DNA from: a virus
Strand: one strand, 5' to 3'
IMG/VR virus record: IMGVR_UViG_3300027839_000007
Location: 21,546 to 85,545 of that record
DNA: 64,000 bases
The position numbers and the translations under genes are program-made. The stretch's first letter is position 1. Each line of letters starts with the position of its first letter. Under the pieces are notes generated by a model. The model was not told where the DNA came from, ran no database searches, and saw only the letters and a program-made list of their open reading frames with translations. This document shows, piece after piece, positions 1-64,000 of this stretch.

Positions 1-161
1 GCCGATGGCGTGCAACCATCCAACGCGCGAGTACCACGAGTATCGTGTGTAACCAGAGTCACGGAGAGTATCATGTCATTGGCGTGCAACCAGCGTCTGA
101 GCGAGTTCCACTTGTTGAGCGTGCAACCATATTAATCGCTAGTAACAAACCTACGGCGTGC
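1..161 (+). ncRNA. Dual-repeat, dual-spacer array with 37-bp period (TIGR-like guide RNA array), truncated at the window start
   Basis: Repeat A (GCGTGCAACCA) at 8, 45 (GTGTGTAACCA), 82, 119 and partially at 156. Repeat B (GCGAGTACCA-like) at 27, 64, 101, 138. A unique 8-nt segment follows each repeat. The period is not a multiple of 3. Strand assumed from the flanking genes. Confidence 0.75.
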
Positions 162-181
162 GGTATTTTTTTGGAGACGTC

Positions 182-865
182 ATGGACGATGACAAACCCC
201 GTGTTCCCTACAGGGAAGGTCGGCAGGACGCCGACTCCGTTGATGGAGATAGTAGGCCGTTCAAGGCACTGTCGCTGCCCGCCACAGCTACCTTGAATGA
301 TCTGGCCAACGAATACGTTTTCTTCAATCACGGGGCGCTTTTCACCTACGGAGAAATGCGGGTTGATCCGGCCCAGGAGTACTGTGTTGAGAACAAGTGC
401 GAGGTGCAGTTACTCGTGACGCCCAAGCCCGTGTTCAGGGGCGTATCCAACGGTAAGAAGGATTCCCAGCACTGGGATCATTCGTTACTGGCGGTGCCAA
501 CTGATCATTGGCTGGGTATTTCGCGCATGCTCATCGAGTCCGGCATCCTGGACCTGGCCAACCAGAAGTTCCACAAGGCGTACTACAAGCCGGTAAAAAT
601 TGTTGACTGGATTTCAGTTGAGCAGCACACGGCCATGGATGCATGGCCCACGTTGCGCGTGGCCCTGTTCGGCCTCGACGGAAACAAGCAGTTCATCAAG
701 GTCACGGATTCAGATATAGGTGGTGCTGATAAGAAGCCGTCAGCGCCCAGGCTTGTCATACGCCCCCCTAACCCCGAGGCGGTATCGTTTGCAGACGCCA
801 TCTTCGGTGATCACCCACGTCCATATGACGTGATCGACCCCAAGCGAAACGGGAGACACTCGTGA
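182..865 (+). CDS. Hypothetical protein
   Basis: ORF 158..865; ATG at 182 preceded by GGAGA; no recognised motif. Confidence 0.7.
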   Translation: MDDDKPRVPYREGRQDADSVDGDSRPFKALSLPATATLNDLANEYVFFNHGALFTYGEMRVDPAQEYCVENKCEVQLLVTPKPVFRGVSNGKKDSQHWDHSLLAVPTDHWLGISRMLIESGILDLANQKFHKAYYKPVKIVDWISVEQHTAMDAWPTLRVALFGLDGNKQFIKVTDSDIGGADKKPSAPRLVIRPPNPEAVSFADAIFGDHPRPYDVIDPKRNGRHS

Positions 866-1122
866 AAATCAAGCTACAGCTACCAGCAGACGCGAAGATC
901 ACCTACGACGCAGCCACACGTGAGTTGTTAGTCATCCCCTTTTTCACGAAGATAGCGGGCAACCAGCCATTCGGGTATGTGCAGGTACTCGGTGATGGTG
1001 GAGCTGAGCAGCGCGCCGTCTTGCAGGTGAGCGGGAAGACCGGCAAGCCGAGCTGCTGGGCAACCAAGGAGCGGCGGGTGCAGACGAAGTTCGACTCGAT
1101 CAGAAAGAGTGAAGTCACATGA
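862..1122 (+). CDS. Hypothetical protein
   Basis: 86 aa ORF; GTGA overlap with the upstream stop. Confidence 0.65.
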   Translation: MKIKLQLPADAKITYDAATRELLVIPFFTKIAGNQPFGYVQVLGDGGAEQRAVLQVSGKTGKPSCWATKERRVQTKFDSIRKSEVT

Positions 1123-1379
1123 TTGCCACGGTCCACACCAAAACGTTCCAAGAGATTCGCTACATGAAACGGGCGCCGGGGGCGGAGCCTGATTCGTGGG
1201 AGCACATGAGTAGTACTGACTCTGTCGATGACCAGGTTAATCGCTGGATCGCCGATACGGGAGCAGTGATTGATAACATCTCTGCGCCTGGTATCAGTCA
1301 ACTTTGGTGTGATGAGGGGATGACGGTGAAGTGTATCGTTATCGCTTTCGTGATTATGTATTACAACTCCGGGAGATAG
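1119..1379 (+). CDS. Hypothetical protein
   Basis: 86 aa ORF; ATGA overlap. Confidence 0.65.
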   Translation: MIATVHTKTFQEIRYMKRAPGAEPDSWEHMSSTDSVDDQVNRWIADTGAVIDNISAPGISQLWCDEGMTVKCIVIAFVIMYYNSGR

Positions 1380-1381
1380 TC

Positions 1382-1765
1382 ATGTCGGAGCAGGACACAC
1401 AACAGCAAGATCAGTACCATCTCACCGTGGTTCCCGACACCGGGGAGGTCGTGGTCGAGACTTACGACGACGTGGCAGAGCTGGTGTCACGACTCGTTGC
1501 ACTTAGCCACCAATCTGTCACCGTCAGCATTTTTCAGGGTCGGCGTCTCTTCACCACGAAGGGCAGCCCGCGTTACCTCAAGATTGATGAGGAGTATCAC
1601 CCACTGTTCGAGGAAGTAGTTCCGGAGGCACTGGAGCTGGACAGCGGGGGATACCTGGGCGACGCGCGGCTTCCGATGATTGGTGTTGGCTACGACTCGA
1701 CAGAGAAAGCTGCTGAGGAAGAGGACGCACCGGCCGAAGAAGATGAGTACCCAGCGGAAGCCTAA
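1382..1765 (+). CDS. Hypothetical acidic protein
   Basis: ATG at 1382 after GGGAG; in frame with ORF 1331..1765. Confidence 0.7.
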   Translation: MSEQDTQQQDQYHLTVVPDTGEVVVETYDDVAELVSRLVALSHQSVTVSIFQGRRLFTTKGSPRYLKIDEEYHPLFEEVVPEALELDSGGYLGDARLPMIGVGYDSTEKAAEEEDAPAEEDEYPAEA

Positions 1766-1793
1766 ATAGCGGCCGAAAACCGGTCATAATTCC

Positions 1794-3530
1794 TTGAGGC
1801 TCCCTAGCTTGCGTATGCGTTTACGCGAGCGTCTTCGCGCCGATGATCCTGCGAGCCCGCGCGGAAACCGTTCCGTGTGGGCTCTTATGCAAACTACCCC
1901 GCTCGCTGGCGGGTTGATGGTCTCAGAACATGCCCTAGTTCTGATGACTAATACAGCTGCTGAGGGCATAGATGGATGGCCGTATGGTGCGGCCACGAGA
2001 AGTCTTTTACGAAGAAGAGAGGTACGAGAGATGAAGCTCCAACAGCAGCACAAGAACATGATGACACGGGACCGCGCTCCGGGGGAATTTCTCCTAGCGG
2101 CGGTGGTCCCAGTGCGGCCCAACGCGTCGCACGTCACAAACACTCCGTGGCCGTGCCCGCGGACCACCGACTATTCGTGGATGTCCCTCTTCCACGATCT
2201 CTTCCCTAAGGACGGCGCGGCGTCTGGGAAGGCTGAAGGGTCACGACTGGGGATGGCTTTCAACATCCACAAGGGTGGGTTGAGCCGCCAGGGCCGTTTC
2301 ACCTGGGGAGGTCCTAACTCGTTGACTCCGGTCAACAAGGACGCTTCACTCATCGCGACGGCGAAGGGTGAGCACTTTCACATGGCGCTTGGCAACACCA
2401 GCGCCATGGTGACCGCGATCGCGATGGACAAGGAGATCGGGGACGCTGTTCGCAAGAAGCGCGTCCTCGATGCTGCGCCCAAGCTCCCTGTCGTCCTGCT
2501 CGGGTTCGAGCGGGCGGACGGGGAGAAGAAGGCCGGGCTCTCCGAGATCGGTGGTCCAACCCTGTTACCGGACCTCCCGGTGACCGACTTGGCGGACTTC
2601 AAGCAACTGGGTAATTACGCAACCCAGCTGCTGAACCGACACAGCCTGTACGACGTGGGCTGGTCGGATGAGGTCGAGGGCGGCATCCGCGTCCGGCTTG
2701 CAGGCAAAACCTGCGATCACGACGTGCCGCAGGCCTTGGTTAACATGGCTCCCGGCTTCTCGGTCGTCGAGGAGGAGTTCGTACTTCCGCCCGGGTTCGA
2801 ACTTTTGAAGCGGCACGCGGAGGACATCCCCTTCGATGTCGGCACCGTCCTTGAGGCGGGGCAGCTCATCGGTTATGCCAGCTCCTTCCCGGGTGCTGCT
2901 GAAGTCAGGGCACCTGCCTCGGGCACGATTGACTACATTGATGCTTCTAACGAAGCAAATGTGGTCGTCCCCCAAGGCCAGTACGCGACCTGGAAACAGA
3001 TCGCGGATGAGCTGACGGCGGAGGAGGTAGATTTCGTTCTTGACGCTGCCTGGGCACGGGCCTGGCAGGGCGGCAAGGAGTTCGGCATCAAGAAGGGCTC
3101 GGAGTACTGGCCGGAGACGATCAGGTGGATTGACGTCCGGCTGGTGAACTCCGAGTTGCTGAAGCCGACTACCTGGTCGATCGACTCCGACCTAATGGCC
3201 GCAATGTCCATTGAGAAGGACCGGAAGGAACTCCGTCTTCTCACGGACTTCAGCGAGCTGCTGCTCCCCGGAGGCAGGATGCCGATCCAGGCCTTCGCGA
3301 TGATGGAGGCCAACCCGACGTCTTTGCTCTTCACGGACCCGTCGGGGAAGACCAGTCTCGACCTCCACTCGGTTCCTCCGAGTCGCTTGCCGTTCCGCAA
3401 CGTCTCGGTCGCGAGGGTGCGGGGTGAGCAGGCTAATCGGACCGTGTCCGAGAACCTGCAGGACGCGGCCAAGAAGAATCCCGCAGGGCTCTTCGGGGGA
3501 CTGACATCGACACCGACCGCGTCGAGCTGA
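1794..3530 (+). CDS. Hypothetical protein, possibly a highly diverged RNA polymerase beta-like fragment
   Basis: 578 aa ORF with uncertain start. Segments GNRSVWALM..GLMVSE, GEFLLAAV, GSRLGMAFNIHKG and a barrel-sandwich-hybrid-like stretch (VGTVLEAGQLIG..EVRAPASGTI). Confidence 0.45.
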   Translation: MRLPSLRMRLRERLRADDPASPRGNRSVWALMQTTPLAGGLMVSEHALVLMTNTAAEGIDGWPYGAATRSLLRRREVREMKLQQQHKNMMTRDRAPGEFLLAAVVPVRPNASHVTNTPWPCPRTTDYSWMSLFHDLFPKDGAASGKAEGSRLGMAFNIHKGGLSRQGRFTWGGPNSLTPVNKDASLIATAKGEHFHMALGNTSAMVTAIAMDKEIGDAVRKKRVLDAAPKLPVVLLGFERADGEKKAGLSEIGGPTLLPDLPVTDLADFKQLGNYATQLLNRHSLYDVGWSDEVEGGIRVRLAGKTCDHDVPQALVNMAPGFSVVEEEFVLPPGFELLKRHAEDIPFDVGTVLEAGQLIGYASSFPGAAEVRAPASGTIDYIDASNEANVVVPQGQYATWKQIADELTAEEVDFVLDAAWARAWQGGKEFGIKKGSEYWPETIRWIDVRLVNSELLKPTTWSIDSDLMAAMSIEKDRKELRLLTDFSELLLPGGRMPIQAFAMMEANPTSLLFTDPSGKTSLDLHSVPPSRLPFRNVSVARVRGEQANRTVSENLQDAAKKNPAGLFGGLTSTPTASS

Positions 3531-3553
3531 CTCTGGACCAACCACTCGGGTGG

Positions 3554-3805
3554 TTGTTCAATTACGACACCGCCCCCGCACTCATTCCTGAGTGGCCAAC
3601 GGGGTCGGTGATGTGCCTTGTGCTTGTCGCCGCAGCTGGTGATGCTCTCAAGGTCATTGTCCCCCTCACCCAGGCCGCCATGCGTGATATGGCGGCAATC
3701 GGTGACAAGGAGGACAGCAAACTGTGGTTCCGAATTCCGCGGAAAACCCTGGCCCGCGTGGACCAGGGTATATCCGTGGAGGATTTTGAGAGGGATGCGA
3801 AATGA
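3554..3805 (+). CDS. Hypothetical protein
   Basis: 83 aa ORF filling the gap; ATGA overlap with the next gene. Confidence 0.55.
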   Translation: MFNYDTAPALIPEWPTGSVMCLVLVAAAGDALKVIVPLTQAAMRDMAAIGDKEDSKLWFRIPRKTLARVDQGISVEDFERDAK

Positions 3806-4158
3806 AGTTTGGGATCTTTGCAGCGATGGTGATCTCGGTGATGTGCGCACAGGCGGATGCCTGTGACAAGTGCATTATCAAGGTCAAGAAGAATAAGCGG
3901 ACCTGCATCACGACCATCAAAGCTGGTCGTCTGCGGATCCCCGTTCTTGACCTGAGATGCGTCAGTCACAAGGCGGTTGACTTGACCGCTGATGTGGCCG
4001 AGGGCGCTGTTGGTGTGGTTGGCGGAGTCGTGCACGGCACGCACTCGCTGCTGCACCGCGTTCTCTTTCCCTGTTGCCGGTCGCACACCTATCGGCCTAG
4101 GTCGGAGGTGCACACACTGGTTCATTGGGAACCGTGCGATCTGCGCGGACTCAGGTAG
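3802..4158 (+). CDS. Hypothetical exported Cys-rich protein
   Basis: Signal-peptide-like N-terminus MKFGIFAAMVISVMCAQADA. Confidence 0.6.
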   Translation: MKFGIFAAMVISVMCAQADACDKCIIKVKKNKRTCITTIKAGRLRIPVLDLRCVSHKAVDLTADVAEGAVGVVGGVVHGTHSLLHRVLFPCCRSHTYRPRSEVHTLVHWEPCDLRGLR

Positions 4159-4191
4159 CCTGCCGGGTAATTAGTAGGCGGACGAACCTAC

Positions 4192-4235
4192 ACCAGCTCT
4201 CGGCCCTTCGGGGCCGGGGCTGGTTCTTTTTTTTT
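4192..4235 (+). terminator. Intrinsic (Rho-independent) terminator
   Basis: ACCAGCTCTCGGCCC-TTCG-GGGCCGGGGCTGGT stem with a cUUCGg tetraloop, followed by TCTTTTTTTTT. Confidence 0.9.
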
Positions 4236-4306
4236 AGCTATCAGCGGAACTAGGAACTGCAAACTTCCTGGTGTACACTAGACTGTGCCAAACCGGAGGG
4301 AGTTAA

Positions 4307-4849
4307 ATGGAAGAAGCGACGACGGGTTTTCATCCGGAAAACACCAAGTTGGTGCTAGATCCGGATATGGACGGTAACAGTGCTGTTACACTGGAGGGCG
4401 GAGACCTGAGTGTTAAGACAGAATTGAGCGAGACACGTGAAACGCATGCGTTTGCTGTGTATGACGCAGTTACTGCAGGTCACACACCGGAGGAAGTGAG
4501 TACCGCAGTAGCCGAACCTGTTACGTCGGAGCCGCGGCCGTCACCGGCTAAAACTGAGCCAGTGCCTGATCCCGTGTGGGTTATTTTTGAAATTGAGGGC
4601 TTTGGGGAGCACCGTGCGCCTTACCATGCTGTGATTCGGAATGGCAGCAATCTTATACTCGTGTATGATATGGCTATTCCCGGAGGCCAGCGTTTCTTTC
4701 CCAGAGCTACGGAACACCCTGTCGGAATCCGTGTTGGTAACAGCAATACAGCGCTGATGGGGCACACGACGGGCATAGAGTTCATGGATGGTTCCCGTGA
4801 ATACTGCGTTATGCTAGTTGAGCAGGAAATCGAAATCGAAGACGAGTAA
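4307..4849 (+). CDS. Hypothetical protein
   Basis: 180 aa ORF; GGAGGGAG RBS. Confidence 0.75.
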   Translation: MEEATTGFHPENTKLVLDPDMDGNSAVTLEGGDLSVKTELSETRETHAFAVYDAVTAGHTPEEVSTAVAEPVTSEPRPSPAKTEPVPDPVWVIFEIEGFGEHRAPYHAVIRNGSNLILVYDMAIPGGQRFFPRATEHPVGIRVGNSNTALMGHTTGIEFMDGSREYCVMLVEQEIEIEDE

Positions 4850-4858
4850 GGAGTACTT

Positions 4859-5098
4859 GTGATGATGGAGAAGCAAGGAGAAATTCGCCCGGAGCTTACG
4901 CCGCAAGAGGAATACGACGATGAAGGAGAAAAAATCGTTTATCCTCATGAGGTCACTGGAAATCTCGCGAACGACATGATGTATCCATGCGTCGCTTCGA
5001 AGACCGCTGCCGCGGATACTACCGAAGAGGGCATTGTCGAGCTTGAAGACCACGTGACAAAACGCGCCTCCGATGCGGTCAAGTCCGGATTGCAATAG
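4859..5098 (+). CDS. Hypothetical acidic protein
   Basis: 79 aa ORF; AAGGAG RBS. Confidence 0.65.
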   Translation: MMMEKQGEIRPELTPQEEYDDEGEKIVYPHEVTGNLANDMMYPCVASKTAAADTTEEGIVELEDHVTKRASDAVKSGLQ

Positions 5099-5128
5099 CG
5101 CCACTCTTAATCAAGGGATTGTAAAGCA

Positions 5129-7021
5129 ATGGCGGACGGCCTCTCATCCTTTTCTAACATGTCCAGTCCGAACGGACGCGGATCGGAGGGGTTTCCCGAC
5201 CCCTTCTGTGACGTTTCTTCGCTCTACATGCCGGATAGCATGGGTGATGCTCTCCGTTGGTGTGAATATATCTTCATGGCCAACGGTATGTATCGCCAGG
5301 CTTGCGACAGGATCGTTTCGTATTTCATCACGGAGATAGAGATACGCGGGGACGATAAGGATGAGAAGGACAAGTTCAAGTCATTTTTGGATGACACGCT
5401 GGGAGTTAAGAACTTGTTGCACACGGTAGGCATGGACTACCTGTGCTACGGTAACTCGTTCACCAGTATGCTTGTGCCCATCCGGCGCTACCTGTTTTGC
5501 CCCAAGTGCAAGATTGAGTTCCCGCTGCGCAAGATATTCAACGAGCCTGCATTCCAATTCAAGTGGTCGGGTTTCGCTTTTAATGCGCATTGTCCCAAGT
5601 GCAAGTACACCGGTGAGTGGAGGCACAATGATCGACGGTCCACCGAGGAGGAAGATCTCCGTGTACGGCGGTGGAGTGCGCATGATATGGAAATCCTTTG
5701 GGATCCACTCACTGATGATGCGAGCTATATCTGGAAGATCCCGGCTGAATACCGTCGGTTGATTACTGATGGCAACCTGTATCACCTTGAACGAGCAAAC
5801 TGGGAAATCATTGAGGCTGTCAAGAACCAGCAGGACCTCCGCTTCGACAACGACATTGTCTACCACATGAAGGAGAACGCACTCTCCGGTGTGCGTAATC
5901 GCGGATGGGGTATCAGCCGGGTGCTGTCCAACTTCCGCCAGGCGTGGTATGTCCAGGTATTACACAGGTACAACGAAGCCATTGCACTGGATTACGTGAT
6001 CCCGTTTCGGTTGATCACTCCCGCCGCGCGACCTGGTGCCGCGGGTGAGTTTAGTGATCCTGCGCTCAACGTGGATATGGGTGGTTTCGGCGCGCGTGTG
6101 CGTTCGATGCTCAAGCAGCGCAGGAAAGATCCCGCGGGGTGGCACACGCTGCCGTTCCCGGTGGAGTACCAGGCGCTGGGTGGCGATGCTACACAACTCG
6201 CACCGCAGGCGTTGATGGAGCAGGGTATGGATACCCTGCTGACATCAGTAGGTATTCCCGTTGAGTTGTATAAAGGATCACTGTCAGTCCAGGCAGCTCC
6301 CGCGGCGCTGCGCCTGTTTGAGTCCAGCTGGACCCACCTGGTGCATAACTTGAACAGGTTCCTACAGGACATCGTGGACAAGGTTGCTGAACTGATGTCA
6401 TGGGAGCCGGTCAAAGTGAACCTGGCCCGCGTGACTCACGCTGATGATCTTAACCGCCAGATGGCCAAGCTGCAGTTGATGATGGGTCAACAGGTCAGCC
6501 AGACCACCGGCCTCAAATCTGTTGGGCTCGATTTCGAGGAAGAGCAGAGGCGGAAGCTCGAAGAGGAGATGTTCATCGCCGAGGAAACTGCCACCATGCA
6601 GGAGCAGATGCAGCAGGCTGCGGCGATGGACGAGATAGCAGGTGGAGTGCCTCCTGCTGGCGGCATGATGGGCGGCGCTCCGGGTATGATGCCTCCTGGC
6701 GCACCTCCAGCTGCTGGCGGAGCCCCTCCGGGCGCGCCTCCTGCTGGTCCCGAGGGCGCGGCAGCGCAGCAGTTTGCGACCGCGCAGCCTACCCAGATGA
6801 ACAAGCCGACTACTCCGGAGGAAATGGTGGGACAGGCGCAGACCCTCGCGCAACAGATGATGTCACTACCATCATCGCAGCGGCGGTCTGAGCTTATCAC
6901 TCTCAAGAGAGTTGATCCCACCATGCATAGCCTTGTGACCAGTGCTATGGATGAGATTCGTCAACAAGCGCGCAGTATGGGGCAGCAGCAGATGCTTTCG
7001 CAGCAATATGGCCAGATGTAG
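5129..7021 (+). CDS. Putative phage portal protein with zinc-ribbon insertion
   Basis: Portal-like motif order (DYLCYGNSF; VYHMK..GWGISR..; NEAIALDYVIPFRLI), two CPKC motifs, and a Gln/Pro/Gly/Met-rich C-terminal tail. Confidence 0.65.
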   Translation: MADGLSSFSNMSSPNGRGSEGFPDPFCDVSSLYMPDSMGDALRWCEYIFMANGMYRQACDRIVSYFITEIEIRGDDKDEKDKFKSFLDDTLGVKNLLHTVGMDYLCYGNSFTSMLVPIRRYLFCPKCKIEFPLRKIFNEPAFQFKWSGFAFNAHCPKCKYTGEWRHNDRRSTEEEDLRVRRWSAHDMEILWDPLTDDASYIWKIPAEYRRLITDGNLYHLERANWEIIEAVKNQQDLRFDNDIVYHMKENALSGVRNRGWGISRVLSNFRQAWYVQVLHRYNEAIALDYVIPFRLITPAARPGAAGEFSDPALNVDMGGFGARVRSMLKQRRKDPAGWHTLPFPVEYQALGGDATQLAPQALMEQGMDTLLTSVGIPVELYKGSLSVQAAPAALRLFESSWTHLVHNLNRFLQDIVDKVAELMSWEPVKVNLARVTHADDLNRQMAKLQLMMGQQVSQTTGLKSVGLDFEEEQRRKLEEEMFIAEETATMQEQMQQAAAMDEIAGGVPPAGGMMGGAPGMMPPGAPPAAGGAPPGAPPAGPEGAAAQQFATAQPTQMNKPTTPEEMVGQAQTLAQQMMSLPSSQRRSELITLKRVDPTMHSLVTSAMDEIRQQARSMGQQQMLSQQYGQM

Positions 7022-7023
7022 TT

Positions 7024-7713
7024 GTGAAAGATACCGGCCGCATGACCGACCTGTGCATGACACACAGCTTTGTGGACGATTTCCTTTTGATCGACCCGTT
7101 CGCGGCTAATTTTGCATTTGCCAGGATAGGTCCTCACGAGCTTGCGGTGTATTTCGGGAGCCGTTCTGCAAAGAACTCGGTGCGAACCCTGCGGCGCGCC
7201 ATAGAAGCGGACGTACCCGGATACCATCTGGGTATTCCGTGCTCATGTTGTAACCGTGAGTTACACGTGAAGCTCAAGTCAGTTTCCAGTACGCCCGAGT
7301 CGAGGATGACTTACAGCAATGTGCTGGCGGACGGAAACTACGAGCGTTTCAAGATAAAGTACTTCCCGGTCATGCACTACTTGACGTTGGTTGCGCCTTC
7401 TGAAAACGCTGACATACAGATACCTAAGGATATTGAGCTTGGCTGGGACTACCGCAATGTACTCAAGAAGATGCGGGAATCGGAAAAACCTATATTCGTG
7501 GCTGCCGGGCCGTTGTCATCAATACTGGTTTACGAGTACTGGACTAAGGCCGACGACCCGCAGACGGTTATTGATGTAGGCGCTGCCATCGATCCGTTCC
7601 TGTTCAACAGGAACACCAAGGAGTATCACGACGATAACTACCCAGCTTCGCAGCGCGTGTGTGAGTGGGAGCCGCCGCCCCTCCAGGACCTAGAGCCATT
7701 AACGTATATTTAG
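7024..7713 (+). CDS. Putative glycosyltransferase, GT-D/DUF1792-like
   Basis: C-terminal FVAAGPLS..VIDVGAAIDP motif. Confidence 0.45.
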   Translation: MKDTGRMTDLCMTHSFVDDFLLIDPFAANFAFARIGPHELAVYFGSRSAKNSVRTLRRAIEADVPGYHLGIPCSCCNRELHVKLKSVSSTPESRMTYSNVLADGNYERFKIKYFPVMHYLTLVAPSENADIQIPKDIELGWDYRNVLKKMRESEKPIFVAAGPLSSILVYEYWTKADDPQTVIDVGAAIDPFLFNRNTKEYHDDNYPASQRVCEWEPPPLQDLEPLTYI

Positions 7714-7719
7714 TTCGAT

Positions 7720-8760
7720 ATGCACGTAGGTATCATTACGCGGTATAAGCAGCACGAAGCCACTCTTGCCGCCATCCGCATTGCTGAGTGGGTACTGGCG
7801 CACGGCGGCACGGTGTCCATGTTTACCTACGAGCAACCTAGCAACAGTCCCATCAACGCATACTGGGATACGCGGGTTCAGCATGTCCGTCGTGGCGCGT
7901 TCCCCCAGTGGTCGTTGCCGTTGACCTCCGTGGTGTGGACTCACGAACCTTCTATGGATGAAATAACATGGGCGCATTACAAGCAGGTACCAGCAGTTGT
8001 TGTTGCCTCCTGGGATGAGCTGTCAGACGCGTTCTCCGAGGTGTTTTACCTGTGTACCGCTATCGTTGCGCCATCCATGCTGGCTGGTGAGTACTTTTTT
8101 GCCGCGGGATTCATACAGTCACTCGCTGTACCCTGGGATGTCGGGCTACCTCAAACACAAAAACCTAGTGATTATCAGCCGCAGGAACGTATAAAGGCCC
8201 TGTTACCATTACATGATTCGCAGCCGTCACGTATCCGTCCTGAGACTATTCAGGTCTTAACCAAGGTATTGCGTACCTGTAAGTGGGTTGATCTGACGTT
8301 ACTGGTATCCCCTTCCAAGCTGCGTGGTAAGGTAAGCAAGCAGATACGGAAGATGGTGCGCGCGTTGCCGGGACGTGTTACACGGATCACCGACCCCGGA
8401 GAGGAGAAGCGTTGGCTCATATACGGTCAACATGATTTGACCATATGGCTATCCACGATTGAGTCGTACGGACTGCCAGGCTTGATCTCCCTGGCAATGG
8501 GTACGCCGGTCATAGGGTACGGCGCTCCAATTATCAGCGAAATACTGGCGCCTGCTCGTTGCCGCCGTATTCCTGGTCGCATAATATTGAACGCCAAGGC
8601 CATCCCCAGCTTCATTCCCGACCTGGTACGCACCGAGGAGAGCCTGCTGGCACTCCTGTCAGACCGGGAAGAGATTCATGAAATGGCAAACAACACTGCT
8701 GCAGGTACTAAACGTCGCTCAGAAAGCTTTGAACACATATGGCCTTTTGTTCTAGACTGA
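7720..8760 (+). CDS. Putative GT-B fold (GT4-like) glycosyltransferase
   Basis: ESYGLPGLISLAMGTPVI resembles the E-x-F-G-x-x-x-x-E-A-M-x-x-G-x-P-V motif, with the second Glu absent. Confidence 0.6.
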   Translation: MHVGIITRYKQHEATLAAIRIAEWVLAHGGTVSMFTYEQPSNSPINAYWDTRVQHVRRGAFPQWSLPLTSVVWTHEPSMDEITWAHYKQVPAVVVASWDELSDAFSEVFYLCTAIVAPSMLAGEYFFAAGFIQSLAVPWDVGLPQTQKPSDYQPQERIKALLPLHDSQPSRIRPETIQVLTKVLRTCKWVDLTLLVSPSKLRGKVSKQIRKMVRALPGRVTRITDPGEEKRWLIYGQHDLTIWLSTIESYGLPGLISLAMGTPVIGYGAPIISEILAPARCRRIPGRIILNAKAIPSFIPDLVRTEESLLALLSDREEIHEMANNTAAGTKRRSESFEHIWPFVLD

Positions 8761-8833
8761 TCTTTCGGGGTGCCGCCACCCATGAAAATTGATAAGCTAC
8801 GTATTGTTCCACATACACGAAAGGATTCGACTG

Positions 8834-9163
8834 ATGGCACATAACGACAGTAACCTGAGCGCGTCTCAAAATGCTCACGCTGAAGAACGTGAGCGGCAGG
8901 CAGCGGCGGCGGTGGAAGAGGCCAAAAAGCCTCGCCGTATTCTTCAACCTGGCTGTGGCTGGGAATGGACCAATGGCGGGATCGTTGACGAACCCGTTGA
9001 CGAACCCGTTGACGAACCCGTTGACGAACCCGTTGATGAGCCCGTTGACGAACCCGTTGATGAGCCCGTTGACGAACCCGTTGACGAACCCGTTGACGAA
9101 CCCGTTGATGAGCCTATCACCATGGATAAGACGAAGAGCCGTCGCAAGAAGTCTGACAAGTAG
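8834..9163 (+). CDS. Hypothetical protein with (VDEP)11 repeat
   Basis: ATG at 8834 after AAGGA; acidic repeat and basic tail. Confidence 0.65.
   Translation: MAHNDSNLSASQNAHAEERERQAAAAVEEAKKPRRILQPGCGWEWTNGGIVDEPVDEPVDEPVDEPVDEPVDEPVDEPVDEPVDEPVDEPVDEPITMDKTKSRRKKSDK
8984..9115 (+). repeat. 12-bp tandem repeat, 11 copies (GTTGAYGARCCY)
   Basis: Directly visible; variation is confined to synonymous positions. Confidence 0.95.
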
Positions 9164-9181
9164 TAGCACCAGGAGTGCGAT

Positions 9182-10366
9182 ATGAGCGACGACCTCAATG
9201 CTCAGGAACCTGAGCAAGATGAGTTTTCTGAGCCTGAGGCTATTGTAGACGACCTGGGACTGGACCTGGATATTCCTATCCCTCCGGAACCAGTGTCGTC
9301 TGGTGAGCCGAAGGACTCGTTCGAGTACGACGTTGCATTCAACCTCGCTTTTGTGGGTGTTGGCCAAGGCGGCTCTCGCCTGGCTGAATCCTTCTACAAG
9401 CTGGGTTATAAGCGCGTCGCTGCAGTCAATACGGCACTGCAGGATTTGAACTCGATCTCGATTCCCGAGCGTAACAAGCTCGATATCGGTGGCGGCGGGG
9501 CTGGTAAAGATCCGGCTGTCGCTGCTGCTGCTATCGCCGACAAGGATGAGGACGTTTACGACGTGCTCAAGCGCTCCTGGGGTCGTGACGTTGACTATGC
9601 AATTGTCTGTCTTGGCGCAGGTGGTGGTACCGGTGCTGGTGCAACTCCCAAGATCATCGAAGTAGCTCGTCGATTGATGGCGGAAAATGGTCGCCCGGTG
9701 CGTGTCGGTGTCATCGTTGCCCTGCCCAAGAACAGCGAGGGTCAGAAGCCAGCCAAGAATGCGCTCCACACGGTGCGCCAGCTGATCAAGCTTCGGCCCT
9801 CCCCGGCCATCGTTCTGGATAACGAGAGAATCAGGGAACTCTATGATCCCTCGCCAAGCAAAGAATACCCCCTGGCTAATAGCAGCATTGCGAAATATGT
9901 TCATCTCTTTAACAGGTTGGCCGCGCAAGACAGTGACCACACGTCGTTTGATCAGGCTGATCTGGGCCGGTTACTCGACTCCGGTGTCGTTGCATTCGGT
10001 GCCCAGCGCATCACGGCCTGGCAAGATGCAGCGGACATCTCACACGCTATTCGCCAGCAACTCAGGAAAAATATCCTGGCGTCTATCGACCTTACAAAGG
10101 GACAACAGGCGGGATTGATCTTTGTGCTGGGTAATGACGTGTACGACGACATCAGGTCATCCACCCTGGATCACGGCTTCGAGATGATGAACCGGATCCT
10201 TGCCGACGGGTCTACCGTGTACCGCGGTGTCTATAAAGGCAGCAGTGATGGCCTGACCGCGCTCAGTCTCGTGGCCGAGCTGCCCTGGCCCGCCGAGAGA
10301 TTGCACGAGCTTGCGCGACTCGGCGGAGTTGACAAGAAGACCTTGAAGGACTGGTTAGGTGTCTAG
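9182..10366 (+). CDS. Tubulin/FtsZ-family GTPase
   Basis: VGVGQGGSRLAE, AVNT, GAGKDP, GAGGGTGAG tubulin signature, LDN, FDQAD (T7-loop-like). Confidence 0.9.
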   Translation: MSDDLNAQEPEQDEFSEPEAIVDDLGLDLDIPIPPEPVSSGEPKDSFEYDVAFNLAFVGVGQGGSRLAESFYKLGYKRVAAVNTALQDLNSISIPERNKLDIGGGGAGKDPAVAAAAIADKDEDVYDVLKRSWGRDVDYAIVCLGAGGGTGAGATPKIIEVARRLMAENGRPVRVGVIVALPKNSEGQKPAKNALHTVRQLIKLRPSPAIVLDNERIRELYDPSPSKEYPLANSSIAKYVHLFNRLAAQDSDHTSFDQADLGRLLDSGVVAFGAQRITAWQDAADISHAIRQQLRKNILASIDLTKGQQAGLIFVLGNDVYDDIRSSTLDHGFEMMNRILADGSTVYRGVYKGSSDGLTALSLVAELPWPAERLHELARLGGVDKKTLKDWLGV

Positions 10367-10481
10367 CAAGTTGCTGTGCCTCTTGCTTGGTATACTTTTC
10401 GGCATAGCGATTATGTTTGCCTACTTCGCGTACCGGGCCATGTTCATCGACGTGTATCATCCGAAGCCCGTGTGGTTCTAG
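10359..10481 (+). CDS. Small membrane protein (40 aa)
   Basis: Translated by hand: MSSKLLCLLLGILFGIAIMFAYFAYRAMFIDVYHPKPVWF; fills the intergenic gap. Confidence 0.5.
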   Translation: MSSKLLCLLLGILFGIAIMFAYFAYRAMFIDVYHPKPVWF

Positions 10482-10490
10482 TGGTCCAAT

Positions 10491-11294
10491 ATGCGCATCC
10501 TCGTGCAGACAATATGCTGGAATGAAGAACACATGCTGCCGTACTTCCTGCGGCATTATGACTACATAGCCGAGAAGATCATTGTCTATGACAACTACTC
10601 GACTGACTTCTCCCCGGTCATAGCGGACGCTCATCCCAAGACCGAGTTGCGCTTCTTTGACACCGACAACACTGCGCATGAAGCCAGGGAAGTGGCTGTC
10701 AAGGAGCAGGCAATTGAGAACGGACGTGATTACGACTGGGTGATCACGTGCGACATGGACGAGTTCATCTGGCATCCCCGCCTGTTCTCGACGTTGCACA
10801 AGTACAAGGCCGCGGGGATCACGGTACCCACGTCCAGCTACTATCACATGGTGGCGGATGAGTTCCCCCGCACCCCGTTACAGATTTACAACGAGGTGGG
10901 GCAAGGTTTCAGGGGAATTAACAAGCACGTGATGTTCGACCCGGCTGGTGTGGATAAAATCAATTACAGCCCTGGTTGTCATTACTGTGAGCCAACAGGG
11001 CCCAACGTCACGTTCGGTCCCACAGCTGGTGCCTGGGTTGATGACAAGTATTTCGGGGGCAGTCGTGACGGGCTCAAGGTATTTCACATGAGACTGCTTG
11101 GCTTGCAGTGGATGACAGAGCGTTTCCAGCAGCTTGCTGACAGGAAAAGCGAATACGATAAGGAGCGTGATTTCGGCAAGCAGTATTTTCTAACTGAGAA
11201 GAAGCTGGGTAAGATATTCGGTGAGTGCCGTGCGGCATCTCGTAGTGTCTTTGGTCGAGTGGACGGATTCTATCCCAACGAGTATTTTGTGTAG
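10491..11294 (+). CDS. Glycosyltransferase family 2-like (GT-A)
   Basis: WNEEHMLPYFLRHY, VYDNYSTD, WVITCDMDEF (DxD). Confidence 0.85.
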   Translation: MRILVQTICWNEEHMLPYFLRHYDYIAEKIIVYDNYSTDFSPVIADAHPKTELRFFDTDNTAHEAREVAVKEQAIENGRDYDWVITCDMDEFIWHPRLFSTLHKYKAAGITVPTSSYYHMVADEFPRTPLQIYNEVGQGFRGINKHVMFDPAGVDKINYSPGCHYCEPTGPNVTFGPTAGAWVDDKYFGGSRDGLKVFHMRLLGLQWMTERFQQLADRKSEYDKERDFGKQYFLTEKKLGKIFGECRAASRSVFGRVDGFYPNEYFV

Positions 11295-11304
11295 GGAGCC
11301 AGTA

Positions 11305-11664
11305 ATGCCAGAAACAAACGAACAACCCCGTGACTTGTTCACGTTCCTTCGCAGGGAGTATGAGCGGCAGGCAGAAAATAAGCCGACCTCTGCTTATACC
11401 GCGCTGCTGAGGTTCACCGAGTTCTCGTCTGCATACCTGTCTAAGAACCAGCCTATTGCCACCTACTACGATGAGGGCGGCCTGGGACTGCAGCTGCAGG
11501 AGGGGCAACGTTTTGCCTTGTCATCGTCTATAAAGACAAGCATGCCTGATTCCACCTCGATTCCAATTACCACGCCAGGACGCACGTGGATGCCGCAGGC
11601 TGATGAAATGCCTGTCGCGGAAGACACTTCCGTACCCATCACCGGTACGCCAGCTGACGAGTAG
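11305..11664 (+). CDS. Hypothetical protein
   Basis: ATG at 11305 after GGGAG. Confidence 0.65.
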   Translation: MPETNEQPRDLFTFLRREYERQAENKPTSAYTALLRFTEFSSAYLSKNQPIATYYDEGGLGLQLQEGQRFALSSSIKTSMPDSTSIPITTPGRTWMPQADEMPVAEDTSVPITGTPADE

Positions 11665-11671
11665 TCCGATT

Positions 11672-11689
11672 TCTATTGGCGCCAATAGA
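11672..11689. promoter_or_regulatory. Perfect palindrome TCTATTGGCGCCAATAGA (copy 1 of 4)
   Basis: Intergenic 18-bp inverted repeat. Confidence 0.6.
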
Positions 11690-11700
11690 GGAACGTAGTC

Positions 11701-12087
11701 GTGGACGAAGCCAAGGAACGTGAGAAGTTGTCCAAGCGTTTTGCAGATGTCCTTGAACAGGTCCATAACCAGACATCGTTCAATTTCTACACAGCGCTGA
11801 TGGAGATTGCTGAGTTACATGCAAGGAAGCAGAAGGACTACGGGACGGAGCATGATCCTTTTGCCAACGTACGTGCGAGCGAAGATTTCAGTATTCCTGC
11901 GTGGGTAGGCGCAATGCTGCGCGGGAATGACAAGGTGTCACGAATCAAGACGTACATTAGTAAAGGAACGCTGGCCAACGAGGGTGTTGAAGACGCTTTT
12001 CAGGACCTGGCCACGTACTCGTTGATTGCCCTCGTCCTGTTTAGGGAGGCCATGGATGGCAAAGATCAACCTGAGGAACAGCAATAA
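11701..12087 (+). CDS. Nucleotide-modification-associated domain 1 (DUF1599-like) protein
   Basis: RKQKDYG..DPFAN..R.NDKVSRI..EGVEDAFQDLATYS. Confidence 0.7.
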   Translation: MDEAKEREKLSKRFADVLEQVHNQTSFNFYTALMEIAELHARKQKDYGTEHDPFANVRASEDFSIPAWVGAMLRGNDKVSRIKTYISKGTLANEGVEDAFQDLATYSLIALVLFREAMDGKDQPEEQQ

Positions 12088-12325
12088 ACCCGTTCACGTG
12101 GACGCACAGGATACGCACCTCGTTGAGAAGCGTTGGGAGCTTCACAGCAACGGGTACGTTATCTGTCGTGAAACGGTGAAGGTGGGTACCACGTCCTGCA
12201 GGCGTTGCTTGTATCTCCACCGGGCTATCATGTCGCCTGGCCGTAGTCAGCGGATACGTTTCCGTGATGGCGATCCATTGAACTGTCGTCGGAAGAACCT
12301 GCGCGTGGTGGGACCTGTTGGTTAA
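12056..12325 (+). CDS. HNH endonuclease-like protein, possibly degenerate
   Basis: VD..D..W..NGYV..LHRAIM..DGDPLNCRRKNLR; the usual DH is replaced by RF. Confidence 0.6.
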   Translation: MAKINLRNSNKPVHVDAQDTHLVEKRWELHSNGYVICRETVKVGTTSCRRCLYLHRAIMSPGRSQRIRFRDGDPLNCRRKNLRVVGPVG

Positions 12326-12390
12326 CTCTTCTAGTGCTGTATCTCGACCTCTAGTAAGATGGGTTTTGTCGTGCTTCTGGTGCCCTAGCT

Positions 12391-14241
12391 ATGCCATTCA
12401 AATCCAAAGCTCAGCGTAGGTACATGTACGCTAAACATCCGCGTATAGCTGAGCTTTGGTCCAAGAAGGACAAGACGTTGAAGAACCTGCCTGAGAAGAA
12501 GAAAAAGAGTAAGAAAAAGGCCAGCGGGCCATTCAAGAAGAAGGACACGTTGCACCGGCAGGCGGTAATCGTGGACAAAGGTGTGGCAGCAGGTAAACCG
12601 GTAACACGTGTAGATGAAGACGACGAGACACCGGCTTACTACAGCGACGAGCGCGGCACGTCCGAAGACGCGCAGATCTGGAGCCGTGAAGAGGCAGAGG
12701 CAGCGCGAAAAGAACGTAAGAAAAAGAGTAAGAAAGAAGCTGTCTGGACGGTCAAGAACTCTCAACTTCATGGGCTTGGTTTGTTCAGTAACCAGGCTGT
12801 TGCGCCGGGACAAACAATCGTCAAGGCTGCCAAGCGCATGGGTGGCCAGGACGGGCTGGATCGCTACGAGATCACGTTTGCGACGCGCTACGCCAACCAT
12901 TCCGGTACTCCTAACGCACGCCTCAAGAAGGTAGCGAGCGGTAGGGTGGAGATCATTGCAGAACAACCTATCAAGGCAGGAGCTGAAGTACTGGTTGATT
13001 ATCACCGTACACAGTCAGCGCTTGGTCCAGGGTCGTATATGACGTATCGAGGTAAGGTGCGCGCCACCAGGGATCAGCTGGAGAAGCAGGCCGCAGGGTA
13101 TTTGAAGTTTGCTCAACCAGCTCCGCAGCCACAACCGCAACAACCGCAACAACCGCAACAGCCGGGACAGGAGCAGCAACAGCCGGGACAGGAGCAGCCG
13201 CAGCCAGGTTTCGTGCCAGGCTCTATTGCAGCGCAGGCAGCTGTGACGCCCGAGCAGCAGGCACACGTATCACCGGAAGCCGTGACTGCCGCACAACAGC
13301 AGGGTCAGCAGCCAGCTCAGCCAGAACAACCGGGGGCACCTGTTCAGCCACAACAGCCTCCCCAGGCTATTCAGCAGGCTAAGCAGGGCGCATCGCTCTT
13401 CCTCGCCAGGATTAAACGCGCTACCGGCCCTGAATTAGCCCCCTCTCCGCCCATAAATGAAGCGAAGAATCAGATGAACGTGGTTGCTCCGCAGCCAGAT
13501 CCCATCATGGCTCAGAAGAGTATGAAGCCACCCGTGCCGCAGCTCGGCGGACAGATGCCTATTGCCACTCCGTCCAGCACATCACTCGGGGTTAATTCCA
13601 TGTCGGGTGGCGCGCCGCCCATGCCCAAGCTGGCAGCTGAGCACAACCAATGGCTGGCTAAGAATGCAGTGAATACAAGCACTGCGTTACTTGCTGGCGG
13701 CGCATTGCTGGGTACAGCTGCGGGTATCCCCTACGGCATCGCCAAGTGGAAAGAGTCACGCAAGGAGGACGCCAAGATGGAAAAAGCTGTTGAGCGAAAC
13801 CTGCGTGAGCGCCGTGCCCGTCGTGTTGCCGGGGAGCGTTGGGAAGACGAGAAGAAGAAGGAAGAAGAGGAAGAGAAAGAGAAACAGGCTAGCACCCTGG
13901 AGTTTGCGGACGAGGAGGAACTGGCAGCATCGTGGGTGCGACTGCACCTGGCCAAGGCCGCACACGGTCCGACCGATAGCCACTCCACCACTTACGACCG
14001 GGTGAAAACTTCGTGGGATGACCACGAGAAGACTGCAGCACGCAAGACTCCTGCTCCCTGGTGGGTGCCAGCCCCGGGTAAGAAAAAGAAGAAGAAGAAG
14101 GATCCCACCACCAAGCAGCGTCGTAAGGGTGCACCGCGCACGACAACACGCACGAAGATCAAGCGTGACGGCAAGAAGGGCGAGTCAACGATCACAACTC
14201 GCTCGCGTCCTGGTAAAAAGGTTGAGAAGTCATACAAATAG
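12391..14241 (+). CDS. SET-domain-containing putative virion protein
   Basis: SET motifs HGLGLF, RYANHS..PN, IKAGAEVLVDY (about 12745-13002); PQ-rich linker, hydrophobic helix, multiple K-x-A motifs. Confidence 0.75.
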   Translation: MPFKSKAQRRYMYAKHPRIAELWSKKDKTLKNLPEKKKKSKKKASGPFKKKDTLHRQAVIVDKGVAAGKPVTRVDEDDETPAYYSDERGTSEDAQIWSREEAEAARKERKKKSKKEAVWTVKNSQLHGLGLFSNQAVAPGQTIVKAAKRMGGQDGLDRYEITFATRYANHSGTPNARLKKVASGRVEIIAEQPIKAGAEVLVDYHRTQSALGPGSYMTYRGKVRATRDQLEKQAAGYLKFAQPAPQPQPQQPQQPQQPGQEQQQPGQEQPQPGFVPGSIAAQAAVTPEQQAHVSPEAVTAAQQQGQQPAQPEQPGAPVQPQQPPQAIQQAKQGASLFLARIKRATGPELAPSPPINEAKNQMNVVAPQPDPIMAQKSMKPPVPQLGGQMPIATPSSTSLGVNSMSGGAPPMPKLAAEHNQWLAKNAVNTSTALLAGGALLGTAAGIPYGIAKWKESRKEDAKMEKAVERNLRERRARRVAGERWEDEKKKEEEEEKEKQASTLEFADEEELAASWVRLHLAKAAHGPTDSHSTTYDRVKTSWDDHEKTAARKTPAPWWVPAPGKKKKKKKDPTTKQRRKGAPRTTTRTKIKRDGKKGESTITTRSRPGKKVEKSYK

Positions 14242-14253
14242 TGAGTTATCGAC

Positions 14254-15525
14254 ATGAAGTGGGATAGAACCAAGCGCGGTAATGCGAATCTCGTGCAGCA
14301 ACACACGGCTGCCGGGCTAGCTCCTGATGCAGCTGTAGCGAAAGCCTATCCTGGCTGGCCAGATGCCAAGAAGCAGCAATTGGTTGCACAGATGGGTGGT
14401 GATGCTAAGGAGCGTGAGGAACTGGAGCAGTGGCAGATGACTGTCGAGGAAGATGATCCTGGCATTAATGAGAAGGGACGTCGATTGAAGGTGCTGCAAG
14501 ATGCTGACTTGAAGAGAAAAGATCATGTGAAACTGGCGATGCGGACAACTGATCGAGATAAGAATGCAGCACGTCGTGTTATAGAAAAAGCCGCGGACAT
14601 AGAGGGGAATCTTTCTTCGTACCTCGATGATGTCGGTGGTGACTTCATCCCTGATGAATATGTAGCCAGTAGTATGCTCAGGCCGCCAACAGCAACGAAT
14701 ACGGCCATCGGTGCCGGTGTCGGCGGCGTCATTGGCGCGCTTATCAACTACCTGCGTAAGAAAAGCCCCGTTCGTGGTGCCTTCACCGGTGGGCTAACTG
14801 GTGCGGGCCTTGCTGCGGGTTCTGATATGGCTGGAAATGTGGGAGGGGGTCTTGGGTATTTGGCATCCGGCAACCTCGGCCTCCGGCAGGGGCCTTCCTC
14901 CACTATCGGTCGTCAGCTCTCGTCACCGGTGGGTGCGGGACTCGGTGGCCTGGGCGGGTACAGTCTTGCGCAGTATCTTCTGGACAGGGATGAAAAAGAC
15001 GAGGAAAAGGAAGCGGCCTGCCGAGTCATCTCGAAGGTCACCAGCCTGGTCAAGGACCCGAAGAAGCACAAGTGGCTGGGCGACAGCAGGGAAGGGTTCG
15101 GTCACTGGGCTGGTCCTCCCAGTGTTGCCAAGGGTGACATCGAGCCCAAGAACGTGAAGGCGGCGCATAAGCCATGCTCGGCCAAGCATGACTGTGATAA
15201 GGCGCATCCCGGAATGACACACAAAGAGTGGAAGGCATTGAAGGGACAGCGACACGAGATCCAGAAGAACGCAGGTGTTTCTCGTGAGGCACTTGGAGCT
15301 ATTCTGGGAGCTTTGCTTGGTGGTGCTGGTGGTTATCACTTGGCTAACCAGATGGCTGAGCCAGGTTCTGCCATTGGTGGCGAGGTACACCCGTGGCGTC
15401 CGGGTTATCCCAGCAACTGGAAAGAGGGACTGATAGGCGCTGCAATTACCGGCATTCCTTCCGCTGCGCTGGGAGGATACATTGGAAGCGCACTCACCCC
15501 CAAGGATGAGGATGAGGAAGAATAA
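14254..15525 (+). CDS. Putative virion protein with glycine-zipper helices
   Basis: GAGVGGVIGAL, GGLTGAGLAAG, ALGAILGALLGGAGG; EKAA, EKEAA, QKNA motifs. Confidence 0.6.
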   Translation: MKWDRTKRGNANLVQQHTAAGLAPDAAVAKAYPGWPDAKKQQLVAQMGGDAKEREELEQWQMTVEEDDPGINEKGRRLKVLQDADLKRKDHVKLAMRTTDRDKNAARRVIEKAADIEGNLSSYLDDVGGDFIPDEYVASSMLRPPTATNTAIGAGVGGVIGALINYLRKKSPVRGAFTGGLTGAGLAAGSDMAGNVGGGLGYLASGNLGLRQGPSSTIGRQLSSPVGAGLGGLGGYSLAQYLLDRDEKDEEKEAACRVISKVTSLVKDPKKHKWLGDSREGFGHWAGPPSVAKGDIEPKNVKAAHKPCSAKHDCDKAHPGMTHKEWKALKGQRHEIQKNAGVSREALGAILGALLGGAGGYHLANQMAEPGSAIGGEVHPWRPGYPSNWKEGLIGAAITGIPSAALGGYIGSALTPKDEDEEE

Positions 15526-18500
15526 TGGCTGACAAACCGGTATTTCCTTCTCTCCTTAACATTGGGGAAGAGAAGAAGAAGAAAGAGGAGCGCGAGCGTC
15601 GTAAAGACCCCAATTTTCCCTGGATGCCGCTCGGGGTTGCTGGTGGCCTAGGGCTGGGCGGACTCGGCGCATATCAGGCTGGGCGCGGCATGGGTGCTGT
15701 CGGAGAGGCTACGTTCGCAGACTTTTATGATTTTATGCACAAGGCACGCGGAGGGGCTCCGTCATTTAAGCCCTGGGACTGGGTAAAAGGTAAGCCCTGG
15801 GAAGCCAACCCAGACGCCGTCGCCAGTTTCGAGGCCGACGAGGCTAAGGGCCGGTACTTTGATGCCATACAGCCCAGCGAAGCTCTTCTCAAAGCTCGCG
15901 TGTCCAGCCTTGACACGAGTGTTTTGCAGCAAGGGAACGATGTTATCTCGTTCACCTTAAACGCCGAGGATATGCTTGGCTCCCAGATGGGATATTTCGG
16001 ACTGGGTGCCACCCTGATGGGTGAGCCTCTCTACGAAGGAGGGGCTACCGGCCTTGACGCTATGATGGGGGCGCGTAGTCCCAGGCAGAACTGGTGGTTT
16101 AAGAAGCTTTTTCCTATTGATGATATTTATGCTGGGCATGGCACCACCAAGTCGCAGTTCGGAGTTGATCCCACGCGGGGCTGGCCAGGTAAACGAGAAG
16201 AGACGACAACCAAGCACAAGCTTCCCGGCCTCGCCAGAGGTGAGAAGATTGAATCATCCCCAGGCCACAAGAGTGATAGTCAGACTGACAAAAGCCGACT
16301 TAGTGGGTATGTGCTGCCAGAGGCGTTGTACAGGGGTACCCCTGAGACAAATCCCAGGCACTGGAAACATCATGCGCGTAAGCTTCGTGGATTAGATTTC
16401 CCCAATACGGGGGGTGCTTGGTTACAACAACCCCGTCAGCAGGATCTGGCTGAGAAACACCAGCACCGCGAGGTTGCGCGTTGGCCACACACCGACCCGA
16501 ATACTGGACAAGATGTAGGCGGGTACTGGGGTGGTGTCGAGGGGCATTACGGAGGGTTTTCTAGAAGCCCTGCGCATGCAATGGAGCAGCTCTATCTCGA
16601 AACGTATAGCGCCGTAGACGGAAGCATTAATAAGCTTGGCCAGGCTAGGCAATACGCACTCCAGCAAGTTGCCCAAGGACTTAATCCGGCTAGTTTTAAA
16701 GAGGCCTACATAGATAAGTTTGTAGAGCTGTGGAGCCCGGTTGATACAGAGGGGCAGCACCCGTGGTCACAGGACTTCATGCCACAGCAAGGTGAAACTT
16801 CACTGGCCGCCCGAGCTAAGGCCCAGGCTGCGCTGGCCGCGGCACAAGCCAACCAGAAAAAGTACCTGGAGCTTCATCCGGGCCTGCAGCCTGGCGACGC
16901 GGGGCCGGTCGATGTTACGCAGACGCAGGCGCAGACGCAGGCGCTGGCTAAGGCGGTAACTGAGGCCGAGACCGCGTCGACGGCCGCCGCTCGTCCGTGG
17001 ACAACGTCAACCGGTTTGCTCGGAGCGGCTACGGCTACTGCAACAAAGCAGCCATTTGTACGCAGAAAGATACGTAATACTGCGTCAAAGATCATTGATG
17101 TCGTAGAGAGAAGGCTTGCGGAGCGTGGGGGACAGCCCGAGCGCGGCCTTGATCCTACCTGGGAGGCCAAGTACCCCGTTAACTTAGCTGCGCTACAAAA
17201 GCAGCGTGCCGCTGATCCGCTGTCTGCCACGTACAACAAGAAATTTGTTGATCAGACGCCCGCTATCAGGCATGTACTTGGCCTCAAAGATCATAAAGCC
17301 ACTGCCGAGGCCATGCATGACGTACAGCGACATGCTATGAAGATTCAAGAAGAGCTGGCCGAGCAGGGACTGAATCCGCTGGAAGTCACCAAGAAGATTT
17401 ATGAGTCTTTGCAGGATCCGCAAAACGAACAACTGGGGACGATTGCTCAGCTGGCTTCTACTGGTGGCGGTCCTCTTGTTTTTCCATTATCTGCAGTCGC
17501 TTACAGGGCGATTGGAGAAGCCATGGCTGTGCCCGGGCACGTTGCGCGGGGAGCTAAAGCATTGTCACCGTATTTCAAGTATATTGGTGCAGGGATGCTT
17601 GGACTGGGATCCATCTACGGGATTCATGCGATACATAAGTACTTCAAAGAAAAGCGGCGGTTCGAAGAACAAGAAGAAGAATTAGAAAAGGAGAGCGCTG
17701 TGAGTGCCTTTCTAAAGTTTGCGAGTGATCTCATTACCAAGAGTGCGGCTGTTGGTGATGATGATGATAAGGATGACTCCAAGTCTGATAAGAAGTCAGA
17801 CAAGCCTAAGGCTAAGCCCAAGGCCAAAGCCAAGGCTAAGCCCAAGGTATCCAATGAACCGGGATCCGCTAGCGCTGAGGGTAAGTCTGACGAACCCAGC
17901 TATGCGAAGGAGCCACGACCCAATCTGACATGGGGCGAGGAGTGGGACGAGAGCAAGATTGATCCAGACTACCGTCCGTACTTGGATGAAAGACAGGACG
18001 CTAGTACCAGAAGCTCTGCACGTATTTCCAATGAACGACGAAAACGTTTCAACAATCCCAGCAGCGGTGGGTTCACGTATAATGCCCAAGGTAGCCGACG
18101 TAAGATGCGACCGGGCGAGAGTTACCCGAATGAAGATCAGTTTCTCTTCCAGGCTCTTGCTAAAAACCCTAATTATTTGACGAACCCAGAGGCGATCAAA
18201 CACTACAAACAGAAGTATCCTGGTTTGATTAGGAACGCTGCACAGGCTCGTCGGGAGAACCGTCGAGGCGGCGGCCAAAGCATTGCCCAGAGTTGGCGCG
18301 CATACAGTCAAAAACGGAGTCGCGTTCCGCAGAAGGAGGTTGATCCACAAGCTAAGGGGCCTAGGGCAGGTGGGGCGAAGTCTAAAGCCCAGGGGCAGCA
18401 GCCGTCAGCACCTGCTCAACCATCGACTGGCGATGCAGCCATTGAAGAACTCAAGAGGATTCGCGGGGTATCCCCGAGCGATAGTGGTGCTGCGAGCAGG

Positions 18501-19961
18501 GCAATGGCTAGTGGTCGCGATGGTGCTGAGAGTTACAAAGTGCGGGATATCCCCGGGTACAGTGATGATACAGTCCCGGCGCCCTACCAGAATCGAACTA
18601 AGTCGAAAAGCTGGCTTGAGCCCAGTCACGGGGATGACACCTACGGTGGTCAGTCCGCCTTTGATCCCGCGTACCGGGCTCACGTGAAGAACCGTACGGA
18701 CCTAGCCAATCGGAATATTGATACGTATAACTCGATGGGACGTAGGGGTGGATCGCTCGAAAGCCGAGATGCCTCACTGGAGGCGATGGGCCTGCCCAGT
18801 CGTGAAGAGATGGCCAGGCGCCACGGGTCATACGGAAAGTTCACCAAGCAGCGCGGCGGCAAGGGCGGGCATATTGACACTACGGGCCTAGGCGGTCGTA
18901 TGGCCAACCTCGCCCACATGCGCGCTAATCAAGGGCCAGCGCTGCAGCAACGTGCTGCACGCAAGCAACAGGAGCGTGAACAGCTTGATGCAGATGTCCA
19001 GGCTGGTAGAGACAGGGGACATATGACCCGGGTTAACGCCTTAAGTCGTATGACCGGTCTACCTCTCGACGCGCAGTCTACGCCGCAAGAGCTGCGGGAC
19101 GCCCAGACATCCTGGCGTCTGCAGAATGCGGGACGGAAGCAGCGTAGACGGACTCATGGCGCTATCAGCAATAGGGCGGTGCAGTTGGTAAACGAGGAGG
19201 GCTACAGCTCGGGCGATGCCATGCGTATGGCGCAAGAAGAATATGCCAACAAGAGCGCCCCGCCGAAGCCACGTATGTCCGACAGTAGAGCGCGCAGTAA
19301 TACGCAACGGACGGTCACCGATCTCGACCGGCAAATCCGGCAAGCCAGGAGTCCCAGGCATAAGGCGACCCTACGTGGTCGTCGCCGGATCGCCCAGCGG
19401 AGACTCGATCAACTGAACGATCAAGCCCAGGCGCCAGCAGCACGGGCAATGGCACAAGGACGGCAGCCGCAGCCAAGTGCTGACAGACCGGGTGGTCGGC
19501 CCGAGACAGCCCAGCCTGTGTCGGGTCAGCCAGGTGCTATGGGATGGCCGGGTGGGCCAACAGCATTACCTGGTGATCCGAAGCAGACTCCACCTGCGCA
19601 GGCCCCTACATCTCCGCCGCCGTCTCCCACGCCCAAAGATCTTCCTAAGGACCTTCCCCCCGGCAAGCAGCATCGTAGTGGGATGATGGAGCGAGTCCCG
19701 CAACCGCCTGTCCGTCCGCCTGCCAGGCCGTCGACTGGTGGGGATCATCTTCCCCCGCCAGTACCGGCAGCACCGCCTACTGGGGCCGGGTCGTCGCCGA
19801 AGCTGCCGCCAAGGAAACAGCCGGGTCCGCAGGGCGGCGCAACCTCTGGTAGGGGTGGTATTTTCAGTAGGCCTCCAACCACCGGCGAGCCTTTCGAGGG
19901 ACCGAAGCCGACGCCAATTAAGCCCAGACCGCAGGGCGTGGTGGGGCCAAAAACGAAGTAG
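15525..19961 (+). CDS. Large putative virion/internal head protein (1478 aa)
   Basis: Long ORF; two Gly-rich hydrophobic helices, EKESA/LKFA/TKSAA cluster, disordered Pro-rich C-terminus. Confidence 0.65.
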   Translation: MADKPVFPSLLNIGEEKKKKEERERRKDPNFPWMPLGVAGGLGLGGLGAYQAGRGMGAVGEATFADFYDFMHKARGGAPSFKPWDWVKGKPWEANPDAVASFEADEAKGRYFDAIQPSEALLKARVSSLDTSVLQQGNDVISFTLNAEDMLGSQMGYFGLGATLMGEPLYEGGATGLDAMMGARSPRQNWWFKKLFPIDDIYAGHGTTKSQFGVDPTRGWPGKREETTTKHKLPGLARGEKIESSPGHKSDSQTDKSRLSGYVLPEALYRGTPETNPRHWKHHARKLRGLDFPNTGGAWLQQPRQQDLAEKHQHREVARWPHTDPNTGQDVGGYWGGVEGHYGGFSRSPAHAMEQLYLETYSAVDGSINKLGQARQYALQQVAQGLNPASFKEAYIDKFVELWSPVDTEGQHPWSQDFMPQQGETSLAARAKAQAALAAAQANQKKYLELHPGLQPGDAGPVDVTQTQAQTQALAKAVTEAETASTAAARPWTTSTGLLGAATATATKQPFVRRKIRNTASKIIDVVERRLAERGGQPERGLDPTWEAKYPVNLAALQKQRAADPLSATYNKKFVDQTPAIRHVLGLKDHKATAEAMHDVQRHAMKIQEELAEQGLNPLEVTKKIYESLQDPQNEQLGTIAQLASTGGGPLVFPLSAVAYRAIGEAMAVPGHVARGAKALSPYFKYIGAGMLGLGSIYGIHAIHKYFKEKRRFEEQEEELEKESAVSAFLKFASDLITKSAAVGDDDDKDDSKSDKKSDKPKAKPKAKAKAKPKVSNEPGSASAEGKSDEPSYAKEPRPNLTWGEEWDESKIDPDYRPYLDERQDASTRSSARISNERRKRFNNPSSGGFTYNAQGSRRKMRPGESYPNEDQFLFQALAKNPNYLTNPEAIKHYKQKYPGLIRNAAQARRENRRGGGQSIAQSWRAYSQKRSRVPQKEVDPQAKGPRAGGAKSKAQGQQPSAPAQPSTGDAAIEELKRIRGVSPSDSGAASRAMASGRDGAESYKVRDIPGYSDDTVPAPYQNRTKSKSWLEPSHGDDTYGGQSAFDPAYRAHVKNRTDLANRNIDTYNSMGRRGGSLESRDASLEAMGLPSREEMARRHGSYGKFTKQRGGKGGHIDTTGLGGRMANLAHMRANQGPALQQRAARKQQEREQLDADVQAGRDRGHMTRVNALSRMTGLPLDAQSTPQELRDAQTSWRLQNAGRKQRRRTHGAISNRAVQLVNEEGYSSGDAMRMAQEEYANKSAPPKPRMSDSRARSNTQRTVTDLDRQIRQARSPRHKATLRGRRRIAQRRLDQLNDQAQAPAARAMAQGRQPQPSADRPGGRPETAQPVSGQPGAMGWPGGPTALPGDPKQTPPAQAPTSPPPSPTPKDLPKDLPPGKQHRSGMMERVPQPPVRPPARPSTGGDHLPPPVPAAPPTGAGSSPKLPPRKQPGPQGGATSGRGGIFSRPPTTGEPFEGPKPTPIKPRPQGVVGPKTK

Positions 19962-19974
19962 GAATACGCTCACG

Positions 19975-22900
19975 ATGAGCAATGTAACTAAGACAGACGC
20001 CGAAGCTTTCTGTAGTGGCGTCATGGATTACTGCAGCCAGCACGGTTACGGTCCGGAGACCGTTGAACTGATGCTGAAGCGTGCAGCGGAAATGGTTCCG
20101 GATCTCGCTGAAGAGCTGGAGAAGACGGGGCAGCCGTTCCCATTCTCGTCCCCGAGGCTCCTCACTGGCAGTGCCCCGCCACCAGCAGAGGATACTAGGG
20201 AGGATATAGTCCGCCGAAATAGCGAGGCTGCCGCGCTCCGCGAGCGGAATCGTGGCGGGCTATGGGATTCCAAGACCGGTGAGCCGTACTGGTTCCCGTC
20301 GGAAATGGCTGCGGAAGAGCAGCGGCAGCACCAAGCGCGTACTAGTTTCAAGCGCCTTTATCCGTATTACGACGAAAAGGGGAAGGCTATTCCCGGGCAG
20401 CAGCCCTGGAAACAACGTGGTAATCCTGGCGCGTACGATCTCGGGAGGAAAGCCCACGCCAAACGACTCGAAACGCCCCATCAAGCGGCAAATCGATCCA
20501 CTCCGTACCAGCCGCCGACCCGGGCACACTTGCGCAAGATGACGGGCATGCAACGCCTGGCGCACCGGCGACTTGCCCAGATGCACGATGAGGTTGGCGG
20601 TGGTAAGCAGTTCATTGCTAATCGCGGCAGGCTTGAGCCCACTCCCTCGCCTGAAGTCACCAATCTGCTCAACAGGCGTGGCGACTCCTATCCTTTCTTG
20701 AAAAGCGTACAACGGGCAGGTTCTGAAGACTTCCAGAAAATTCCCCCGGAGGAATGGAATACAGCACAGGGTGTAAAGTTCCGTGACTGGCAGTGGGATC
20801 CCGAGGAGACTAAATGGAATAGAGTGGACCCGGGTTCATGGACCGATTTGGGGCAGCGGATCTCGTCTGCGCCTGCCTGGGAATCCACTGGAGGCGAAGC
20901 CATATCGGGAGCGTTTCTGACTGCCGGGGACGTCATTGGCAATACCTACTCTGGACTCACGGGCGCGCTAGCCGCGCCTATTGCTGCGACGCTGGGTGTT
21001 GGTGCCTCGGCGGCCTACCAAGGCGGCCGCGCTACTGATTATCTTAGAGGATTGCCAGAGCCATCCTCGTGGACCAATAGTGCAAGAGCAGGCGCGGATT
21101 CTCTTTGGGGCGGTGCATTAGCTGCCCGAGAGGACGTAGCTCGCGCGGTTCCGTTCTTTGGGAAGCATTACACCGGTAAGGACTACTTCCAGTGGTCACC
21201 ATACTTCTCCAAGCGTGATCCTAATACCAGCGAATGGAAAGGTACCCCGGGCTCGAACGCTCCTAATCCGTCTTTGGTGGCGTATCTAAATGAACAGAGG
21301 CGGAAGTTCCCTGCCGGGTCGTGGATAGACCGTGATTGGCTTCACAAGCCGCGGAACTTCTTTCCCGGCATGGGCCTGACGCCTCCTGAGCATACGGCTG
21401 CTGGTGTTGCTGAAGTCTTATCACCGTTCGCCGGAGCGTCAGCGGCACGTCTGGTCAAAACTGTAGCCAGGCGGACGGGCCGCGGTCTACGCATGTCGCG
21501 GTGGGCGCGAAAACCAGCTCACCTCGTGATGGGTTTCAAGAACAGTGACCAGGTGAGAAGGGCGTTGAGGCAGGGCGGATACGGGCTTGGCCTCCGCCGC
21601 GCTAATCCGTTGTATCGGATGGGCAAAGCGGTGGAACACTGGGGCAATAAAGCGCCTCCGCGTGTTGGAATGGTTACGTCGATACAAAACGGACTCAGAA
21701 GCGCAACATCACCGAAAGTATGGGCCCAGCGTGCAGGCAATGCGTTCCGCGACCCAATGATGGCCGCGCGCAGTGCGGGCAGGGTCGCGGGCAGGGTCGC
21801 GGGCAAAGTTCCAACAACGGCCGTAGTGCTCCAATCGGGTGCGGTGACGGCAATGGGCGGTTTCGGTAGCGATGAAGGTATGCAGCGACAAGGTGACATG
21901 TGGGATCGGATATGGGATTCAGCGTTTGGTGACCGTCAGGACAACGTCGGTGGAGTCGAGGGATTACTTGACATAGGTTGGCCAGCTAGAGGCTCCATCC
22001 CAACACGGGCGATGACAGTGGGGTCAACGCACTTCACAGATACGGTGCCATACCCACTCTCCGCCGACAAGAAAACTCCCGACGGCCAACGCGTGCTTGG
22101 TATGGATTGGCGAAGCGCGGCACTTGATTCGGCGGCACGTGCGCATCCGTTGCTCAATTCCTTCTACCGCATCGAAATCGAGCCGGGCGGGGAAAAGAAG
22201 GCGCAGGCAGAAGCGCAGCGGTTGATAACAGATGGGAAGTACGGACGTGAATTCGGGCAACTTCCTCCCGAGTTCCTGCCAAATGAAATGATACGGGACA
22301 TGCATGGCATAGATGTCCCGGTATCTCGTTTCCAGTGGTACGTGGAACGACAAGAAGGCATGTCCGACGCGCAGTTTCGTGCGGCGCAGGACGCGCAGCT
22401 GGCTAACCTCAAGGTGATTGAAGTTCCGGACCCGGCTCAACCAGGTGGCAGCCGGGTGAAGCGTTACTTGACGTTCAAGTCTGCTTGGGAGCAGGTTGAT
22501 CAGCTTGACGAGAAGAACAGGCACGCGGAGGGGGTGGACCGTCACTCGATTAGTCTTCCTGGAACATCGACTTTCTCTCGCAGGATTGCACCCAGGCTTA
22601 ATCCACAGGATATTGAGTACCAGGAAAAGGTGTATAAGCGACATGCGCTCCGCAAGGCGGCGTTCATGGCTGATCCAGATGTGGAGGCTGCAACTCGTGG
22701 TTGGGCTGAGTATGTTGGTGAGCTCTATTCTAGAAAGATCAAGCCGCAGTATTACATGGAGCAGCAGTATCCGGGCGTGCGGGAGCGCAGGCAGAAACAG
22801 GAGCAACAGGAGCAACAGGAGCAACAGGAGCAGCTGCAGCGGCGGCGGAATCCTGTTGGTCCTGTGCAGGAGCCGCCACCCTACCTGCAGCGGCCATCCG

Positions 22901-24549
22901 CTGGTACTCCCAGTAGATCAAGTCTCTTGTTACGCGGCACGGATGATAGCAACGCAATCTCATCGCAGTTGGATGATCCAATGAAAAAAAGCAATTGGCG
23001 CCCACGTATCACTGTTGACTCCCAGTCCGTTGATGCGCTCTTCGGATCGTTTAATCGTCCGTCCTGCATGACGAAGAAGTCGCAGCAGCCATCCACGCCG
23101 CTCGATGCGGGGCCGCCGCTGAGCGAAGACCCGCCAGGGCCCGAGCTGCTCTCAGAAGGCGACATCCCGCCAGAGTGGCTCTCAGAAGAAAGTGCTTCAC
23201 CAGTCGTTGACTTGCCGGAAAGCGGAACTCCGGTGCTACCTACTACAGATGTTATCGCACCCGAGACCTATCTCCCGCCGCCTCGGAATGACGGTCCCAG
23301 CCCCCCACCGCTCAGTGCGGGGCCGCTTCCGCCATTGCGGGCGAAGCCTTATGATCCTCGCGTACCCTGGACCCAACCCCCTGAGGGAACACTGGAACGC
23401 CCCATGGCGCCGACTGGTATTCCTGACTCGTTCTTGTACGGAGATATGGACAACAACGTGTTTGATGAGATGGTGACTGCTGATGATCAGAAGCCATGGG
23501 CTGCACTTGAAACTTACAAGCAAGAGTTGACGGAGTATCTCACGAGTTCTGAGAGCACTGGTGTACATGCAACTCCCGAGAGTCCTGCTGCTGGCGTTGG
23601 GCATACTACGGATGCAGTTCGGCAGGATGCTACCAAGGAATTGCTGCGCATCCATATGATTCAGCAGGCTCGTGACCTGAGAACGAAGCTTGGCAATGAT
23701 ACGCCCGTGTATCCGCAGCAGATCGCTGCCACGGCTGATAAGTTTATGAAGAAGTTTAAAGTTGACGGGGTGATCGACAACGAAGATGTGGGGACTATAG
23801 CCGATCATAATAGTGAGATAGCTGCCATGCTTGCGCAGGCACCGGACGCGAGTGGGTTCGGTAAGGTCAAGGATTTCCTGCAGGATCGTAGTCCATTGGA
23901 ACTTGGACTGTTGATGGTGGGCATACCCCTGGCACTCATAGGTCTGTTTGGTGCGATCAGTGGAGAAGGCGGCTTCGGTAGCTTCATGGCACTGTTACTT
24001 GGTGGTGCTGCCACCGCTGCTGGCTTAGGTGCTTTCGGGCGTTTCAAGAAGACGAAGCCCAGTATTCCCAGCGCCACGGCCGCGGGCCCTGCAGGTTTAC
24101 ACAAGGGCAGGGGTGTTGACGCTATGGTGGCGTTATATGATTCTCCACCGACGGAAGCCGTACCAGAGCCCAAAAGTACGGCTATGAACGCCCTTGATGC
24201 TCACCTGTGGCGTGATGCGCAGCGCCCGGGGAAAGGTGGTCCATTGGAGCCGCAATTGCAGAAGCTGTTGAAAGCTTTGCACGGCGACTGGGCGGAGAAG
24301 AAGCTGGCGAGGAACTGGCCGCTGTCCCCGGTATTCGGTATGGATGATGCAGGTATTTTGGCACATGGCGCAGCGGAGATGGGAGTTACTCCCGCTATGG
24401 CTGGAAAACTTATCAAGATCTACCAACAGCTTCTGACGCGGCGGAAGAGCCACCCACGTTATCAGCCAGCCCAGAAGCCGGAAGTTCCCGGAGCATCCGA
24501 TGATGGCACCCCGACCCGGGAAGGTGCTCCGGTCAAACCGGATTTCTAG
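19975..24549 (+). CDS. Large putative virion/internal head protein (about 1524 aa)
   Basis: ATG at 19975 just after the upstream stop; LKRAA/EKTG near the N-terminus; two transmembrane-like helices near the C-terminus. Confidence 0.65.
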   Translation: MSNVTKTDAEAFCSGVMDYCSQHGYGPETVELMLKRAAEMVPDLAEELEKTGQPFPFSSPRLLTGSAPPPAEDTREDIVRRNSEAAALRERNRGGLWDSKTGEPYWFPSEMAAEEQRQHQARTSFKRLYPYYDEKGKAIPGQQPWKQRGNPGAYDLGRKAHAKRLETPHQAANRSTPYQPPTRAHLRKMTGMQRLAHRRLAQMHDEVGGGKQFIANRGRLEPTPSPEVTNLLNRRGDSYPFLKSVQRAGSEDFQKIPPEEWNTAQGVKFRDWQWDPEETKWNRVDPGSWTDLGQRISSAPAWESTGGEAISGAFLTAGDVIGNTYSGLTGALAAPIAATLGVGASAAYQGGRATDYLRGLPEPSSWTNSARAGADSLWGGALAAREDVARAVPFFGKHYTGKDYFQWSPYFSKRDPNTSEWKGTPGSNAPNPSLVAYLNEQRRKFPAGSWIDRDWLHKPRNFFPGMGLTPPEHTAAGVAEVLSPFAGASAARLVKTVARRTGRGLRMSRWARKPAHLVMGFKNSDQVRRALRQGGYGLGLRRANPLYRMGKAVEHWGNKAPPRVGMVTSIQNGLRSATSPKVWAQRAGNAFRDPMMAARSAGRVAGRVAGKVPTTAVVLQSGAVTAMGGFGSDEGMQRQGDMWDRIWDSAFGDRQDNVGGVEGLLDIGWPARGSIPTRAMTVGSTHFTDTVPYPLSADKKTPDGQRVLGMDWRSAALDSAARAHPLLNSFYRIEIEPGGEKKAQAEAQRLITDGKYGREFGQLPPEFLPNEMIRDMHGIDVPVSRFQWYVERQEGMSDAQFRAAQDAQLANLKVIEVPDPAQPGGSRVKRYLTFKSAWEQVDQLDEKNRHAEGVDRHSISLPGTSTFSRRIAPRLNPQDIEYQEKVYKRHALRKAAFMADPDVEAATRGWAEYVGELYSRKIKPQYYMEQQYPGVRERRQKQEQQEQQEQQEQLQRRRNPVGPVQEPPPYLQRPSAGTPSRSSLLLRGTDDSNAISSQLDDPMKKSNWRPRITVDSQSVDALFGSFNRPSCMTKKSQQPSTPLDAGPPLSEDPPGPELLSEGDIPPEWLSEESASPVVDLPESGTPVLPTTDVIAPETYLPPPRNDGPSPPPLSAGPLPPLRAKPYDPRVPWTQPPEGTLERPMAPTGIPDSFLYGDMDNNVFDEMVTADDQKPWAALETYKQELTEYLTSSESTGVHATPESPAAGVGHTTDAVRQDATKELLRIHMIQQARDLRTKLGNDTPVYPQQIAATADKFMKKFKVDGVIDNEDVGTIADHNSEIAAMLAQAPDASGFGKVKDFLQDRSPLELGLLMVGIPLALIGLFGAISGEGGFGSFMALLLGGAATAAGLGAFGRFKKTKPSIPSATAAGPAGLHKGRGVDAMVALYDSPPTEAVPEPKSTAMNALDAHLWRDAQRPGKGGPLEPQLQKLLKALHGDWAEKKLARNWPLSPVFGMDDAGILAHGAAEMGVTPAMAGKLIKIYQQLLTRRKSHPRYQPAQKPEVPGASDDGTPTREGAPVKPDF

Positions 24550-24617
24550 CAGCCGAGCTACGCACTCGAAGTCGCAGGGACTGGCGCTCCACCCGCCCTC
24601 GGCGGGCAGCCGTAGCA

Positions 24618-24641
24618 CTCTCTATTGGCGCCAATAGAGAG
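24618..24641. promoter_or_regulatory. Perfect palindrome CTCTCTATTGGCGCCAATAGAGAG (copy 2 of 4)
   Basis: 24-bp inverted repeat between genes. Confidence 0.6.
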
Positions 24642-24738
24642 ATCGTTTCCGCGGCACAAGGCTTCACAAGGTAGCCTAGTCTGGGTTATCACAAAAGCAT
24701 CGTACTCATCCTCCTTCCATACTTTCGGAGGAAGTGCT

Positions 24739-25320
24739 GTGCATCCACCAATTGAAGACGCATCACCCAGGCCGCCTGTCCCGTTCATAGATCAGATCAA
24801 TGAGCTCCGCCAGATATGCGTAAAGAGTAATGCTAAGAAGGTGCATAAGGCGGTATTGGCGCTCACGTCAGCTGAGCGACAACGTCGTATGGATCACGGG
24901 CCAAATTCCTACGCAGCGCTGCCCGTGTGCTTCCTAGGCACGGAAATACCTGACGACTTCGAAATCTTCTGGGCAGTGCACGGCCCAGGCCCGTTTTTTG
25001 GAATTGATGGGCATACGACCAGGCGGTCTGTTGACCTTGGCATGGTTTTCCATACCATGTCTCATGATGAAGACAAAGACAAAGACAACCGGCAGGTAGT
25101 CGAGGTCCTGCCACACGGGCTTTGTTTTGTGGAGCAGGAAGACGCCGAGTCCATGGCGTACCTGCTGTCTAGCGCCAGGAAGGCTATCAAGCGCAAGGAG
25201 GCGGAGCACACTCGTTCAGTACTAGGAAAAAAGGAACGAAAACATGTCCGCCGAAAAACACCAAGAAGACCCCCTGACGCTGACGATCCAGGAACAGAAC
25301 CCGGAAGCGCTGACAGCTGA
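24739..25320 (+). CDS. Hypothetical protein
   Basis: GTG at 24739 after GGAGG; in frame with ORF 24625..25320. Confidence 0.6.
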   Translation: MHPPIEDASPRPPVPFIDQINELRQICVKSNAKKVHKAVLALTSAERQRRMDHGPNSYAALPVCFLGTEIPDDFEIFWAVHGPGPFFGIDGHTTRRSVDLGMVFHTMSHDEDKDKDNRQVVEVLPHGLCFVEQEDAESMAYLLSSARKAIKRKEAEHTRSVLGKKERKHVRRKTPRRPPDADDPGTEPGSADS

Positions 25321-25537
25321 CGGGTTTGATGACGCGATTATTGGTCTCGCGTACCGGGCTGGATCAGAGCCCCTCGTAGCGTACTCGACCAGCCAGTGCA
25401 TCCAGGTGCTGATGGATCGGGACGGGATGACCTACGACGAAGCTGTTGAGTACTTTAATTTCAACGTCGTCGACGCCTACATGGGCGAAGGGACGCCTAT
25501 ATTTATCAGGCAAAAAGACGAGTTTCTGGCATTCTAA
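25244..25537 (+). CDS. Phage-type hypothetical protein
   Basis: ADGFDDAIIG..GMTYDEAVEYFNFNV..AYMGEGTP, a pattern I recognise from phage proteins of unknown function. Confidence 0.7.
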   Translation: MSAEKHQEDPLTLTIQEQNPEALTADGFDDAIIGLAYRAGSEPLVAYSTSQCIQVLMDRDGMTYDEAVEYFNFNVVDAYMGEGTPIFIRQKDEFLAF

Positions 25538-25829
25538 TTCCACGAGGCGCCGCGCTGTTATAGAATTCATGTATTACAACTTTCACTCGGATTTGTCGAA
25601 GGTACCGACAGGTTAGGGGATCATGGTTTGTTCACAGGAGGTGGAAAATCGATCCGGGTAACTGGCTCTAGCATAGGCTGCGGGCTGGGAGGCGTGTGGC
25701 GGATGTACCTGCATTTGCCGCCACAAGTTGTCGCCGGTTATTCGGCGGCATAGGACTTTGGGTTGGGGTGTCCAAGGGGTCTTGGTGAAAGTTTTTACTT
25801 ACGTATGTGGCACCACGCGAGGGAACGCA

Positions 25830-26060
25830 ATGGAGCTGGCACCACTTCTGCAAGAATACGGAATCATGGTAACCCTGGTTCTGTTTTTTGTTTGGCAAAG
25901 CTGGAAACGTGAGCAACGACTGGCTGGCCGTATCGACACGATCGAGGGAGAGTATACGGCCACTCTTAAGGAGCTGGTGCGCAGGTCCAACGATGTGATT
26001 GCGGCGAACACCGAAATCATGGAGCAGCTGAAGAAGCACTTGGCGCGGATCGAGAATTAG
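25830..26060 (+). CDS. Holin-like single-TM protein (BhlA-like layout)
   Basis: QEYGIMVTLVLFFVWQSWKRE followed by a coiled coil. Confidence 0.5.
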   Translation: MELAPLLQEYGIMVTLVLFFVWQSWKREQRLAGRIDTIEGEYTATLKELVRRSNDVIAANTEIMEQLKKHLARIEN

Positions 26061-26107
26061 TAAACCAAGTTTCGACGTGAAGCTATTCCCAGGGAAGCGG
26101 AATAATC

Positions 26108-26428
26108 ATGTCACGTGATCAAGAATATAAGTTCTTCTATAAGATCTCTCGCAAGATCCGAAACGAACTCCCATGCGGCAACAAGTTGCGCGTGGTGCTG
26201 AAAGCTGATCTCGTTGAGCACGGGATGTGCGAGTTCGATACCAAGCGCCCTGAGCGCGGTTTCATGATCACGATATACAAGAGTGGTAGTGAAGAGCATG
26301 ATATTCACATCCTCTTGCATGAGTACGCCCATGTACTCTCATGGTTCTGCGACGAAGAAGATCATGGTGTTGCATGGCAGTCCGCATATGGGCGAATATA
26401 CCGTTGGTATGAGAAGATAGCGGAGTAG
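26108..26428 (+). CDS. Small zincin metalloprotease-like protein (SprT-like)
   Basis: LLHEYAH..HGVAW (HExxH plus a downstream His). Confidence 0.7.
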   Translation: MSRDQEYKFFYKISRKIRNELPCGNKLRVVLKADLVEHGMCEFDTKRPERGFMITIYKSGSEEHDIHILLHEYAHVLSWFCDEEDHGVAWQSAYGRIYRWYEKIAE

Positions 26429-26463
26429 AGGGTATATACAACAAAATGAAATAAGGTGTTGCG

Positions 26464-26790
26464 ATGGCAAGGAAGCCATTCAGTGTCGGATGCTTTGCTT
26501 TACTGTGGCTCTTCATAGCAGCAGTATCAGCATATGACACATTCAGATGTGTGCAGGATGCCAACTTTCTTATCGATGTCGAGTTGAATCCCGTCGCGAG
26601 ATGGATACTGCGGCGAGGCGGCGTATCGCTTCTCGTGGGGTGTAAGTTCCTCGGCAATTCCCTGGTGCTCGGCGCGCTCTGTTGGATATGGGCATGTAAG
26701 CACCGTTTTTCTATTCCCATTATTTGTGTGGTAGCCCTGGTGCAGTTATTTGTGTTATTTACGTATTGTCCTAACGTTCCCTGGGGATAG
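26464..26790 (+). CDS. Membrane protein (DUF5658-like)
   Basis: Three hydrophobic helices; D..ELNP motif. Confidence 0.6.
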   Translation: MARKPFSVGCFALLWLFIAAVSAYDTFRCVQDANFLIDVELNPVARWILRRGGVSLLVGCKFLGNSLVLGALCWIWACKHRFSIPIICVVALVQLFVLFTYCPNVPWG

Positions 26791-26795
26791 GGATC

Positions 26796-26921
26796 ATGTC
26801 CAAAGATTTGCAGAAATTGAAAGAGGAGCTGGCGCAGGCTGAGAGGGCCAAACTGGAAGAGCGCAGAGCTCAATTTCCATCGACATGCACTGAGAAGATG
26901 TTACGATTGCTAGCACCATGA
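26796..26921 (+). CDS. Small hypothetical protein (41 aa)
   Basis: Translated by hand: MSKDLQKLKEELAQAERAK...; ATGA overlap with the next gene. Confidence 0.45.
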   Translation: MSKDLQKLKEELAQAERAKLEERRAQFPSTCTEKMLRLLAP

Positions 26922-27661
26922 AAACAACGCTAGCCCTGGGCATGACCACCTGCCCGCGCGGTGACGAGTGTTATCTACATGCTGCTATATTGAGCCTGGT
27001 TAACGCTGGTTTCTGCCAGGACCTCCATCTCTTCTGCGAACCCGGCGCTGAGGAAACTCCCGGGTGGCCGCAGGTTATTCGTCATGAGCACGAAGAGACT
27101 CTCGGCGCCTTTCGTAATTGGCGTTTTGCTCTACGGTACCTGCTGGATAACACGGATGCAGACTGGATCATGATTGTGCAGGACGACACGATCTGGACTG
27201 ATGACGCTGCAGACATATTACAGGAAGCCATGGATACCGTTGAGTCGCACACGGTGGGCTTCCTATCGCCGTATGCCAGCCCAGCCATGGTTGCCAAGCG
27301 GTACAAGACTTCAGGTGGCGATGCGCCGTTGCGGGAGAGCATAACTCCCCAGTGGATAGACGCATGGCATGGTAATCGTACATCGGCGATGTACACGCAG
27401 ACTTTCTGGGGCGCACTTGCGCTGTGCATCCCCAGGCGATCTGCCAGCAGGTTGTTGCGTGCGCCTCGTTTTGTAAATCACGTGCACCATCGTCAAATAG
27501 ACGTTGTGGTTGGCGAGTCTTTCCGTGACGCCAATTTGTCTCGCAAGCTGTATATCCCCAGTTTATGCGATCATATCGGCGCTATTAGTTCCCTGGGTCG
27601 GCACAAGATTCCTAGTATTGCCTGGGGGCGCAAGGGAGTGGGATTCAAAGGTAAGGCGTAG
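26918..27661 (+). CDS. GT-A fold glycosyltransferase-like protein
   Basis: GMTTCPR..YL, LGAFRNW, WIMIVQDD, PSLCDHIG. Confidence 0.7.
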   Translation: MKTTLALGMTTCPRGDECYLHAAILSLVNAGFCQDLHLFCEPGAEETPGWPQVIRHEHEETLGAFRNWRFALRYLLDNTDADWIMIVQDDTIWTDDAADILQEAMDTVESHTVGFLSPYASPAMVAKRYKTSGGDAPLRESITPQWIDAWHGNRTSAMYTQTFWGALALCIPRRSASRLLRAPRFVNHVHHRQIDVVVGESFRDANLSRKLYIPSLCDHIGAISSLGRHKIPSIAWGRKGVGFKGKA

Positions 27662-27830
27662 CGACATTGGCTGATGACCACACTTCGGGTAAACTCGACA
27701 ACAGCGCGACGAACCCCATCCCGATGGCAGGTTCTGGTCGTCAGAAACTGGCCCATGAATGCAGGGAAGCGGCAAGGAACTCGCGGGGTTCGTCGTGCTC
27801 TTCTAAATCGGATAGCCCAAGGACGGCGCT

Positions 27831-29741
27831 ATGGCGGAAACGGGGAAAAAGCCAGGTGATCTTCAACGGCCCGCCGCCGGGATACTCGCACAGCTCCTGA
27901 AAGCCAAGGGCGAGTCAGACCGGAAGAACTACCCGGCCAAGCATGACCTCCTGCGCAGGCTGATCAAGGAGAGCCCCGAGGAGTTCCGTATTGATTCCGA
28001 AGAGGGTGGAATCTACGGACTCACACACGCGCCGACGGGTTTCAGGATCCATATGCCCAGGGCTGCTGCGCCCTCCCCGGCAGACCTGGAAAAGGAAGGC
28101 GCTGGCGACAAGTACCTTGGACCAGATATGAAAAATTGGAAAAAGACGCGAGATAAGAAAGCGGGCACTGCCGATATCGTAAAGCAGGCGCTTGCCCGGC
28201 TCACCGAGAAGCAGGCCGGTAAGCCGCCGGTTCGACGAGCCCCGTTTTGGTCAAAAGAGAACTTCCTTAACATGTTTGGTGACGATAGCCGTGACCCGAT
28301 GGGCCCGGGCCTGGGAACGCAGGCACTGACCAACACTGTTATGGACCGGTTTCCTGGGACCTATAAGAATTCCCCTCGGTCGGGAGTAGCGCCCCAGCAA
28401 TTCGGCATCGGGGCGAGCGGAAAGACTGCCCTTATTCCCCAACCTCCACGTCGCACATCCAACTTGCAACAGCGGCAATCGGGCTTGCAAGCCCTGGGAG
28501 CTCGCCGAGTTAAGTCGCACTCATTGCCGCATAACCAGCCCACCACTACACCTTCTTCTACGATAGCTGCCACGGTTCCACAGCACCGTCAGGGTTATGG
28601 GGCAGGGTCAGCTATGAGTGCCGGACATCGGCCACAATTTCCTGTTACGCCAGTGCCCCAGCAGATTCGCCCGGCTGCATCGCAGCAGCAGATAGCTCAG
28701 AACAAACCACCGGCTACCTCAGGATGGCGTCCAACAGCGAATACAGTTAGTACTGCAGCACCGACTGCCCCACATCGCACACCACCCCCATCTCCTTTTA
28801 AAGCACCTCGGATCGCGTCCCAACCACGCTTTATGGCACCGCAGCTCGCTTCTTCAGGATCTCCCAAGCATTTTTCCGCAACGCCAGGTCGCCCATACAA
28901 CCTGATTGATAGGGCAACACAGCTGCTGGAGAAGGCAGCGCAGGATCCGCGTGGTGTGCGCGACGAGTTTGCGTCTGATGTGAAGAACGTTCTCGATTCA
29001 ATTATTGAGAAGCAGGCGCAGCCCACCTTCTCCCGATTGCAGATGCCGGGCGGTAACCAGACCATGCGGAATCTTTTCCAGGGTGTTGGCGGGCCGATCG
29101 AGCAGGGGGTCGACCTGTTCAACTCACCTTCCGACTATCTCGACGAGATGATGACCGTCCCTTATGTGGGCGAGACGCCGCTTTACAGTGATAAGAAATC
29201 CCTGTGGGATAACATCAAGAATCTCCTCATGCGCCCGATCAACCGGCGCGAACGGCTGCGTAACGAGCGTGAGCACCTAGTGCGTACACAGTGGGCTGTT
29301 CAGTCATTAGGGGGCCACCAGGCTGGCGCACCCAGTCGCGGCTTCCCCGGACTGCCGGGACGGGGGACGTTGAACTACGGACAACAGTCATTCCAGCAGG
29401 CCCAGTCGCGCAACCTGCCATTCATTGCCCAGTTGATCCTCAACGAGCCGGGCGGATATCGCATGGTTCGTGATACTGGAAAAGCATCCACGTGGTTGCA
29501 CATGGGTTCCGGGTACCAGTTCACCGTGCCCAACAAGCCGGATCCGAAGGACTTGCTGAACATTCACGTGGAGCCGCCAAAGCAGGATATGTGGGCATCT
29601 GCACTGCGTTGGCGCCAGGGCCGCGCGACAAGTGATGACATGAAGAAGTTTAAACTGGATAAAGCCTCACGCCAGGCTGCTGCGCAGAAGCTGCTGGAGC
29701 GGCAGAAGGCTACCCCGCCGATACTTAATGAAGGCATATAG
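27831..29741 (+). CDS. Putative virion protein
   Basis: EKEG, KKAG, EKQA (twice), EKAA motifs; internally duplicated domain. Confidence 0.65.
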   Translation: MAETGKKPGDLQRPAAGILAQLLKAKGESDRKNYPAKHDLLRRLIKESPEEFRIDSEEGGIYGLTHAPTGFRIHMPRAAAPSPADLEKEGAGDKYLGPDMKNWKKTRDKKAGTADIVKQALARLTEKQAGKPPVRRAPFWSKENFLNMFGDDSRDPMGPGLGTQALTNTVMDRFPGTYKNSPRSGVAPQQFGIGASGKTALIPQPPRRTSNLQQRQSGLQALGARRVKSHSLPHNQPTTTPSSTIAATVPQHRQGYGAGSAMSAGHRPQFPVTPVPQQIRPAASQQQIAQNKPPATSGWRPTANTVSTAAPTAPHRTPPPSPFKAPRIASQPRFMAPQLASSGSPKHFSATPGRPYNLIDRATQLLEKAAQDPRGVRDEFASDVKNVLDSIIEKQAQPTFSRLQMPGGNQTMRNLFQGVGGPIEQGVDLFNSPSDYLDEMMTVPYVGETPLYSDKKSLWDNIKNLLMRPINRRERLRNEREHLVRTQWAVQSLGGHQAGAPSRGFPGLPGRGTLNYGQQSFQQAQSRNLPFIAQLILNEPGGYRMVRDTGKASTWLHMGSGYQFTVPNKPDPKDLLNIHVEPPKQDMWASALRWRQGRATSDDMKKFKLDKASRQAAAQKLLERQKATPPILNEGI

Positions 29742-31566
29742 TCGCATGGTATATGACATTCGCAGGGTATTTCAGAAGATGGCGCAGGGTGCCAGGACCA
29801 GGCGTACAACGAAGGCGCTGACCGCGAATATCCCTGACTTTCCGAAAACGGAAGTTGATAATATCGCCAAGATGATCTCGGTAAGAGGTAAGAATCGCAG
29901 GAAAATGCCGTCGTTTGAAGCTACGCAAAGGTATGCTCGATCAAAAGGCTATAAGCCGCGTCGGTCTAACTTCGTCCCGGACATACAAAAAATCAGGAAC
30001 CCGGATGTGTTGAACTGGAATGATCAGTTCATGCTGCAGCCCGACCTGGCCGCGGGGCGGGCGGAGATGTTTGCAGACGACAAACTCTGGGGACTGTCAG
30101 AGACTTCCCGCCCGGCCCTGCTAGAGATGATCAGGCGAAGGCAACTGCCTGCCCGGAATGCTTGGAACCGCCTGATGACGTCAGGCCGACATGGCACGCC
30201 TAATCTTCTTGAGGTACCGTCCGTTGGAGGGCGTGACACGGGCAGCCTAGGCTATAGAACAAGCCACTTCGGTCTCGGGGATAGCATAGGCCTGTCAGGT
30301 TTTGGCGGGCCGTCCCGCCGTGATTCAGAGTTTAATTGGTTTGGCGGACACGGAACTCCCGGGTTCCCTGAACAACCCGCCGACACTCCGTTGCAAGCTA
30401 CTAAACGTCCGTCGGTAGCTATGACACAAGCAGCGGACCTTGCTGCCGATCGCATCGGACGGCGCAATCCGCAATGGGTTGCTAGTGTGCCGAACCAGGG
30501 TCTCAGAGCTGGTGCGGCAAGTCCGCAGTTGCCGTCGGCTGTGATCGAGGGGTGGAAAGAGGCTTTGATGGGAAGCGATCCCGCTGCAAAACTTAAAGAG
30601 AACGTAGCGCTGATCGATCAGTTCGGCGGGAAACTGAGCAGTGATGGTAGTAGTATTAAGTGGGCGGATCCGCCTTCGGCTTATGGCTCCAAGCCGACGC
30701 AGCATCAGGCACTTGATGAGTGGCTCGCTGGATTTAAATCTGGCCAACAGTATCGTCATCAGTTTGACCCCGTTGGGGCGGGTCTTCACGCAGGCGCCAC
30801 GCCACCTTCTTCGGATGTTCCCGGCTTCCCGGAAAAGCTTTTAAAGGGGTTACCTCCTGAGATGGCGGCTGCGTTAAGAGCACAAAGCGGTGATATTGGC
30901 GGCCACGGCCCTCGTCGTGAGTATGTCATGGCTAAAAAGAGGATCTCGTATATAAATCAGCTGCTTACCGCCGGGTGGGATCAACCCCTCGTCGCGGGGC
31001 AGGCTCGGCCCGGGCAGGCGCAACGCGACTTCTTTTTTGAGCAACAGCCTGCTGATACGCGGGGTATACCGAAAAGCCAATTGGATGTCCTGGCTGACCT
31101 TCCCGTGGTGACCCGTGAGTGGCCACAAGTGGGACTGGGCCCAACTCACGGGTCACCGCGAGGGGACGCGATGCGGTTACCAGATGCCACGGTGACGCTC
31201 ACGCATCCGGGCACCGGGGACAAACTGTGGAAGACCCCCGATGCCAAGATATACAAGCTGTTGCCGGACGGGACGGGGTTTCAACAGGTATTTGGCAAAC
31301 AGGTAGCCGATGCCACGACTGGTGTGGGTTCCATTGAGGAGCACGGTATCCCGGCAGGCGCGGGTGACCCGATTGACACCAGACGCACGTCGTTGCTAGA
31401 GCGGATAATGGCTGGCGGGCGCAGTAAGCCCGGCGCCAGGCCTCCAAGGGGCAAGGGTAAAGGCGGCAAGGGGCGCGGTGCTGGTGCTGGTGCTGGGCTC
31501 TATATGATTTTCAATGCATTAAATCGCGCAAAGGCAAGGGCCGGGGAACGTGCTGATAGACGTTAA
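29728..31566 (+). CDS. Putative virion protein
   Basis: 612 aa ORF; QKMA near the N-terminus. Confidence 0.6.
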   Translation: MKAYSRMVYDIRRVFQKMAQGARTRRTTKALTANIPDFPKTEVDNIAKMISVRGKNRRKMPSFEATQRYARSKGYKPRRSNFVPDIQKIRNPDVLNWNDQFMLQPDLAAGRAEMFADDKLWGLSETSRPALLEMIRRRQLPARNAWNRLMTSGRHGTPNLLEVPSVGGRDTGSLGYRTSHFGLGDSIGLSGFGGPSRRDSEFNWFGGHGTPGFPEQPADTPLQATKRPSVAMTQAADLAADRIGRRNPQWVASVPNQGLRAGAASPQLPSAVIEGWKEALMGSDPAAKLKENVALIDQFGGKLSSDGSSIKWADPPSAYGSKPTQHQALDEWLAGFKSGQQYRHQFDPVGAGLHAGATPPSSDVPGFPEKLLKGLPPEMAAALRAQSGDIGGHGPRREYVMAKKRISYINQLLTAGWDQPLVAGQARPGQAQRDFFFEQQPADTRGIPKSQLDVLADLPVVTREWPQVGLGPTHGSPRGDAMRLPDATVTLTHPGTGDKLWKTPDAKIYKLLPDGTGFQQVFGKQVADATTGVGSIEEHGIPAGAGDPIDTRRTSLLERIMAGGRSKPGARPPRGKGKGGKGRGAGAGAGLYMIFNALNRAKARAGERADRR

Positions 31567-31669
31567 AGCCGCAATTAACCTTCAGCTCGGTAGCACATAG
31601 CACATACAATCAAGGAACGCATTTAGACGTGATAATCCTCAATAGCATGGAAGCGAAAGGGTATACACG

Positions 31670-32650
31670 ATGAAGAACATGTTCAAGCTACTGCTGGTTG
31701 CAACCTTCCTGAGTGTGGCAAGCATTCCCTCGGTGCGTGACACAGCTGTATATGCCGAGGACAAGAAAGCCGAACAGAGTATTCCGGCATTTCTCCAGGA
31801 CATCTCTGTCACGATTAGTGCAAATCGATCAGAGGGATCGGGCGTCGCATTCACCCGAGATGGTATCACTTTCATCTGGACGGCTGCACACGTGGTGTCT
31901 GGCCTACGTAGCACTCGTGCTGTCGTGGATCCTATGACGGGTGCCAAGCGTACGATCATTGAGTTTGCCGATGCGCAGATCATTAAGACCCTGGTTGAAG
32001 ATGGCCGGACAGTCGGTCGCATCGAAATGGATGCCAAGGTCATTCGTTACAGTGATGCAGATCACGGCCACGATCTGGCGCTTTTGCGAGTCAGGAAGAA
32101 GAACTTCATTGCGACTTCTTCCAGGTTCTACCTGGATGAGAAGATCCCTTCGTTGGGCACGCGCCTCTTTCACGTGGGCTCCCTACTTGGCCAACTAGGC
32201 TCAAATAGCATGACGGCAGGAATCGTGAGTCAGCATGGGAGAGTTTTGAGCGGCCTCAATGGTGTTTTTGACCAGACTACCGTGACGGCATTTCCTGGCT
32301 CGTCGGGTGGTGGTGTTTACCTGGAAGATGGTCGCTACATTGGTATGCTGGTGCGCGGTGCTGGTGAAGGCTTCAACTTGATCGTACCTGTTCGCAGAAT
32401 GCGAACATGGGCCAAGGAAGCCAATGTCGAGTGGGCCATGGATCCCACGGCGAAGATGCCGACCCCGGAAGAACTGAGTAAGCTACCGGTTGAGTTTACC
32501 GGTACCAAGTTTTCCGCTAACGCGGGTACTGACGCGGATAAGAAGAAGGCTAACAAGAGCTTTCCACGTCAGATCAGGACCAGGTCAATTTTTCCGTTCT
32601 CTCCCGAGTCTGCATCCAAGCGAAAGCCTCTTTTGGTTGAACCGCGTTAA
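31670..32650 (+). CDS. Exported trypsin-like serine protease
   Basis: Signal peptide; GSG, TAAHVV, DLALL, PGSSGGG catalytic triad motifs. Confidence 0.9.
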   Translation: MKNMFKLLLVATFLSVASIPSVRDTAVYAEDKKAEQSIPAFLQDISVTISANRSEGSGVAFTRDGITFIWTAAHVVSGLRSTRAVVDPMTGAKRTIIEFADAQIIKTLVEDGRTVGRIEMDAKVIRYSDADHGHDLALLRVRKKNFIATSSRFYLDEKIPSLGTRLFHVGSLLGQLGSNSMTAGIVSQHGRVLSGLNGVFDQTTVTAFPGSSGGGVYLEDGRYIGMLVRGAGEGFNLIVPVRRMRTWAKEANVEWAMDPTAKMPTPEELSKLPVEFTGTKFSANAGTDADKKKANKSFPRQIRTRSIFPFSPESASKRKPLLVEPR

Positions 32651-32653
32651 TCC

Positions 32654-32667
32654 TATTGGCGCCAATA
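32654..32667. promoter_or_regulatory. Palindrome TATTGGCGCCAATA (copy 3 of 4)
   Basis: Intergenic, immediately upstream of an RBS. Confidence 0.55.
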
Positions 32668-32680
32668 CAGGAGAGGTTTT

Positions 32681-33043
32681 ATGATTCGTTGGTTGATCGT
32701 CGGGTGCGCGCTTGTTTTAGCGTCACCGCAGCCTGCTGCTGAGAAGCCCGAAACCGAATGGATAAAGTTGCTCTCTAAGGAGCTTGGCGGCGAAGCTGAG
32801 CACCGTACACCTGACGGCAGCCGCGTTGATATTTTGACCGATAAAGTAGCCTGGGAAGTTGAGTGGGCTCGAAAGTGGCAGGAAGCTATTGGCCAAGCGC
32901 ATTTCTACGCCCTGGCAACAAACCGTAGACCGGGCATTGTGCTCCTCCTTACAGGCGATAAGTCTGAAAAGGTATACTATCTGCGTTGCCTGGCAGTTTG
33001 CGCTAAGACAGGAATCACGTTGAGAACACACAGGATTAAGTGA
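32681..33043 (+). CDS. PD-(D/E)XK nuclease-fold protein with signal-like N-terminus
   Basis: E..DGSRVDIL..AWEVE..EAIGQA.FY. Confidence 0.65.
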   Translation: MIRWLIVGCALVLASPQPAAEKPETEWIKLLSKELGGEAEHRTPDGSRVDILTDKVAWEVEWARKWQEAIGQAHFYALATNRRPGIVLLLTGDKSEKVYYLRCLAVCAKTGITLRTHRIK

Positions 33044-33414
33044 TGCCTCGTCCGCGCGTGTACGTTTCTGGGCCAATCAGCAATGGCGGGACACTTAAGT
33101 ACGCGGCCCGTCTCGATAACATGTACGATGCTGTTGACGTGGGAGCTACGTTGATCAAACTCGGTTACGCGCCCCTGATTCCGCATCTCAGTGTTATAAT
33201 TGAACATAAGTACGAGGGGATTGATCAGGATACCTGGCTGGCTATTGACCTACCCTGGGTCGAGGCGGCTGACGCGCTCCTTAGATTGCCGGGAGCATCT
33301 GCTGGTGCTGACAAGGAAGAAGCCGTTGCACTGGCCAGCGGGGTACCTGTTTACCACTCCATTGAAGAGTTGAAAGATGCCATCAATTGCTCAGGTACTC
33401 GACAAAGCTGCTGA
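33040..33414 (+). CDS. DUF4406/nucleoside 2-deoxyribosyltransferase-like protein
   Basis: VYVSGPIS..PLIPH..DLPWVEAADALLRLPGASAGADKE. Confidence 0.7.
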   Translation: MMPRPRVYVSGPISNGGTLKYAARLDNMYDAVDVGATLIKLGYAPLIPHLSVIIEHKYEGIDQDTWLAIDLPWVEAADALLRLPGASAGADKEEAVALASGVPVYHSIEELKDAINCSGTRQSC

Positions 33415-34702
33415 GCTGCAGTCGTGGCGTGATGTTTCGCATGACGTGATGCGCGTGTTCAATGCTGCGCTGCCGACGGCTACGCTTATCAAAAAAGCTT
33501 CTGCGCGCTGGCCTGACGATGCCGCGTTTGTATTCCTGCAGCCGTTTACCGGTCATGTGCACATCATGCCCGTTAACGATGAGTTCAAGAAGACTGCCAG
33601 GTGGGATCGCTTGTCCCGGCTTGACGCTGTATCTGGAGTTGAGGTGAGTCACATGACTCCCGACCCCAGTGAATACGTGATGGTCAAGCGCGCGATCAAG
33701 ATGGGTGACATCAGTCGATTTTTACGGAATATCTACGTCAAGCCGCAGGAGTGGTTGGTTGGAAAAGGCAACGCCAGCCCGCTTTCGATGATGCTTGCCG
33801 GATCTGCGATCACGGGACTTGGCGGGCTTGGACTGGGGACCTTGTGGGACAATACAGTTGGGCCTGTTGGGCATGCCCTGGCACCAGAGTATTTCGATAA
33901 GAAGCCGCGTATGGGCAAGTGGCTGGGTATTCTTGGTGCGCTAACAGGGGCAGTACCCGGACTTGCGGCTGGTTTGCAGCGGTCCAGTATGCACGGACCG
34001 GTATCTGGTTTTGAGCGACCATACAATAGGAGGTACCCTGACATAAATCCCAGGGCCCGCAAGAATATCAACAGGACTTGGCACGAAATTGAGAAGCTTG
34101 ACCCAGGAAGCGCTGCCAAGTCACTGAAGCTGCATAACGAGTGGCGCAAGAAGATTGGGTCTTTTGTTGATCCCAAGATGCAGAAAGCAGCGGCTGACTA
34201 CTACTCCCAGATGTACATACCTTTCATCAACGTGAAAGAGTTTACTGAGCGTGTTTGGGATGGCGTTGAAAAACGTGCTTACAACATCGACCCAGTGATA
34301 CAGTATCGTGCGATCGTAGGTAAACTTGATCCGGCCAACGACCCAAATGCCAACCGTATTGGTCCTGGTGGCATGGCGCTGAACGAACCCGGCATTCACG
34401 TGAATACCTTTGGTACTCCGAAGAATTACACACAAGCTAACCCATACACGTCACCAGCATCGGCCGCCATGGCTGCTGGGTTGGTGCATGGTGCCAGCGC
34501 TTCTCGCGGAGGATCTAACTGGGTGTCGCCCATGGATGTGGGTCGTATTGCAATTGGAGCGGGATCTGGCTTACTGTCTGGAATCGTGGCGGGTAAAATA
34601 CTAGGAGCGCTGGCGGGGCTGTCGCCAGTAGCTGTAAATAATGTGAAGCGCATCGGTATCTGGGCTGGTGGGTTAAACGCAGCTCGTAACGCACTTATGT
34701 AA
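33377..34702 (+). CDS. Putative virion protein with glycine-zipper helices
   Basis: DKAA, KKAS, KKTA, VKRA, QKAA, EKRA; several GxxxG helices. Confidence 0.6.
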   Translation: MPSIAQVLDKAAELQSWRDVSHDVMRVFNAALPTATLIKKASARWPDDAAFVFLQPFTGHVHIMPVNDEFKKTARWDRLSRLDAVSGVEVSHMTPDPSEYVMVKRAIKMGDISRFLRNIYVKPQEWLVGKGNASPLSMMLAGSAITGLGGLGLGTLWDNTVGPVGHALAPEYFDKKPRMGKWLGILGALTGAVPGLAAGLQRSSMHGPVSGFERPYNRRYPDINPRARKNINRTWHEIEKLDPGSAAKSLKLHNEWRKKIGSFVDPKMQKAAADYYSQMYIPFINVKEFTERVWDGVEKRAYNIDPVIQYRAIVGKLDPANDPNANRIGPGGMALNEPGIHVNTFGTPKNYTQANPYTSPASAAMAAGLVHGASASRGGSNWVSPMDVGRIAIGAGSGLLSGIVAGKILGALAGLSPVAVNNVKRIGIWAGGLNAARNALM

Positions 34703-34715
34703 GAGAGGATGAATC

Positions 34716-34946
34716 ATGGAAAATGGCCGTTTTTCGTTGAATGTGGCTGACTGGTTTAAAATTGGCAAGGGTGCCTTGATTGCCAGTGCTGGCGCTGGAT
34801 TGACCTACCTGTCGGCCAACGTAATGGGTACCGACTTTGGTATGTACACGCCCGTCGTCGTTGCTGGGTGGTCAATCTTTGTGAACCTCGCTAAGAAGTT
34901 TATGGAAGCGAGCATGCAGGAACCTGAAGAAGAGGTCATCGAATAA
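34716..34946 (+). CDS. Holin-like two-TM protein
   Basis: 76 aa; two hydrophobic segments and a charged tail. Confidence 0.5.
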   Translation: MENGRFSLNVADWFKIGKGALIASAGAGLTYLSANVMGTDFGMYTPVVVAGWSIFVNLAKKFMEASMQEPEEEVIE

Positions 34947-34948
34947 GA

Positions 34949-35470
34949 ATGCAAGCAGTACCACTACCACGACTACGACAGGTCGGCGGAGCTGGCCTGG
35001 TGTTGTACGGTTCGTCGGCTGTTGTCTACAGCCGCTTTGTCGACGTGCATACCGATCTTGGTTGGTGGGGCCAGGCGGCGGGCATCGTTGGCAGCGGCAT
35101 TGTCATGTTGGCATGGCCCTGGCTTCGTCGCATGATATTTGGTCTCGGTAGGCGTGACGACGCTGAGGTAGTATCACAAGCTATCAAGAAAGCGCTCACG
35201 CCTGACCCGGGTAGTACGTGTTGCTGCCCACCTGTGGTGGAGACTGTCGGTTGCAACTGCTCGCACCAGTTAACCTCTAATGCGCTTAGAGATATCGAGG
35301 CGCTGCATCGTCTTGCATCGCGGTTGCGTGATCACAAAGAAGGCGCGGAGCTTTGTCGAGATATTAACGACAGCCTCTTTGATATTCATCACGCGGTTTC
35401 CAGTGATGCGGATGTAGAAGAACGTCCTGCAGAGGAGACCAGTGATGACACGGAAACAAATCAGGCGTAG
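34949..35470 (+). CDS. Membrane protein
   Basis: Two N-terminal hydrophobic segments; Cys cluster. Confidence 0.6.
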   Translation: MQAVPLPRLRQVGGAGLVLYGSSAVVYSRFVDVHTDLGWWGQAAGIVGSGIVMLAWPWLRRMIFGLGRRDDAEVVSQAIKKALTPDPGSTCCCPPVVETVGCNCSHQLTSNALRDIEALHRLASRLRDHKEGAELCRDINDSLFDIHHAVSSDADVEERPAEETSDDTETNQA

Positions 35471-35927
35471 TACACTAGCTGCGGTTTGCGTTTTGTCTTT
35501 TCTCTCGGGGTGTCTCTTCGCCCCGTCCTCTCAGCCTCCTCCCCCTGGGCCCCCTCCTCCGGATATCAATGCCGAGCTCAGGGGGCGAGTGGTCGAGGCC
35601 GTGCAGGATATCCCGCGTGATGACTGTCTGGCGGCCTACGGTATGTTCACAATCTTTGCTGAGTTTGTGGGCGAGGGCCGGTATGGTGACAAGATCAAGA
35701 CCACGGCGGACCTATTGAATCTGTGGGGGCGTATGGTCAAGGTATCCGGGTGGGAGAAAGAGAAGTACACAAAGCTGACTGATGTGGTGGAAGAAGCGTT
35801 GCGCGACAAGGGACTTGATGTGAACAAGCCTATTGCTGATGTCAAAACTGACATAGCTGATGCGTTCCGCACTATTGGTCTTGGTTGTAAGGAAGCGGCG
35901 CTGGCTAAATCGTCGGAGGGTGCGTAG
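35442..35927 (+). CDS. Putative lipoprotein
   Basis: Basic N-terminus, hydrophobic core, lipobox LSGC, Pro linker. Confidence 0.6.
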   Translation: MMTRKQIRRSTLAAVCVLSFLSGCLFAPSSQPPPPGPPPPDINAELRGRVVEAVQDIPRDDCLAAYGMFTIFAEFVGEGRYGDKIKTTADLLNLWGRMVKVSGWEKEKYTKLTDVVEEALRDKGLDVNKPIADVKTDIADAFRTIGLGCKEAALAKSSEGA

Positions 35928-36128
35928 GTGCGAGAACCCACACCTCAGGAAGAAGCTGAGAAAGAGAGCAACATAGAAAGATATAGGCAACATTATGCGA
36001 ATGGTCGTAATCTAAAATCTGGAAAAAAACTGCAAGGAAGCGCAAAGAAAGAATGGAAAGCTCTTCAAAAAACAGACGAAGAGGAAGAAAATGCCGACAT
36101 CGAATCAGGAGGCACAGTCGATAGTTGA
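35928..36128 (+). CDS. Hypothetical protein
   Basis: 66 aa ORF filling the gap. Confidence 0.45.
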   Translation: MREPTPQEEAEKESNIERYRQHYANGRNLKSGKKLQGSAKKEWKALQKTDEEEENADIESGGTVDS

Positions 36129-36588
36129 GATCGTCGATGAGTACTTGGAGCAAGACAAGGCTCGTGAACTCATGGCGAGGCTTAATGAGAACGTGGGTGC
36201 GACGACGGATAATTCGTCGTTGAAGATTAGTCTGCAGATGCTTGATGCGCTGTACGCGCCTGATCCACCTAAGAGACATACGTTCAAGAAGATAGCAATG
36301 GCGTTGGTGATTCTCTGGCACACGTCCATTGTTATCATCAACGGTGTTGCTTTTTTTGTATTGCCGTTTCTTCTTCCGGTATGGGTGTGGGTGCCAATCG
36401 ATAGCTTTATTCTGACGGTGATGTTCACCAGGGAGATTTGTCCGCTCACCAGGTTGGAGAATTCGATTCGCACATCAATTGGTCTTCCGCGTATTGGTGG
36501 TTTTGTCGGGCATTATTTTGTGCGCCCTGTCCGTCAATTGATTAGGAACAGGCAATCTAGGAAAGTAAAGCAAAGCTCCAATGGCTAA
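36091..36588 (+). CDS. Membrane protein (DUF2784-like C-terminus)
   Basis: TM helices followed by CPLTRLEN..GFVGHY. Confidence 0.6.
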   Translation: MPTSNQEAQSIVEIVDEYLEQDKARELMARLNENVGATTDNSSLKISLQMLDALYAPDPPKRHTFKKIAMALVILWHTSIVIINGVAFFVLPFLLPVWVWVPIDSFILTVMFTREICPLTRLENSIRTSIGLPRIGGFVGHYFVRPVRQLIRNRQSRKVKQSSNG

Positions 36589-37495
36589 AAAGAAAACCAT
36601 ACCCAGGTTCGGATGGTCTCCTAACCCGCACGCTGTCAATGAAGTGTTGTCGCAGCTTCGCAACCCCGTGTTCGGTCCATGCGCGTACCAGATCAAGGGA
36701 AGTGGAGCAGGGAAAGTTGCATTGCTGTGGAAATACGTCGAAAGGTTCACTGGTAATTACAATGTGCGCACACAAGCAATCGGTGACTGTGTCAGTTTCG
36801 GAGTGGCCGCTGCTGTTGACGCCGTCAAGGCCACGGAAATCTGTGTCAACGGGGATATGGAAGAGTGGGTCGCCGAAACCGCCACTGAGCCAATCTACGC
36901 GGCAAGTCGAGTGGAAATTGGACGAGGAGAGCTAGGTACTAGCGACGGTTCGTATGGTGCGTGGGGAGCGCGCGCAGCCAAGGAGATAGGGACGCTGGTG
37001 CGTATTCAGTATCCCAACTGCGATCTGCGTAGGTATTCCGGGCAACGCGCTAAGCAATGGGGTAATCCGGGAAAAGGTGTGCCGGACGAGCTGGAACTCA
37101 CAATGCGAGAGCATCCTATTCGTACGGTGAGTCTTGTAACAACGTATGAAGAAGCGCGGGATGCTATTTCCAATGGTTATGCGATCACCATCGCAAGCGC
37201 ATGCGGTTTTATGACCACGCGGGATAGTGAGGGCTTTCTCAAGCCGTCTGGTAAGTGGCCGCACCAGATGGCGATCATCGGCGTGGATGATGACTATCGT
37301 AGGCCAGGGGTGCTCGTGGTAAACTCCTGGGGACGTCACTGGGTTGATGGCCCTAAGCGTCATGACCAGCCAGACGGCACATTTTGGTGCGACGCGGATG
37401 TGTTGGAGCAAAAGATTCTTCGTGAACAAGATTCATGGGTTTTCGGGGATTACGAAGGGTTCCCGCCCAAGAAACTAGACCTGCGCATTATTTAG
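36581..37495 (+). CDS. Papain-like (C1) cysteine peptidase
   Basis: QAIGDCVSFG (Gln/Cys), WPHQMAIIG (His), VNSWG (Asn). Confidence 0.85.
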   Translation: MAKKKTIPRFGWSPNPHAVNEVLSQLRNPVFGPCAYQIKGSGAGKVALLWKYVERFTGNYNVRTQAIGDCVSFGVAAAVDAVKATEICVNGDMEEWVAETATEPIYAASRVEIGRGELGTSDGSYGAWGARAAKEIGTLVRIQYPNCDLRRYSGQRAKQWGNPGKGVPDELELTMREHPIRTVSLVTTYEEARDAISNGYAITIASACGFMTTRDSEGFLKPSGKWPHQMAIIGVDDDYRRPGVLVVNSWGRHWVDGPKRHDQPDGTFWCDADVLEQKILREQDSWVFGDYEGFPPKKLDLRII

Positions 37496-37508
37496 AAAGG
37501 GGAATGCC

Positions 37509-37823
37509 ATGGAGGGCTACCCGTGGGAAGATGGACGACTGTCGGCTGATGAGTTTACCGAGCTGCTGCAAAACGAAGAGCATAAAGCAGTATTTTTCGA
37601 TCTCCCCGACAGGGAACAAGCAGAAATCCTTAAGGAATCGGCTGATTACAACGGCGATGTTGAAGACACGCTGGACAAGTTAGCCAAGTACCTTAAGTCT
37701 TCGTTCTTTCGTAAGATTGCTCTCCGCAAGGCTGCTGGTTACGGCCTGAGCGGTGAAGAAGCCGATGAGCTGGCGCGCGTATGGCGTGAACGCCATGAGC
37801 TGCTTCGTGACGACGATGATTAG
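37509..37823 (+). CDS. Hypothetical protein
   Basis: 104 aa ORF with RBS. Confidence 0.6.
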   Translation: MEGYPWEDGRLSADEFTELLQNEEHKAVFFDLPDREQAEILKESADYNGDVEDTLDKLAKYLKSSFFRKIALRKAAGYGLSGEEADELARVWRERHELLRDDDD

Positions 37824-38022
37824 TCCGTACGTAGAGTTGGCGCTGTGGGTTGTAGGTTTTTTCTACTTCCTGGGCATGATGATCATCACGCATGCCATGG
37901 ACCAGGAGGGACTGGTACGCAACAAGGGGATGTCACCACTCACGGCATATTTTTGGTTGCCAGTGCTTTGGCCGTTAGGGGTAATGCTTACACTCATCAA
38001 TGTATGGAACAACCATGAATGA
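37816..38022 (+). CDS. Small membrane protein
   Basis: Two hydrophobic helices; LWP motif. Confidence 0.55.
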   Translation: MISPYVELALWVVGFFYFLGMMIITHAMDQEGLVRNKGMSPLTAYFWLPVLWPLGVMLTLINVWNNHE

Positions 38023-38173
38023 GTATAAGCACGAGCATGAGTATAAGGATGAATATGAGTTATCGGAGGAGTTGGATACGCGTATTCTCAAACTCATGTC
38101 TGAGAATGAGCAGCTAGAGGCTAAACTAGAGGACAGGAAAAGCCAGCTTCGCGATCTAACCGAGGACACATGA
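38015..38173 (+). CDS. Small coiled-coil protein (52 aa)
   Basis: Translated by hand: MNEYKHEHEYKDEYELSEELDTRILKLMSENEQLEAKLEDRKSQLRDLTEDT. Confidence 0.5.
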   Translation: MNEYKHEHEYKDEYELSEELDTRILKLMSENEQLEAKLEDRKSQLRDLTEDT

Positions 38174-38196
38174 CTCCGCGTGGCATGGAGGCCACC

Positions 38197-38652
38197 ATGA
38201 AGAAAATCATCTGTAGTGTGTTTGTTACTCTTTTAGCCGTTCCCATTGCCGCTTATTTGATCCCAGGCTTCGATCTCCGCGTTGGCACGTACAGTGTTAG
38301 TGACGGCGGATGGATCGTGGATGAAACAGGCCCGCGCCGACCAATCGCGAAGCCACACATACCATACCCTGATAGGGATGTTGGTCGCTTCCTGCTTGCC
38401 GCGGGTGAGTACGTGATTCTCAGCCACAATAGTGGTAAGTCGCTGCGCCTTCCCGGTGTCTTCCGTATTGACACCAAGACCGGGCAAGTCTTGAAGTACC
38501 ACGTGCTGTTCGGGTCCAAGGGGGAATTTCTGGAAGGCTGGGTACCTACGATTAACTCACGACCAGCGTTGGGTACTCCTAGTCCTCCCGCAAACAACTT
38601 CCTTATCAGGCCAAGACAGGGGGTAGCCCATGCCATTTCCGCAGTGCGGTAG
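38197..38652 (+). CDS. Exported/membrane-anchored hypothetical protein
   Basis: MKKIICSVFVTLLAV signal-like N-terminus; ATG after GGAGG. Confidence 0.6.
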   Translation: MKKIICSVFVTLLAVPIAAYLIPGFDLRVGTYSVSDGGWIVDETGPRRPIAKPHIPYPDRDVGRFLLAAGEYVILSHNSGKSLRLPGVFRIDTKTGQVLKYHVLFGSKGEFLEGWVPTINSRPALGTPSPPANNFLIRPRQGVAHAISAVR

Positions 38653-39091
38653 TAGGCGGTGTGTTGTTTGGGGATGCGTGGTTTTTCTCCTGGCGGCGGC
38701 GGTAGCTTATTTTTTCTGCCCCTGGTGTAAGCCTGCCGTTAAACCATGCTGTAAAGAACATGCGGCGGCGCACCAGCTATCCATGGATGCGGAAGCTATG
38801 GCGACGTTGAACTTGTCGGAGCCACCTGCTGATGAAGAGATGTCTGTAGAAGACGAGGTCGAGAACATCTACGTGTTGATCCAGCAAATCAATGCGCGAG
38901 AGTATACGATAATGGACACCATGATTCGTATTTTCCATTACATCAAGCCGCACAAGGGGCCAACACATGGTTGCCCTGAGTGCGCTGAAATTCATGATCG
39001 CACTAAAAATGTTGATACCGTGACGATTTCTCGTGATCAATGGAATAAGTTCAAGAGGTTAGAGGCGCTCGATAAGAAATCGATCAAATGA
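38630..39091 (+). CDS. Membrane-anchored Cys-rich hypothetical protein
   Basis: N-terminal TM helix; CPWC and CPEC motifs. Confidence 0.6.
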   Translation: MPFPQCGSRRCVVWGCVVFLLAAAVAYFFCPWCKPAVKPCCKEHAAAHQLSMDAEAMATLNLSEPPADEEMSVEDEVENIYVLIQQINAREYTIMDTMIRIFHYIKPHKGPTHGCPECAEIHDRTKNVDTVTISRDQWNKFKRLEALDKKSIK

Positions 39092-39357
39092 ATAAGCTTG
39101 TACCTGCGGCGCATATTTCGTTGGCCGTTCCAATCACGGGGCCGCCAAGCTATTTGGTATCAAGCGGAATCTTCACAGCGCGGGTAGGCGAGGTAACTAA
39201 GATGAGAAAGAAGTCAAAAGTGAGCACCATGACATTGGTGGCGCTCCTGTCGGCGCTCTCACTTATCTGGTGGCTGGGTGGATGGCAGGCTGCACTTTGG
39301 GCGGGTGGCATCGCTTTGTGCTGTATCCTGGCAGATTTTGTGTTGATAAAGGAATGA
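39088..39357 (+). CDS. Small membrane protein (start uncertain)
   Basis: Two hydrophobic segments in the C-terminal half. Confidence 0.45.
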   Translation: MNKLVPAAHISLAVPITGPPSYLVSSGIFTARVGEVTKMRKKSKVSTMTLVALLSALSLIWWLGGWQAALWAGGIALCCILADFVLIKE

Positions 39358-39361
39358 CACG

Positions 39362-39964
39362 GTGTTCAAAGTAGCTCCAATTCTTTTGATGATTATGGCA
39401 AGCGGCTGCGGCATGCTACCGGCAGTCGTTGGCTACAAAACAATGTCACTAGAGGCAGATTTGGTTGTGCGCGCACATGCGCATGCCGTGCTCTGGTTGG
39501 CATTGGCGCAGGAAGTCGATGAACCGACGCCAGATCCCAATGACAACCCAACTCTTTGCGATATATGCAAGGGGACTGGAAAAAGTGGTGACGGTCTTGG
39601 ACCCTGTCCTTGCGGTACCCGGTGCCGCTGCGCGGATGCAGAGTCAAATCTGCCCCCGCGCGAGCGCCGGGTACTTTTTTTCTATCAGGACGATTGCGAA
39701 GCTTGTGATGAAGCCAAGGCAGGTTTACTTCCACTGTTTAAGGGGAAGTCATTGAGCGTAGGGCCCGGATCACACAATCACGTACAAATGCTGCGGTACC
39801 AGGACCACCCTGATATTGTGGCTTCCTACAAAATCAAGCTGCTCCCAACCTTCGTGGTCATCCGAAAAAAGAAGGAGCAGAAACGTTGGTCCGGCACGTG
39901 GGCTGGCGATGAGCTTGACGAACTCATTGAAAGGCTCGATAAGTATCTCAAACATGATGACTAG
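39362..39964 (+). CDS. Thioredoxin-fold putative lipoprotein with Zn-finger-like segment
   Basis: Lipobox ASGC; CDICKGTG..CPC; LFFYQDDCEAC..YKIKLLPTFVV. Confidence 0.7.
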   Translation: MFKVAPILLMIMASGCGMLPAVVGYKTMSLEADLVVRAHAHAVLWLALAQEVDEPTPDPNDNPTLCDICKGTGKSGDGLGPCPCGTRCRCADAESNLPPRERRVLFFYQDDCEACDEAKAGLLPLFKGKSLSVGPGSHNHVQMLRYQDHPDIVASYKIKLLPTFVVIRKKKEQKRWSGTWAGDELDELIERLDKYLKHDD

Positions 39965-39975
39965 CGAGGGTTACC

Positions 39976-40320
39976 ATGCCAGAACCAATTGAGCAACCGG
40001 CAGAGCTTGGACCAAGTTTTCCACCCCTGGAAGGTGCGCGCGAGACTATTGTTGATATTATTGAAAAGCTCACTGCAATACTCATCGAACCTGATGGGCT
40101 ACAGGTGGGCAGGTTTGTCAAAGTTCAGGGATCGCACGGGTTGGTGCTACGTATTGAGCCATATGGTGATGGGCTGGTCATTGGGATTGAGGAACCGCGA
40201 CCGCGCGTTAACGTAGCAGGGTGGTTGAAGGGGCACCTGTCGCAGGTTAAGCTGACCCCACTCGAAATCATTGTCGTGTTGGATGGCCTCCCTGATTTGA
40301 AAATTGAAGTCATTTCTTGA
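39976..40320 (+). CDS. Hypothetical protein
   Basis: 114 aa ORF with RBS. Confidence 0.6.
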   Translation: MPEPIEQPAELGPSFPPLEGARETIVDIIEKLTAILIEPDGLQVGRFVKVQGSHGLVLRIEPYGDGLVIGIEEPRPRVNVAGWLKGHLSQVKLTPLEIIVVLDGLPDLKIEVIS

Positions 40321-40765
40321 GGAGAAGATCATGCGTAGGGCACCGCACGGGACAGCGTTGGGTTCCATCCAGTTTTGGGTGTGCCGTGAACTGAAGTACA
40401 CCGGAAAAAAAGCTGAGCGCGCCAAGTCAGCTACGCATTACGCCATGTCCTGGTGGCATACTCGCAGTGACACGTACCTGGATACCGTCGATACCGACGT
40501 GGCAAAGCGAGCGTGCAAGAGATATGTCAAGAAGCAGATGATTGCACCCGTTGGTTTTTTTGTTGGCATTTTTCTGGCTATCTTCGTGCAGGTTATTGTA
40601 AGTGCTGTGGTACGTATTATCCTGGAGTGGGTTTTCAACGATCGAACAGCACGTGAGATGTTGAAAGAAAAAGAACAGTACAAGTACATTCGCAGCCTGG
40701 CGCGCCAGTTACATGATGATGAGTCTTTGGCTGTGCATGCTTTGGACCTGCCTGAGGGTAGTTAG
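40304..40765 (+). CDS. Membrane protein
   Basis: Central TM helix VGFFVGIFLAIFVQVIVSAVV. Confidence 0.6.
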   Translation: MKSFLEEKIMRRAPHGTALGSIQFWVCRELKYTGKKAERAKSATHYAMSWWHTRSDTYLDTVDTDVAKRACKRYVKKQMIAPVGFFVGIFLAIFVQVIVSAVVRIILEWVFNDRTAREMLKEKEQYKYIRSLARQLHDDESLAVHALDLPEGS

Positions 40766-40830
40766 ACGGCTACCCTGTCCTGGTGCTGTTGTGCTAAACT
40801 TGGGCAATCCTGGTTACGGAGCGTGTGTAG

Positions 40831-41262
40831 ATGCCTGACAAGACTTTTCGCTTCAAACGTCCCCGTAAGATTGGTAAGCGCTATCAGTACCAGGACCTCA
40901 CGTTCTGGGCAAAAAACGGGTTTATCTACGTCGAGGACAGGGCCGACAACAGTTTCCACACGATTTCTCGTCGTGACTGGTTGGTGAGAGCTAACGCATT
41001 TGTGAAAGAGATCAGCAAGATCGGGGGCATCACGAGTAACGCGGACAACGTTTTTCAGAAGCAAACGTTTCTCGCAGAGCGGGAAGCGTTGCAGGGACTC
41101 GTTGATGCTATGATCGACGTGGCGCGACGCGCTAAGCGCCAAGGTGATCCGACCAACCCCAAGGTGTTGAGCGAAGTTTTACGGCACACTAGTAAGCACG
41201 CTCATGTTTTCATGGGTGGCCATGGTATCAGCAGTGGAATAGGAGTCGCAAATGGCGCTTAA
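40831..41262 (+). CDS. Hypothetical protein
   Basis: 143 aa ORF; upstream TGcTAAACT extended -10-like element at 40792-40800. Confidence 0.65.
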   Translation: MPDKTFRFKRPRKIGKRYQYQDLTFWAKNGFIYVEDRADNSFHTISRRDWLVRANAFVKEISKIGGITSNADNVFQKQTFLAEREALQGLVDAMIDVARRAKRQGDPTNPKVLSEVLRHTSKHAHVFMGGHGISSGIGVANGA

Positions 41263-41656
41263 CCCACGACAGGCGTTTAAGGCTGGCTTCTTGTTGCGTT
41301 GTGCCGAGGAAGGCGTTGCCGACACGGAAATGCAGGACCGTTTACAGTTGGCTGAGAAGCGGGCGGAGGGCGGCGTGCTGTCTACCCTTACGAACTGGGC
41401 TATGCTGCTTCCGCTTTTGGCAACAGGGGCGGGCGCGACGGGCGGTTACTACATGGGTAAAGCATTGGCTGACGCGCGTAATGAGACAATTCCTGCCAAG
41501 CTGCCCGGAGAAAACGTGCCGGAGAATATCAAGCGGCGGCAGCATGCAGAGCTACTGGCTGCGTACAAAGACTACACTGAGCTGGTTAATCGCAGAGCTA
41601 AGGATATTCGTCGTCGACAAGATGATGAAAAAGGGCGTAAACCGGCTTACTTCTAG
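41252..41656 (+). CDS. Putative virion protein
   Basis: AFKAGFLLRCAEEG..EKRA, then a Gly-rich hydrophobic helix. Confidence 0.6.
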   Translation: MALNPRQAFKAGFLLRCAEEGVADTEMQDRLQLAEKRAEGGVLSTLTNWAMLLPLLATGAGATGGYYMGKALADARNETIPAKLPGENVPENIKRRQHAELLAAYKDYTELVNRRAKDIRRRQDDEKGRKPAYF

Positions 41657-41665
41657 GAGTGACTT

Positions 41666-42031
41666 TTGAGTATTTTGAAGTATTTCGAGGAGCGCGGCGG
41701 AGAGTCTACTGAACATGGAGGTCCGCTGCACTGGCCCGGGACAATTGAAGGTTTTCCGTTTCGCGGGGGCGCTGTACCGGATTTCAAGGAAGACGAAATC
41801 GACAACGTTCCGTTGATGGTCGATTTTCATGTGAAGATTTTTGAGTTGTGGAAAGACGAGGATCGCGAAGCTTACGTGCAGATTCGTGACCGCGTGGCAA
41901 ATCAGTGGTACCAGGTAGTGCACATCGATCGCAAATACGACGACGAGCACAAAAACTGGCGCGTGTACATGGAGTGGCATCAGATCTATGGAGAGATTAC
42001 CGATGGCAAGGCCCCTGGTGTCCCTAAGTGA
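41666..42031 (+). CDS. Hypothetical protein
   Basis: 121 aa ORF; AGGAG RBS. Confidence 0.65.
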   Translation: MSILKYFEERGGESTEHGGPLHWPGTIEGFPFRGGAVPDFKEDEIDNVPLMVDFHVKIFELWKDEDREAYVQIRDRVANQWYQVVHIDRKYDDEHKNWRVYMEWHQIYGEITDGKAPGVPK

Positions 42032-42896
42032 GAAGCGCGCGGATACGCCGGAAGAAGTGCGCGCACAGACTATGCGCAGCCTGCTTGGTGCCAGTCTTGG
42101 TGGACTTGGAGCGGGCGTATTAGGTGGCGGGCTTTGGCATCTTATCCGTGACTACTTGCGGGGAGAGTCTCCAGAGAGACGTGCGCCTACTCTACAGTTA
42201 TCTTCACTACGTAGTGTTGCTCCTGATGCAGAAGAAGAAGACGAAGAAGAGCTGAGTGAAGAGCTGAGTGAAGCGCTGGGTCAAGAGCGTCCCGTAGAAT
42301 ATGCTAAGGCTGCTGGCTTTTTGCAGCCATACACCCCAACGTCAATGGATGATGTGACTTGGGAACCTGCAGCATACATTGCGGCAGCGGGGTTGAGCGC
42401 TGGTGCTGGGTGGGAACTTATTAGCTGGTTGCGTAAGCGTGCATTGAAAGTCAAACGTGAGCAAGAGTTGACTGCTGCACGTGAAGAATATGAGGCGGCA
42501 CTTCGTGATCAATTTGGTACGAAGGAAGGCGCGGCTACGAAATATGCGTCGCTTGATAATCTGTACGACGCGGTTAGCGTGCATCTCACGGAGAAGTCAG
42601 CTAGGGGTCGATTAACGGGGTACACTGCAACCCCTGGATCAGGCATTGCGAAGGACGTGTTGACATCAATAAAGGACGTGATCTTTAGTCCGGCAGTCTC
42701 GCGTGATTACTGGAAATATGCCGTCGTCACACCCGCGCTGCTGGCAGCGCTAGGATTTGGATATTCTGGATATGCATCACAACGTGATCGCAGTAAGGAG
42801 AAGGCGTTAACCGAAGCATTGCGTCGCCGCGAGATTGAGTTGCGTGCACGTAAGCCTGTGCCGCTTCGTGCTGTCGACGCCGCTGAGGAAGAGTAG
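42003..42896 (+). CDS. Putative virion protein with glycine-zipper helices
   Basis: EKRA, AKAA, TKYA, EKSA; three Gly/Ala-rich hydrophobic helices. Confidence 0.6.
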   Translation: MARPLVSLSEKRADTPEEVRAQTMRSLLGASLGGLGAGVLGGGLWHLIRDYLRGESPERRAPTLQLSSLRSVAPDAEEEDEEELSEELSEALGQERPVEYAKAAGFLQPYTPTSMDDVTWEPAAYIAAAGLSAGAGWELISWLRKRALKVKREQELTAAREEYEAALRDQFGTKEGAATKYASLDNLYDAVSVHLTEKSARGRLTGYTATPGSGIAKDVLTSIKDVIFSPAVSRDYWKYAVVTPALLAALGFGYSGYASQRDRSKEKALTEALRRREIELRARKPVPLRAVDAAEEE

Positions 42897-42897
42897 C

Positions 42898-45800
42898 ATG
42901 CCAAGCGTTTCCCGTGCGCCGTCTGTATTAGCTGATTTGCCTTTGATCAAATCAACGGCACTGACGCCACCTAGCGATAGGCGGAATTTTGGCGATGCAG
43001 TGGCTACGCGAAACAACATTTTTCGCAACGCGCTCGATGCCGCGCAACTGCTGGAGCCGGTAACAAACGACAAGTACACGCTGAACTTGTCCGATGTCCG
43101 TTATGAGGATCCTGACAAGCACCCACTCTCGGCGCAGAAACAGGCCGTGCTTGAGGGTAGATCCATCGGACGCCGCCTTCGCGGTACGTGGAATTTGATC
43201 GATAATCTGACCAAGAAGCCCGTGAGTACTAGCCGTACCACGCTGGCAACGATTCCGTACATGACATCACGCGGTACATTCATTAACAAGGGAAACGAGT
43301 ACACCGTTTCACACCAGATGCGCCTCAAGTCAGGTGTGTACACCAGGGAAAAGGAAAACGGCGAACTGGAAGCGCACGTTAACGTGATGCCTGGGAAAGG
43401 TGTATCTCATCGTCTCTACCTGGATCCGAAGACGGGTGTATTTCGTTTTCAGGTTGGCCAGGCACGTATCCCGTTGATCTCTGTTATGCGCGCCATGGGG
43501 GCGAAGGATAAGCAGATTCGAGATGCGTGGGGAAATGATCTGACTGCGGCGAACATGCAGAAGGCTAACCCATCAGATTTGGCCAAGCTCTACCAGCGCT
43601 TGGTGCGCGGAGGGGTTGAAGAGGGCGCATCCGCACGATCGCAGGCAGTCGCTCAAGCCATGGCACGCATGGAGCTCGACCCCAAGGTAACCAAACGTAC
43701 GCTGGGCAAAGAATTCAAGAACGTGTCATTGGATAGTATTCTGGCGACCACTCGTAAGTTGTTATCTGTGCGACATCGTAATGATGCCAAGCAGTTGGCC
43801 ACGCTGGGCCTGGAGTCGCAGGATCCCGACGATCGTGACTCTTTGGCGTATATGCGTTTGCTTGGTCCCGAGGATATTATCTCGGAGCGGATAGGCAGGT
43901 CGGCGGGACTGCTGCGGCAGCTTTTGTGGAAAGCTACTCCGCGCGGTAATGTGGACAATATTTATCCCGGTGTGTTTGACAAGGCTGTGCAGGCTGCTTT
44001 GTTGAGTAGCGGTCTCGGTAATCTCTCCGAGTCCATTAATCCGATTCAGCTGTACGAACAACAGATCCGTGTCACCAGGATGGGCGAAGGCGGTATCCCC
44101 GGAATTGATTCCATTCCGGAGACTTCCCGGAACGTGCAGTCGTCTCATTTTGGGTTCATCGACCCACTGCTTACGCCAGAGTCTGGTCGCGCAGGTGTCG
44201 ACCTCAGGCTAGCGCGTAAGACCATGAAGGGTGCTAACGGTAATATTTACACCCAGGTGCGTGCACGTACGGGCAAGCTTGTCTGGAAATCTCCCGAAGA
44301 GCTGGCGGATGCCGTGGTTGCATTCCCCGGCGAGCTACGGCGCGGCGGGCGGAATGTTGCAGCCATGACTGACGGACGAACCAGGTTTGTTCCGCGGAAG
44401 TCAGTGGAGTATGAATTACCCCACTTCGAAAATGCGATGTCAGTTCTTGCGAACATGGTCCCGATGAAATCTGCCATGAAGGGGCAGCGGGTAGCTATGG
44501 CTGCGCGAATGCTGACGCAGGCACTTCCCTTGGACAATCGTGAAGCACCCCTGGTGCAATCAGGATCTCCGGATGAAGGTGGCTCATTCGAGAACCTGTA
44601 TGGCACCAAGCTTGGCGCGCTGCGTGCACATAACTCCGGGCGCGTGACACGGGTCACCAAGGATGCATTACACGTACAGTATGCTGATGGGGAAAAAGAT
44701 CGGATCGAGTTGTACAACAACTTCCCATTCAATCGTAAGACCTATTACCACCAGACTCCGGTGGTACGGGCTGGCGACGTGTTCAAGCAGGGCGAGCTGC
44801 TGGCCCGCTCAAATTACACCAATGACCAGGGTGATGCGGCACTCGGATTGAACACCCGCGTGATGTACATCCCGTTCCGTGGTTTGAACTTTGAAGACGC
44901 CGTGGTGGTCAGTGACTCTTACGCAAAACGGTTGTCTTCCCAGCACATGTACCAGCACAAAGTAGATCTAGACAAGGACAAGGATAGGCTGGGCAAGCAG
45001 ACGTTTATCAGCTTATTCCCCAACGAGTATAAGCGAGAACGCTTGGAAGGCATTGATAAAGATGGCGTCGCAACAATCGGAAGCACAGTCGAATACGGTG
45101 ATCCCCTGGTACTTGTTACGCGAAGACAAGAGCGGACATCCAATCAGGTCCATCGTGGTCGAAGACCGACGTATAACAACGCCGCAGTCGTTTGGAAACA
45201 CCACTCACAAGGAGTCGTTACTGACATTGGACGGGCTGACGGGCGAGTAGTGGTGTCAGTCAAGACGGCAGTGCCTGCCAAGCTGGGTGATAAGTTGAGC
45301 GGGCGGTACGGTGACAAGGGTGTCATTTCAGAAGTCATTCCCGACGATGAGATGCCTCGTGATGAAGAGGGACGTCCCGCGGAGTTGCTCTTGAATCCAC
45401 TTGGAATCATCTCTCGCGGTAACCCGGCGCAGGTTATTGAAGCCGCGCTGGGTAAGATTGCCAGCAAAACCGGGAAGCCTTATAAGATCGTTGACTTCGA
45501 AGAGATCAAGGATCTCACCGAGTTCGCAATTAAAGAACTGGATCGGCATGGCATCAGCGACCTGGAGACCGTGGTCGATCCAACGAATGAGCGCCGTATT
45601 CCTGGAGTATTGTCTGGTAATCGTTTCATCATGAAACTGCACCACACAGCTGAGTCCAAGGGCCAAGGCCGGAGTATTGGCAGTTACACGATGGAAGGTA
45701 TGCCCGCGAAAGGTGGCGAAGAAGGCTCGAAGCGAATCGGAATGCTTGATCTTAACGCGTTGCTTTCTCACGGGGCTACTGAGGTCATTCGTGATGCGCA

Positions 45801-47340
45801 TATGATTCGTGGGCAACGTAACCCGCAATTCTGGTCGGCCTACATGTCCGGGTACAAGCCAGCTGCCCCGAAGGTTCCGTTTGTCTACGAGAAATTTGTT
45901 CAACAGCTTCGCGCATCTGGTGTCAATCCGGTTCGTACTGGTCATCGTGTAAACGTCATGGCTTTGACGGACAAGGACATTGACAAGTTAGCCGGTAATC
46001 GTGAGTTGGAGAATCGTGACACCGTTGATTGGAAGGAAGGGCTGAAACCGCGCAAGGGAGGCCTCTTCGATGAACGCTTGACCGGTGGGCACAGCGGATC
46101 ACGCTGGAGCTATATCAGGTTGGCAGAGCCGATGCCTAACCCTGTCATGGAAGAGCCTGCTCGCGTGGTGCTCGGATTGACCAAGCCAGCTTTCATGAAA
46201 GTCTTGCGCGGAGAGGAAGAAATCAATGGAGTCACGGGACCGCAAGCGATCGGCCGCGCGCTGGATTCGATCAACATTAAACGAGAGATTGACCGCGCGC
46301 GGGCTGACATCAAGTCAGGCCGAAAAGCAGCGCGCAACAATGCTGTTAAGAAGCTGAGTTATCTGCGTGCAGCTGAGCGCATGAAGTTGCATCCGCGTGA
46401 CTGGATGCTGACCAAGGTTCCCGTGCTTCCTCCCGCGTTTCGGCCCGTGTCACTTATGAAGGGGTCAGGTACTCCGCTGGTAGCTGATCCCAACTACCTT
46501 TATAGGGAGTTGTTTGACGCCAATGTCAACTTACAGAAGATGCAGCAGCGGGTGTCAGATGTTGGGCATGAGCGAGAATCACTGTACACCGCATTCAAGG
46601 CTGTTACTGGCCTGGGCGATCCACTGAGCGCTGAGTTACAGGACAAGAAGGTACGAGGTATACTGTCACACGTGTTTGGAAAATCTCCCAAGTACGGTGT
46701 TGTGCAAAGACGTTTGCTGGGCGCGACCACGGATATTGTCGGCAGGGCTGCCATCACACCAAACCCGAACCTGAACATGGATGAGGTGGGTTTGCCAGAA
46801 GATAAAGCGTGGGAGGTTTACCGTCCCTTTACCGTACGATATATGGTTAGACGCGGTATGCCGCGGTTGCTTGCCGCGCGTGCTGTGCAAGAAAGATCTG
46901 AGAAGGCACGGGATGCGTTGCTGGCTGTCATGAAGGATAGGCCGGTTGTGATTAATCGTGCGCCAGTTTTGCATAGGTATGGGATGATGGCCGCCTTTCC
47001 GCGTATTGTGAAAGGTGATACCATGCAAATTAGTCCCCTGGTAGTCGGCGGATTTGGCGCTGACTTCGACGGGGACACAATGCAGTACCATGTACCCGTT
47101 TCTGATGAGGCGCGCGAGGAGGCAGTGGACAAAATGCTGCCTTCGCGTAACCTTCTATCAGCGGCTGATTTCAATGTTCACTATAAGCCTTCCCAAGAGT
47201 ATGTCGGGGGGCTTCATTCTGCATCAACACGTGTTGACGACAAAACTCCATCACGTACGTTCGCAACCAAGGAAGATGCCATCCGGGCGTACCGACGTGG
47301 CGAAATCGGTGTTGGCCAGCGTGTCATGGTCCTTGAATAA
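42898..47340 (+). CDS. DNA-directed RNA polymerase, beta subunit fused to the N-terminal (catalytic) half of beta'
   Basis: Beta motifs IPYMTSRGTF, HFGFIDPLLTPES, GLNFEDAVVVS, GDKLSGRYGDKGVIS, LNPLGIISRGN, MKLHH. Beta' motifs GGLFDE, VPVLPPAFRP, RRLLG..GR, NRAPVLHR, GADFDGDTM. Confidence 0.95.
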   Translation: MPSVSRAPSVLADLPLIKSTALTPPSDRRNFGDAVATRNNIFRNALDAAQLLEPVTNDKYTLNLSDVRYEDPDKHPLSAQKQAVLEGRSIGRRLRGTWNLIDNLTKKPVSTSRTTLATIPYMTSRGTFINKGNEYTVSHQMRLKSGVYTREKENGELEAHVNVMPGKGVSHRLYLDPKTGVFRFQVGQARIPLISVMRAMGAKDKQIRDAWGNDLTAANMQKANPSDLAKLYQRLVRGGVEEGASARSQAVAQAMARMELDPKVTKRTLGKEFKNVSLDSILATTRKLLSVRHRNDAKQLATLGLESQDPDDRDSLAYMRLLGPEDIISERIGRSAGLLRQLLWKATPRGNVDNIYPGVFDKAVQAALLSSGLGNLSESINPIQLYEQQIRVTRMGEGGIPGIDSIPETSRNVQSSHFGFIDPLLTPESGRAGVDLRLARKTMKGANGNIYTQVRARTGKLVWKSPEELADAVVAFPGELRRGGRNVAAMTDGRTRFVPRKSVEYELPHFENAMSVLANMVPMKSAMKGQRVAMAARMLTQALPLDNREAPLVQSGSPDEGGSFENLYGTKLGALRAHNSGRVTRVTKDALHVQYADGEKDRIELYNNFPFNRKTYYHQTPVVRAGDVFKQGELLARSNYTNDQGDAALGLNTRVMYIPFRGLNFEDAVVVSDSYAKRLSSQHMYQHKVDLDKDKDRLGKQTFISLFPNEYKRERLEGIDKDGVATIGSTVEYGDPLVLVTRRQERTSNQVHRGRRPTYNNAAVVWKHHSQGVVTDIGRADGRVVVSVKTAVPAKLGDKLSGRYGDKGVISEVIPDDEMPRDEEGRPAELLLNPLGIISRGNPAQVIEAALGKIASKTGKPYKIVDFEEIKDLTEFAIKELDRHGISDLETVVDPTNERRIPGVLSGNRFIMKLHHTAESKGQGRSIGSYTMEGMPAKGGEEGSKRIGMLDLNALLSHGATEVIRDAHMIRGQRNPQFWSAYMSGYKPAAPKVPFVYEKFVQQLRASGVNPVRTGHRVNVMALTDKDIDKLAGNRELENRDTVDWKEGLKPRKGGLFDERLTGGHSGSRWSYIRLAEPMPNPVMEEPARVVLGLTKPAFMKVLRGEEEINGVTGPQAIGRALDSINIKREIDRARADIKSGRKAARNNAVKKLSYLRAAERMKLHPRDWMLTKVPVLPPAFRPVSLMKGSGTPLVADPNYLYRELFDANVNLQKMQQRVSDVGHERESLYTAFKAVTGLGDPLSAELQDKKVRGILSHVFGKSPKYGVVQRRLLGATTDIVGRAAITPNPNLNMDEVGLPEDKAWEVYRPFTVRYMVRRGMPRLLAARAVQERSEKARDALLAVMKDRPVVINRAPVLHRYGMMAAFPRIVKGDTMQISPLVVGGFGADFDGDTMQYHVPVSDEAREEAVDKMLPSRNLLSAADFNVHYKPSQEYVGGLHSASTRVDDKTPSRTFATKEDAIRAYRRGEIGVGQRVMVLE

Positions 47341-47354
47341 CCTGGAGTAGACAA

Positions 47355-48125
47355 ATGGGCATCAATCCCGAATTGCTTAAGCTTGCTGCGTGGCGCTTGG
47401 ACCAGGACATGGAAAAGGATGCCGTGGTTCCGGCCCCGCCCGCAGGAGGTGCTCCTCCAATGGACCCGATGGCGGCTGGCGGCGCCCCTCCTCCCATGGA
47501 TCCGGCAATGATGGGCGGCGGCGGCATGCCTCCCATGGATCCGGCAATGATGGGCGGCGGCATGCCTCCTATGGATCCGTCAATGATGGGCGGCATGCCT
47601 CCCATGGATCCGGCAATGATGGGCGGCGCTGCGCCAATTGATGCGGACCAGATTCGTTCCATTATTCAAGAAGAACTGGCAGTATCTGGCGGCAAAGGTG
47701 GTTCCGGTAGTGGCGGCGGTACCAAAAAGTTTGATCCGGAACAATTGAACCGACAACTGCACACGATGAACAAGTTTCTCTCGTCTATCGCTAATGCGCT
47801 TGGCGTAGAGCTACCGCCTGAAGCGTTGCTTGAGCCACCGCCGGGAGAAGAGCAGGACCAAGCGGCCGCGCCGGAAGCGGCTGCGCCTCCTGCTGGTGGT
47901 GGAATGCCCGGCTTGTCAGGTGATGTGTACGCCGGAGCAGTTGATCCATCAGGTGGATCAGCCATCGACCCTATTCAGCCGGTTGACCCCGCTATGCCGA
48001 AAACTGCTGGGAGCATTGTTCCTAACAACTCGGTTGGACGCCCGGTGCGTAAGATTACCCCGGAGACGCTTCTGCAAAAGACCGCAGCGATTGCTGCGAT
48101 GGCACGACAACTGAACGCACGCTAA
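47355..48125 (+). CDS. Low-complexity putative virion protein with PPMDPAMMGG repeats
   Basis: Repeats at about 47455-47628; LKLAA, EKDA, PKTA, QKTAA motifs. Confidence 0.65.
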   Translation: MGINPELLKLAAWRLDQDMEKDAVVPAPPAGGAPPMDPMAAGGAPPPMDPAMMGGGGMPPMDPAMMGGGMPPMDPSMMGGMPPMDPAMMGGAAPIDADQIRSIIQEELAVSGGKGGSGSGGGTKKFDPEQLNRQLHTMNKFLSSIANALGVELPPEALLEPPPGEEQDQAAAPEAAAPPAGGGMPGLSGDVYAGAVDPSGGSAIDPIQPVDPAMPKTAGSIVPNNSVGRPVRKITPETLLQKTAAIAAMARQLNAR

Positions 48126-48367
48126 TGCCATTACGACTGGAAATACTGGATGACAAAGGAAAGCCCCATCATATTCATGCGGGGCGTGTTGTAATATACG
48201 ATGGTATCACTGACACACCCATTTCCATTGCACACGAGTTTTCGCCAGGCATCTGTTTTGCGACATGCGCTGGTAACGAAGATTTTGAAATAACACTCAA
48301 AGCTCTTGGTGTTGATCGTACTGTGATCGTCGAGAAGATTGACCCAGATAACCTACCGAGGATTTAG
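48125..48367 (+). CDS. Hypothetical protein
   Basis: 80 aa ORF; TAATG overlap. Confidence 0.6.
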   Translation: MPLRLEILDDKGKPHHIHAGRVVIYDGITDTPISIAHEFSPGICFATCAGNEDFEITLKALGVDRTVIVEKIDPDNLPRI

Positions 48368-48446
48368 CTAGCACAGATTGACTTGGTGCGGGGCAGGGAT
48401 AGCTCAGCCGAGGAATTTCATTCCTGGTACTTACATGGAGAGTTGT

Positions 48447-49019
48447 ATGCCAAGCCGGAACGAGCCCGCGATTAGTTCGTGTTGTTTTGACCTGGAATGC
48501 AGTGCATTAACAGCCGATTTTGGGATTATCCTGGTGGCGGTCATAAAGGGACCAAATGAAGATCCAGTTGTGTTTCGTCTGGATGAGATGAACAAGGACT
48601 GGAAGACGAAGCGATCAGATGATTCCACCGTGGTACGGGCAGTTGCAGACGAGCTTTCCAAGTACGACATCTTGATTGCACATAACGGAATTAATTTTGA
48701 TTTGCCATTTTTGCGTACTCGGATGCTCCATCACGGCATGAAGTCGTTCCCTGAGAAGAAGGTGATTGATCCGGTACAGATCGCGCGTAAGCGCCTTCGA
48801 TTGTCACGTAACACTCTTGCCAAGGTGGCTGGCATTTCAAAAGCAGGAAAAAAGTACTACACCGACGCTGAAGTGTGGATCAAAGCCACGCTCGACGGTG
48901 ACAGGAAATCAATGGACGAAATCGTAGAACATTGCAAGCAGGACGTGATTTTGCTTGAGCGTATTGTGCATCACATAAAGGACTACAGTCCTACCTTTAA
49001 TGCGTGGGGATCAGCCTGA
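48447..49019 (+). CDS. RNase H-fold 3'-5' exonuclease (DEDD, YprB/PolB-exo-like)
   Basis: FDLEC (ExoI), HNGINFDLPFL (ExoII), HCKQDV (ExoIII). Confidence 0.85.
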   Translation: MPSRNEPAISSCCFDLECSALTADFGIILVAVIKGPNEDPVVFRLDEMNKDWKTKRSDDSTVVRAVADELSKYDILIAHNGINFDLPFLRTRMLHHGMKSFPEKKVIDPVQIARKRLRLSRNTLAKVAGISKAGKKYYTDAEVWIKATLDGDRKSMDEIVEHCKQDVILLERIVHHIKDYSPTFNAWGSA

Positions 49020-50968
49020 TGGCGCCACATATCAATTGGAAGTTGTTCGGCACCGCAGCCGAAAATGTTGAGAAGCAGGCTGCTGGTATGGCTGACATGT
49101 TTTCCAGTGCAATTAAGGGTACGGGTGCGGCGATGGGGGCGCCTGCCAGGCCCAGCGTGCAATCAAAGCTGGGTGTTCCAAGAGTTGCCGCACTTGATAT
49201 TGATAACACCCCTCCCCCACCTTCAGTCAAACCGATTGTTGTACCGCCTTCGACCGCACGCGTATCTGACCCCGTAGACCCCACCAGTCAACAGGGCCGT
49301 GTTTTAAGTTCACCTAGCCCTACATCCCCTGCAGCTCCTGCAGCTCAACCAGCACCTGGTGGTGGGCAGTTTCCGCCCGGCGGCGGGATTACAGGGCCTA
49401 CTTCGCAAAGCTTCATTGAGACCCTCAACCGGCCTCTGACACATAGCGAAGCTGACGGGCCAAACGCGTACGATGGGAGCCCTGAAGGAAATTCTATGGC
49501 CGCTGCCCAGGGCCTTGATCCCAGCAAACCGCCGATGGTCGGCCCGCAGGGCCTTCCGGGGCCAGTTCCTGGTGGCCCTGGCACCACTCCGGTTAATCCT
49601 GGTGTCCCCGCGCCAGCAGCACCTGGTGGCGGTGCAGCGCCCGCGGCTCCTGGTGGTGGCTATATCCCTGGCGACAACCCCCTCCCGAACAAGACTCCCG
49701 CACCACCTCCGGCTCCTGCTGAACCTCCTCCGGGCGTATCTCCTGAACAGGCCAAAACTGGCCCGGACGGGGTGGAGGGTACGTCCGACGATGACTTCTG
49801 GAAGAAGCAAAAATCGTGGTGGTCCGAGAGACCGCAGAGACCAAAAGCACCACAATCGCAGCAAGGCGGCGGATTCGGCCCCCAGATTATGCAGTACATT
49901 CGGAGTATGTTCGGCCCCGGCGGTGGCGGTGGCGGTGGTGGCGGTAGACTGCCGCAGTATCCGGGCGCATGGCCTGGCATGACGATGCCGCAGTGGCCAG
50001 GTGGCGGCGGTGGTGGTTGGCCAGGTGGCGGCGGTGGTGGTTGGCCGCAACAGCAACAGCAACAGCAACAGCCGTGGAACGCCAGCCGTGAAGATATTGA
50101 AGCGTGGATGAAGAATATGCCAACGCGCGGAGGCGGCGCTCCAGCTGCTCCAGCTGCGCAAGCTGCTCCGTCTAATGCACCGGGTGCTACTGCACCAGCT
50201 CCTCCAACACCCCCGGCGGCATCTCTGGCACCTGCTGCGACCACGTCGATGGCTGAGACGATGGGCGTGCAGCAGCCACCTAGTGGACGACAACCGTCAG
50301 GAACTCGGGTTCCAGGCGCCCCGGAAGGTCCGGAAGGTGGACGGATGGAAGATATGCCGAAACCCGTTGAGCCGGAAGGTTTTGGATTCCGGAGTGAAGG
50401 ACAGCCGCCTCCGGAAGCTCCGGGTCCTCTTGATCCAGGTGGCGAGCAGCAGCCACCGTTACAACCAGCCGCTGGCGGTGAGATGTTCGATGAAGGGTCC
50501 GAGGAGCTAGCACAAAATCCTCCGGGTTCCGCGGGCCCCGAGCAGATGCCAGCCAAACCAAAGCAATCTCCTTACTTCTATCAGAACCCACCTCGGACGA
50601 GCGGCATGGACCGTTTCTCCGAGGATACGGAAAGAGAAGAAGAGTACGGGCCGGGTTTCCCACGAGAAGTCTCAGACTCTTACAAGGACCAGGAGACTCC
50701 GGCATCTCCGCCAGCACCTCCCAAGCCCCGAGATCTTCCTAGGGATCAAGCGCAGTCTGGCGACCTAGGCGCAGCGATGAGGGAAATGGGTGAATCGCCG
50801 GACTCTCGTGAAAAACCACAAGGTGGTAGGGGTGGTCGCACGACCATGGACTACCGGCCCGATGAAGACGCGGGTGGTCGCCAAGAGCTCGGCGCTGATC
50901 CGAATCAGTGGAACGAGCAGCAATGGATGGATGATCTTCGAAAGGATCAGAAACGGAATCCTCTATAG
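49019..50968 (+). CDS. Pro/Gly-rich disordered putative virion protein
   Basis: EKQAA near the N-terminus; WPGGGGGG and polyQ tracts. Confidence 0.6.
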   Translation: MAPHINWKLFGTAAENVEKQAAGMADMFSSAIKGTGAAMGAPARPSVQSKLGVPRVAALDIDNTPPPPSVKPIVVPPSTARVSDPVDPTSQQGRVLSSPSPTSPAAPAAQPAPGGGQFPPGGGITGPTSQSFIETLNRPLTHSEADGPNAYDGSPEGNSMAAAQGLDPSKPPMVGPQGLPGPVPGGPGTTPVNPGVPAPAAPGGGAAPAAPGGGYIPGDNPLPNKTPAPPPAPAEPPPGVSPEQAKTGPDGVEGTSDDDFWKKQKSWWSERPQRPKAPQSQQGGGFGPQIMQYIRSMFGPGGGGGGGGGRLPQYPGAWPGMTMPQWPGGGGGGWPGGGGGGWPQQQQQQQQPWNASREDIEAWMKNMPTRGGGAPAAPAAQAAPSNAPGATAPAPPTPPAASLAPAATTSMAETMGVQQPPSGRQPSGTRVPGAPEGPEGGRMEDMPKPVEPEGFGFRSEGQPPPEAPGPLDPGGEQQPPLQPAAGGEMFDEGSEELAQNPPGSAGPEQMPAKPKQSPYFYQNPPRTSGMDRFSEDTEREEEYGPGFPREVSDSYKDQETPASPPAPPKPRDLPRDQAQSGDLGAAMREMGESPDSREKPQGGRGGRTTMDYRPDEDAGGRQELGADPNQWNEQQWMDDLRKDQKRNPL

Positions 50969-50979
50969 GTTAAGCACGG

Positions 50980-52833
50980 ATGCTTCAAACTACAGCCGGA
51001 CAACTTCTGGTAAACGAATTACTGCCTGAGGATCTCCGTGATTACAACCGGACCTTGGACAAGAAGGGTATCTCCGTACTTCTGCGCGGGATGGCTGACG
51101 GGTACCCGCAGCGTTATCGGGAACTTGTGAAAGAGCTGTCTGACGTTGGACGCGACGTGGCTTACTCAACTGGTGGCTTTTCATTTGGGTTGAAGCACCT
51201 GCGAAAGTCGCGCGCGGCTATCAACGCTTACGGTAAGTTATCGCTCAAGTTGTCGCAGATAGTTGATGATCCGCGACTGGACGATAAGCGCAAGGAAGAG
51301 GAAATTATTAAGGCAACTGCGAAGGCTGCGGAAAAGTTACCCGATGAGATTTACAACGAGGGTGTTGCAGCAGGTAATCCCTTGGCAGACCAGGTCCGGT
51401 CCGGTTCACGCGGTAACAAGAGTAACCTGCGCACACTGCTCGGCAGCGACGCGCTTTATGTGGACAACGAAGATAACGTCATCCCTGTACCTGTCCTCCG
51501 TAGTTATTCAGAAGGTTTGACTCCTGTAGAGTATTGGGCCGGTACGTTTGGCGCGCGTAAAGGAGTCATTGACGTTAAAACAGCAACCGGCGAAGCCGGT
51601 TACCTGGCGAAACAGCTTAACCAGATGACACACCGGCTCATCGTTACTGGATTGGATGGCAAAGGGAATCCAAACATCGGACTCCCAGTGGACGTTGACG
51701 ATAATGACAACGAGGGCGCGCTACTGGCCGCCAGCGCGGGTAGGTACAAACGTAACACCATCCTGACCCCCAAGATTCTTGCAGACATCAAGAGCCAGGG
51801 TCACGATCGCATCCTGGTTAGGAGTCCGCTGGTTGGCGGCCCCCTGGACGGCGGAGTATATGCTCGTGATGTCGGTGTTAGGGAAAGAGGTGGACTTGCC
51901 CCTGTTGGTGATTATGTCGGTATGGCTGCTGCACAGGCACTTTCCGAAAACCTTACGCAGGGGCAGCTCAGCTCTAAACATACAGGCGGGGTATCCGGCG
52001 CAGCGCAGGCAGTCAGCGGGTTCAAATACATCAATCAACTCGTGCAGGTTCCCAAGCATTTCCGCGCAGGAGCTACGCACGCCCAGTTAGATGGAAGAGT
52101 ACGGAAGATAGAAAAAGCGCCGCAGGGAGGGAATTACGTTTGGGTTAATGATGAGCAGCATTACGTGGATACTGGATTCGACGTTACGGTTAAAGTTGGG
52201 GACAACGTGGAAGCGGGCGACGTAGTGTCGAGTGGCATTCCCAACCCAGCGGAAATTGTGCGACATAAGGGCGTGGGAGAGGGCAGACAGTATTTCGTTA
52301 AGTCATTCGGCGACGCATATTCGGCGTCGGGGCTGGGGGCACACCGACGCAATATTGAGTTACTTGCACGAGGGCTGATTAATCACGTGCGCTTGTCAGA
52401 TGAAGTGGGGGATTACGTCCCTGACGATGTTGTGCCTTACAGTTCCTTGGAGCACATCTACAAGCCGCGTGTTGGGTCAAAGATCAGCAATCCAAGTTCA
52501 GCCAAGGGGCGCTATCTTGAGCGGCCCGTACTGCATTACTCAATTGGTACCAAGATGCGTCCGAGTGTATTGAAGGAGCTAAAGCAATTTGGGATAAAGC
52601 AGGTCGAGACGCATCACGCACCAGCCCCATTCCAGCCTGAGATGGTTAGAGCAGCTGCGAGCATTTCCTACGATCCTGACTGGATGACACGGATGCTGGG
52701 CTCAGGTCAGAAGAAAAGTTTGCTGACAGCGGTGCATCGTGGTGGGACTAGCACTACCGAGGGCACCAGTTTTGTTCCGGCGCTGGCTGCCGGGGATACT
52801 TTTGGACGTAGTGGTTTAAGTAAGGGTATGTAA
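50980..52833 (+). CDS. DNA-directed RNA polymerase, C-terminal half of beta'
   Basis: TTAGQ, SGSRG, SYSEGLT..EY..GARKG..GYL (bridge helix), AAQALSE..TQ..KHTGG (trigger loop), NIELLARGL. Confidence 0.92.
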   Translation: MLQTTAGQLLVNELLPEDLRDYNRTLDKKGISVLLRGMADGYPQRYRELVKELSDVGRDVAYSTGGFSFGLKHLRKSRAAINAYGKLSLKLSQIVDDPRLDDKRKEEEIIKATAKAAEKLPDEIYNEGVAAGNPLADQVRSGSRGNKSNLRTLLGSDALYVDNEDNVIPVPVLRSYSEGLTPVEYWAGTFGARKGVIDVKTATGEAGYLAKQLNQMTHRLIVTGLDGKGNPNIGLPVDVDDNDNEGALLAASAGRYKRNTILTPKILADIKSQGHDRILVRSPLVGGPLDGGVYARDVGVRERGGLAPVGDYVGMAAAQALSENLTQGQLSSKHTGGVSGAAQAVSGFKYINQLVQVPKHFRAGATHAQLDGRVRKIEKAPQGGNYVWVNDEQHYVDTGFDVTVKVGDNVEAGDVVSSGIPNPAEIVRHKGVGEGRQYFVKSFGDAYSASGLGAHRRNIELLARGLINHVRLSDEVGDYVPDDVVPYSSLEHIYKPRVGSKISNPSSAKGRYLERPVLHYSIGTKMRPSVLKELKQFGIKQVETHHAPAPFQPEMVRAAASISYDPDWMTRMLGSGQKKSLLTAVHRGGTSTTEGTSFVPALAAGDTFGRSGLSKGM

Positions 52834-52835
52834 GT

Positions 52836-53294
52836 ATGTCACCCGCATCTTCACCTCCGGCTGTGCAACCGCCTGGGGCAACCGTTGCAGAAAACGCTCG
52901 TCCTAGCCAAGCTGTGCTGTCTACCGCTCCTTCTTCTTCATACAACGAACCAGGCTCACCGTCATCGATTTACAAGAATATTAACCCTCAACTGCTTCAG
53001 CAGCTTTACTCAACTTGGCAGCGCAGCCAGGGTAGTAATGCGCTACCGCGTGCCGATTCTGGTGTGCGGCCTGGCGGAGCTCCCGGCGCACCCCCCACGT
53101 TCAACCGGCTGGTCCCACGCAACAGCAATAACTTCTTCAAGCGGATACTTCCAATGCTTCCGCAGCTGATTCCGAAAGTTATGAACATGTACAAAGCAAT
53201 ACGTACGGACCCTGGAATGTTGAAGAAGTACCCCCAACTTGCTAACGCACCGAGCGCAAACTTGGCTAATCCCCCCGCTCCGAGCACACCGTAG
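52836..53294 (+). CDS. Pro-rich hypothetical protein
   Basis: 152 aa ORF abutting the upstream gene. Confidence 0.55.
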   Translation: MSPASSPPAVQPPGATVAENARPSQAVLSTAPSSSYNEPGSPSSIYKNINPQLLQQLYSTWQRSQGSNALPRADSGVRPGGAPGAPPTFNRLVPRNSNNFFKRILPMLPQLIPKVMNMYKAIRTDPGMLKKYPQLANAPSANLANPPAPSTP

Positions 53295-53400
53295 GCTGCT
53301 TTCCAGGTGTAGACATTTTTCGTAAACGGTAAAGTTGTTACCATGGACAACAGTCCCCGAACGGGACTACGTGTAATTCCAAGGATGGAGCGACGGTTAT

Positions 53401-55776
53401 ATGGCCAGGTCAGACGAAGGATCGATCGCCCACTGGCTGAATATTCTGCGTAGCAAGCAACTCGGTTTGGCTAAGACCGCCGAACTCGGTGGTGAAGGTA
53501 ACGACATACCCTTCGAGCAGGCTTTCTCTAACCTCGCGCATGCTTACCTGCGGGATAAGGCACCCAGCTTGCTGGACTACGAAGTTGGTTTTCAGCTGCT
53601 GGAGCGTAACCAGGACAACACCAAGGCCATTGGTGTGATGGCCTTCAAAGTCGGTCCCCAGTGGATTTATTCTCCAGTGTTCTTCCTGCGCGGGGAACTC
53701 AAGGGACACGAACTCCTGTACATGAAAGACAGGGATATGTTCGTGCCTCTGAAAGAGAACTGGTTGAATTACATCCTCAACAAGAAACCGAACGTGCTTG
53801 GTGACGGAGTTGATCGCAACTTGTCGCAGCTGGGTGTTACGTCGCCTGACCTGAGCCAGCTCGCATCCTCTCCGTACAAGCGCGCTGCTGCTTATCCAGA
53901 CTGGGTTGAGCAGGTGCTTCCTGTGTTTGCGTACATTGCGACGACGCCGCACAATCATCAGAGCAAGTTCAAAAATCTTCCTACGCTGCCTGACATGATC
54001 AAGGCGGCTGGCTTGCCTGGTGTGCAGTTCATGTGGAGTGTCGCCAAATCCTACCCCTCGGTGTTTAAGGCCGCGATTGATCTGCACGGCAATGCATTAC
54101 AAGAAGCCGTTGCACACGTACGGCGTGACGATGCAAGTGTTTTGCGCGGATCCGTAAAGACAGCCAGTTCCAAGCAGACTAGCGGCTCAGTGTTGCCCAG
54201 CCCGGTCACGCATCCAATTAAAACCGGCGCCTTGCGAATCATCACGTTTGATTACACTATCCAGAATGATTTACCCGCCGTCGATGACGATGACGATAAG
54301 CAGGACCTGCTCCGTGATGGCGTACTAATTAAAGACCAGCGGGAAGATGATGAAGTCTCTGTTGCTTATGCCACGAATGTAGAGAAGAAGCTGAGTAACC
54401 CATCTGAGAGCGGTCTTCACGACATGCTTTCCAAGACCGGCGACATTGAACGTTGCCTGGTTGTGCTTGGCCCCCGCGGCCCTAATGGTCGTGAGAACTT
54501 CAGTACCGTTGTACGCGTTGGCGAGGGTAAGAGCTGGTTGAACATTCATCCATCACATGTCTGGTCATTACACCAGGCTGACTGGGACGAGTATCGTAAA
54601 TGGTTTGAAGGTTTGTCTGGTTCTGACAGCTTGTCAAATGGTGCGACATACATTATTGTCGGCCCAAATGCTGCAGCCACGCTTCCGTTTGAAGTTAAGA
54701 AGTCCCTCGGCGACAGTAATTACGAGGTCAGGTTCGAGCGACATGCTAACAAGCATGAACCAGCACATAACACGGGCGCGCGACCGGACTCCAGTTATCA
54801 AAGTGACCGCGCGCATGGATATGATTCCTGGCGCGACGGGCAGCGTGTGCATCTGAATGCGAAGGATGGTAGCAAGCTGCGTTCATCTGGCGGTGATGTC
54901 TGGATCCCCGAGGGATTCAAGGTTATCAAGCTGAAGGATCCCCCGAAGTGGAAGCAGGATTTGCCCGACCACGAACACGACGGGCAGACTGATCCCGCGC
55001 CCATCCAACCCGGTAACTTGCTTGATGCCGAGCTGGCTATCATGGGTAAGACTGCTGAACTCAGCATCTATACTGATGGACTGGAAGTAGAGATCAACGG
55101 CAGGCGCATGCAGCCCACGCAGGCGCTCATTTCACTGGTGCGTGATCACGGTTTTCGTGAGCAGCAGTCACGTGAGTTGCTCAAGCGCGCGGAACGGCAG
55201 ACCAAGATCCGGTGCCGGGTGAACTATGCTGATTACGTGAAAAAGGCACAGGATCCTATGCTGGGCTTTGGTCCCGGCGCGCCTACCATCCCGGAACCGC
55301 CGCGAGGTTCCAACGATATCATGGGCGGAACTGTTCCGGCTATCTATCCACAAGAAACAGAAACGCCGGTTACCGGGATGACGATGGGGTCACCTACTGA
55401 TTATGACCTCACGGCTACCCCTGATCCGATGGCTATGCAGGCTGCTCAACAGGCTGCGCAGACTGGTCAGAAGGAAGTCTTTGATACTGCCATCATTGGC
55501 GGCATGCTCAAGGCAGTTCGACAGGATACGATGGTTGATCGTTATCTGTCTGACCTGATGAAGGGCATGGACCGTGTTGGTCGTATCTTGTTTATGTTCT
55601 ACTGGCACCAGGATGATTTTTCTGACCGTTACGGCAAGTCTGACCTACCTGAACTGGAAGACAGTTTGCGTAATTCGTTTGAAGCTCTGGGAGACCTTGT
55701 GCTATTCCTGAAGCAGAAGAGTATTGAAGCACCGGAAGATACTGGTGTGGATCTTTCAGAGGTAGCAGATAGCTAA
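53401..55776 (+). CDS. Putative virion structural protein (791 aa)
   Basis: Long ORF in the head module; AKTA, YKRA, VKTAS, GKTA, VKKA motifs. Confidence 0.65.
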   Translation: MARSDEGSIAHWLNILRSKQLGLAKTAELGGEGNDIPFEQAFSNLAHAYLRDKAPSLLDYEVGFQLLERNQDNTKAIGVMAFKVGPQWIYSPVFFLRGELKGHELLYMKDRDMFVPLKENWLNYILNKKPNVLGDGVDRNLSQLGVTSPDLSQLASSPYKRAAAYPDWVEQVLPVFAYIATTPHNHQSKFKNLPTLPDMIKAAGLPGVQFMWSVAKSYPSVFKAAIDLHGNALQEAVAHVRRDDASVLRGSVKTASSKQTSGSVLPSPVTHPIKTGALRIITFDYTIQNDLPAVDDDDDKQDLLRDGVLIKDQREDDEVSVAYATNVEKKLSNPSESGLHDMLSKTGDIERCLVVLGPRGPNGRENFSTVVRVGEGKSWLNIHPSHVWSLHQADWDEYRKWFEGLSGSDSLSNGATYIIVGPNAAATLPFEVKKSLGDSNYEVRFERHANKHEPAHNTGARPDSSYQSDRAHGYDSWRDGQRVHLNAKDGSKLRSSGGDVWIPEGFKVIKLKDPPKWKQDLPDHEHDGQTDPAPIQPGNLLDAELAIMGKTAELSIYTDGLEVEINGRRMQPTQALISLVRDHGFREQQSRELLKRAERQTKIRCRVNYADYVKKAQDPMLGFGPGAPTIPEPPRGSNDIMGGTVPAIYPQETETPVTGMTMGSPTDYDLTATPDPMAMQAAQQAAQTGQKEVFDTAIIGGMLKAVRQDTMVDRYLSDLMKGMDRVGRILFMFYWHQDDFSDRYGKSDLPELEDSLRNSFEALGDLVLFLKQKSIEAPEDTGVDLSEVADS

Positions 55777-55806
55777 TCGGTCACTAGGCGTCTCGGGAGA
55801 GAATTC

Positions 55807-56247
55807 GTGGACAAACTCATTGAAGCGCGGTACACATTCAGTAACATTGCAACGTTGATCGTCCCGAGCACCATCGTTTCCCCTTTTTCGACTTTCTCGG
55901 CATTGAGTTTTCCGCCAGAGGCGCAGATTGAAAAAATCGTTGTGACCGAGACTACCGCGAACACGGCCACTGGTGATGGTAGGCCCACGTTCACTGTTGA
56001 TGTATTTAATTCCGCAGCTGCTGAGGGTAAGGTCGCGAAAGTTAAGTCTCTCTACAAGGTCGTACCAAGCCAGGCGGGTAACAGTGAAGTGATGGAGTTG
56101 TTCATCCAAAATGGCGGGGCGTACCGTAACATCGAGGGCGGTGACTCTGCGCCGGTTAGCAAAATCTATGTTGAGCTGACTTTAACTGCTGCACCTGCCG
56201 CGGATGCTCTCTTTGATGTGGCTATTGGAGCAGTCATACCTAACTAA
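55807..56247 (+). CDS. Hypothetical beta-rich, possibly structural protein
   Basis: 146 aa ORF. Confidence 0.6.
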   Translation: MDKLIEARYTFSNIATLIVPSTIVSPFSTFSALSFPPEAQIEKIVVTETTANTATGDGRPTFTVDVFNSAAAEGKVAKVKSLYKVVPSQAGNSEVMELFIQNGGAYRNIEGGDSAPVSKIYVELTLTAAPAADALFDVAIGAVIPN

Positions 56248-57179
56248 TGACAACGTTCCTTAAAGACAATCCTCGACGACCGGCCGATTGGAGATGGCAG
56301 CGCGCCTCATCCATGGTGGAGGACGGGGAACGTCTGAGCCGTAAACGTGACGACGAGTGGACACGTAAGTCTGTGCATTTCCTGCGCGCGTTTGATAACT
56401 GTGAAACAGATACACACCGTAGAGCACTAGCTGAATCAGATTCGGACATGTACTGGGCTTACGACATCTACCAGGCTGAGGGTGACCCGACTCGCATAGA
56501 GCTGGAAGCCAGGTTGTTGGCCCATGATGATTATGAGAACATTTCGAAAAGTCTGTGTCTTTCTGTCAAAGCTGTCGATGCTTATGAACAGGTGTTTTTC
56601 AACATTGCCGACAGGTACGAAAACAGCGGCTACATTTTCCACCAGATCATTGGCCGCGCCATGCATCGCGGCCTGTCTGAGCGAGAGTTTGAGGCGCTTT
56701 GGAAACTGTATGGCTACTTGTACGGTCCGCGCATGCTAGAATCCCTGATCTCACAATCGATCAACGTGACGAAGCCGCAGGATGCCAAATCAGTGGAAGC
56801 GGCATGGCGTGATGATGGCAAGCATTCCTTGTTGCGTAAGCAGGCAATTGCTGCCAGAACTATTCCGGTTAACAACTTCACCCAGACTGAGATTCTTAGC
56901 TTGTACGCCAAGTTCGTAGAAGTTGAGAAGGGAATGAATATCTCTCAGACAGACAGTACGATTGCCGCGAATATTGAGGCGATGGTAGCCTCTCTTCCGT
57001 GGGGGGTGGGGCGAAGAGTGATCGGAGTAGACACACCTGCTGTTGCAGCGCACGACACTAACGCGGCTGAACTACGAGACGAGGAAATGCTCCAGTTAGC
57101 TGTTGGAGAGGTTCCAGCTGACATGGACAATATCGCGAACCTATCTTTTCCGGAAGTGAAATCCGATGAAAAGAATTAG
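56247..57179 (+). CDS. Hypothetical protein
   Basis: 310 aa ORF; RPADWRW N-terminal motif. Confidence 0.7.
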   Translation: MTTFLKDNPRRPADWRWQRASSMVEDGERLSRKRDDEWTRKSVHFLRAFDNCETDTHRRALAESDSDMYWAYDIYQAEGDPTRIELEARLLAHDDYENISKSLCLSVKAVDAYEQVFFNIADRYENSGYIFHQIIGRAMHRGLSEREFEALWKLYGYLYGPRMLESLISQSINVTKPQDAKSVEAAWRDDGKHSLLRKQAIAARTIPVNNFTQTEILSLYAKFVEVEKGMNISQTDSTIAANIEAMVASLPWGVGRRVIGVDTPAVAAHDTNAAELRDEEMLQLAVGEVPADMDNIANLSFPEVKSDEKN

Positions 57180-58542
57180 TAAGGAAGCGGAAGCCCAAGT
57201 ACTGGATGCGCTTGGCACGGTTGCCAACCTCGTGAATGAGGTAGACGACCCAAACAAGGCCATCATCAAGGCAGCTACGGAATACAACATTCCTGCTGGC
57301 CACATCAACCTGATGGTATTGGCGTACAACACGGGCCGAACGAATAAACAGCGTTTGGCTGCGGATGACCCCGCGGAGAAATCAGCATCATTCGTGCTGG
57401 CTGATCCAAAGGTCATCATGGAGGCGCTATACCCGTCAGAGGTGAAAACCAAGGCAGAGGAGAAGCGGTCATCTGTTGTGTCCGCAGATTACTCTCGGCC
57501 TCCGGTATTTGCCCAGCGCAAGTCTTCAGCGATGAAGGCGGCACGCTATGTTGATTGGAAACTGTCGGACAAGCCCGAACAGTATGCCAACGACCCGAAG
57601 GAAGCGTCGGCTCGTGCATACAATTCGTCATTGTTCAACAAGCAGCGGGTGCAGTCATGCCGTCGCGAGTTATCGCACGCGCGCGATACCCTGGCACGCT
57701 ACTTTGAGAAACTGGGCGCATACTTCCGCACGCCGGGTAGCTTTTCCTTTGCGGACCTGTCACCGGTGGTGGCTATTCAGCATGGTGGCGTAGGTAAAGC
57801 TGTCATGAAGCAGGTTGCCAGGGCAGCTCCGCTTATAGAAAAACAAGGTGCCAGTGGTAGACTTATCAATGTCTCTGCGGATGTTGAGCCGTTTACCACG
57901 ATTACTGCTTGCGTGAAGCTGGCCAAGGAGCTGGCTACCCGTGAGAAAGACTACAGCCACCTGGTTGAAATTGTCGAGAAGCGCGCCAAGGAGAAACTCT
58001 CCCCTTTTGTGCACGCCCCGGGTTCGCAGTCGGTTTTGGGAACTCCGTCCTCGGGGAACGTTATCACGGAAAAAGCAGCAGCGGCCACAGGGATGCGTAA
58101 CGTGATTGGTCTTGCGGCCATCTCTAACTTGGCCGGTGGAATTGCAGAGGGACAGCGGTCAGGCGAGGAGTCTGCCCGTAAAAAATTTGAATCGCAGGTC
58201 AATACGTTCACCGACCAGCTGGCCGATCCATCGCATGAATTGGATCTGAAACGAATTCGGTCACGTGCGATGTTAGAGGACTTACTGTCTAACGATCCTG
58301 TTATTAGTGGCTACGGGTCGGAGGATGTGCTTCAAGCTTATAACGATATCGTAGAAATGGCGCCGCGTGCCGCGGACCAGCGTATGCTGCTACAGGGACT
58401 GTTGCGTCGTCACTTGGCTGGAGAGATGTCGACCGACCCATTTGATGTGCAGCAAAATATCCTCGGGTCGGAGAAGTTGTTGGCGGAGCGGGATGTTGAT
58501 CCAAAAGCTTTTGGCATCGTTCCCGGTCAAGTACAGATTTAG
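57166..58542 (+). CDS. Putative virion protein
   Basis: EKSAS, EKQG, EKAAA motifs; position in the head module. Confidence 0.65.
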   Translation: MKRISKEAEAQVLDALGTVANLVNEVDDPNKAIIKAATEYNIPAGHINLMVLAYNTGRTNKQRLAADDPAEKSASFVLADPKVIMEALYPSEVKTKAEEKRSSVVSADYSRPPVFAQRKSSAMKAARYVDWKLSDKPEQYANDPKEASARAYNSSLFNKQRVQSCRRELSHARDTLARYFEKLGAYFRTPGSFSFADLSPVVAIQHGGVGKAVMKQVARAAPLIEKQGASGRLINVSADVEPFTTITACVKLAKELATREKDYSHLVEIVEKRAKEKLSPFVHAPGSQSVLGTPSSGNVITEKAAAATGMRNVIGLAAISNLAGGIAEGQRSGEESARKKFESQVNTFTDQLADPSHELDLKRIRSRAMLEDLLSNDPVISGYGSEDVLQAYNDIVEMAPRAADQRMLLQGLLRRHLAGEMSTDPFDVQQNILGSEKLLAERDVDPKAFGIVPGQVQI

Positions 58543-58556
58543 TTGGAACGCAATTC

Positions 58557-60575
58557 ATGTCATCGCGCATTCCTAGCGACCTATTGTTGGCTTCGCCTGA
58601 AGAGGCTGCGGACAAGCTGGCCACGTACATGGTGCTGAGTCGCCAGGCTGGCGGGTTCACGAAGTCGGCTGCCCCGTGGTATGAGGATGTAGGAAACTCG
58701 GTCTCTGATTTTTGGGCTAAGAACGTTGCCGGTCCTGCACAAAGCTTCGGAGAAACTGCAGGTGGCACTTTTTCAGAGTATTGGGACAAGTACGTTGACA
58801 GTATTACCGGTGGAGGCGGACCTGCTGCACAGACACTGGCATTGGCGGGAACCGGTGCTGGTATAGGCGGCATCTATGGGTTGGTTAGTGAGCTAGCCCG
58901 TAATAAAAAAGAACGCCGGTGGGAAAACCCGTTGCTGTATGCTGGTTTGGGTGGCGCTATCGGCGGCGGAGCTGGCCTGGCATACCACAATATTCCTGGT
59001 TTGAGGGATACTGTCGATGAAACTGTTAATTCCTTACGAGGGGAGAAGCGGCCGCCACCTTCTGAGGTAGACGTAGCAACTGCGGTAAGCACACCAGAGG
59101 CGCACCGGACCCCGGAACAGCAACGCATCGTGAATGATGTTGACGAAGCGAAGACGACGGCTAACCAGGAGCTCGCTCGTGGAGTAGCGACTCTTGGAAC
59201 TGATCCTAACGCGAGTGTTGCTGTACTAGTGGCGGCGCTGACGGGGGAGCCGTCGCCAGAGGCCCTCCAAAACTCCCCGTACCTCAGCGCGATCGCAGGC
59301 ACCGGGGCCGGTATCGCCGTCTCCAAGGCTGTAACCAGTGCGCGAGGACTACGTCAACTCACCGGCGAGCCTGGCAAACCGAGCATGGCGGATAGAGCAT
59401 TTGGCGGTGTACCTTCTGTCGAGATTCTGCAAAGGTACCTGGGTAGCTCGGGCGGGATTAATCTAGATGACGCTACGGTCATTAAAATTCAGAATGAGTT
59501 GCGTGACTACGCCAACTCGTGGGCTGGTAGAACTAGGGGACGGCTGCCGCGGCCAGCTGGGGGCATGCCGACGGTGTGGCATCATCCAGAGTCGGGGAAT
59601 GTGACGTTGGATAAACCCAGCAGAGCCGACCGCGCCGCGCGTGATGTGAAGCCGTGGCGGCTGGAGTCTGGTGGCTTTGTTCCCGGGCAACAAAAGATAC
59701 ATGACCCGGGTAGTATCGCCCCGCAGCTCGTCGAAGCTTATAAATTGGAGAAGAAAGTCGCCGAAGAATTGGCGGCAGCCATTAAAGCGACCGGAGCGGA
59801 GAGAAAAGACGCACTAGAACTGTTATTGAAAAGTCCTAAGTTACAAAATAGCGGTACCCGTATTCAGCTTAGTCTTGAGATGCATCCTGATACCGGTAAC
59901 TGGACTATTGCTGCCCCCGGGCATGAAGCCGTAGCGCGCCTGGCTGGCGAGGACGCGCCGCCGCGCGTGCCAATTAGTGCGCCTGCGGCTGGTGTTTTAG
60001 AGGAAGCGGCTAGCCCTGAATCTATTATGCGTGCGTTTGGTATTAACGCTGATCCAGCTGGCAAAATTCACACAGCGTTGACGTTCGCAAACAGCCAAAT
60101 GGCAAAACCCGGCGTTGCGACGAGCCCAGCTGAAGTAGCTCAAGTCCGCGCTGACCTCAACAAGAGCCTTGCCGGAAGTCAAAGTAGTCGACGTTTCCCC
60201 TTGGAGGCGCAGCTTAGTGATGGCCGGTGGACAATCGTTGAGACCATAAAGCCAGTTTTGAAACTGCGCAATCCGTTCGGCGGCCGGTTTGGTGTGCAAT
60301 TGCCATTCCACCTCGGTGCGCCAAGCTCGCGCCCATACCATACAATACGCGGGTCGCGCTTGCAGCGGGCTCCCGGGGCGCGGGTGATGCCGCACGTACT
60401 GCCAGCTGTAGGCGGCATTTGGGGAGGTTATCACGCAGCCGATCGAGCACGCCACCGAGCCGCCGAGCGTGCGGCGATACGAGCAGTCGGCGGCGGGGGT
60501 GGAGGTAACGACATCTGGGATAAGATCATCGAGCTTGGCCGCGAGGCTGACAAACCGAGGCAGAGGGGGCAATAA
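58557..60575 (+). CDS. Putative virion protein with glycine-zipper helices
   Basis: TKSAA; GTGAGIGGIYG, AGLGGAIGGGAG. Confidence 0.6.
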   Translation: MSSRIPSDLLLASPEEAADKLATYMVLSRQAGGFTKSAAPWYEDVGNSVSDFWAKNVAGPAQSFGETAGGTFSEYWDKYVDSITGGGGPAAQTLALAGTGAGIGGIYGLVSELARNKKERRWENPLLYAGLGGAIGGGAGLAYHNIPGLRDTVDETVNSLRGEKRPPPSEVDVATAVSTPEAHRTPEQQRIVNDVDEAKTTANQELARGVATLGTDPNASVAVLVAALTGEPSPEALQNSPYLSAIAGTGAGIAVSKAVTSARGLRQLTGEPGKPSMADRAFGGVPSVEILQRYLGSSGGINLDDATVIKIQNELRDYANSWAGRTRGRLPRPAGGMPTVWHHPESGNVTLDKPSRADRAARDVKPWRLESGGFVPGQQKIHDPGSIAPQLVEAYKLEKKVAEELAAAIKATGAERKDALELLLKSPKLQNSGTRIQLSLEMHPDTGNWTIAAPGHEAVARLAGEDAPPRVPISAPAAGVLEEAASPESIMRAFGINADPAGKIHTALTFANSQMAKPGVATSPAEVAQVRADLNKSLAGSQSSRRFPLEAQLSDGRWTIVETIKPVLKLRNPFGGRFGVQLPFHLGAPSSRPYHTIRGSRLQRAPGARVMPHVLPAVGGIWGGYHAADRARHRAAERAAIRAVGGGGGGNDIWDKIIELGREADKPRQRGQ

Positions 60576-62024
60576 ATGATTAAAGTCATCACACCCAGTG
60601 CCTGGAACTTTGATGAGCCGATTGTGCAGATTGTGAAAGTGGCGAAGAGTGGCCTGCAGGGTGACGATCTTCGTTCTTTCATCAAGAGAGCTGGTCACAA
60701 GTTTGCCGACAAAGTCCAGAGCATTGACCTGTCTCCCGGCGAGGTTCCGGTGCACCTGATCGCACTCGGCGCTACCGAGTACTATGGCCCTAATCGTAAT
60801 GGCGATGGTTTCACCGAGGATACCTGCCGTAAGCACCACTCCTCTTTCCAGAAGAATGCGCACTGGTATCGGAATCACAAGAACAAGGATTCGAAGAAGA
60901 GCTACGGCATCGTTAAGTTGTCGCACTACAACGATGACATGAAGCGCGTTGAGCTCATCATTGCATTGAACTCAACCAAGGAAGCGGCCAAACGCAACGG
61001 CGGCCTGGTCGCTAGTGACGAGATGGAGAAGCTGGCGAAAGGTGATGACATCGCCGTGTCCATGGCTTGTCGTGTGCCTTTCGATGTTTGCAGTGGATGC
61101 GGTAACCGTGCCCGTAGTCGTAATGATTACTGCAATGGCGCACTATGTAAGCACGGTGGACTGAAATCAAACATTGGTACGGTACTGGAAGATGGACATA
61201 TTCTTCATGCCGACAACCCTGATCCTGATTTTTTCGATATCAGCCGGGTGTTTCGTCCTGCTGACAGGATTGCGTATACACTGGGGCGTATCGAGAAGGC
61301 AGCGGCCTCCGGACAAGTGATTTCCGGAGCCGAGTTGGCTGAAGAATTTGGATTGAATGCTCCTGCCGTACTTTCTATTGGCGCCAATAGAAATACCAAA
61401 ACAGCACAGCAGATACTCTGCGCGCACGAGCTGGCTGCGCTGGAGCAGGAGCTTCCTAGTGATGGTTACCTGTATAAGGAGGGGCGTTTGGCACGTATGC
61501 CCGCGCCTCCAGTCGTTCAGTTTGTAACTACTACGAAGCTAGCGCACCTGGTGCGTGCGCTAGCGCAGGAGGAGATTATACTCCCTGTCGAAGAATTTCT
61601 AACGATCGTGCACGGAGACACTGAGAAGTCGGCTTCGGTAGCGCCGGAAGTGGCAAATCAACTTCCCAGCATCTACACTCGCCTTACTAGCGATCGTCAA
61701 CAGCTGGAATCAGATGCAGCTAACAACCCCTATTTCACTGATTCGCTGGATACTCCCAGCGAATACCGTAAGTGGGCGGCGGCTATTGCTCCTGACTATT
61801 CGTACAGTCAAGAGCACGTGACCGTACGTTCACAGAGATCTGCATTGCGTGGTTTGACTAAGACTGCCAGTATTAGGCAGATCCCGGTTTCCACCAACAA
61901 CTCCGCAGAACAACTCGCACGGCAATATGCCTTGTATAAAATCGCCTCTCTGTTACAGTTTCCGGCACAGAAGGGCAGATCTGAGTTGACACTGTCTGCA
62001 TGTATAATGCAAAATTACATCTGA
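60576..62024 (+). CDS. Putative prohead (capsid maturation) protease, assemblin-like serine protease
   Basis: NRNGDGF, RNHKN (His), VSMACRV (Ser), CSGCG..YC Zn-like insert, FFDIS.V..PAD; lies upstream of scaffold-like genes. Confidence 0.7.
   Translation: MIKVITPSAWNFDEPIVQIVKVAKSGLQGDDLRSFIKRAGHKFADKVQSIDLSPGEVPVHLIALGATEYYGPNRNGDGFTEDTCRKHHSSFQKNAHWYRNHKNKDSKKSYGIVKLSHYNDDMKRVELIIALNSTKEAAKRNGGLVASDEMEKLAKGDDIAVSMACRVPFDVCSGCGNRARSRNDYCNGALCKHGGLKSNIGTVLEDGHILHADNPDPDFFDISRVFRPADRIAYTLGRIEKAAASGQVISGAELAEEFGLNAPAVLSIGANRNTKTAQQILCAHELAALEQELPSDGYLYKEGRLARMPAPPVVQFVTTTKLAHLVRALAQEEIILPVEEFLTIVHGDTEKSASVAPEVANQLPSIYTRLTSDRQQLESDAANNPYFTDSLDTPSEYRKWAAAIAPDYSYSQEHVTVRSQRSALRGLTKTASIRQIPVSTNNSAEQLARQYALYKIASLLQFPAQKGRSELTLSACIMQNYI
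61372..61393. promoter_or_regulatory. Perfect palindrome TTTCTATTGGCGCCAATAGAAA (copy 4 of 4, intragenic)
   Basis: 22-bp inverted repeat inside the protease gene. Confidence 0.5.
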
Positions 62025-62099
62025 TGCCGGAGTGAATCTATTGAAACAGCTTCGGTGCTTTTGCCCGGGGCGCACACGTCGTCAAAGGAGTGACAAATA

Positions 62100-63434
62100 A
62101 TGTCCCAAACGTCAACCACTTCGCAGCTGTTCGGACAGCTCAGTGAGTTTATGGAAGAGATTCAGTCTGAGAAGTCCGCGGCGCATGAAAAAGACCCCGG
62201 CGGCCACGATGGCCCGTCAAGTCATCCTTCTGCTGATGTGGATGATTCGCTTAATGACGCTTCCGAAGGAGCGCGTAGCGCCGAGAACTCATCTGATATC
62301 AAAGCTGACGTAGGCGGCAAGGATATCGACTCGACATCCGAAGCCTCCCCCGGTGATGGTGATGATAACCAGCTAAACATGGGGCTGAATCAAAGTTCCA
62401 CTGGCGAAGATCCCGCCGTCGAAGATGATTTCAAGGGTGATAAAGAGGATCCTGGTACAGCGGCAGTTGCCGACGTCAAAGACGGCGAAAAGTACGGGGA
62501 GCTCGCAGAGAAATACGCTTCGGTTTCATTCGCAGAAGCCAGTGATCGCGCCCTGACGCTGGGCAACGAGATCCTGGCCAGTTTTGCCACCGGTGCTACG
62601 GCTACCAAGCAGGCTGGTGTGCAGGCGGCCACGCAGGAAAACCCTACCCAGGTCCAGCCTGAGGCAGAAAAGTCTGCCGAAGCTGGCTACGCGCTGGCGG
62701 CTGCGCTCGGTATGGAGAAGATGTCTTCTGACGAACGCGTTTCCGCGAGTATTGAGCAGACTATCAAGGATGCTCAATTGGACGCTGATCTGGTTGGTGG
62801 CTACCTGAGCGACCTGGCGCAGAACGTCGAAAAGGGAGCGGAAGGCGAACTTCCTCCTGAACTGCTCGACCCCACCAGCGGAGCCGCTGAGGGTGACATC
62901 GAAGGCGCACCTTCCGGGATGGAGGAAGGTGGAGACGGAGGCATTGAAGAGCTCCTCGGCGGCGGAGAAGAGCCAATGATGGGCGGCGAAGAAGATCCCA
63001 TGATGGGTGGCGGCGAAGAAGATCCCATGATGGGTGGCGGCGATGTCGGCGCCGAGGACGTTGAGGGTATTTTGGGCGGGCTCGAAGGTCCTCCGGATGA
63101 GGGTCTTGGAGAAGAAGAGGCGCTGCAGGAATTGGCTATGGCGCTGGATGAACTCGGTATTGCGCCGGAAGATTTGGTTGCCGCGGCCGAGGGTGCCGGA
63201 GGAGGCGGACTCGGAGGAGAAGGACTCGGAGGAGAAGGACTCGGAGGAGAAGGACTCGTAGAAGGCGGCGGACAAGAACTTCCCATGGAAGTTGCGGCTG
63301 AGTGCAAAAAGCTGGCGTCTGCTGTTCAAGGTTTTAAGCGAGCTGGAAAATTCCGCCTCAAATCGGCCACGAATGACCGTGAGCGGAAGATTCGGGATCT
63401 TATGAAAGCTCATGTCATGGAACTCGTCGGTTAA
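62100..63434 (+). CDS. Acidic scaffold-like protein
   Basis: Very acidic; GGEEDPMM and GGEGL repeats; many K-x-A motifs; follows the protease gene. Confidence 0.55.
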   Translation: MSQTSTTSQLFGQLSEFMEEIQSEKSAAHEKDPGGHDGPSSHPSADVDDSLNDASEGARSAENSSDIKADVGGKDIDSTSEASPGDGDDNQLNMGLNQSSTGEDPAVEDDFKGDKEDPGTAAVADVKDGEKYGELAEKYASVSFAEASDRALTLGNEILASFATGATATKQAGVQAATQENPTQVQPEAEKSAEAGYALAAALGMEKMSSDERVSASIEQTIKDAQLDADLVGGYLSDLAQNVEKGAEGELPPELLDPTSGAAEGDIEGAPSGMEEGGDGGIEELLGGGEEPMMGGEEDPMMGGGEEDPMMGGGDVGAEDVEGILGGLEGPPDEGLGEEEALQELAMALDELGIAPEDLVAAAEGAGGGGLGGEGLGGEGLGGEGLVEGGGQELPMEVAAECKKLASAVQGFKRAGKFRLKSATNDRERKIRDLMKAHVMELVG

Positions 63435-63475
63435 GGCAGTTCCAGGTTTGATAAAATATCACGGAGGATTACCAA

Positions 63476-63883
63476 ATGTCGCAATCAACAATTGCGCAGA
63501 AGGTTATCGATCACATCGGATTTTCTTCTGCCGCTATCGATAAAGCCGGTCAGGCAATTGAAGCGCAGAAAGCAATCACTGAGAAGTGCGCGCAGCTCAT
63601 TCCAGCTGCCGTGGACGCGATGATTGCTAAGGGTTTGATCGAGCCCGATGAGAAGGAAGCTGCTGCGACAGCTTTGACGGATCCTGCCCAGGTCATCGAG
63701 ATCTTAACGAAGACGGCAGAACGTCACGACGAATCTGTTCCGGGTACGCTCGGCCAGCCGACTCAGAAATCTGCCGCGGTATATAACAGTCTGGAAAGTC
63801 CGTATGTGGGTTCACGTACTCCGGGTCCCACAGAATCTGATCGACGATTGTTTGAAGGTCTCGGTCTGAGCTATACGGGTTGA
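63476..63883 (+). CDS. Putative head-assembly protein
   Basis: 135 aa; TKTA, QKSAA; strong RBS. Confidence 0.55.
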   Translation: MSQSTIAQKVIDHIGFSSAAIDKAGQAIEAQKAITEKCAQLIPAAVDAMIAKGLIEPDEKEAAATALTDPAQVIEILTKTAERHDESVPGTLGQPTQKSAAVYNSLESPYVGSRTPGPTESDRRLFEGLGLSYTG

Positions 63884-63932
63884 CCAGCTTGTTTCAAGGG
63901 ACTGTTAAATCCAACACGGAGGTTGAATAATC

Positions 63933-64000
63933 ATGGCTGCTCCTACTCAAATGTTTACGAACACTCTTGACGCGGTCAAGGGATGGTTTCACGAAGCTGC
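63933..64000 (+). CDS. Partial CDS, possibly a capsid-associated protein by position
   Basis: GGAGG RBS, then MAAPTQMFTNTLDAVKGWFHEA running off the window. Confidence 0.55.
   Translation, partial: MAAPTQMFTNTLDAVKGWFHEA

What the first reader, a model, noticed from the sequence alone, without database searches (positions are those of the whole stretch)
42898..52833. Phage RNA polymerase with re-partitioned subunits: beta fused to beta'-N, separate beta'-C
Seen: one polypeptide of about 1480 aa runs through a compact beta and continues without a stop into beta' up to just past DFDGD. The bridge helix and trigger loop half is a separate 617-aa gene 3.6 kb downstream, beginning at the TTxG motif. 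No alpha, omega or sigma gene and no ribosomal-protein neighbours are present. Established: cellular beta-beta' fusions (Helicobacter) and beta' splits (cyanobacteria, archaea) are known separately, and phiKZ-type RNAPs are split differently and are far more diverged. Inference: a distinct, probably virion-packaged RNAP, given that it is embedded among K-x-A genes. Both catalytic barrels would be on one chain.
Basis: partly seen in the sequence, partly recalled or inferred. Interest (0 to 1): 0.78.

Follow-up and report, generated by a model that had tools for sequence, protein, structure and literature searches.

The report
Fused-and-split two-chain phage RNA polymerase
An uncultured marine phage of roughly 200 kb encodes a bacterial-type RNA polymerase as two proteins, all of beta joined to the front of beta-prime plus the back of beta-prime alone, a real layout shared by a large phage family that includes cultured Salmonella phage Arash.

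Summary
ORF 42898-47340 (1480 aa) carries a complete compact beta, then beta' from its N-terminus to about 85 residues past GADFDGD. ORF 50980-52833 (617 aa) starts at the TTxG motif and carries the bridge helix and trigger loop.

It is not an assembly error. Contigs of other studies cover the junction without a difference. All 61 related IMG/VR loci read through the junction, and all 150 best beta'-C representatives start at the split.

It is not cellular. In two trees the phage enzymes form one long-branched group apart from 30 bacteria.

It is not unique. Salmonella phage Arash (gp206 + gp216) and Vibrio phages D69/D148/D181 have the same layout. In Arash both chains and a sigma factor were found in purified particles.

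Long relatives have one polymerase set and a sigma-like gene. The five complete ones tested have no alpha or omega. This contig is a 42% fragment, and no sigma gene was found on it.

The enzyme lacks both beta' zinc sites and every cysteine.

Seven searches found no paper describing the layout. This scan had already reported it on other genomes. Virion packaging here is inferred only.

The parts
42898..47340 (+). Gene for the fused chain (1480 aa, no cysteine): complete compact beta followed by beta' from its N-terminus to about 85 residues past the catalytic loop
42898..45933 (+). Beta module (about residues 1-1012). It aligns to Salmonella RpoB 150-1376 of 1380. Two stretches are much shorter than in Salmonella: annotated residues 265-458 and 971-1087, which I recall as lineage-specific insertions SI1 and SI2
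   Evidence: Pfam Rpb2_6 and Rpb2_3
45931..46002 (+). Fusion junction. About 22 residues lie between the last beta-like and the first beta'-like aligned positions, with no stop and no frame change
   Evidence: identical contigs of other studies span it; 61 of 61 related loci read through it in one alignment
45937..47340 (+). Beta'-N module (about residues 1014-1480). The zinc-binding domain is deleted. The clamp helices and the barrel are present
47056..47076 (+). Catalytic loop GADFDGD (residues 1387-1393). The three aspartates are kept; G stands where cellular enzymes have N
47355..50968 (+). Four intervening ORFs that are not polymerase parts: 256 aa of no family; 80 aa; 213 aa DnaQ/RNase_H_2-like exonuclease (48378-49019); 654 aa rich in Pro, Gly and Gln (49004-50968). 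The 256-, 213- and 654-aa ORFs have no counterpart in the 61 related loci
50980..52833 (+). Gene for the beta'-C chain (617 aa, no cysteine). It starts at TTxG and holds the bridge helix and the trigger loop. It lacks the stretch matching Salmonella RpoC 952-1180 (recalled as SI3). The second zinc site is replaced by G, G, Y, D
53401..55776 (+). Conserved downstream neighbour (791 aa, no family found). Its role is unknown and it is not shown to be a polymerase part
   Evidence: found after beta'-C in 49 of 61 loci; no Pfam, PHROG or Atlas lead

Best explanation
These two genes encode the whole catalytic core of a bacterial-type RNA polymerase of a roughly 200-kb marine tailed phage. The phage belongs to the same large family as Salmonella phage Arash.

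Shown here:
- Chain 1 is beta joined head-to-tail to beta'-N, so both barrels and the Mg-binding aspartates sit on one chain.
- Chain 2 supplies the bridge helix and the trigger loop.
- The layout is inherited. It is older than the split between Arash/D69 and the metagenomic clade.
- Complete relatives have a single polymerase set, no alpha, no omega, and a sigma-70-like gene.
- The first beta' zinc site is deleted in the whole family. The second is lost in the crown group that holds this window.

Inferred:
- The two chains assemble like beta and beta'.
- The covalent beta-beta'N link stands in for the missing alpha-dimer assembly platform.
- The phage's own sigma (a homologue of Arash gp10) directs the enzyme to phage promoters.
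- As in Arash particles, enzyme and sigma are carried in the virion to start early transcription without the host polymerase.
For: Domain content and order.

The junction is real. Contigs from three other studies are identical over 45838-47400, 45858-46049 and 45341-45949, with no gaps. 61 of 61 IMG/VR loci have one alignment across residues 1000-1030. 41 uninterrupted ORFs are 1456-1501 aa long.

The split is conserved. Beta'-C lies on the same strand 899-6669 bases downstream in 57 of 61 loci; the other 4 loci end within 1960 bases. 150 of 150 best 50%-identity representatives begin at the split.

Cultured relatives have the same layout: Arash gp206 (1525 aa) + gp216 (606 aa), and D69 (1527 + 609 aa).

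Phage context: the portal and one structural gene are homologous to Arash gp204 and gp222.

Trees: 16 phage rows form one side of a branch against 30 bacteria, with SH-aLRT 100 under both LG+G4 and LG+C20 PMSF.

Other subunits: one Rpb2_6 match in each of 5 complete relatives, 0 of 5 with alpha and 0 of 5 with omega, with controls positive in 14 of 14 genomes. A sigma-like family is present in 8 of 8 long relatives, with Sigma70_r3 above Pfam's cut-off in 3 of the 5 family members scanned (Arash gp10 included).

Arash particle proteome, read as passages of PMC10585845: Gp206 3516 spectra (the most of any protein), Gp216 1210, sigma Gp10 467.
Against: - No sigma gene is on this contig, so sigma dependence here is by analogy.
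- The Arash particle preparation also held ribonucleotide reductases and ligases. Its authors say abundant infection proteins may have carried over, so packaging is not proven even there. Arash is only about 31% and 25% identical to the two chains.
- No activity, assembly or expression data exist for this enzyme. The one RNA-library contig touches only 47126-47400 and may be DNA.
- The last roughly 120 residues of beta'-C did not align to RpoC.
- The beta' N-terminal alignment at the junction is weak on its own (E 0.23). The junction piece alone found nothing relevant in the PDB.
- The trees carry long-branch and composition warnings and have no archaeal outgroup.
Confidence: 0.8

Rival explanations
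1. The same two-chain polymerase, but not packaged. It is made after infection for middle or late genes, while host polymerase (perhaps with a phage sigma) reads early genes.
For: The Arash authors note that abundant enzymes may contaminate purified particles, and many metabolic enzymes were in their list. Nothing in this window shows packaging.
Against: Gp206 had the most spectra of any Arash particle protein, and Gp216 and sigma Gp10 were abundant too. The polymerase genes sit among genes homologous to Arash virion genes: portal, gp222. Relatives have only one polymerase set.
Confidence: 0.3
2. The fusion, the split or both are assembly or frame errors in a metagenomic contig.
For: The record is an uncultured IMG/VR fragment.
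Against: Identical independent contigs cover the junction and the stop codon. 61 of 61 loci and two groups of cultured phages share the junction. 150 of 150 representatives start at the split.
Confidence: 0.01
3. A cellular rpoB-rpoC, either recently captured from a host or lying on a bacterial contig.
For: Sequence similarity to bacterial beta and beta' is clear.
Against: A portal gene and conserved phage synteny surround it. Identity to bacteria in the best-conserved barrel is at most 45%, against 48-61% within the metagenomic clade. None of 80 bacterial loci has a beta plus beta'-N ORF. The phage rows are separated from 30 bacteria by a long branch.
Confidence: 0.02
4. A member of the published mReC lineage (Weinheimer and Aylward 2020), hence already described as a clade.
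For: mReC are IMG/VR tailed-phage contigs with deep-branching beta and beta', some over 200 kb. 12 of 44 family members have NADFDGD and could pass that study's filter. Three related loci come from metagenomes numbered close to the one that gave mReC1 and mReC3.
Against: This window has GADFDGD, which fails the NADxDGD filter. The Pfam families reported for mReC, Gp23 capsid and Terminase_6N, matched 0 of 5 complete relatives; the capsid search had no positive control. The paper's text applies 'fused' and 'fusion' only to crAssphage.
Confidence: 0.35

Closest known systems
RNA polymerase of Salmonella phage Arash (gp206 + gp216, with sigma gp10; OQ632216, PMC10585845) and of Vibrio phages D69/D148/D181
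   Same: Identical layout: beta plus beta'-N on one chain of about 1525 aa, and a separate beta'-C of about 606 aa starting at the same motif. They form one group with this window in both trees. The first zinc site is deleted. The portal and one structural gene are homologous.
   Different: Identity is only 31% and 25%. Arash and D69 keep the four cysteines of the second zinc site and have AADYDGD. In Arash the portal lies next to the polymerase gene, here 36 kb away. Here three genes unique to this contig lie between the two chains. The Arash paper calls the proteins beta and beta' and does not mention the fusion.
phiKZ/AR9-type jumbo-phage multisubunit polymerases (review PMC7598289)
   Same: Phage-encoded, related to bacterial beta and beta', no alpha or omega, beta' split after the barrel, and a virion-borne form exists.
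   Different: Those phages have two sets, beta split into 2-3 chains, no sigma, and much greater divergence. Here relatives have one set, beta is whole and fused, and sigma is present.
Full beta-beta' fusions of Helicobacter and Wolbachia (recalled, not tested here)
   Same: Head-to-tail join of the beta C-terminus to the beta' N-terminus with almost no linker, as expected from adjacent rpoB-rpoC genes.
   Different: The cellular fusions keep beta' whole and keep alpha, omega and zinc sites. Here beta' is cut after the barrel. No fused form was among the 80 bacterial loci kept by the scan.
Cyanobacterial, plastid and Melainabacteria split of beta' (gamma + beta')
   Same: The split is in the same inter-domain region after the catalytic barrel.
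   Different: The site is not the same. Here it lies before TTxG (RpoC 552/569). In the Gastranaerophilales locus L119 it lies about 20 residues after TTxG (RpoC about 588).
mReC phages (PMC7481178)
   Same: Uncultured tailed phages with beta and beta' that branch outside cellular clades.
   Different: Membership cannot be told (see rival explanations). No fused or split layout is described in the paper's text.

Membership tests
Two-barrel bacterial-type RNA polymerase core | Beta barrel domain (Rpb2_6) and beta' barrel with the Asp triad | tested here: met
   Pfam E 8e-48 and 4e-24. GADFDGD at residues 1387-1393.
Two-barrel bacterial-type RNA polymerase core | Bridge helix and trigger loop region (Rpb1_5) | tested here: met
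   Pfam E 6e-21 on the 617-aa chain. It aligns to RpoC 572-952 and 1180-1286.
Two-barrel bacterial-type RNA polymerase core | Alpha dimer and omega subunits | tested here: not met
   RNA_pol_L matched 0 of 5 complete relatives and not this record. Rpb6 matched 0 of 5 relatives. Controls were positive in 14 of 14 genomes. Omega was not searched on this record.
Two-barrel bacterial-type RNA polymerase core | Two beta' zinc sites | tested here: not met
   Site 1 columns are gaps. Site 2 reads G, G, Y, D. Neither chain has a cysteine.
Arash-like fused-and-split phage polymerase | Beta and beta'-N on one chain, beta'-C separate and starting at TTxG | tested here: met
Arash-like fused-and-split phage polymerase | Groups with Arash and D69 apart from bacteria | tested here: met
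   16 phage rows on one side of a branch, SH-aLRT 100 in two models.
Arash-like fused-and-split phage polymerase | gp10-like sigma factor in the genome | tested here: inconclusive
   Absent from this 42% fragment. Present in 8 of 8 long relatives.
Arash-like fused-and-split phage polymerase | Both chains present in virions | not testable with these tools
   Known only from Arash mass spectrometry.
mReC (Weinheimer and Aylward 2020) | NADxDGD motif required by the study's filter | tested here: not met
   This window has GADFDGD. 12 of 44 family members have NADFDGD.
mReC (Weinheimer and Aylward 2020) | Gp23-type capsid (PF07068) and Terminase_6N (PF03237) | tested here: inconclusive
   0 of 5 complete relatives matched either family. 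The PF07068 search had no positive control.
phiKZ/AR9-type phage polymerases | Two polymerase sets, beta split, no sigma | tested here: not met
   One Rpb2_6 match per complete relative. Beta is whole. Sigma-like genes are present.
Cyanobacterial-type beta' split | Split at the gamma/beta' site | tested here: not met
   RpoC 552/569 here against about 588 in L119.

The most novel reading that the evidence does not exclude
The family's enzyme is a minimal sigma-dependent RNA polymerase of only two chains, with no assembly platform, no zinc and no cysteine. It is packed into the capsid with its sigma and is ejected through the tail to start infection. On this reading the beta-beta'N tether replaces alpha. 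The cut after the barrel, together with the loss of zinc sites and cysteines, is an adaptation to being stored, threaded and refolded. That would make it the smallest cell-like RNA polymerase that still uses sigma, with a cultured model (Arash) at hand.
Probability: 0.3. Interest if true: 0.75.

Novelty: new variant of a known kind. Interest (0 to 1): 0.55.

Why it matters
Cellular RNA polymerases need an alpha dimer to bring beta and beta' together, and they keep two zinc sites. This family does without both yet stays close enough to bacterial enzymes (26-31% identity) to be modelled on them, and it appears to keep sigma. It offers a natural minimal system for asking three questions: what the assembly platform and zinc sites are for, how subunit boundaries move in evolution, and how a large enzyme travels inside a virus particle. 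A cultured member, Arash on Salmonella, makes those questions testable now. The family is abundant in seawater, lakes and sediments, yet its polymerase layout appears unreported in the papers I could search.

Tried and rejected
- The junction piece alone (140 aa) against PDB sequences gave only two chance hits. The family profile was needed to place it.
- PHROGs and Pfam on 20 and 10 neighbouring ORFs gave almost nothing: an exonuclease, a weak protease-like hit, and three PHROGs of unknown function.
- The ESM Atlas gave no lead for the 791-aa neighbour.
- Foldseek on the junction model returned beta' chains only and printed no residue ranges. It supports the beta' N-terminal fold but not the geometry of the join. 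The model's mean pLDDT is 66.8, with 79-94 only over about fragment residues 141-320 (blocks of ten; two blocks in that span read 59 and 74).
- RNA evidence: three metatranscriptome runs held 6-10% of the sampled words. The one I laid (X18) covers 47126-47400 only, so expression is not shown.
- Run X12 left 46105-46365 uncovered, which says nothing either way.
- mReC membership could not be settled, because the paper's supplementary contig lists are closed.
- I did not run complex prediction. Halves of a split textbook enzyme would pass by likeness to solved structures, and a pass would not change my odds.
- I did not test the K-x-A motif idea.
- Literature. Seven full-text searches found no description of a beta plus beta'-N fusion with a separate beta'-C in phages. 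Passages read in PMC7481178, PMC10585845, PMC7598289, PMC7824862, PMC13282480, PMC9123017 and PMC13076723 did not describe it either. Subscription journals and supplements were not searched.
Full report
WHAT IS THERE

The window is bases 21546-85545 of an 85,545-base IMG/VR virus record that CheckV rates 42% complete. ORF 42898-47340 (+) gives 1480 residues without a stop. A longer reading from TTG at 42835 is possible, but the ATG at 42898 follows the upstream gene's stop by one base.

Pfam places the beta barrel (Rpb2_6) at residues 581-932 and the beta' barrel (Rpb1_2) at 1277-1411 of this one chain. Weaker Rpb2_3 and Rpb1_1 matches fall below their cut-offs. Against PDB sequences, beta chains match residues 60-1041 and beta' chains match 1098-1478.

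ORF 50980-52833 (+) gives 617 residues beginning MLQTTAGQ. It has Rpb1_5 at 179-473 and matches the second half of beta' chains.

ANATOMY

I built profiles from 44 fused proteins and 54 beta'-C proteins and laid them on Salmonella RpoB and RpoC.

The fused profile covers RpoB 150-1376 of 1380 as annotated. That ORF starts 38 codons before the usual E. coli numbering. Two Salmonella stretches, 265-458 and 971-1087, are largely missing. I recall these as the proteobacterial insertions SI1 and SI2.

About 22 positions after the last beta-like column the profile picks up RpoC at residue 36. That stretch is weak by itself (E 0.23), though its GGLFD motif is invariant in the family. The profile then covers RpoC 161-550 firmly.

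RpoC 62-160 holds the four cysteines of the first zinc site. It shrinks to about 34 positions, and those cysteine columns are gaps in every phage row.

Beta'-C covers RpoC 572-952 and 1180-1286. The stretch between, recalled as SI3, is absent. The last roughly 120 residues did not align.

The catalytic loop reads GADFDGD. Neither chain has a single cysteine, whereas 44 ORFs of this record average 0.70% cysteine.

A fold of residues 860-1300 had mean pLDDT 66.8, with 79-94 around and after the junction. Foldseek matched it to beta' chains.

IS IT AN ARTEFACT?

No.
- The stretch occurs near-identically in 20 listed marine and seawater runs of 16 studies.
- Contigs from three studies not flagged as the possible source cover the junction without a gap. 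One contig spans 45838-47400 with no difference. Three DNA runs and the one RNA-library contig cover the stop codon.
- 61 of 61 related IMG/VR loci have a single alignment across residues 1000-1030.
- 57 of the 61 show beta'-C on the same strand, 899-6669 bases downstream (median 1066). The other four loci end within 1960 bases of the fused gene.
- Of the 120 best clusters in the big protein collection, 110 are 1442-1504 aa long. Ten are 1802-2161 aa, and several of those carry intein or homing-endonuclease domains.
- All 150 best 50%-identity representatives of beta'-C (E below 1e-189) begin at the split.

IS IT CELLULAR?

No. The record has a portal gene (5129-7021) and a structural gene (60576-62024) homologous to Arash gp204 and gp222. 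The genes around the polymerase genes are conserved across the phage loci.

A scan of 185,579 species' genomes for the catalytic-loop pattern kept 80 bacterial loci with at most 45% identity in the barrel. None of them has an ORF carrying both beta and beta'-N.

I built trees from 46 rows and about 2000 columns. The rows were the window, 13 IMG/VR relatives, Arash, D69, and 30 bacteria of more than ten phyla. All 16 phage rows fall on one side of a branch with SH-aLRT 100, under LG+G4 and under the LG+C20 mixture model. Arash plus D69 is sister to the metagenomic clade.

The tools warn of long branches and odd composition, and I had no outgroup. 'Deep-branching' could therefore also mean fast-evolving.

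WHAT IS KNOWN

Arash (180.8 kb, a myovirus on Salmonella Typhimurium) has gp206 (1525 aa) and gp216 (606 aa). Vibrio phage D69 has proteins of 1527 and 609 aa. In D181 and D148 the fused gene is interrupted by a homing endonuclease.

The Arash paper (PMC10585845, passages read) labels the two proteins beta and beta' and does not mention a fusion. It reports Gp206 as the protein with the most spectra in purified particles (3516), Gp216 at 1210 and sigma Gp10 at 467. It also cautions that abundant enzymes may have carried over.

The mReC paper (PMC7481178) describes deep-branching phage beta and beta'. It required NADxDGD, which this window lacks. It reported Gp23-type capsids and Terminase_6N, which 0 of 5 complete relatives matched; the capsid search had no positive control. 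Whether the family overlaps mReC cannot be told without the supplements.

Seven searches found no paper describing this layout (listed under Tried and rejected). This scan had already reported the same layout on at least seven other genomes, with the same closest relative. I re-derived those points here independently.

HOW IT PROBABLY WORKS

Five complete relatives (204-229 kb) each have one Rpb2_6 match, no alpha and no omega. A family of 250-280-aa proteins is present in 8 of 8 long relatives. These proteins have Sigma70_r3 and weak r4 matches and are homologous to Arash gp10. None is on this fragment.

The likeliest picture is a two-chain core that assembles like beta and beta', with the covalent tether standing in for the alpha platform, and that is directed by the phage's own sigma. 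Packaging into the virion is plausible from Arash but is not shown here.

DETAILS THAT ADD TO EARLIER NOTES

1. The split lies before TTxG (RpoC 552/569). The cyanobacterial-type split, seen in a Gastranaerophilales genome, lies about 20 residues after TTxG. The two splits look independent.
2. The second zinc site (C814, C888, C895, C898) is kept in Arash, D69 and the basal locus L047 and lost in the crown group. Its loss therefore came after the fusion and the split.
3. This contig is unusual in having 3.6 kb between the two genes. Three of the four ORFs in that gap (256, 213 and 654 aa) have no counterpart in any of the 61 related loci.

VERDICT

The feature is real and is a family trait, not a peculiarity of this phage. 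It is a new variant of phage multisubunit polymerases that appears undescribed in print but is present in public records and in a cultured phage. Interest is moderate to high for transcription specialists. It is lowered because the family is already deposited in public records and was found repeatedly by this scan.

Noticed in passing
L036-L039, L042, L045, L054-L059, L065, L067, L068 (related IMG/VR loci): In 15 of 61 relatives the fused gene is broken into 2-6 alignment pieces by insertions of 0.8-2.3 kb (one locus, L042, shows only a frame change with no inserted stretch). They recur near query residues 367-380, 429, 615-652, 801-837 and 944. Beta'-C is interrupted in 4 loci, near residues 210 and 284-331. 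Longer homologues carry intein and LAGLIDADG domains (PF14890, PF14528). The polymerase genes look like hot spots for selfish elements.
   Followed up: partly
window 52836-53294; proteins P0123-P0272: 134 of the 150 best beta'-C representatives are over 900 aa. Some contain insertions like those in the item above. The three I read that have a long tail (P0123, P0125, P0126; two short ones were also read) carry a low-complexity C-terminal tail rich in Pro, Gln and Ala. Here a 152-aa ORF rich in Pro, Ser and Ala starts 3 bases after the beta'-C stop, in another frame. The link between the tails and this ORF is not established.
   Followed up: partly
window 48378-49019: A DnaQ/RNase_H_2-like 3'-5' exonuclease ORF (213 aa; Pfam E 5e-13) sits between the two polymerase genes. 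It has no counterpart in the 61 related loci.
   Followed up: no
window 49004-50968: A 654-aa ORF rich in Pro, Gly and Gln, with poly-G and poly-Q runs, ends just upstream of beta'-C. It has no cysteine and no relatives in the related loci.
   Followed up: no
window 53401-55776: A 791-aa protein follows beta'-C in 49 of 61 loci. It has no Pfam, PHROG or Atlas lead. It may be a polymerase-linked or virion protein.
   Followed up: partly
window 12391-60575, several ORFs: Many large ORFs have no cysteine at all: 12391-14241, 15525-19961, 27831-29741, 29728-31566, 31670-32650, 33377-34702, 41988-42896, 47355-48125, 49004-50968 and 58557-60575. The record's average is 0.70%. Lack of cysteine may mark a class of proteins, perhaps the packaged ones.
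   Followed up: no
L119 (Candidatus Gastranaerophilales MAG): This non-photosynthetic relative of cyanobacteria has the gamma/beta' type split of rpoC, as ORFs of 570 and 1282 aa.
   Followed up: partly
L084, L112, L155 (bacterial MAG loci): Three MAG contigs group in the polymerase tree with phyla other than their labels: 'Hyphomicrobiales' with Ignavibacteria, 'Alistipes' with Bacillota, and 'Gammaproteobacteria' with Patescibacteria. This is probably mis-binning.
   Followed up: no
hits H5-H16 and H20-H23 of the 'phages' collection: Several records filed as phages are bacterial contigs with ordinary rpoB-rpoC. H5 and H6 bear Salmonella names; I opened only H5. Judged only from their host-like names and the way they match, others look likely to be the same (Staphylococcus, Listeria, Enterococcus and Acinetobacter 'phage' names).
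   Followed up: no
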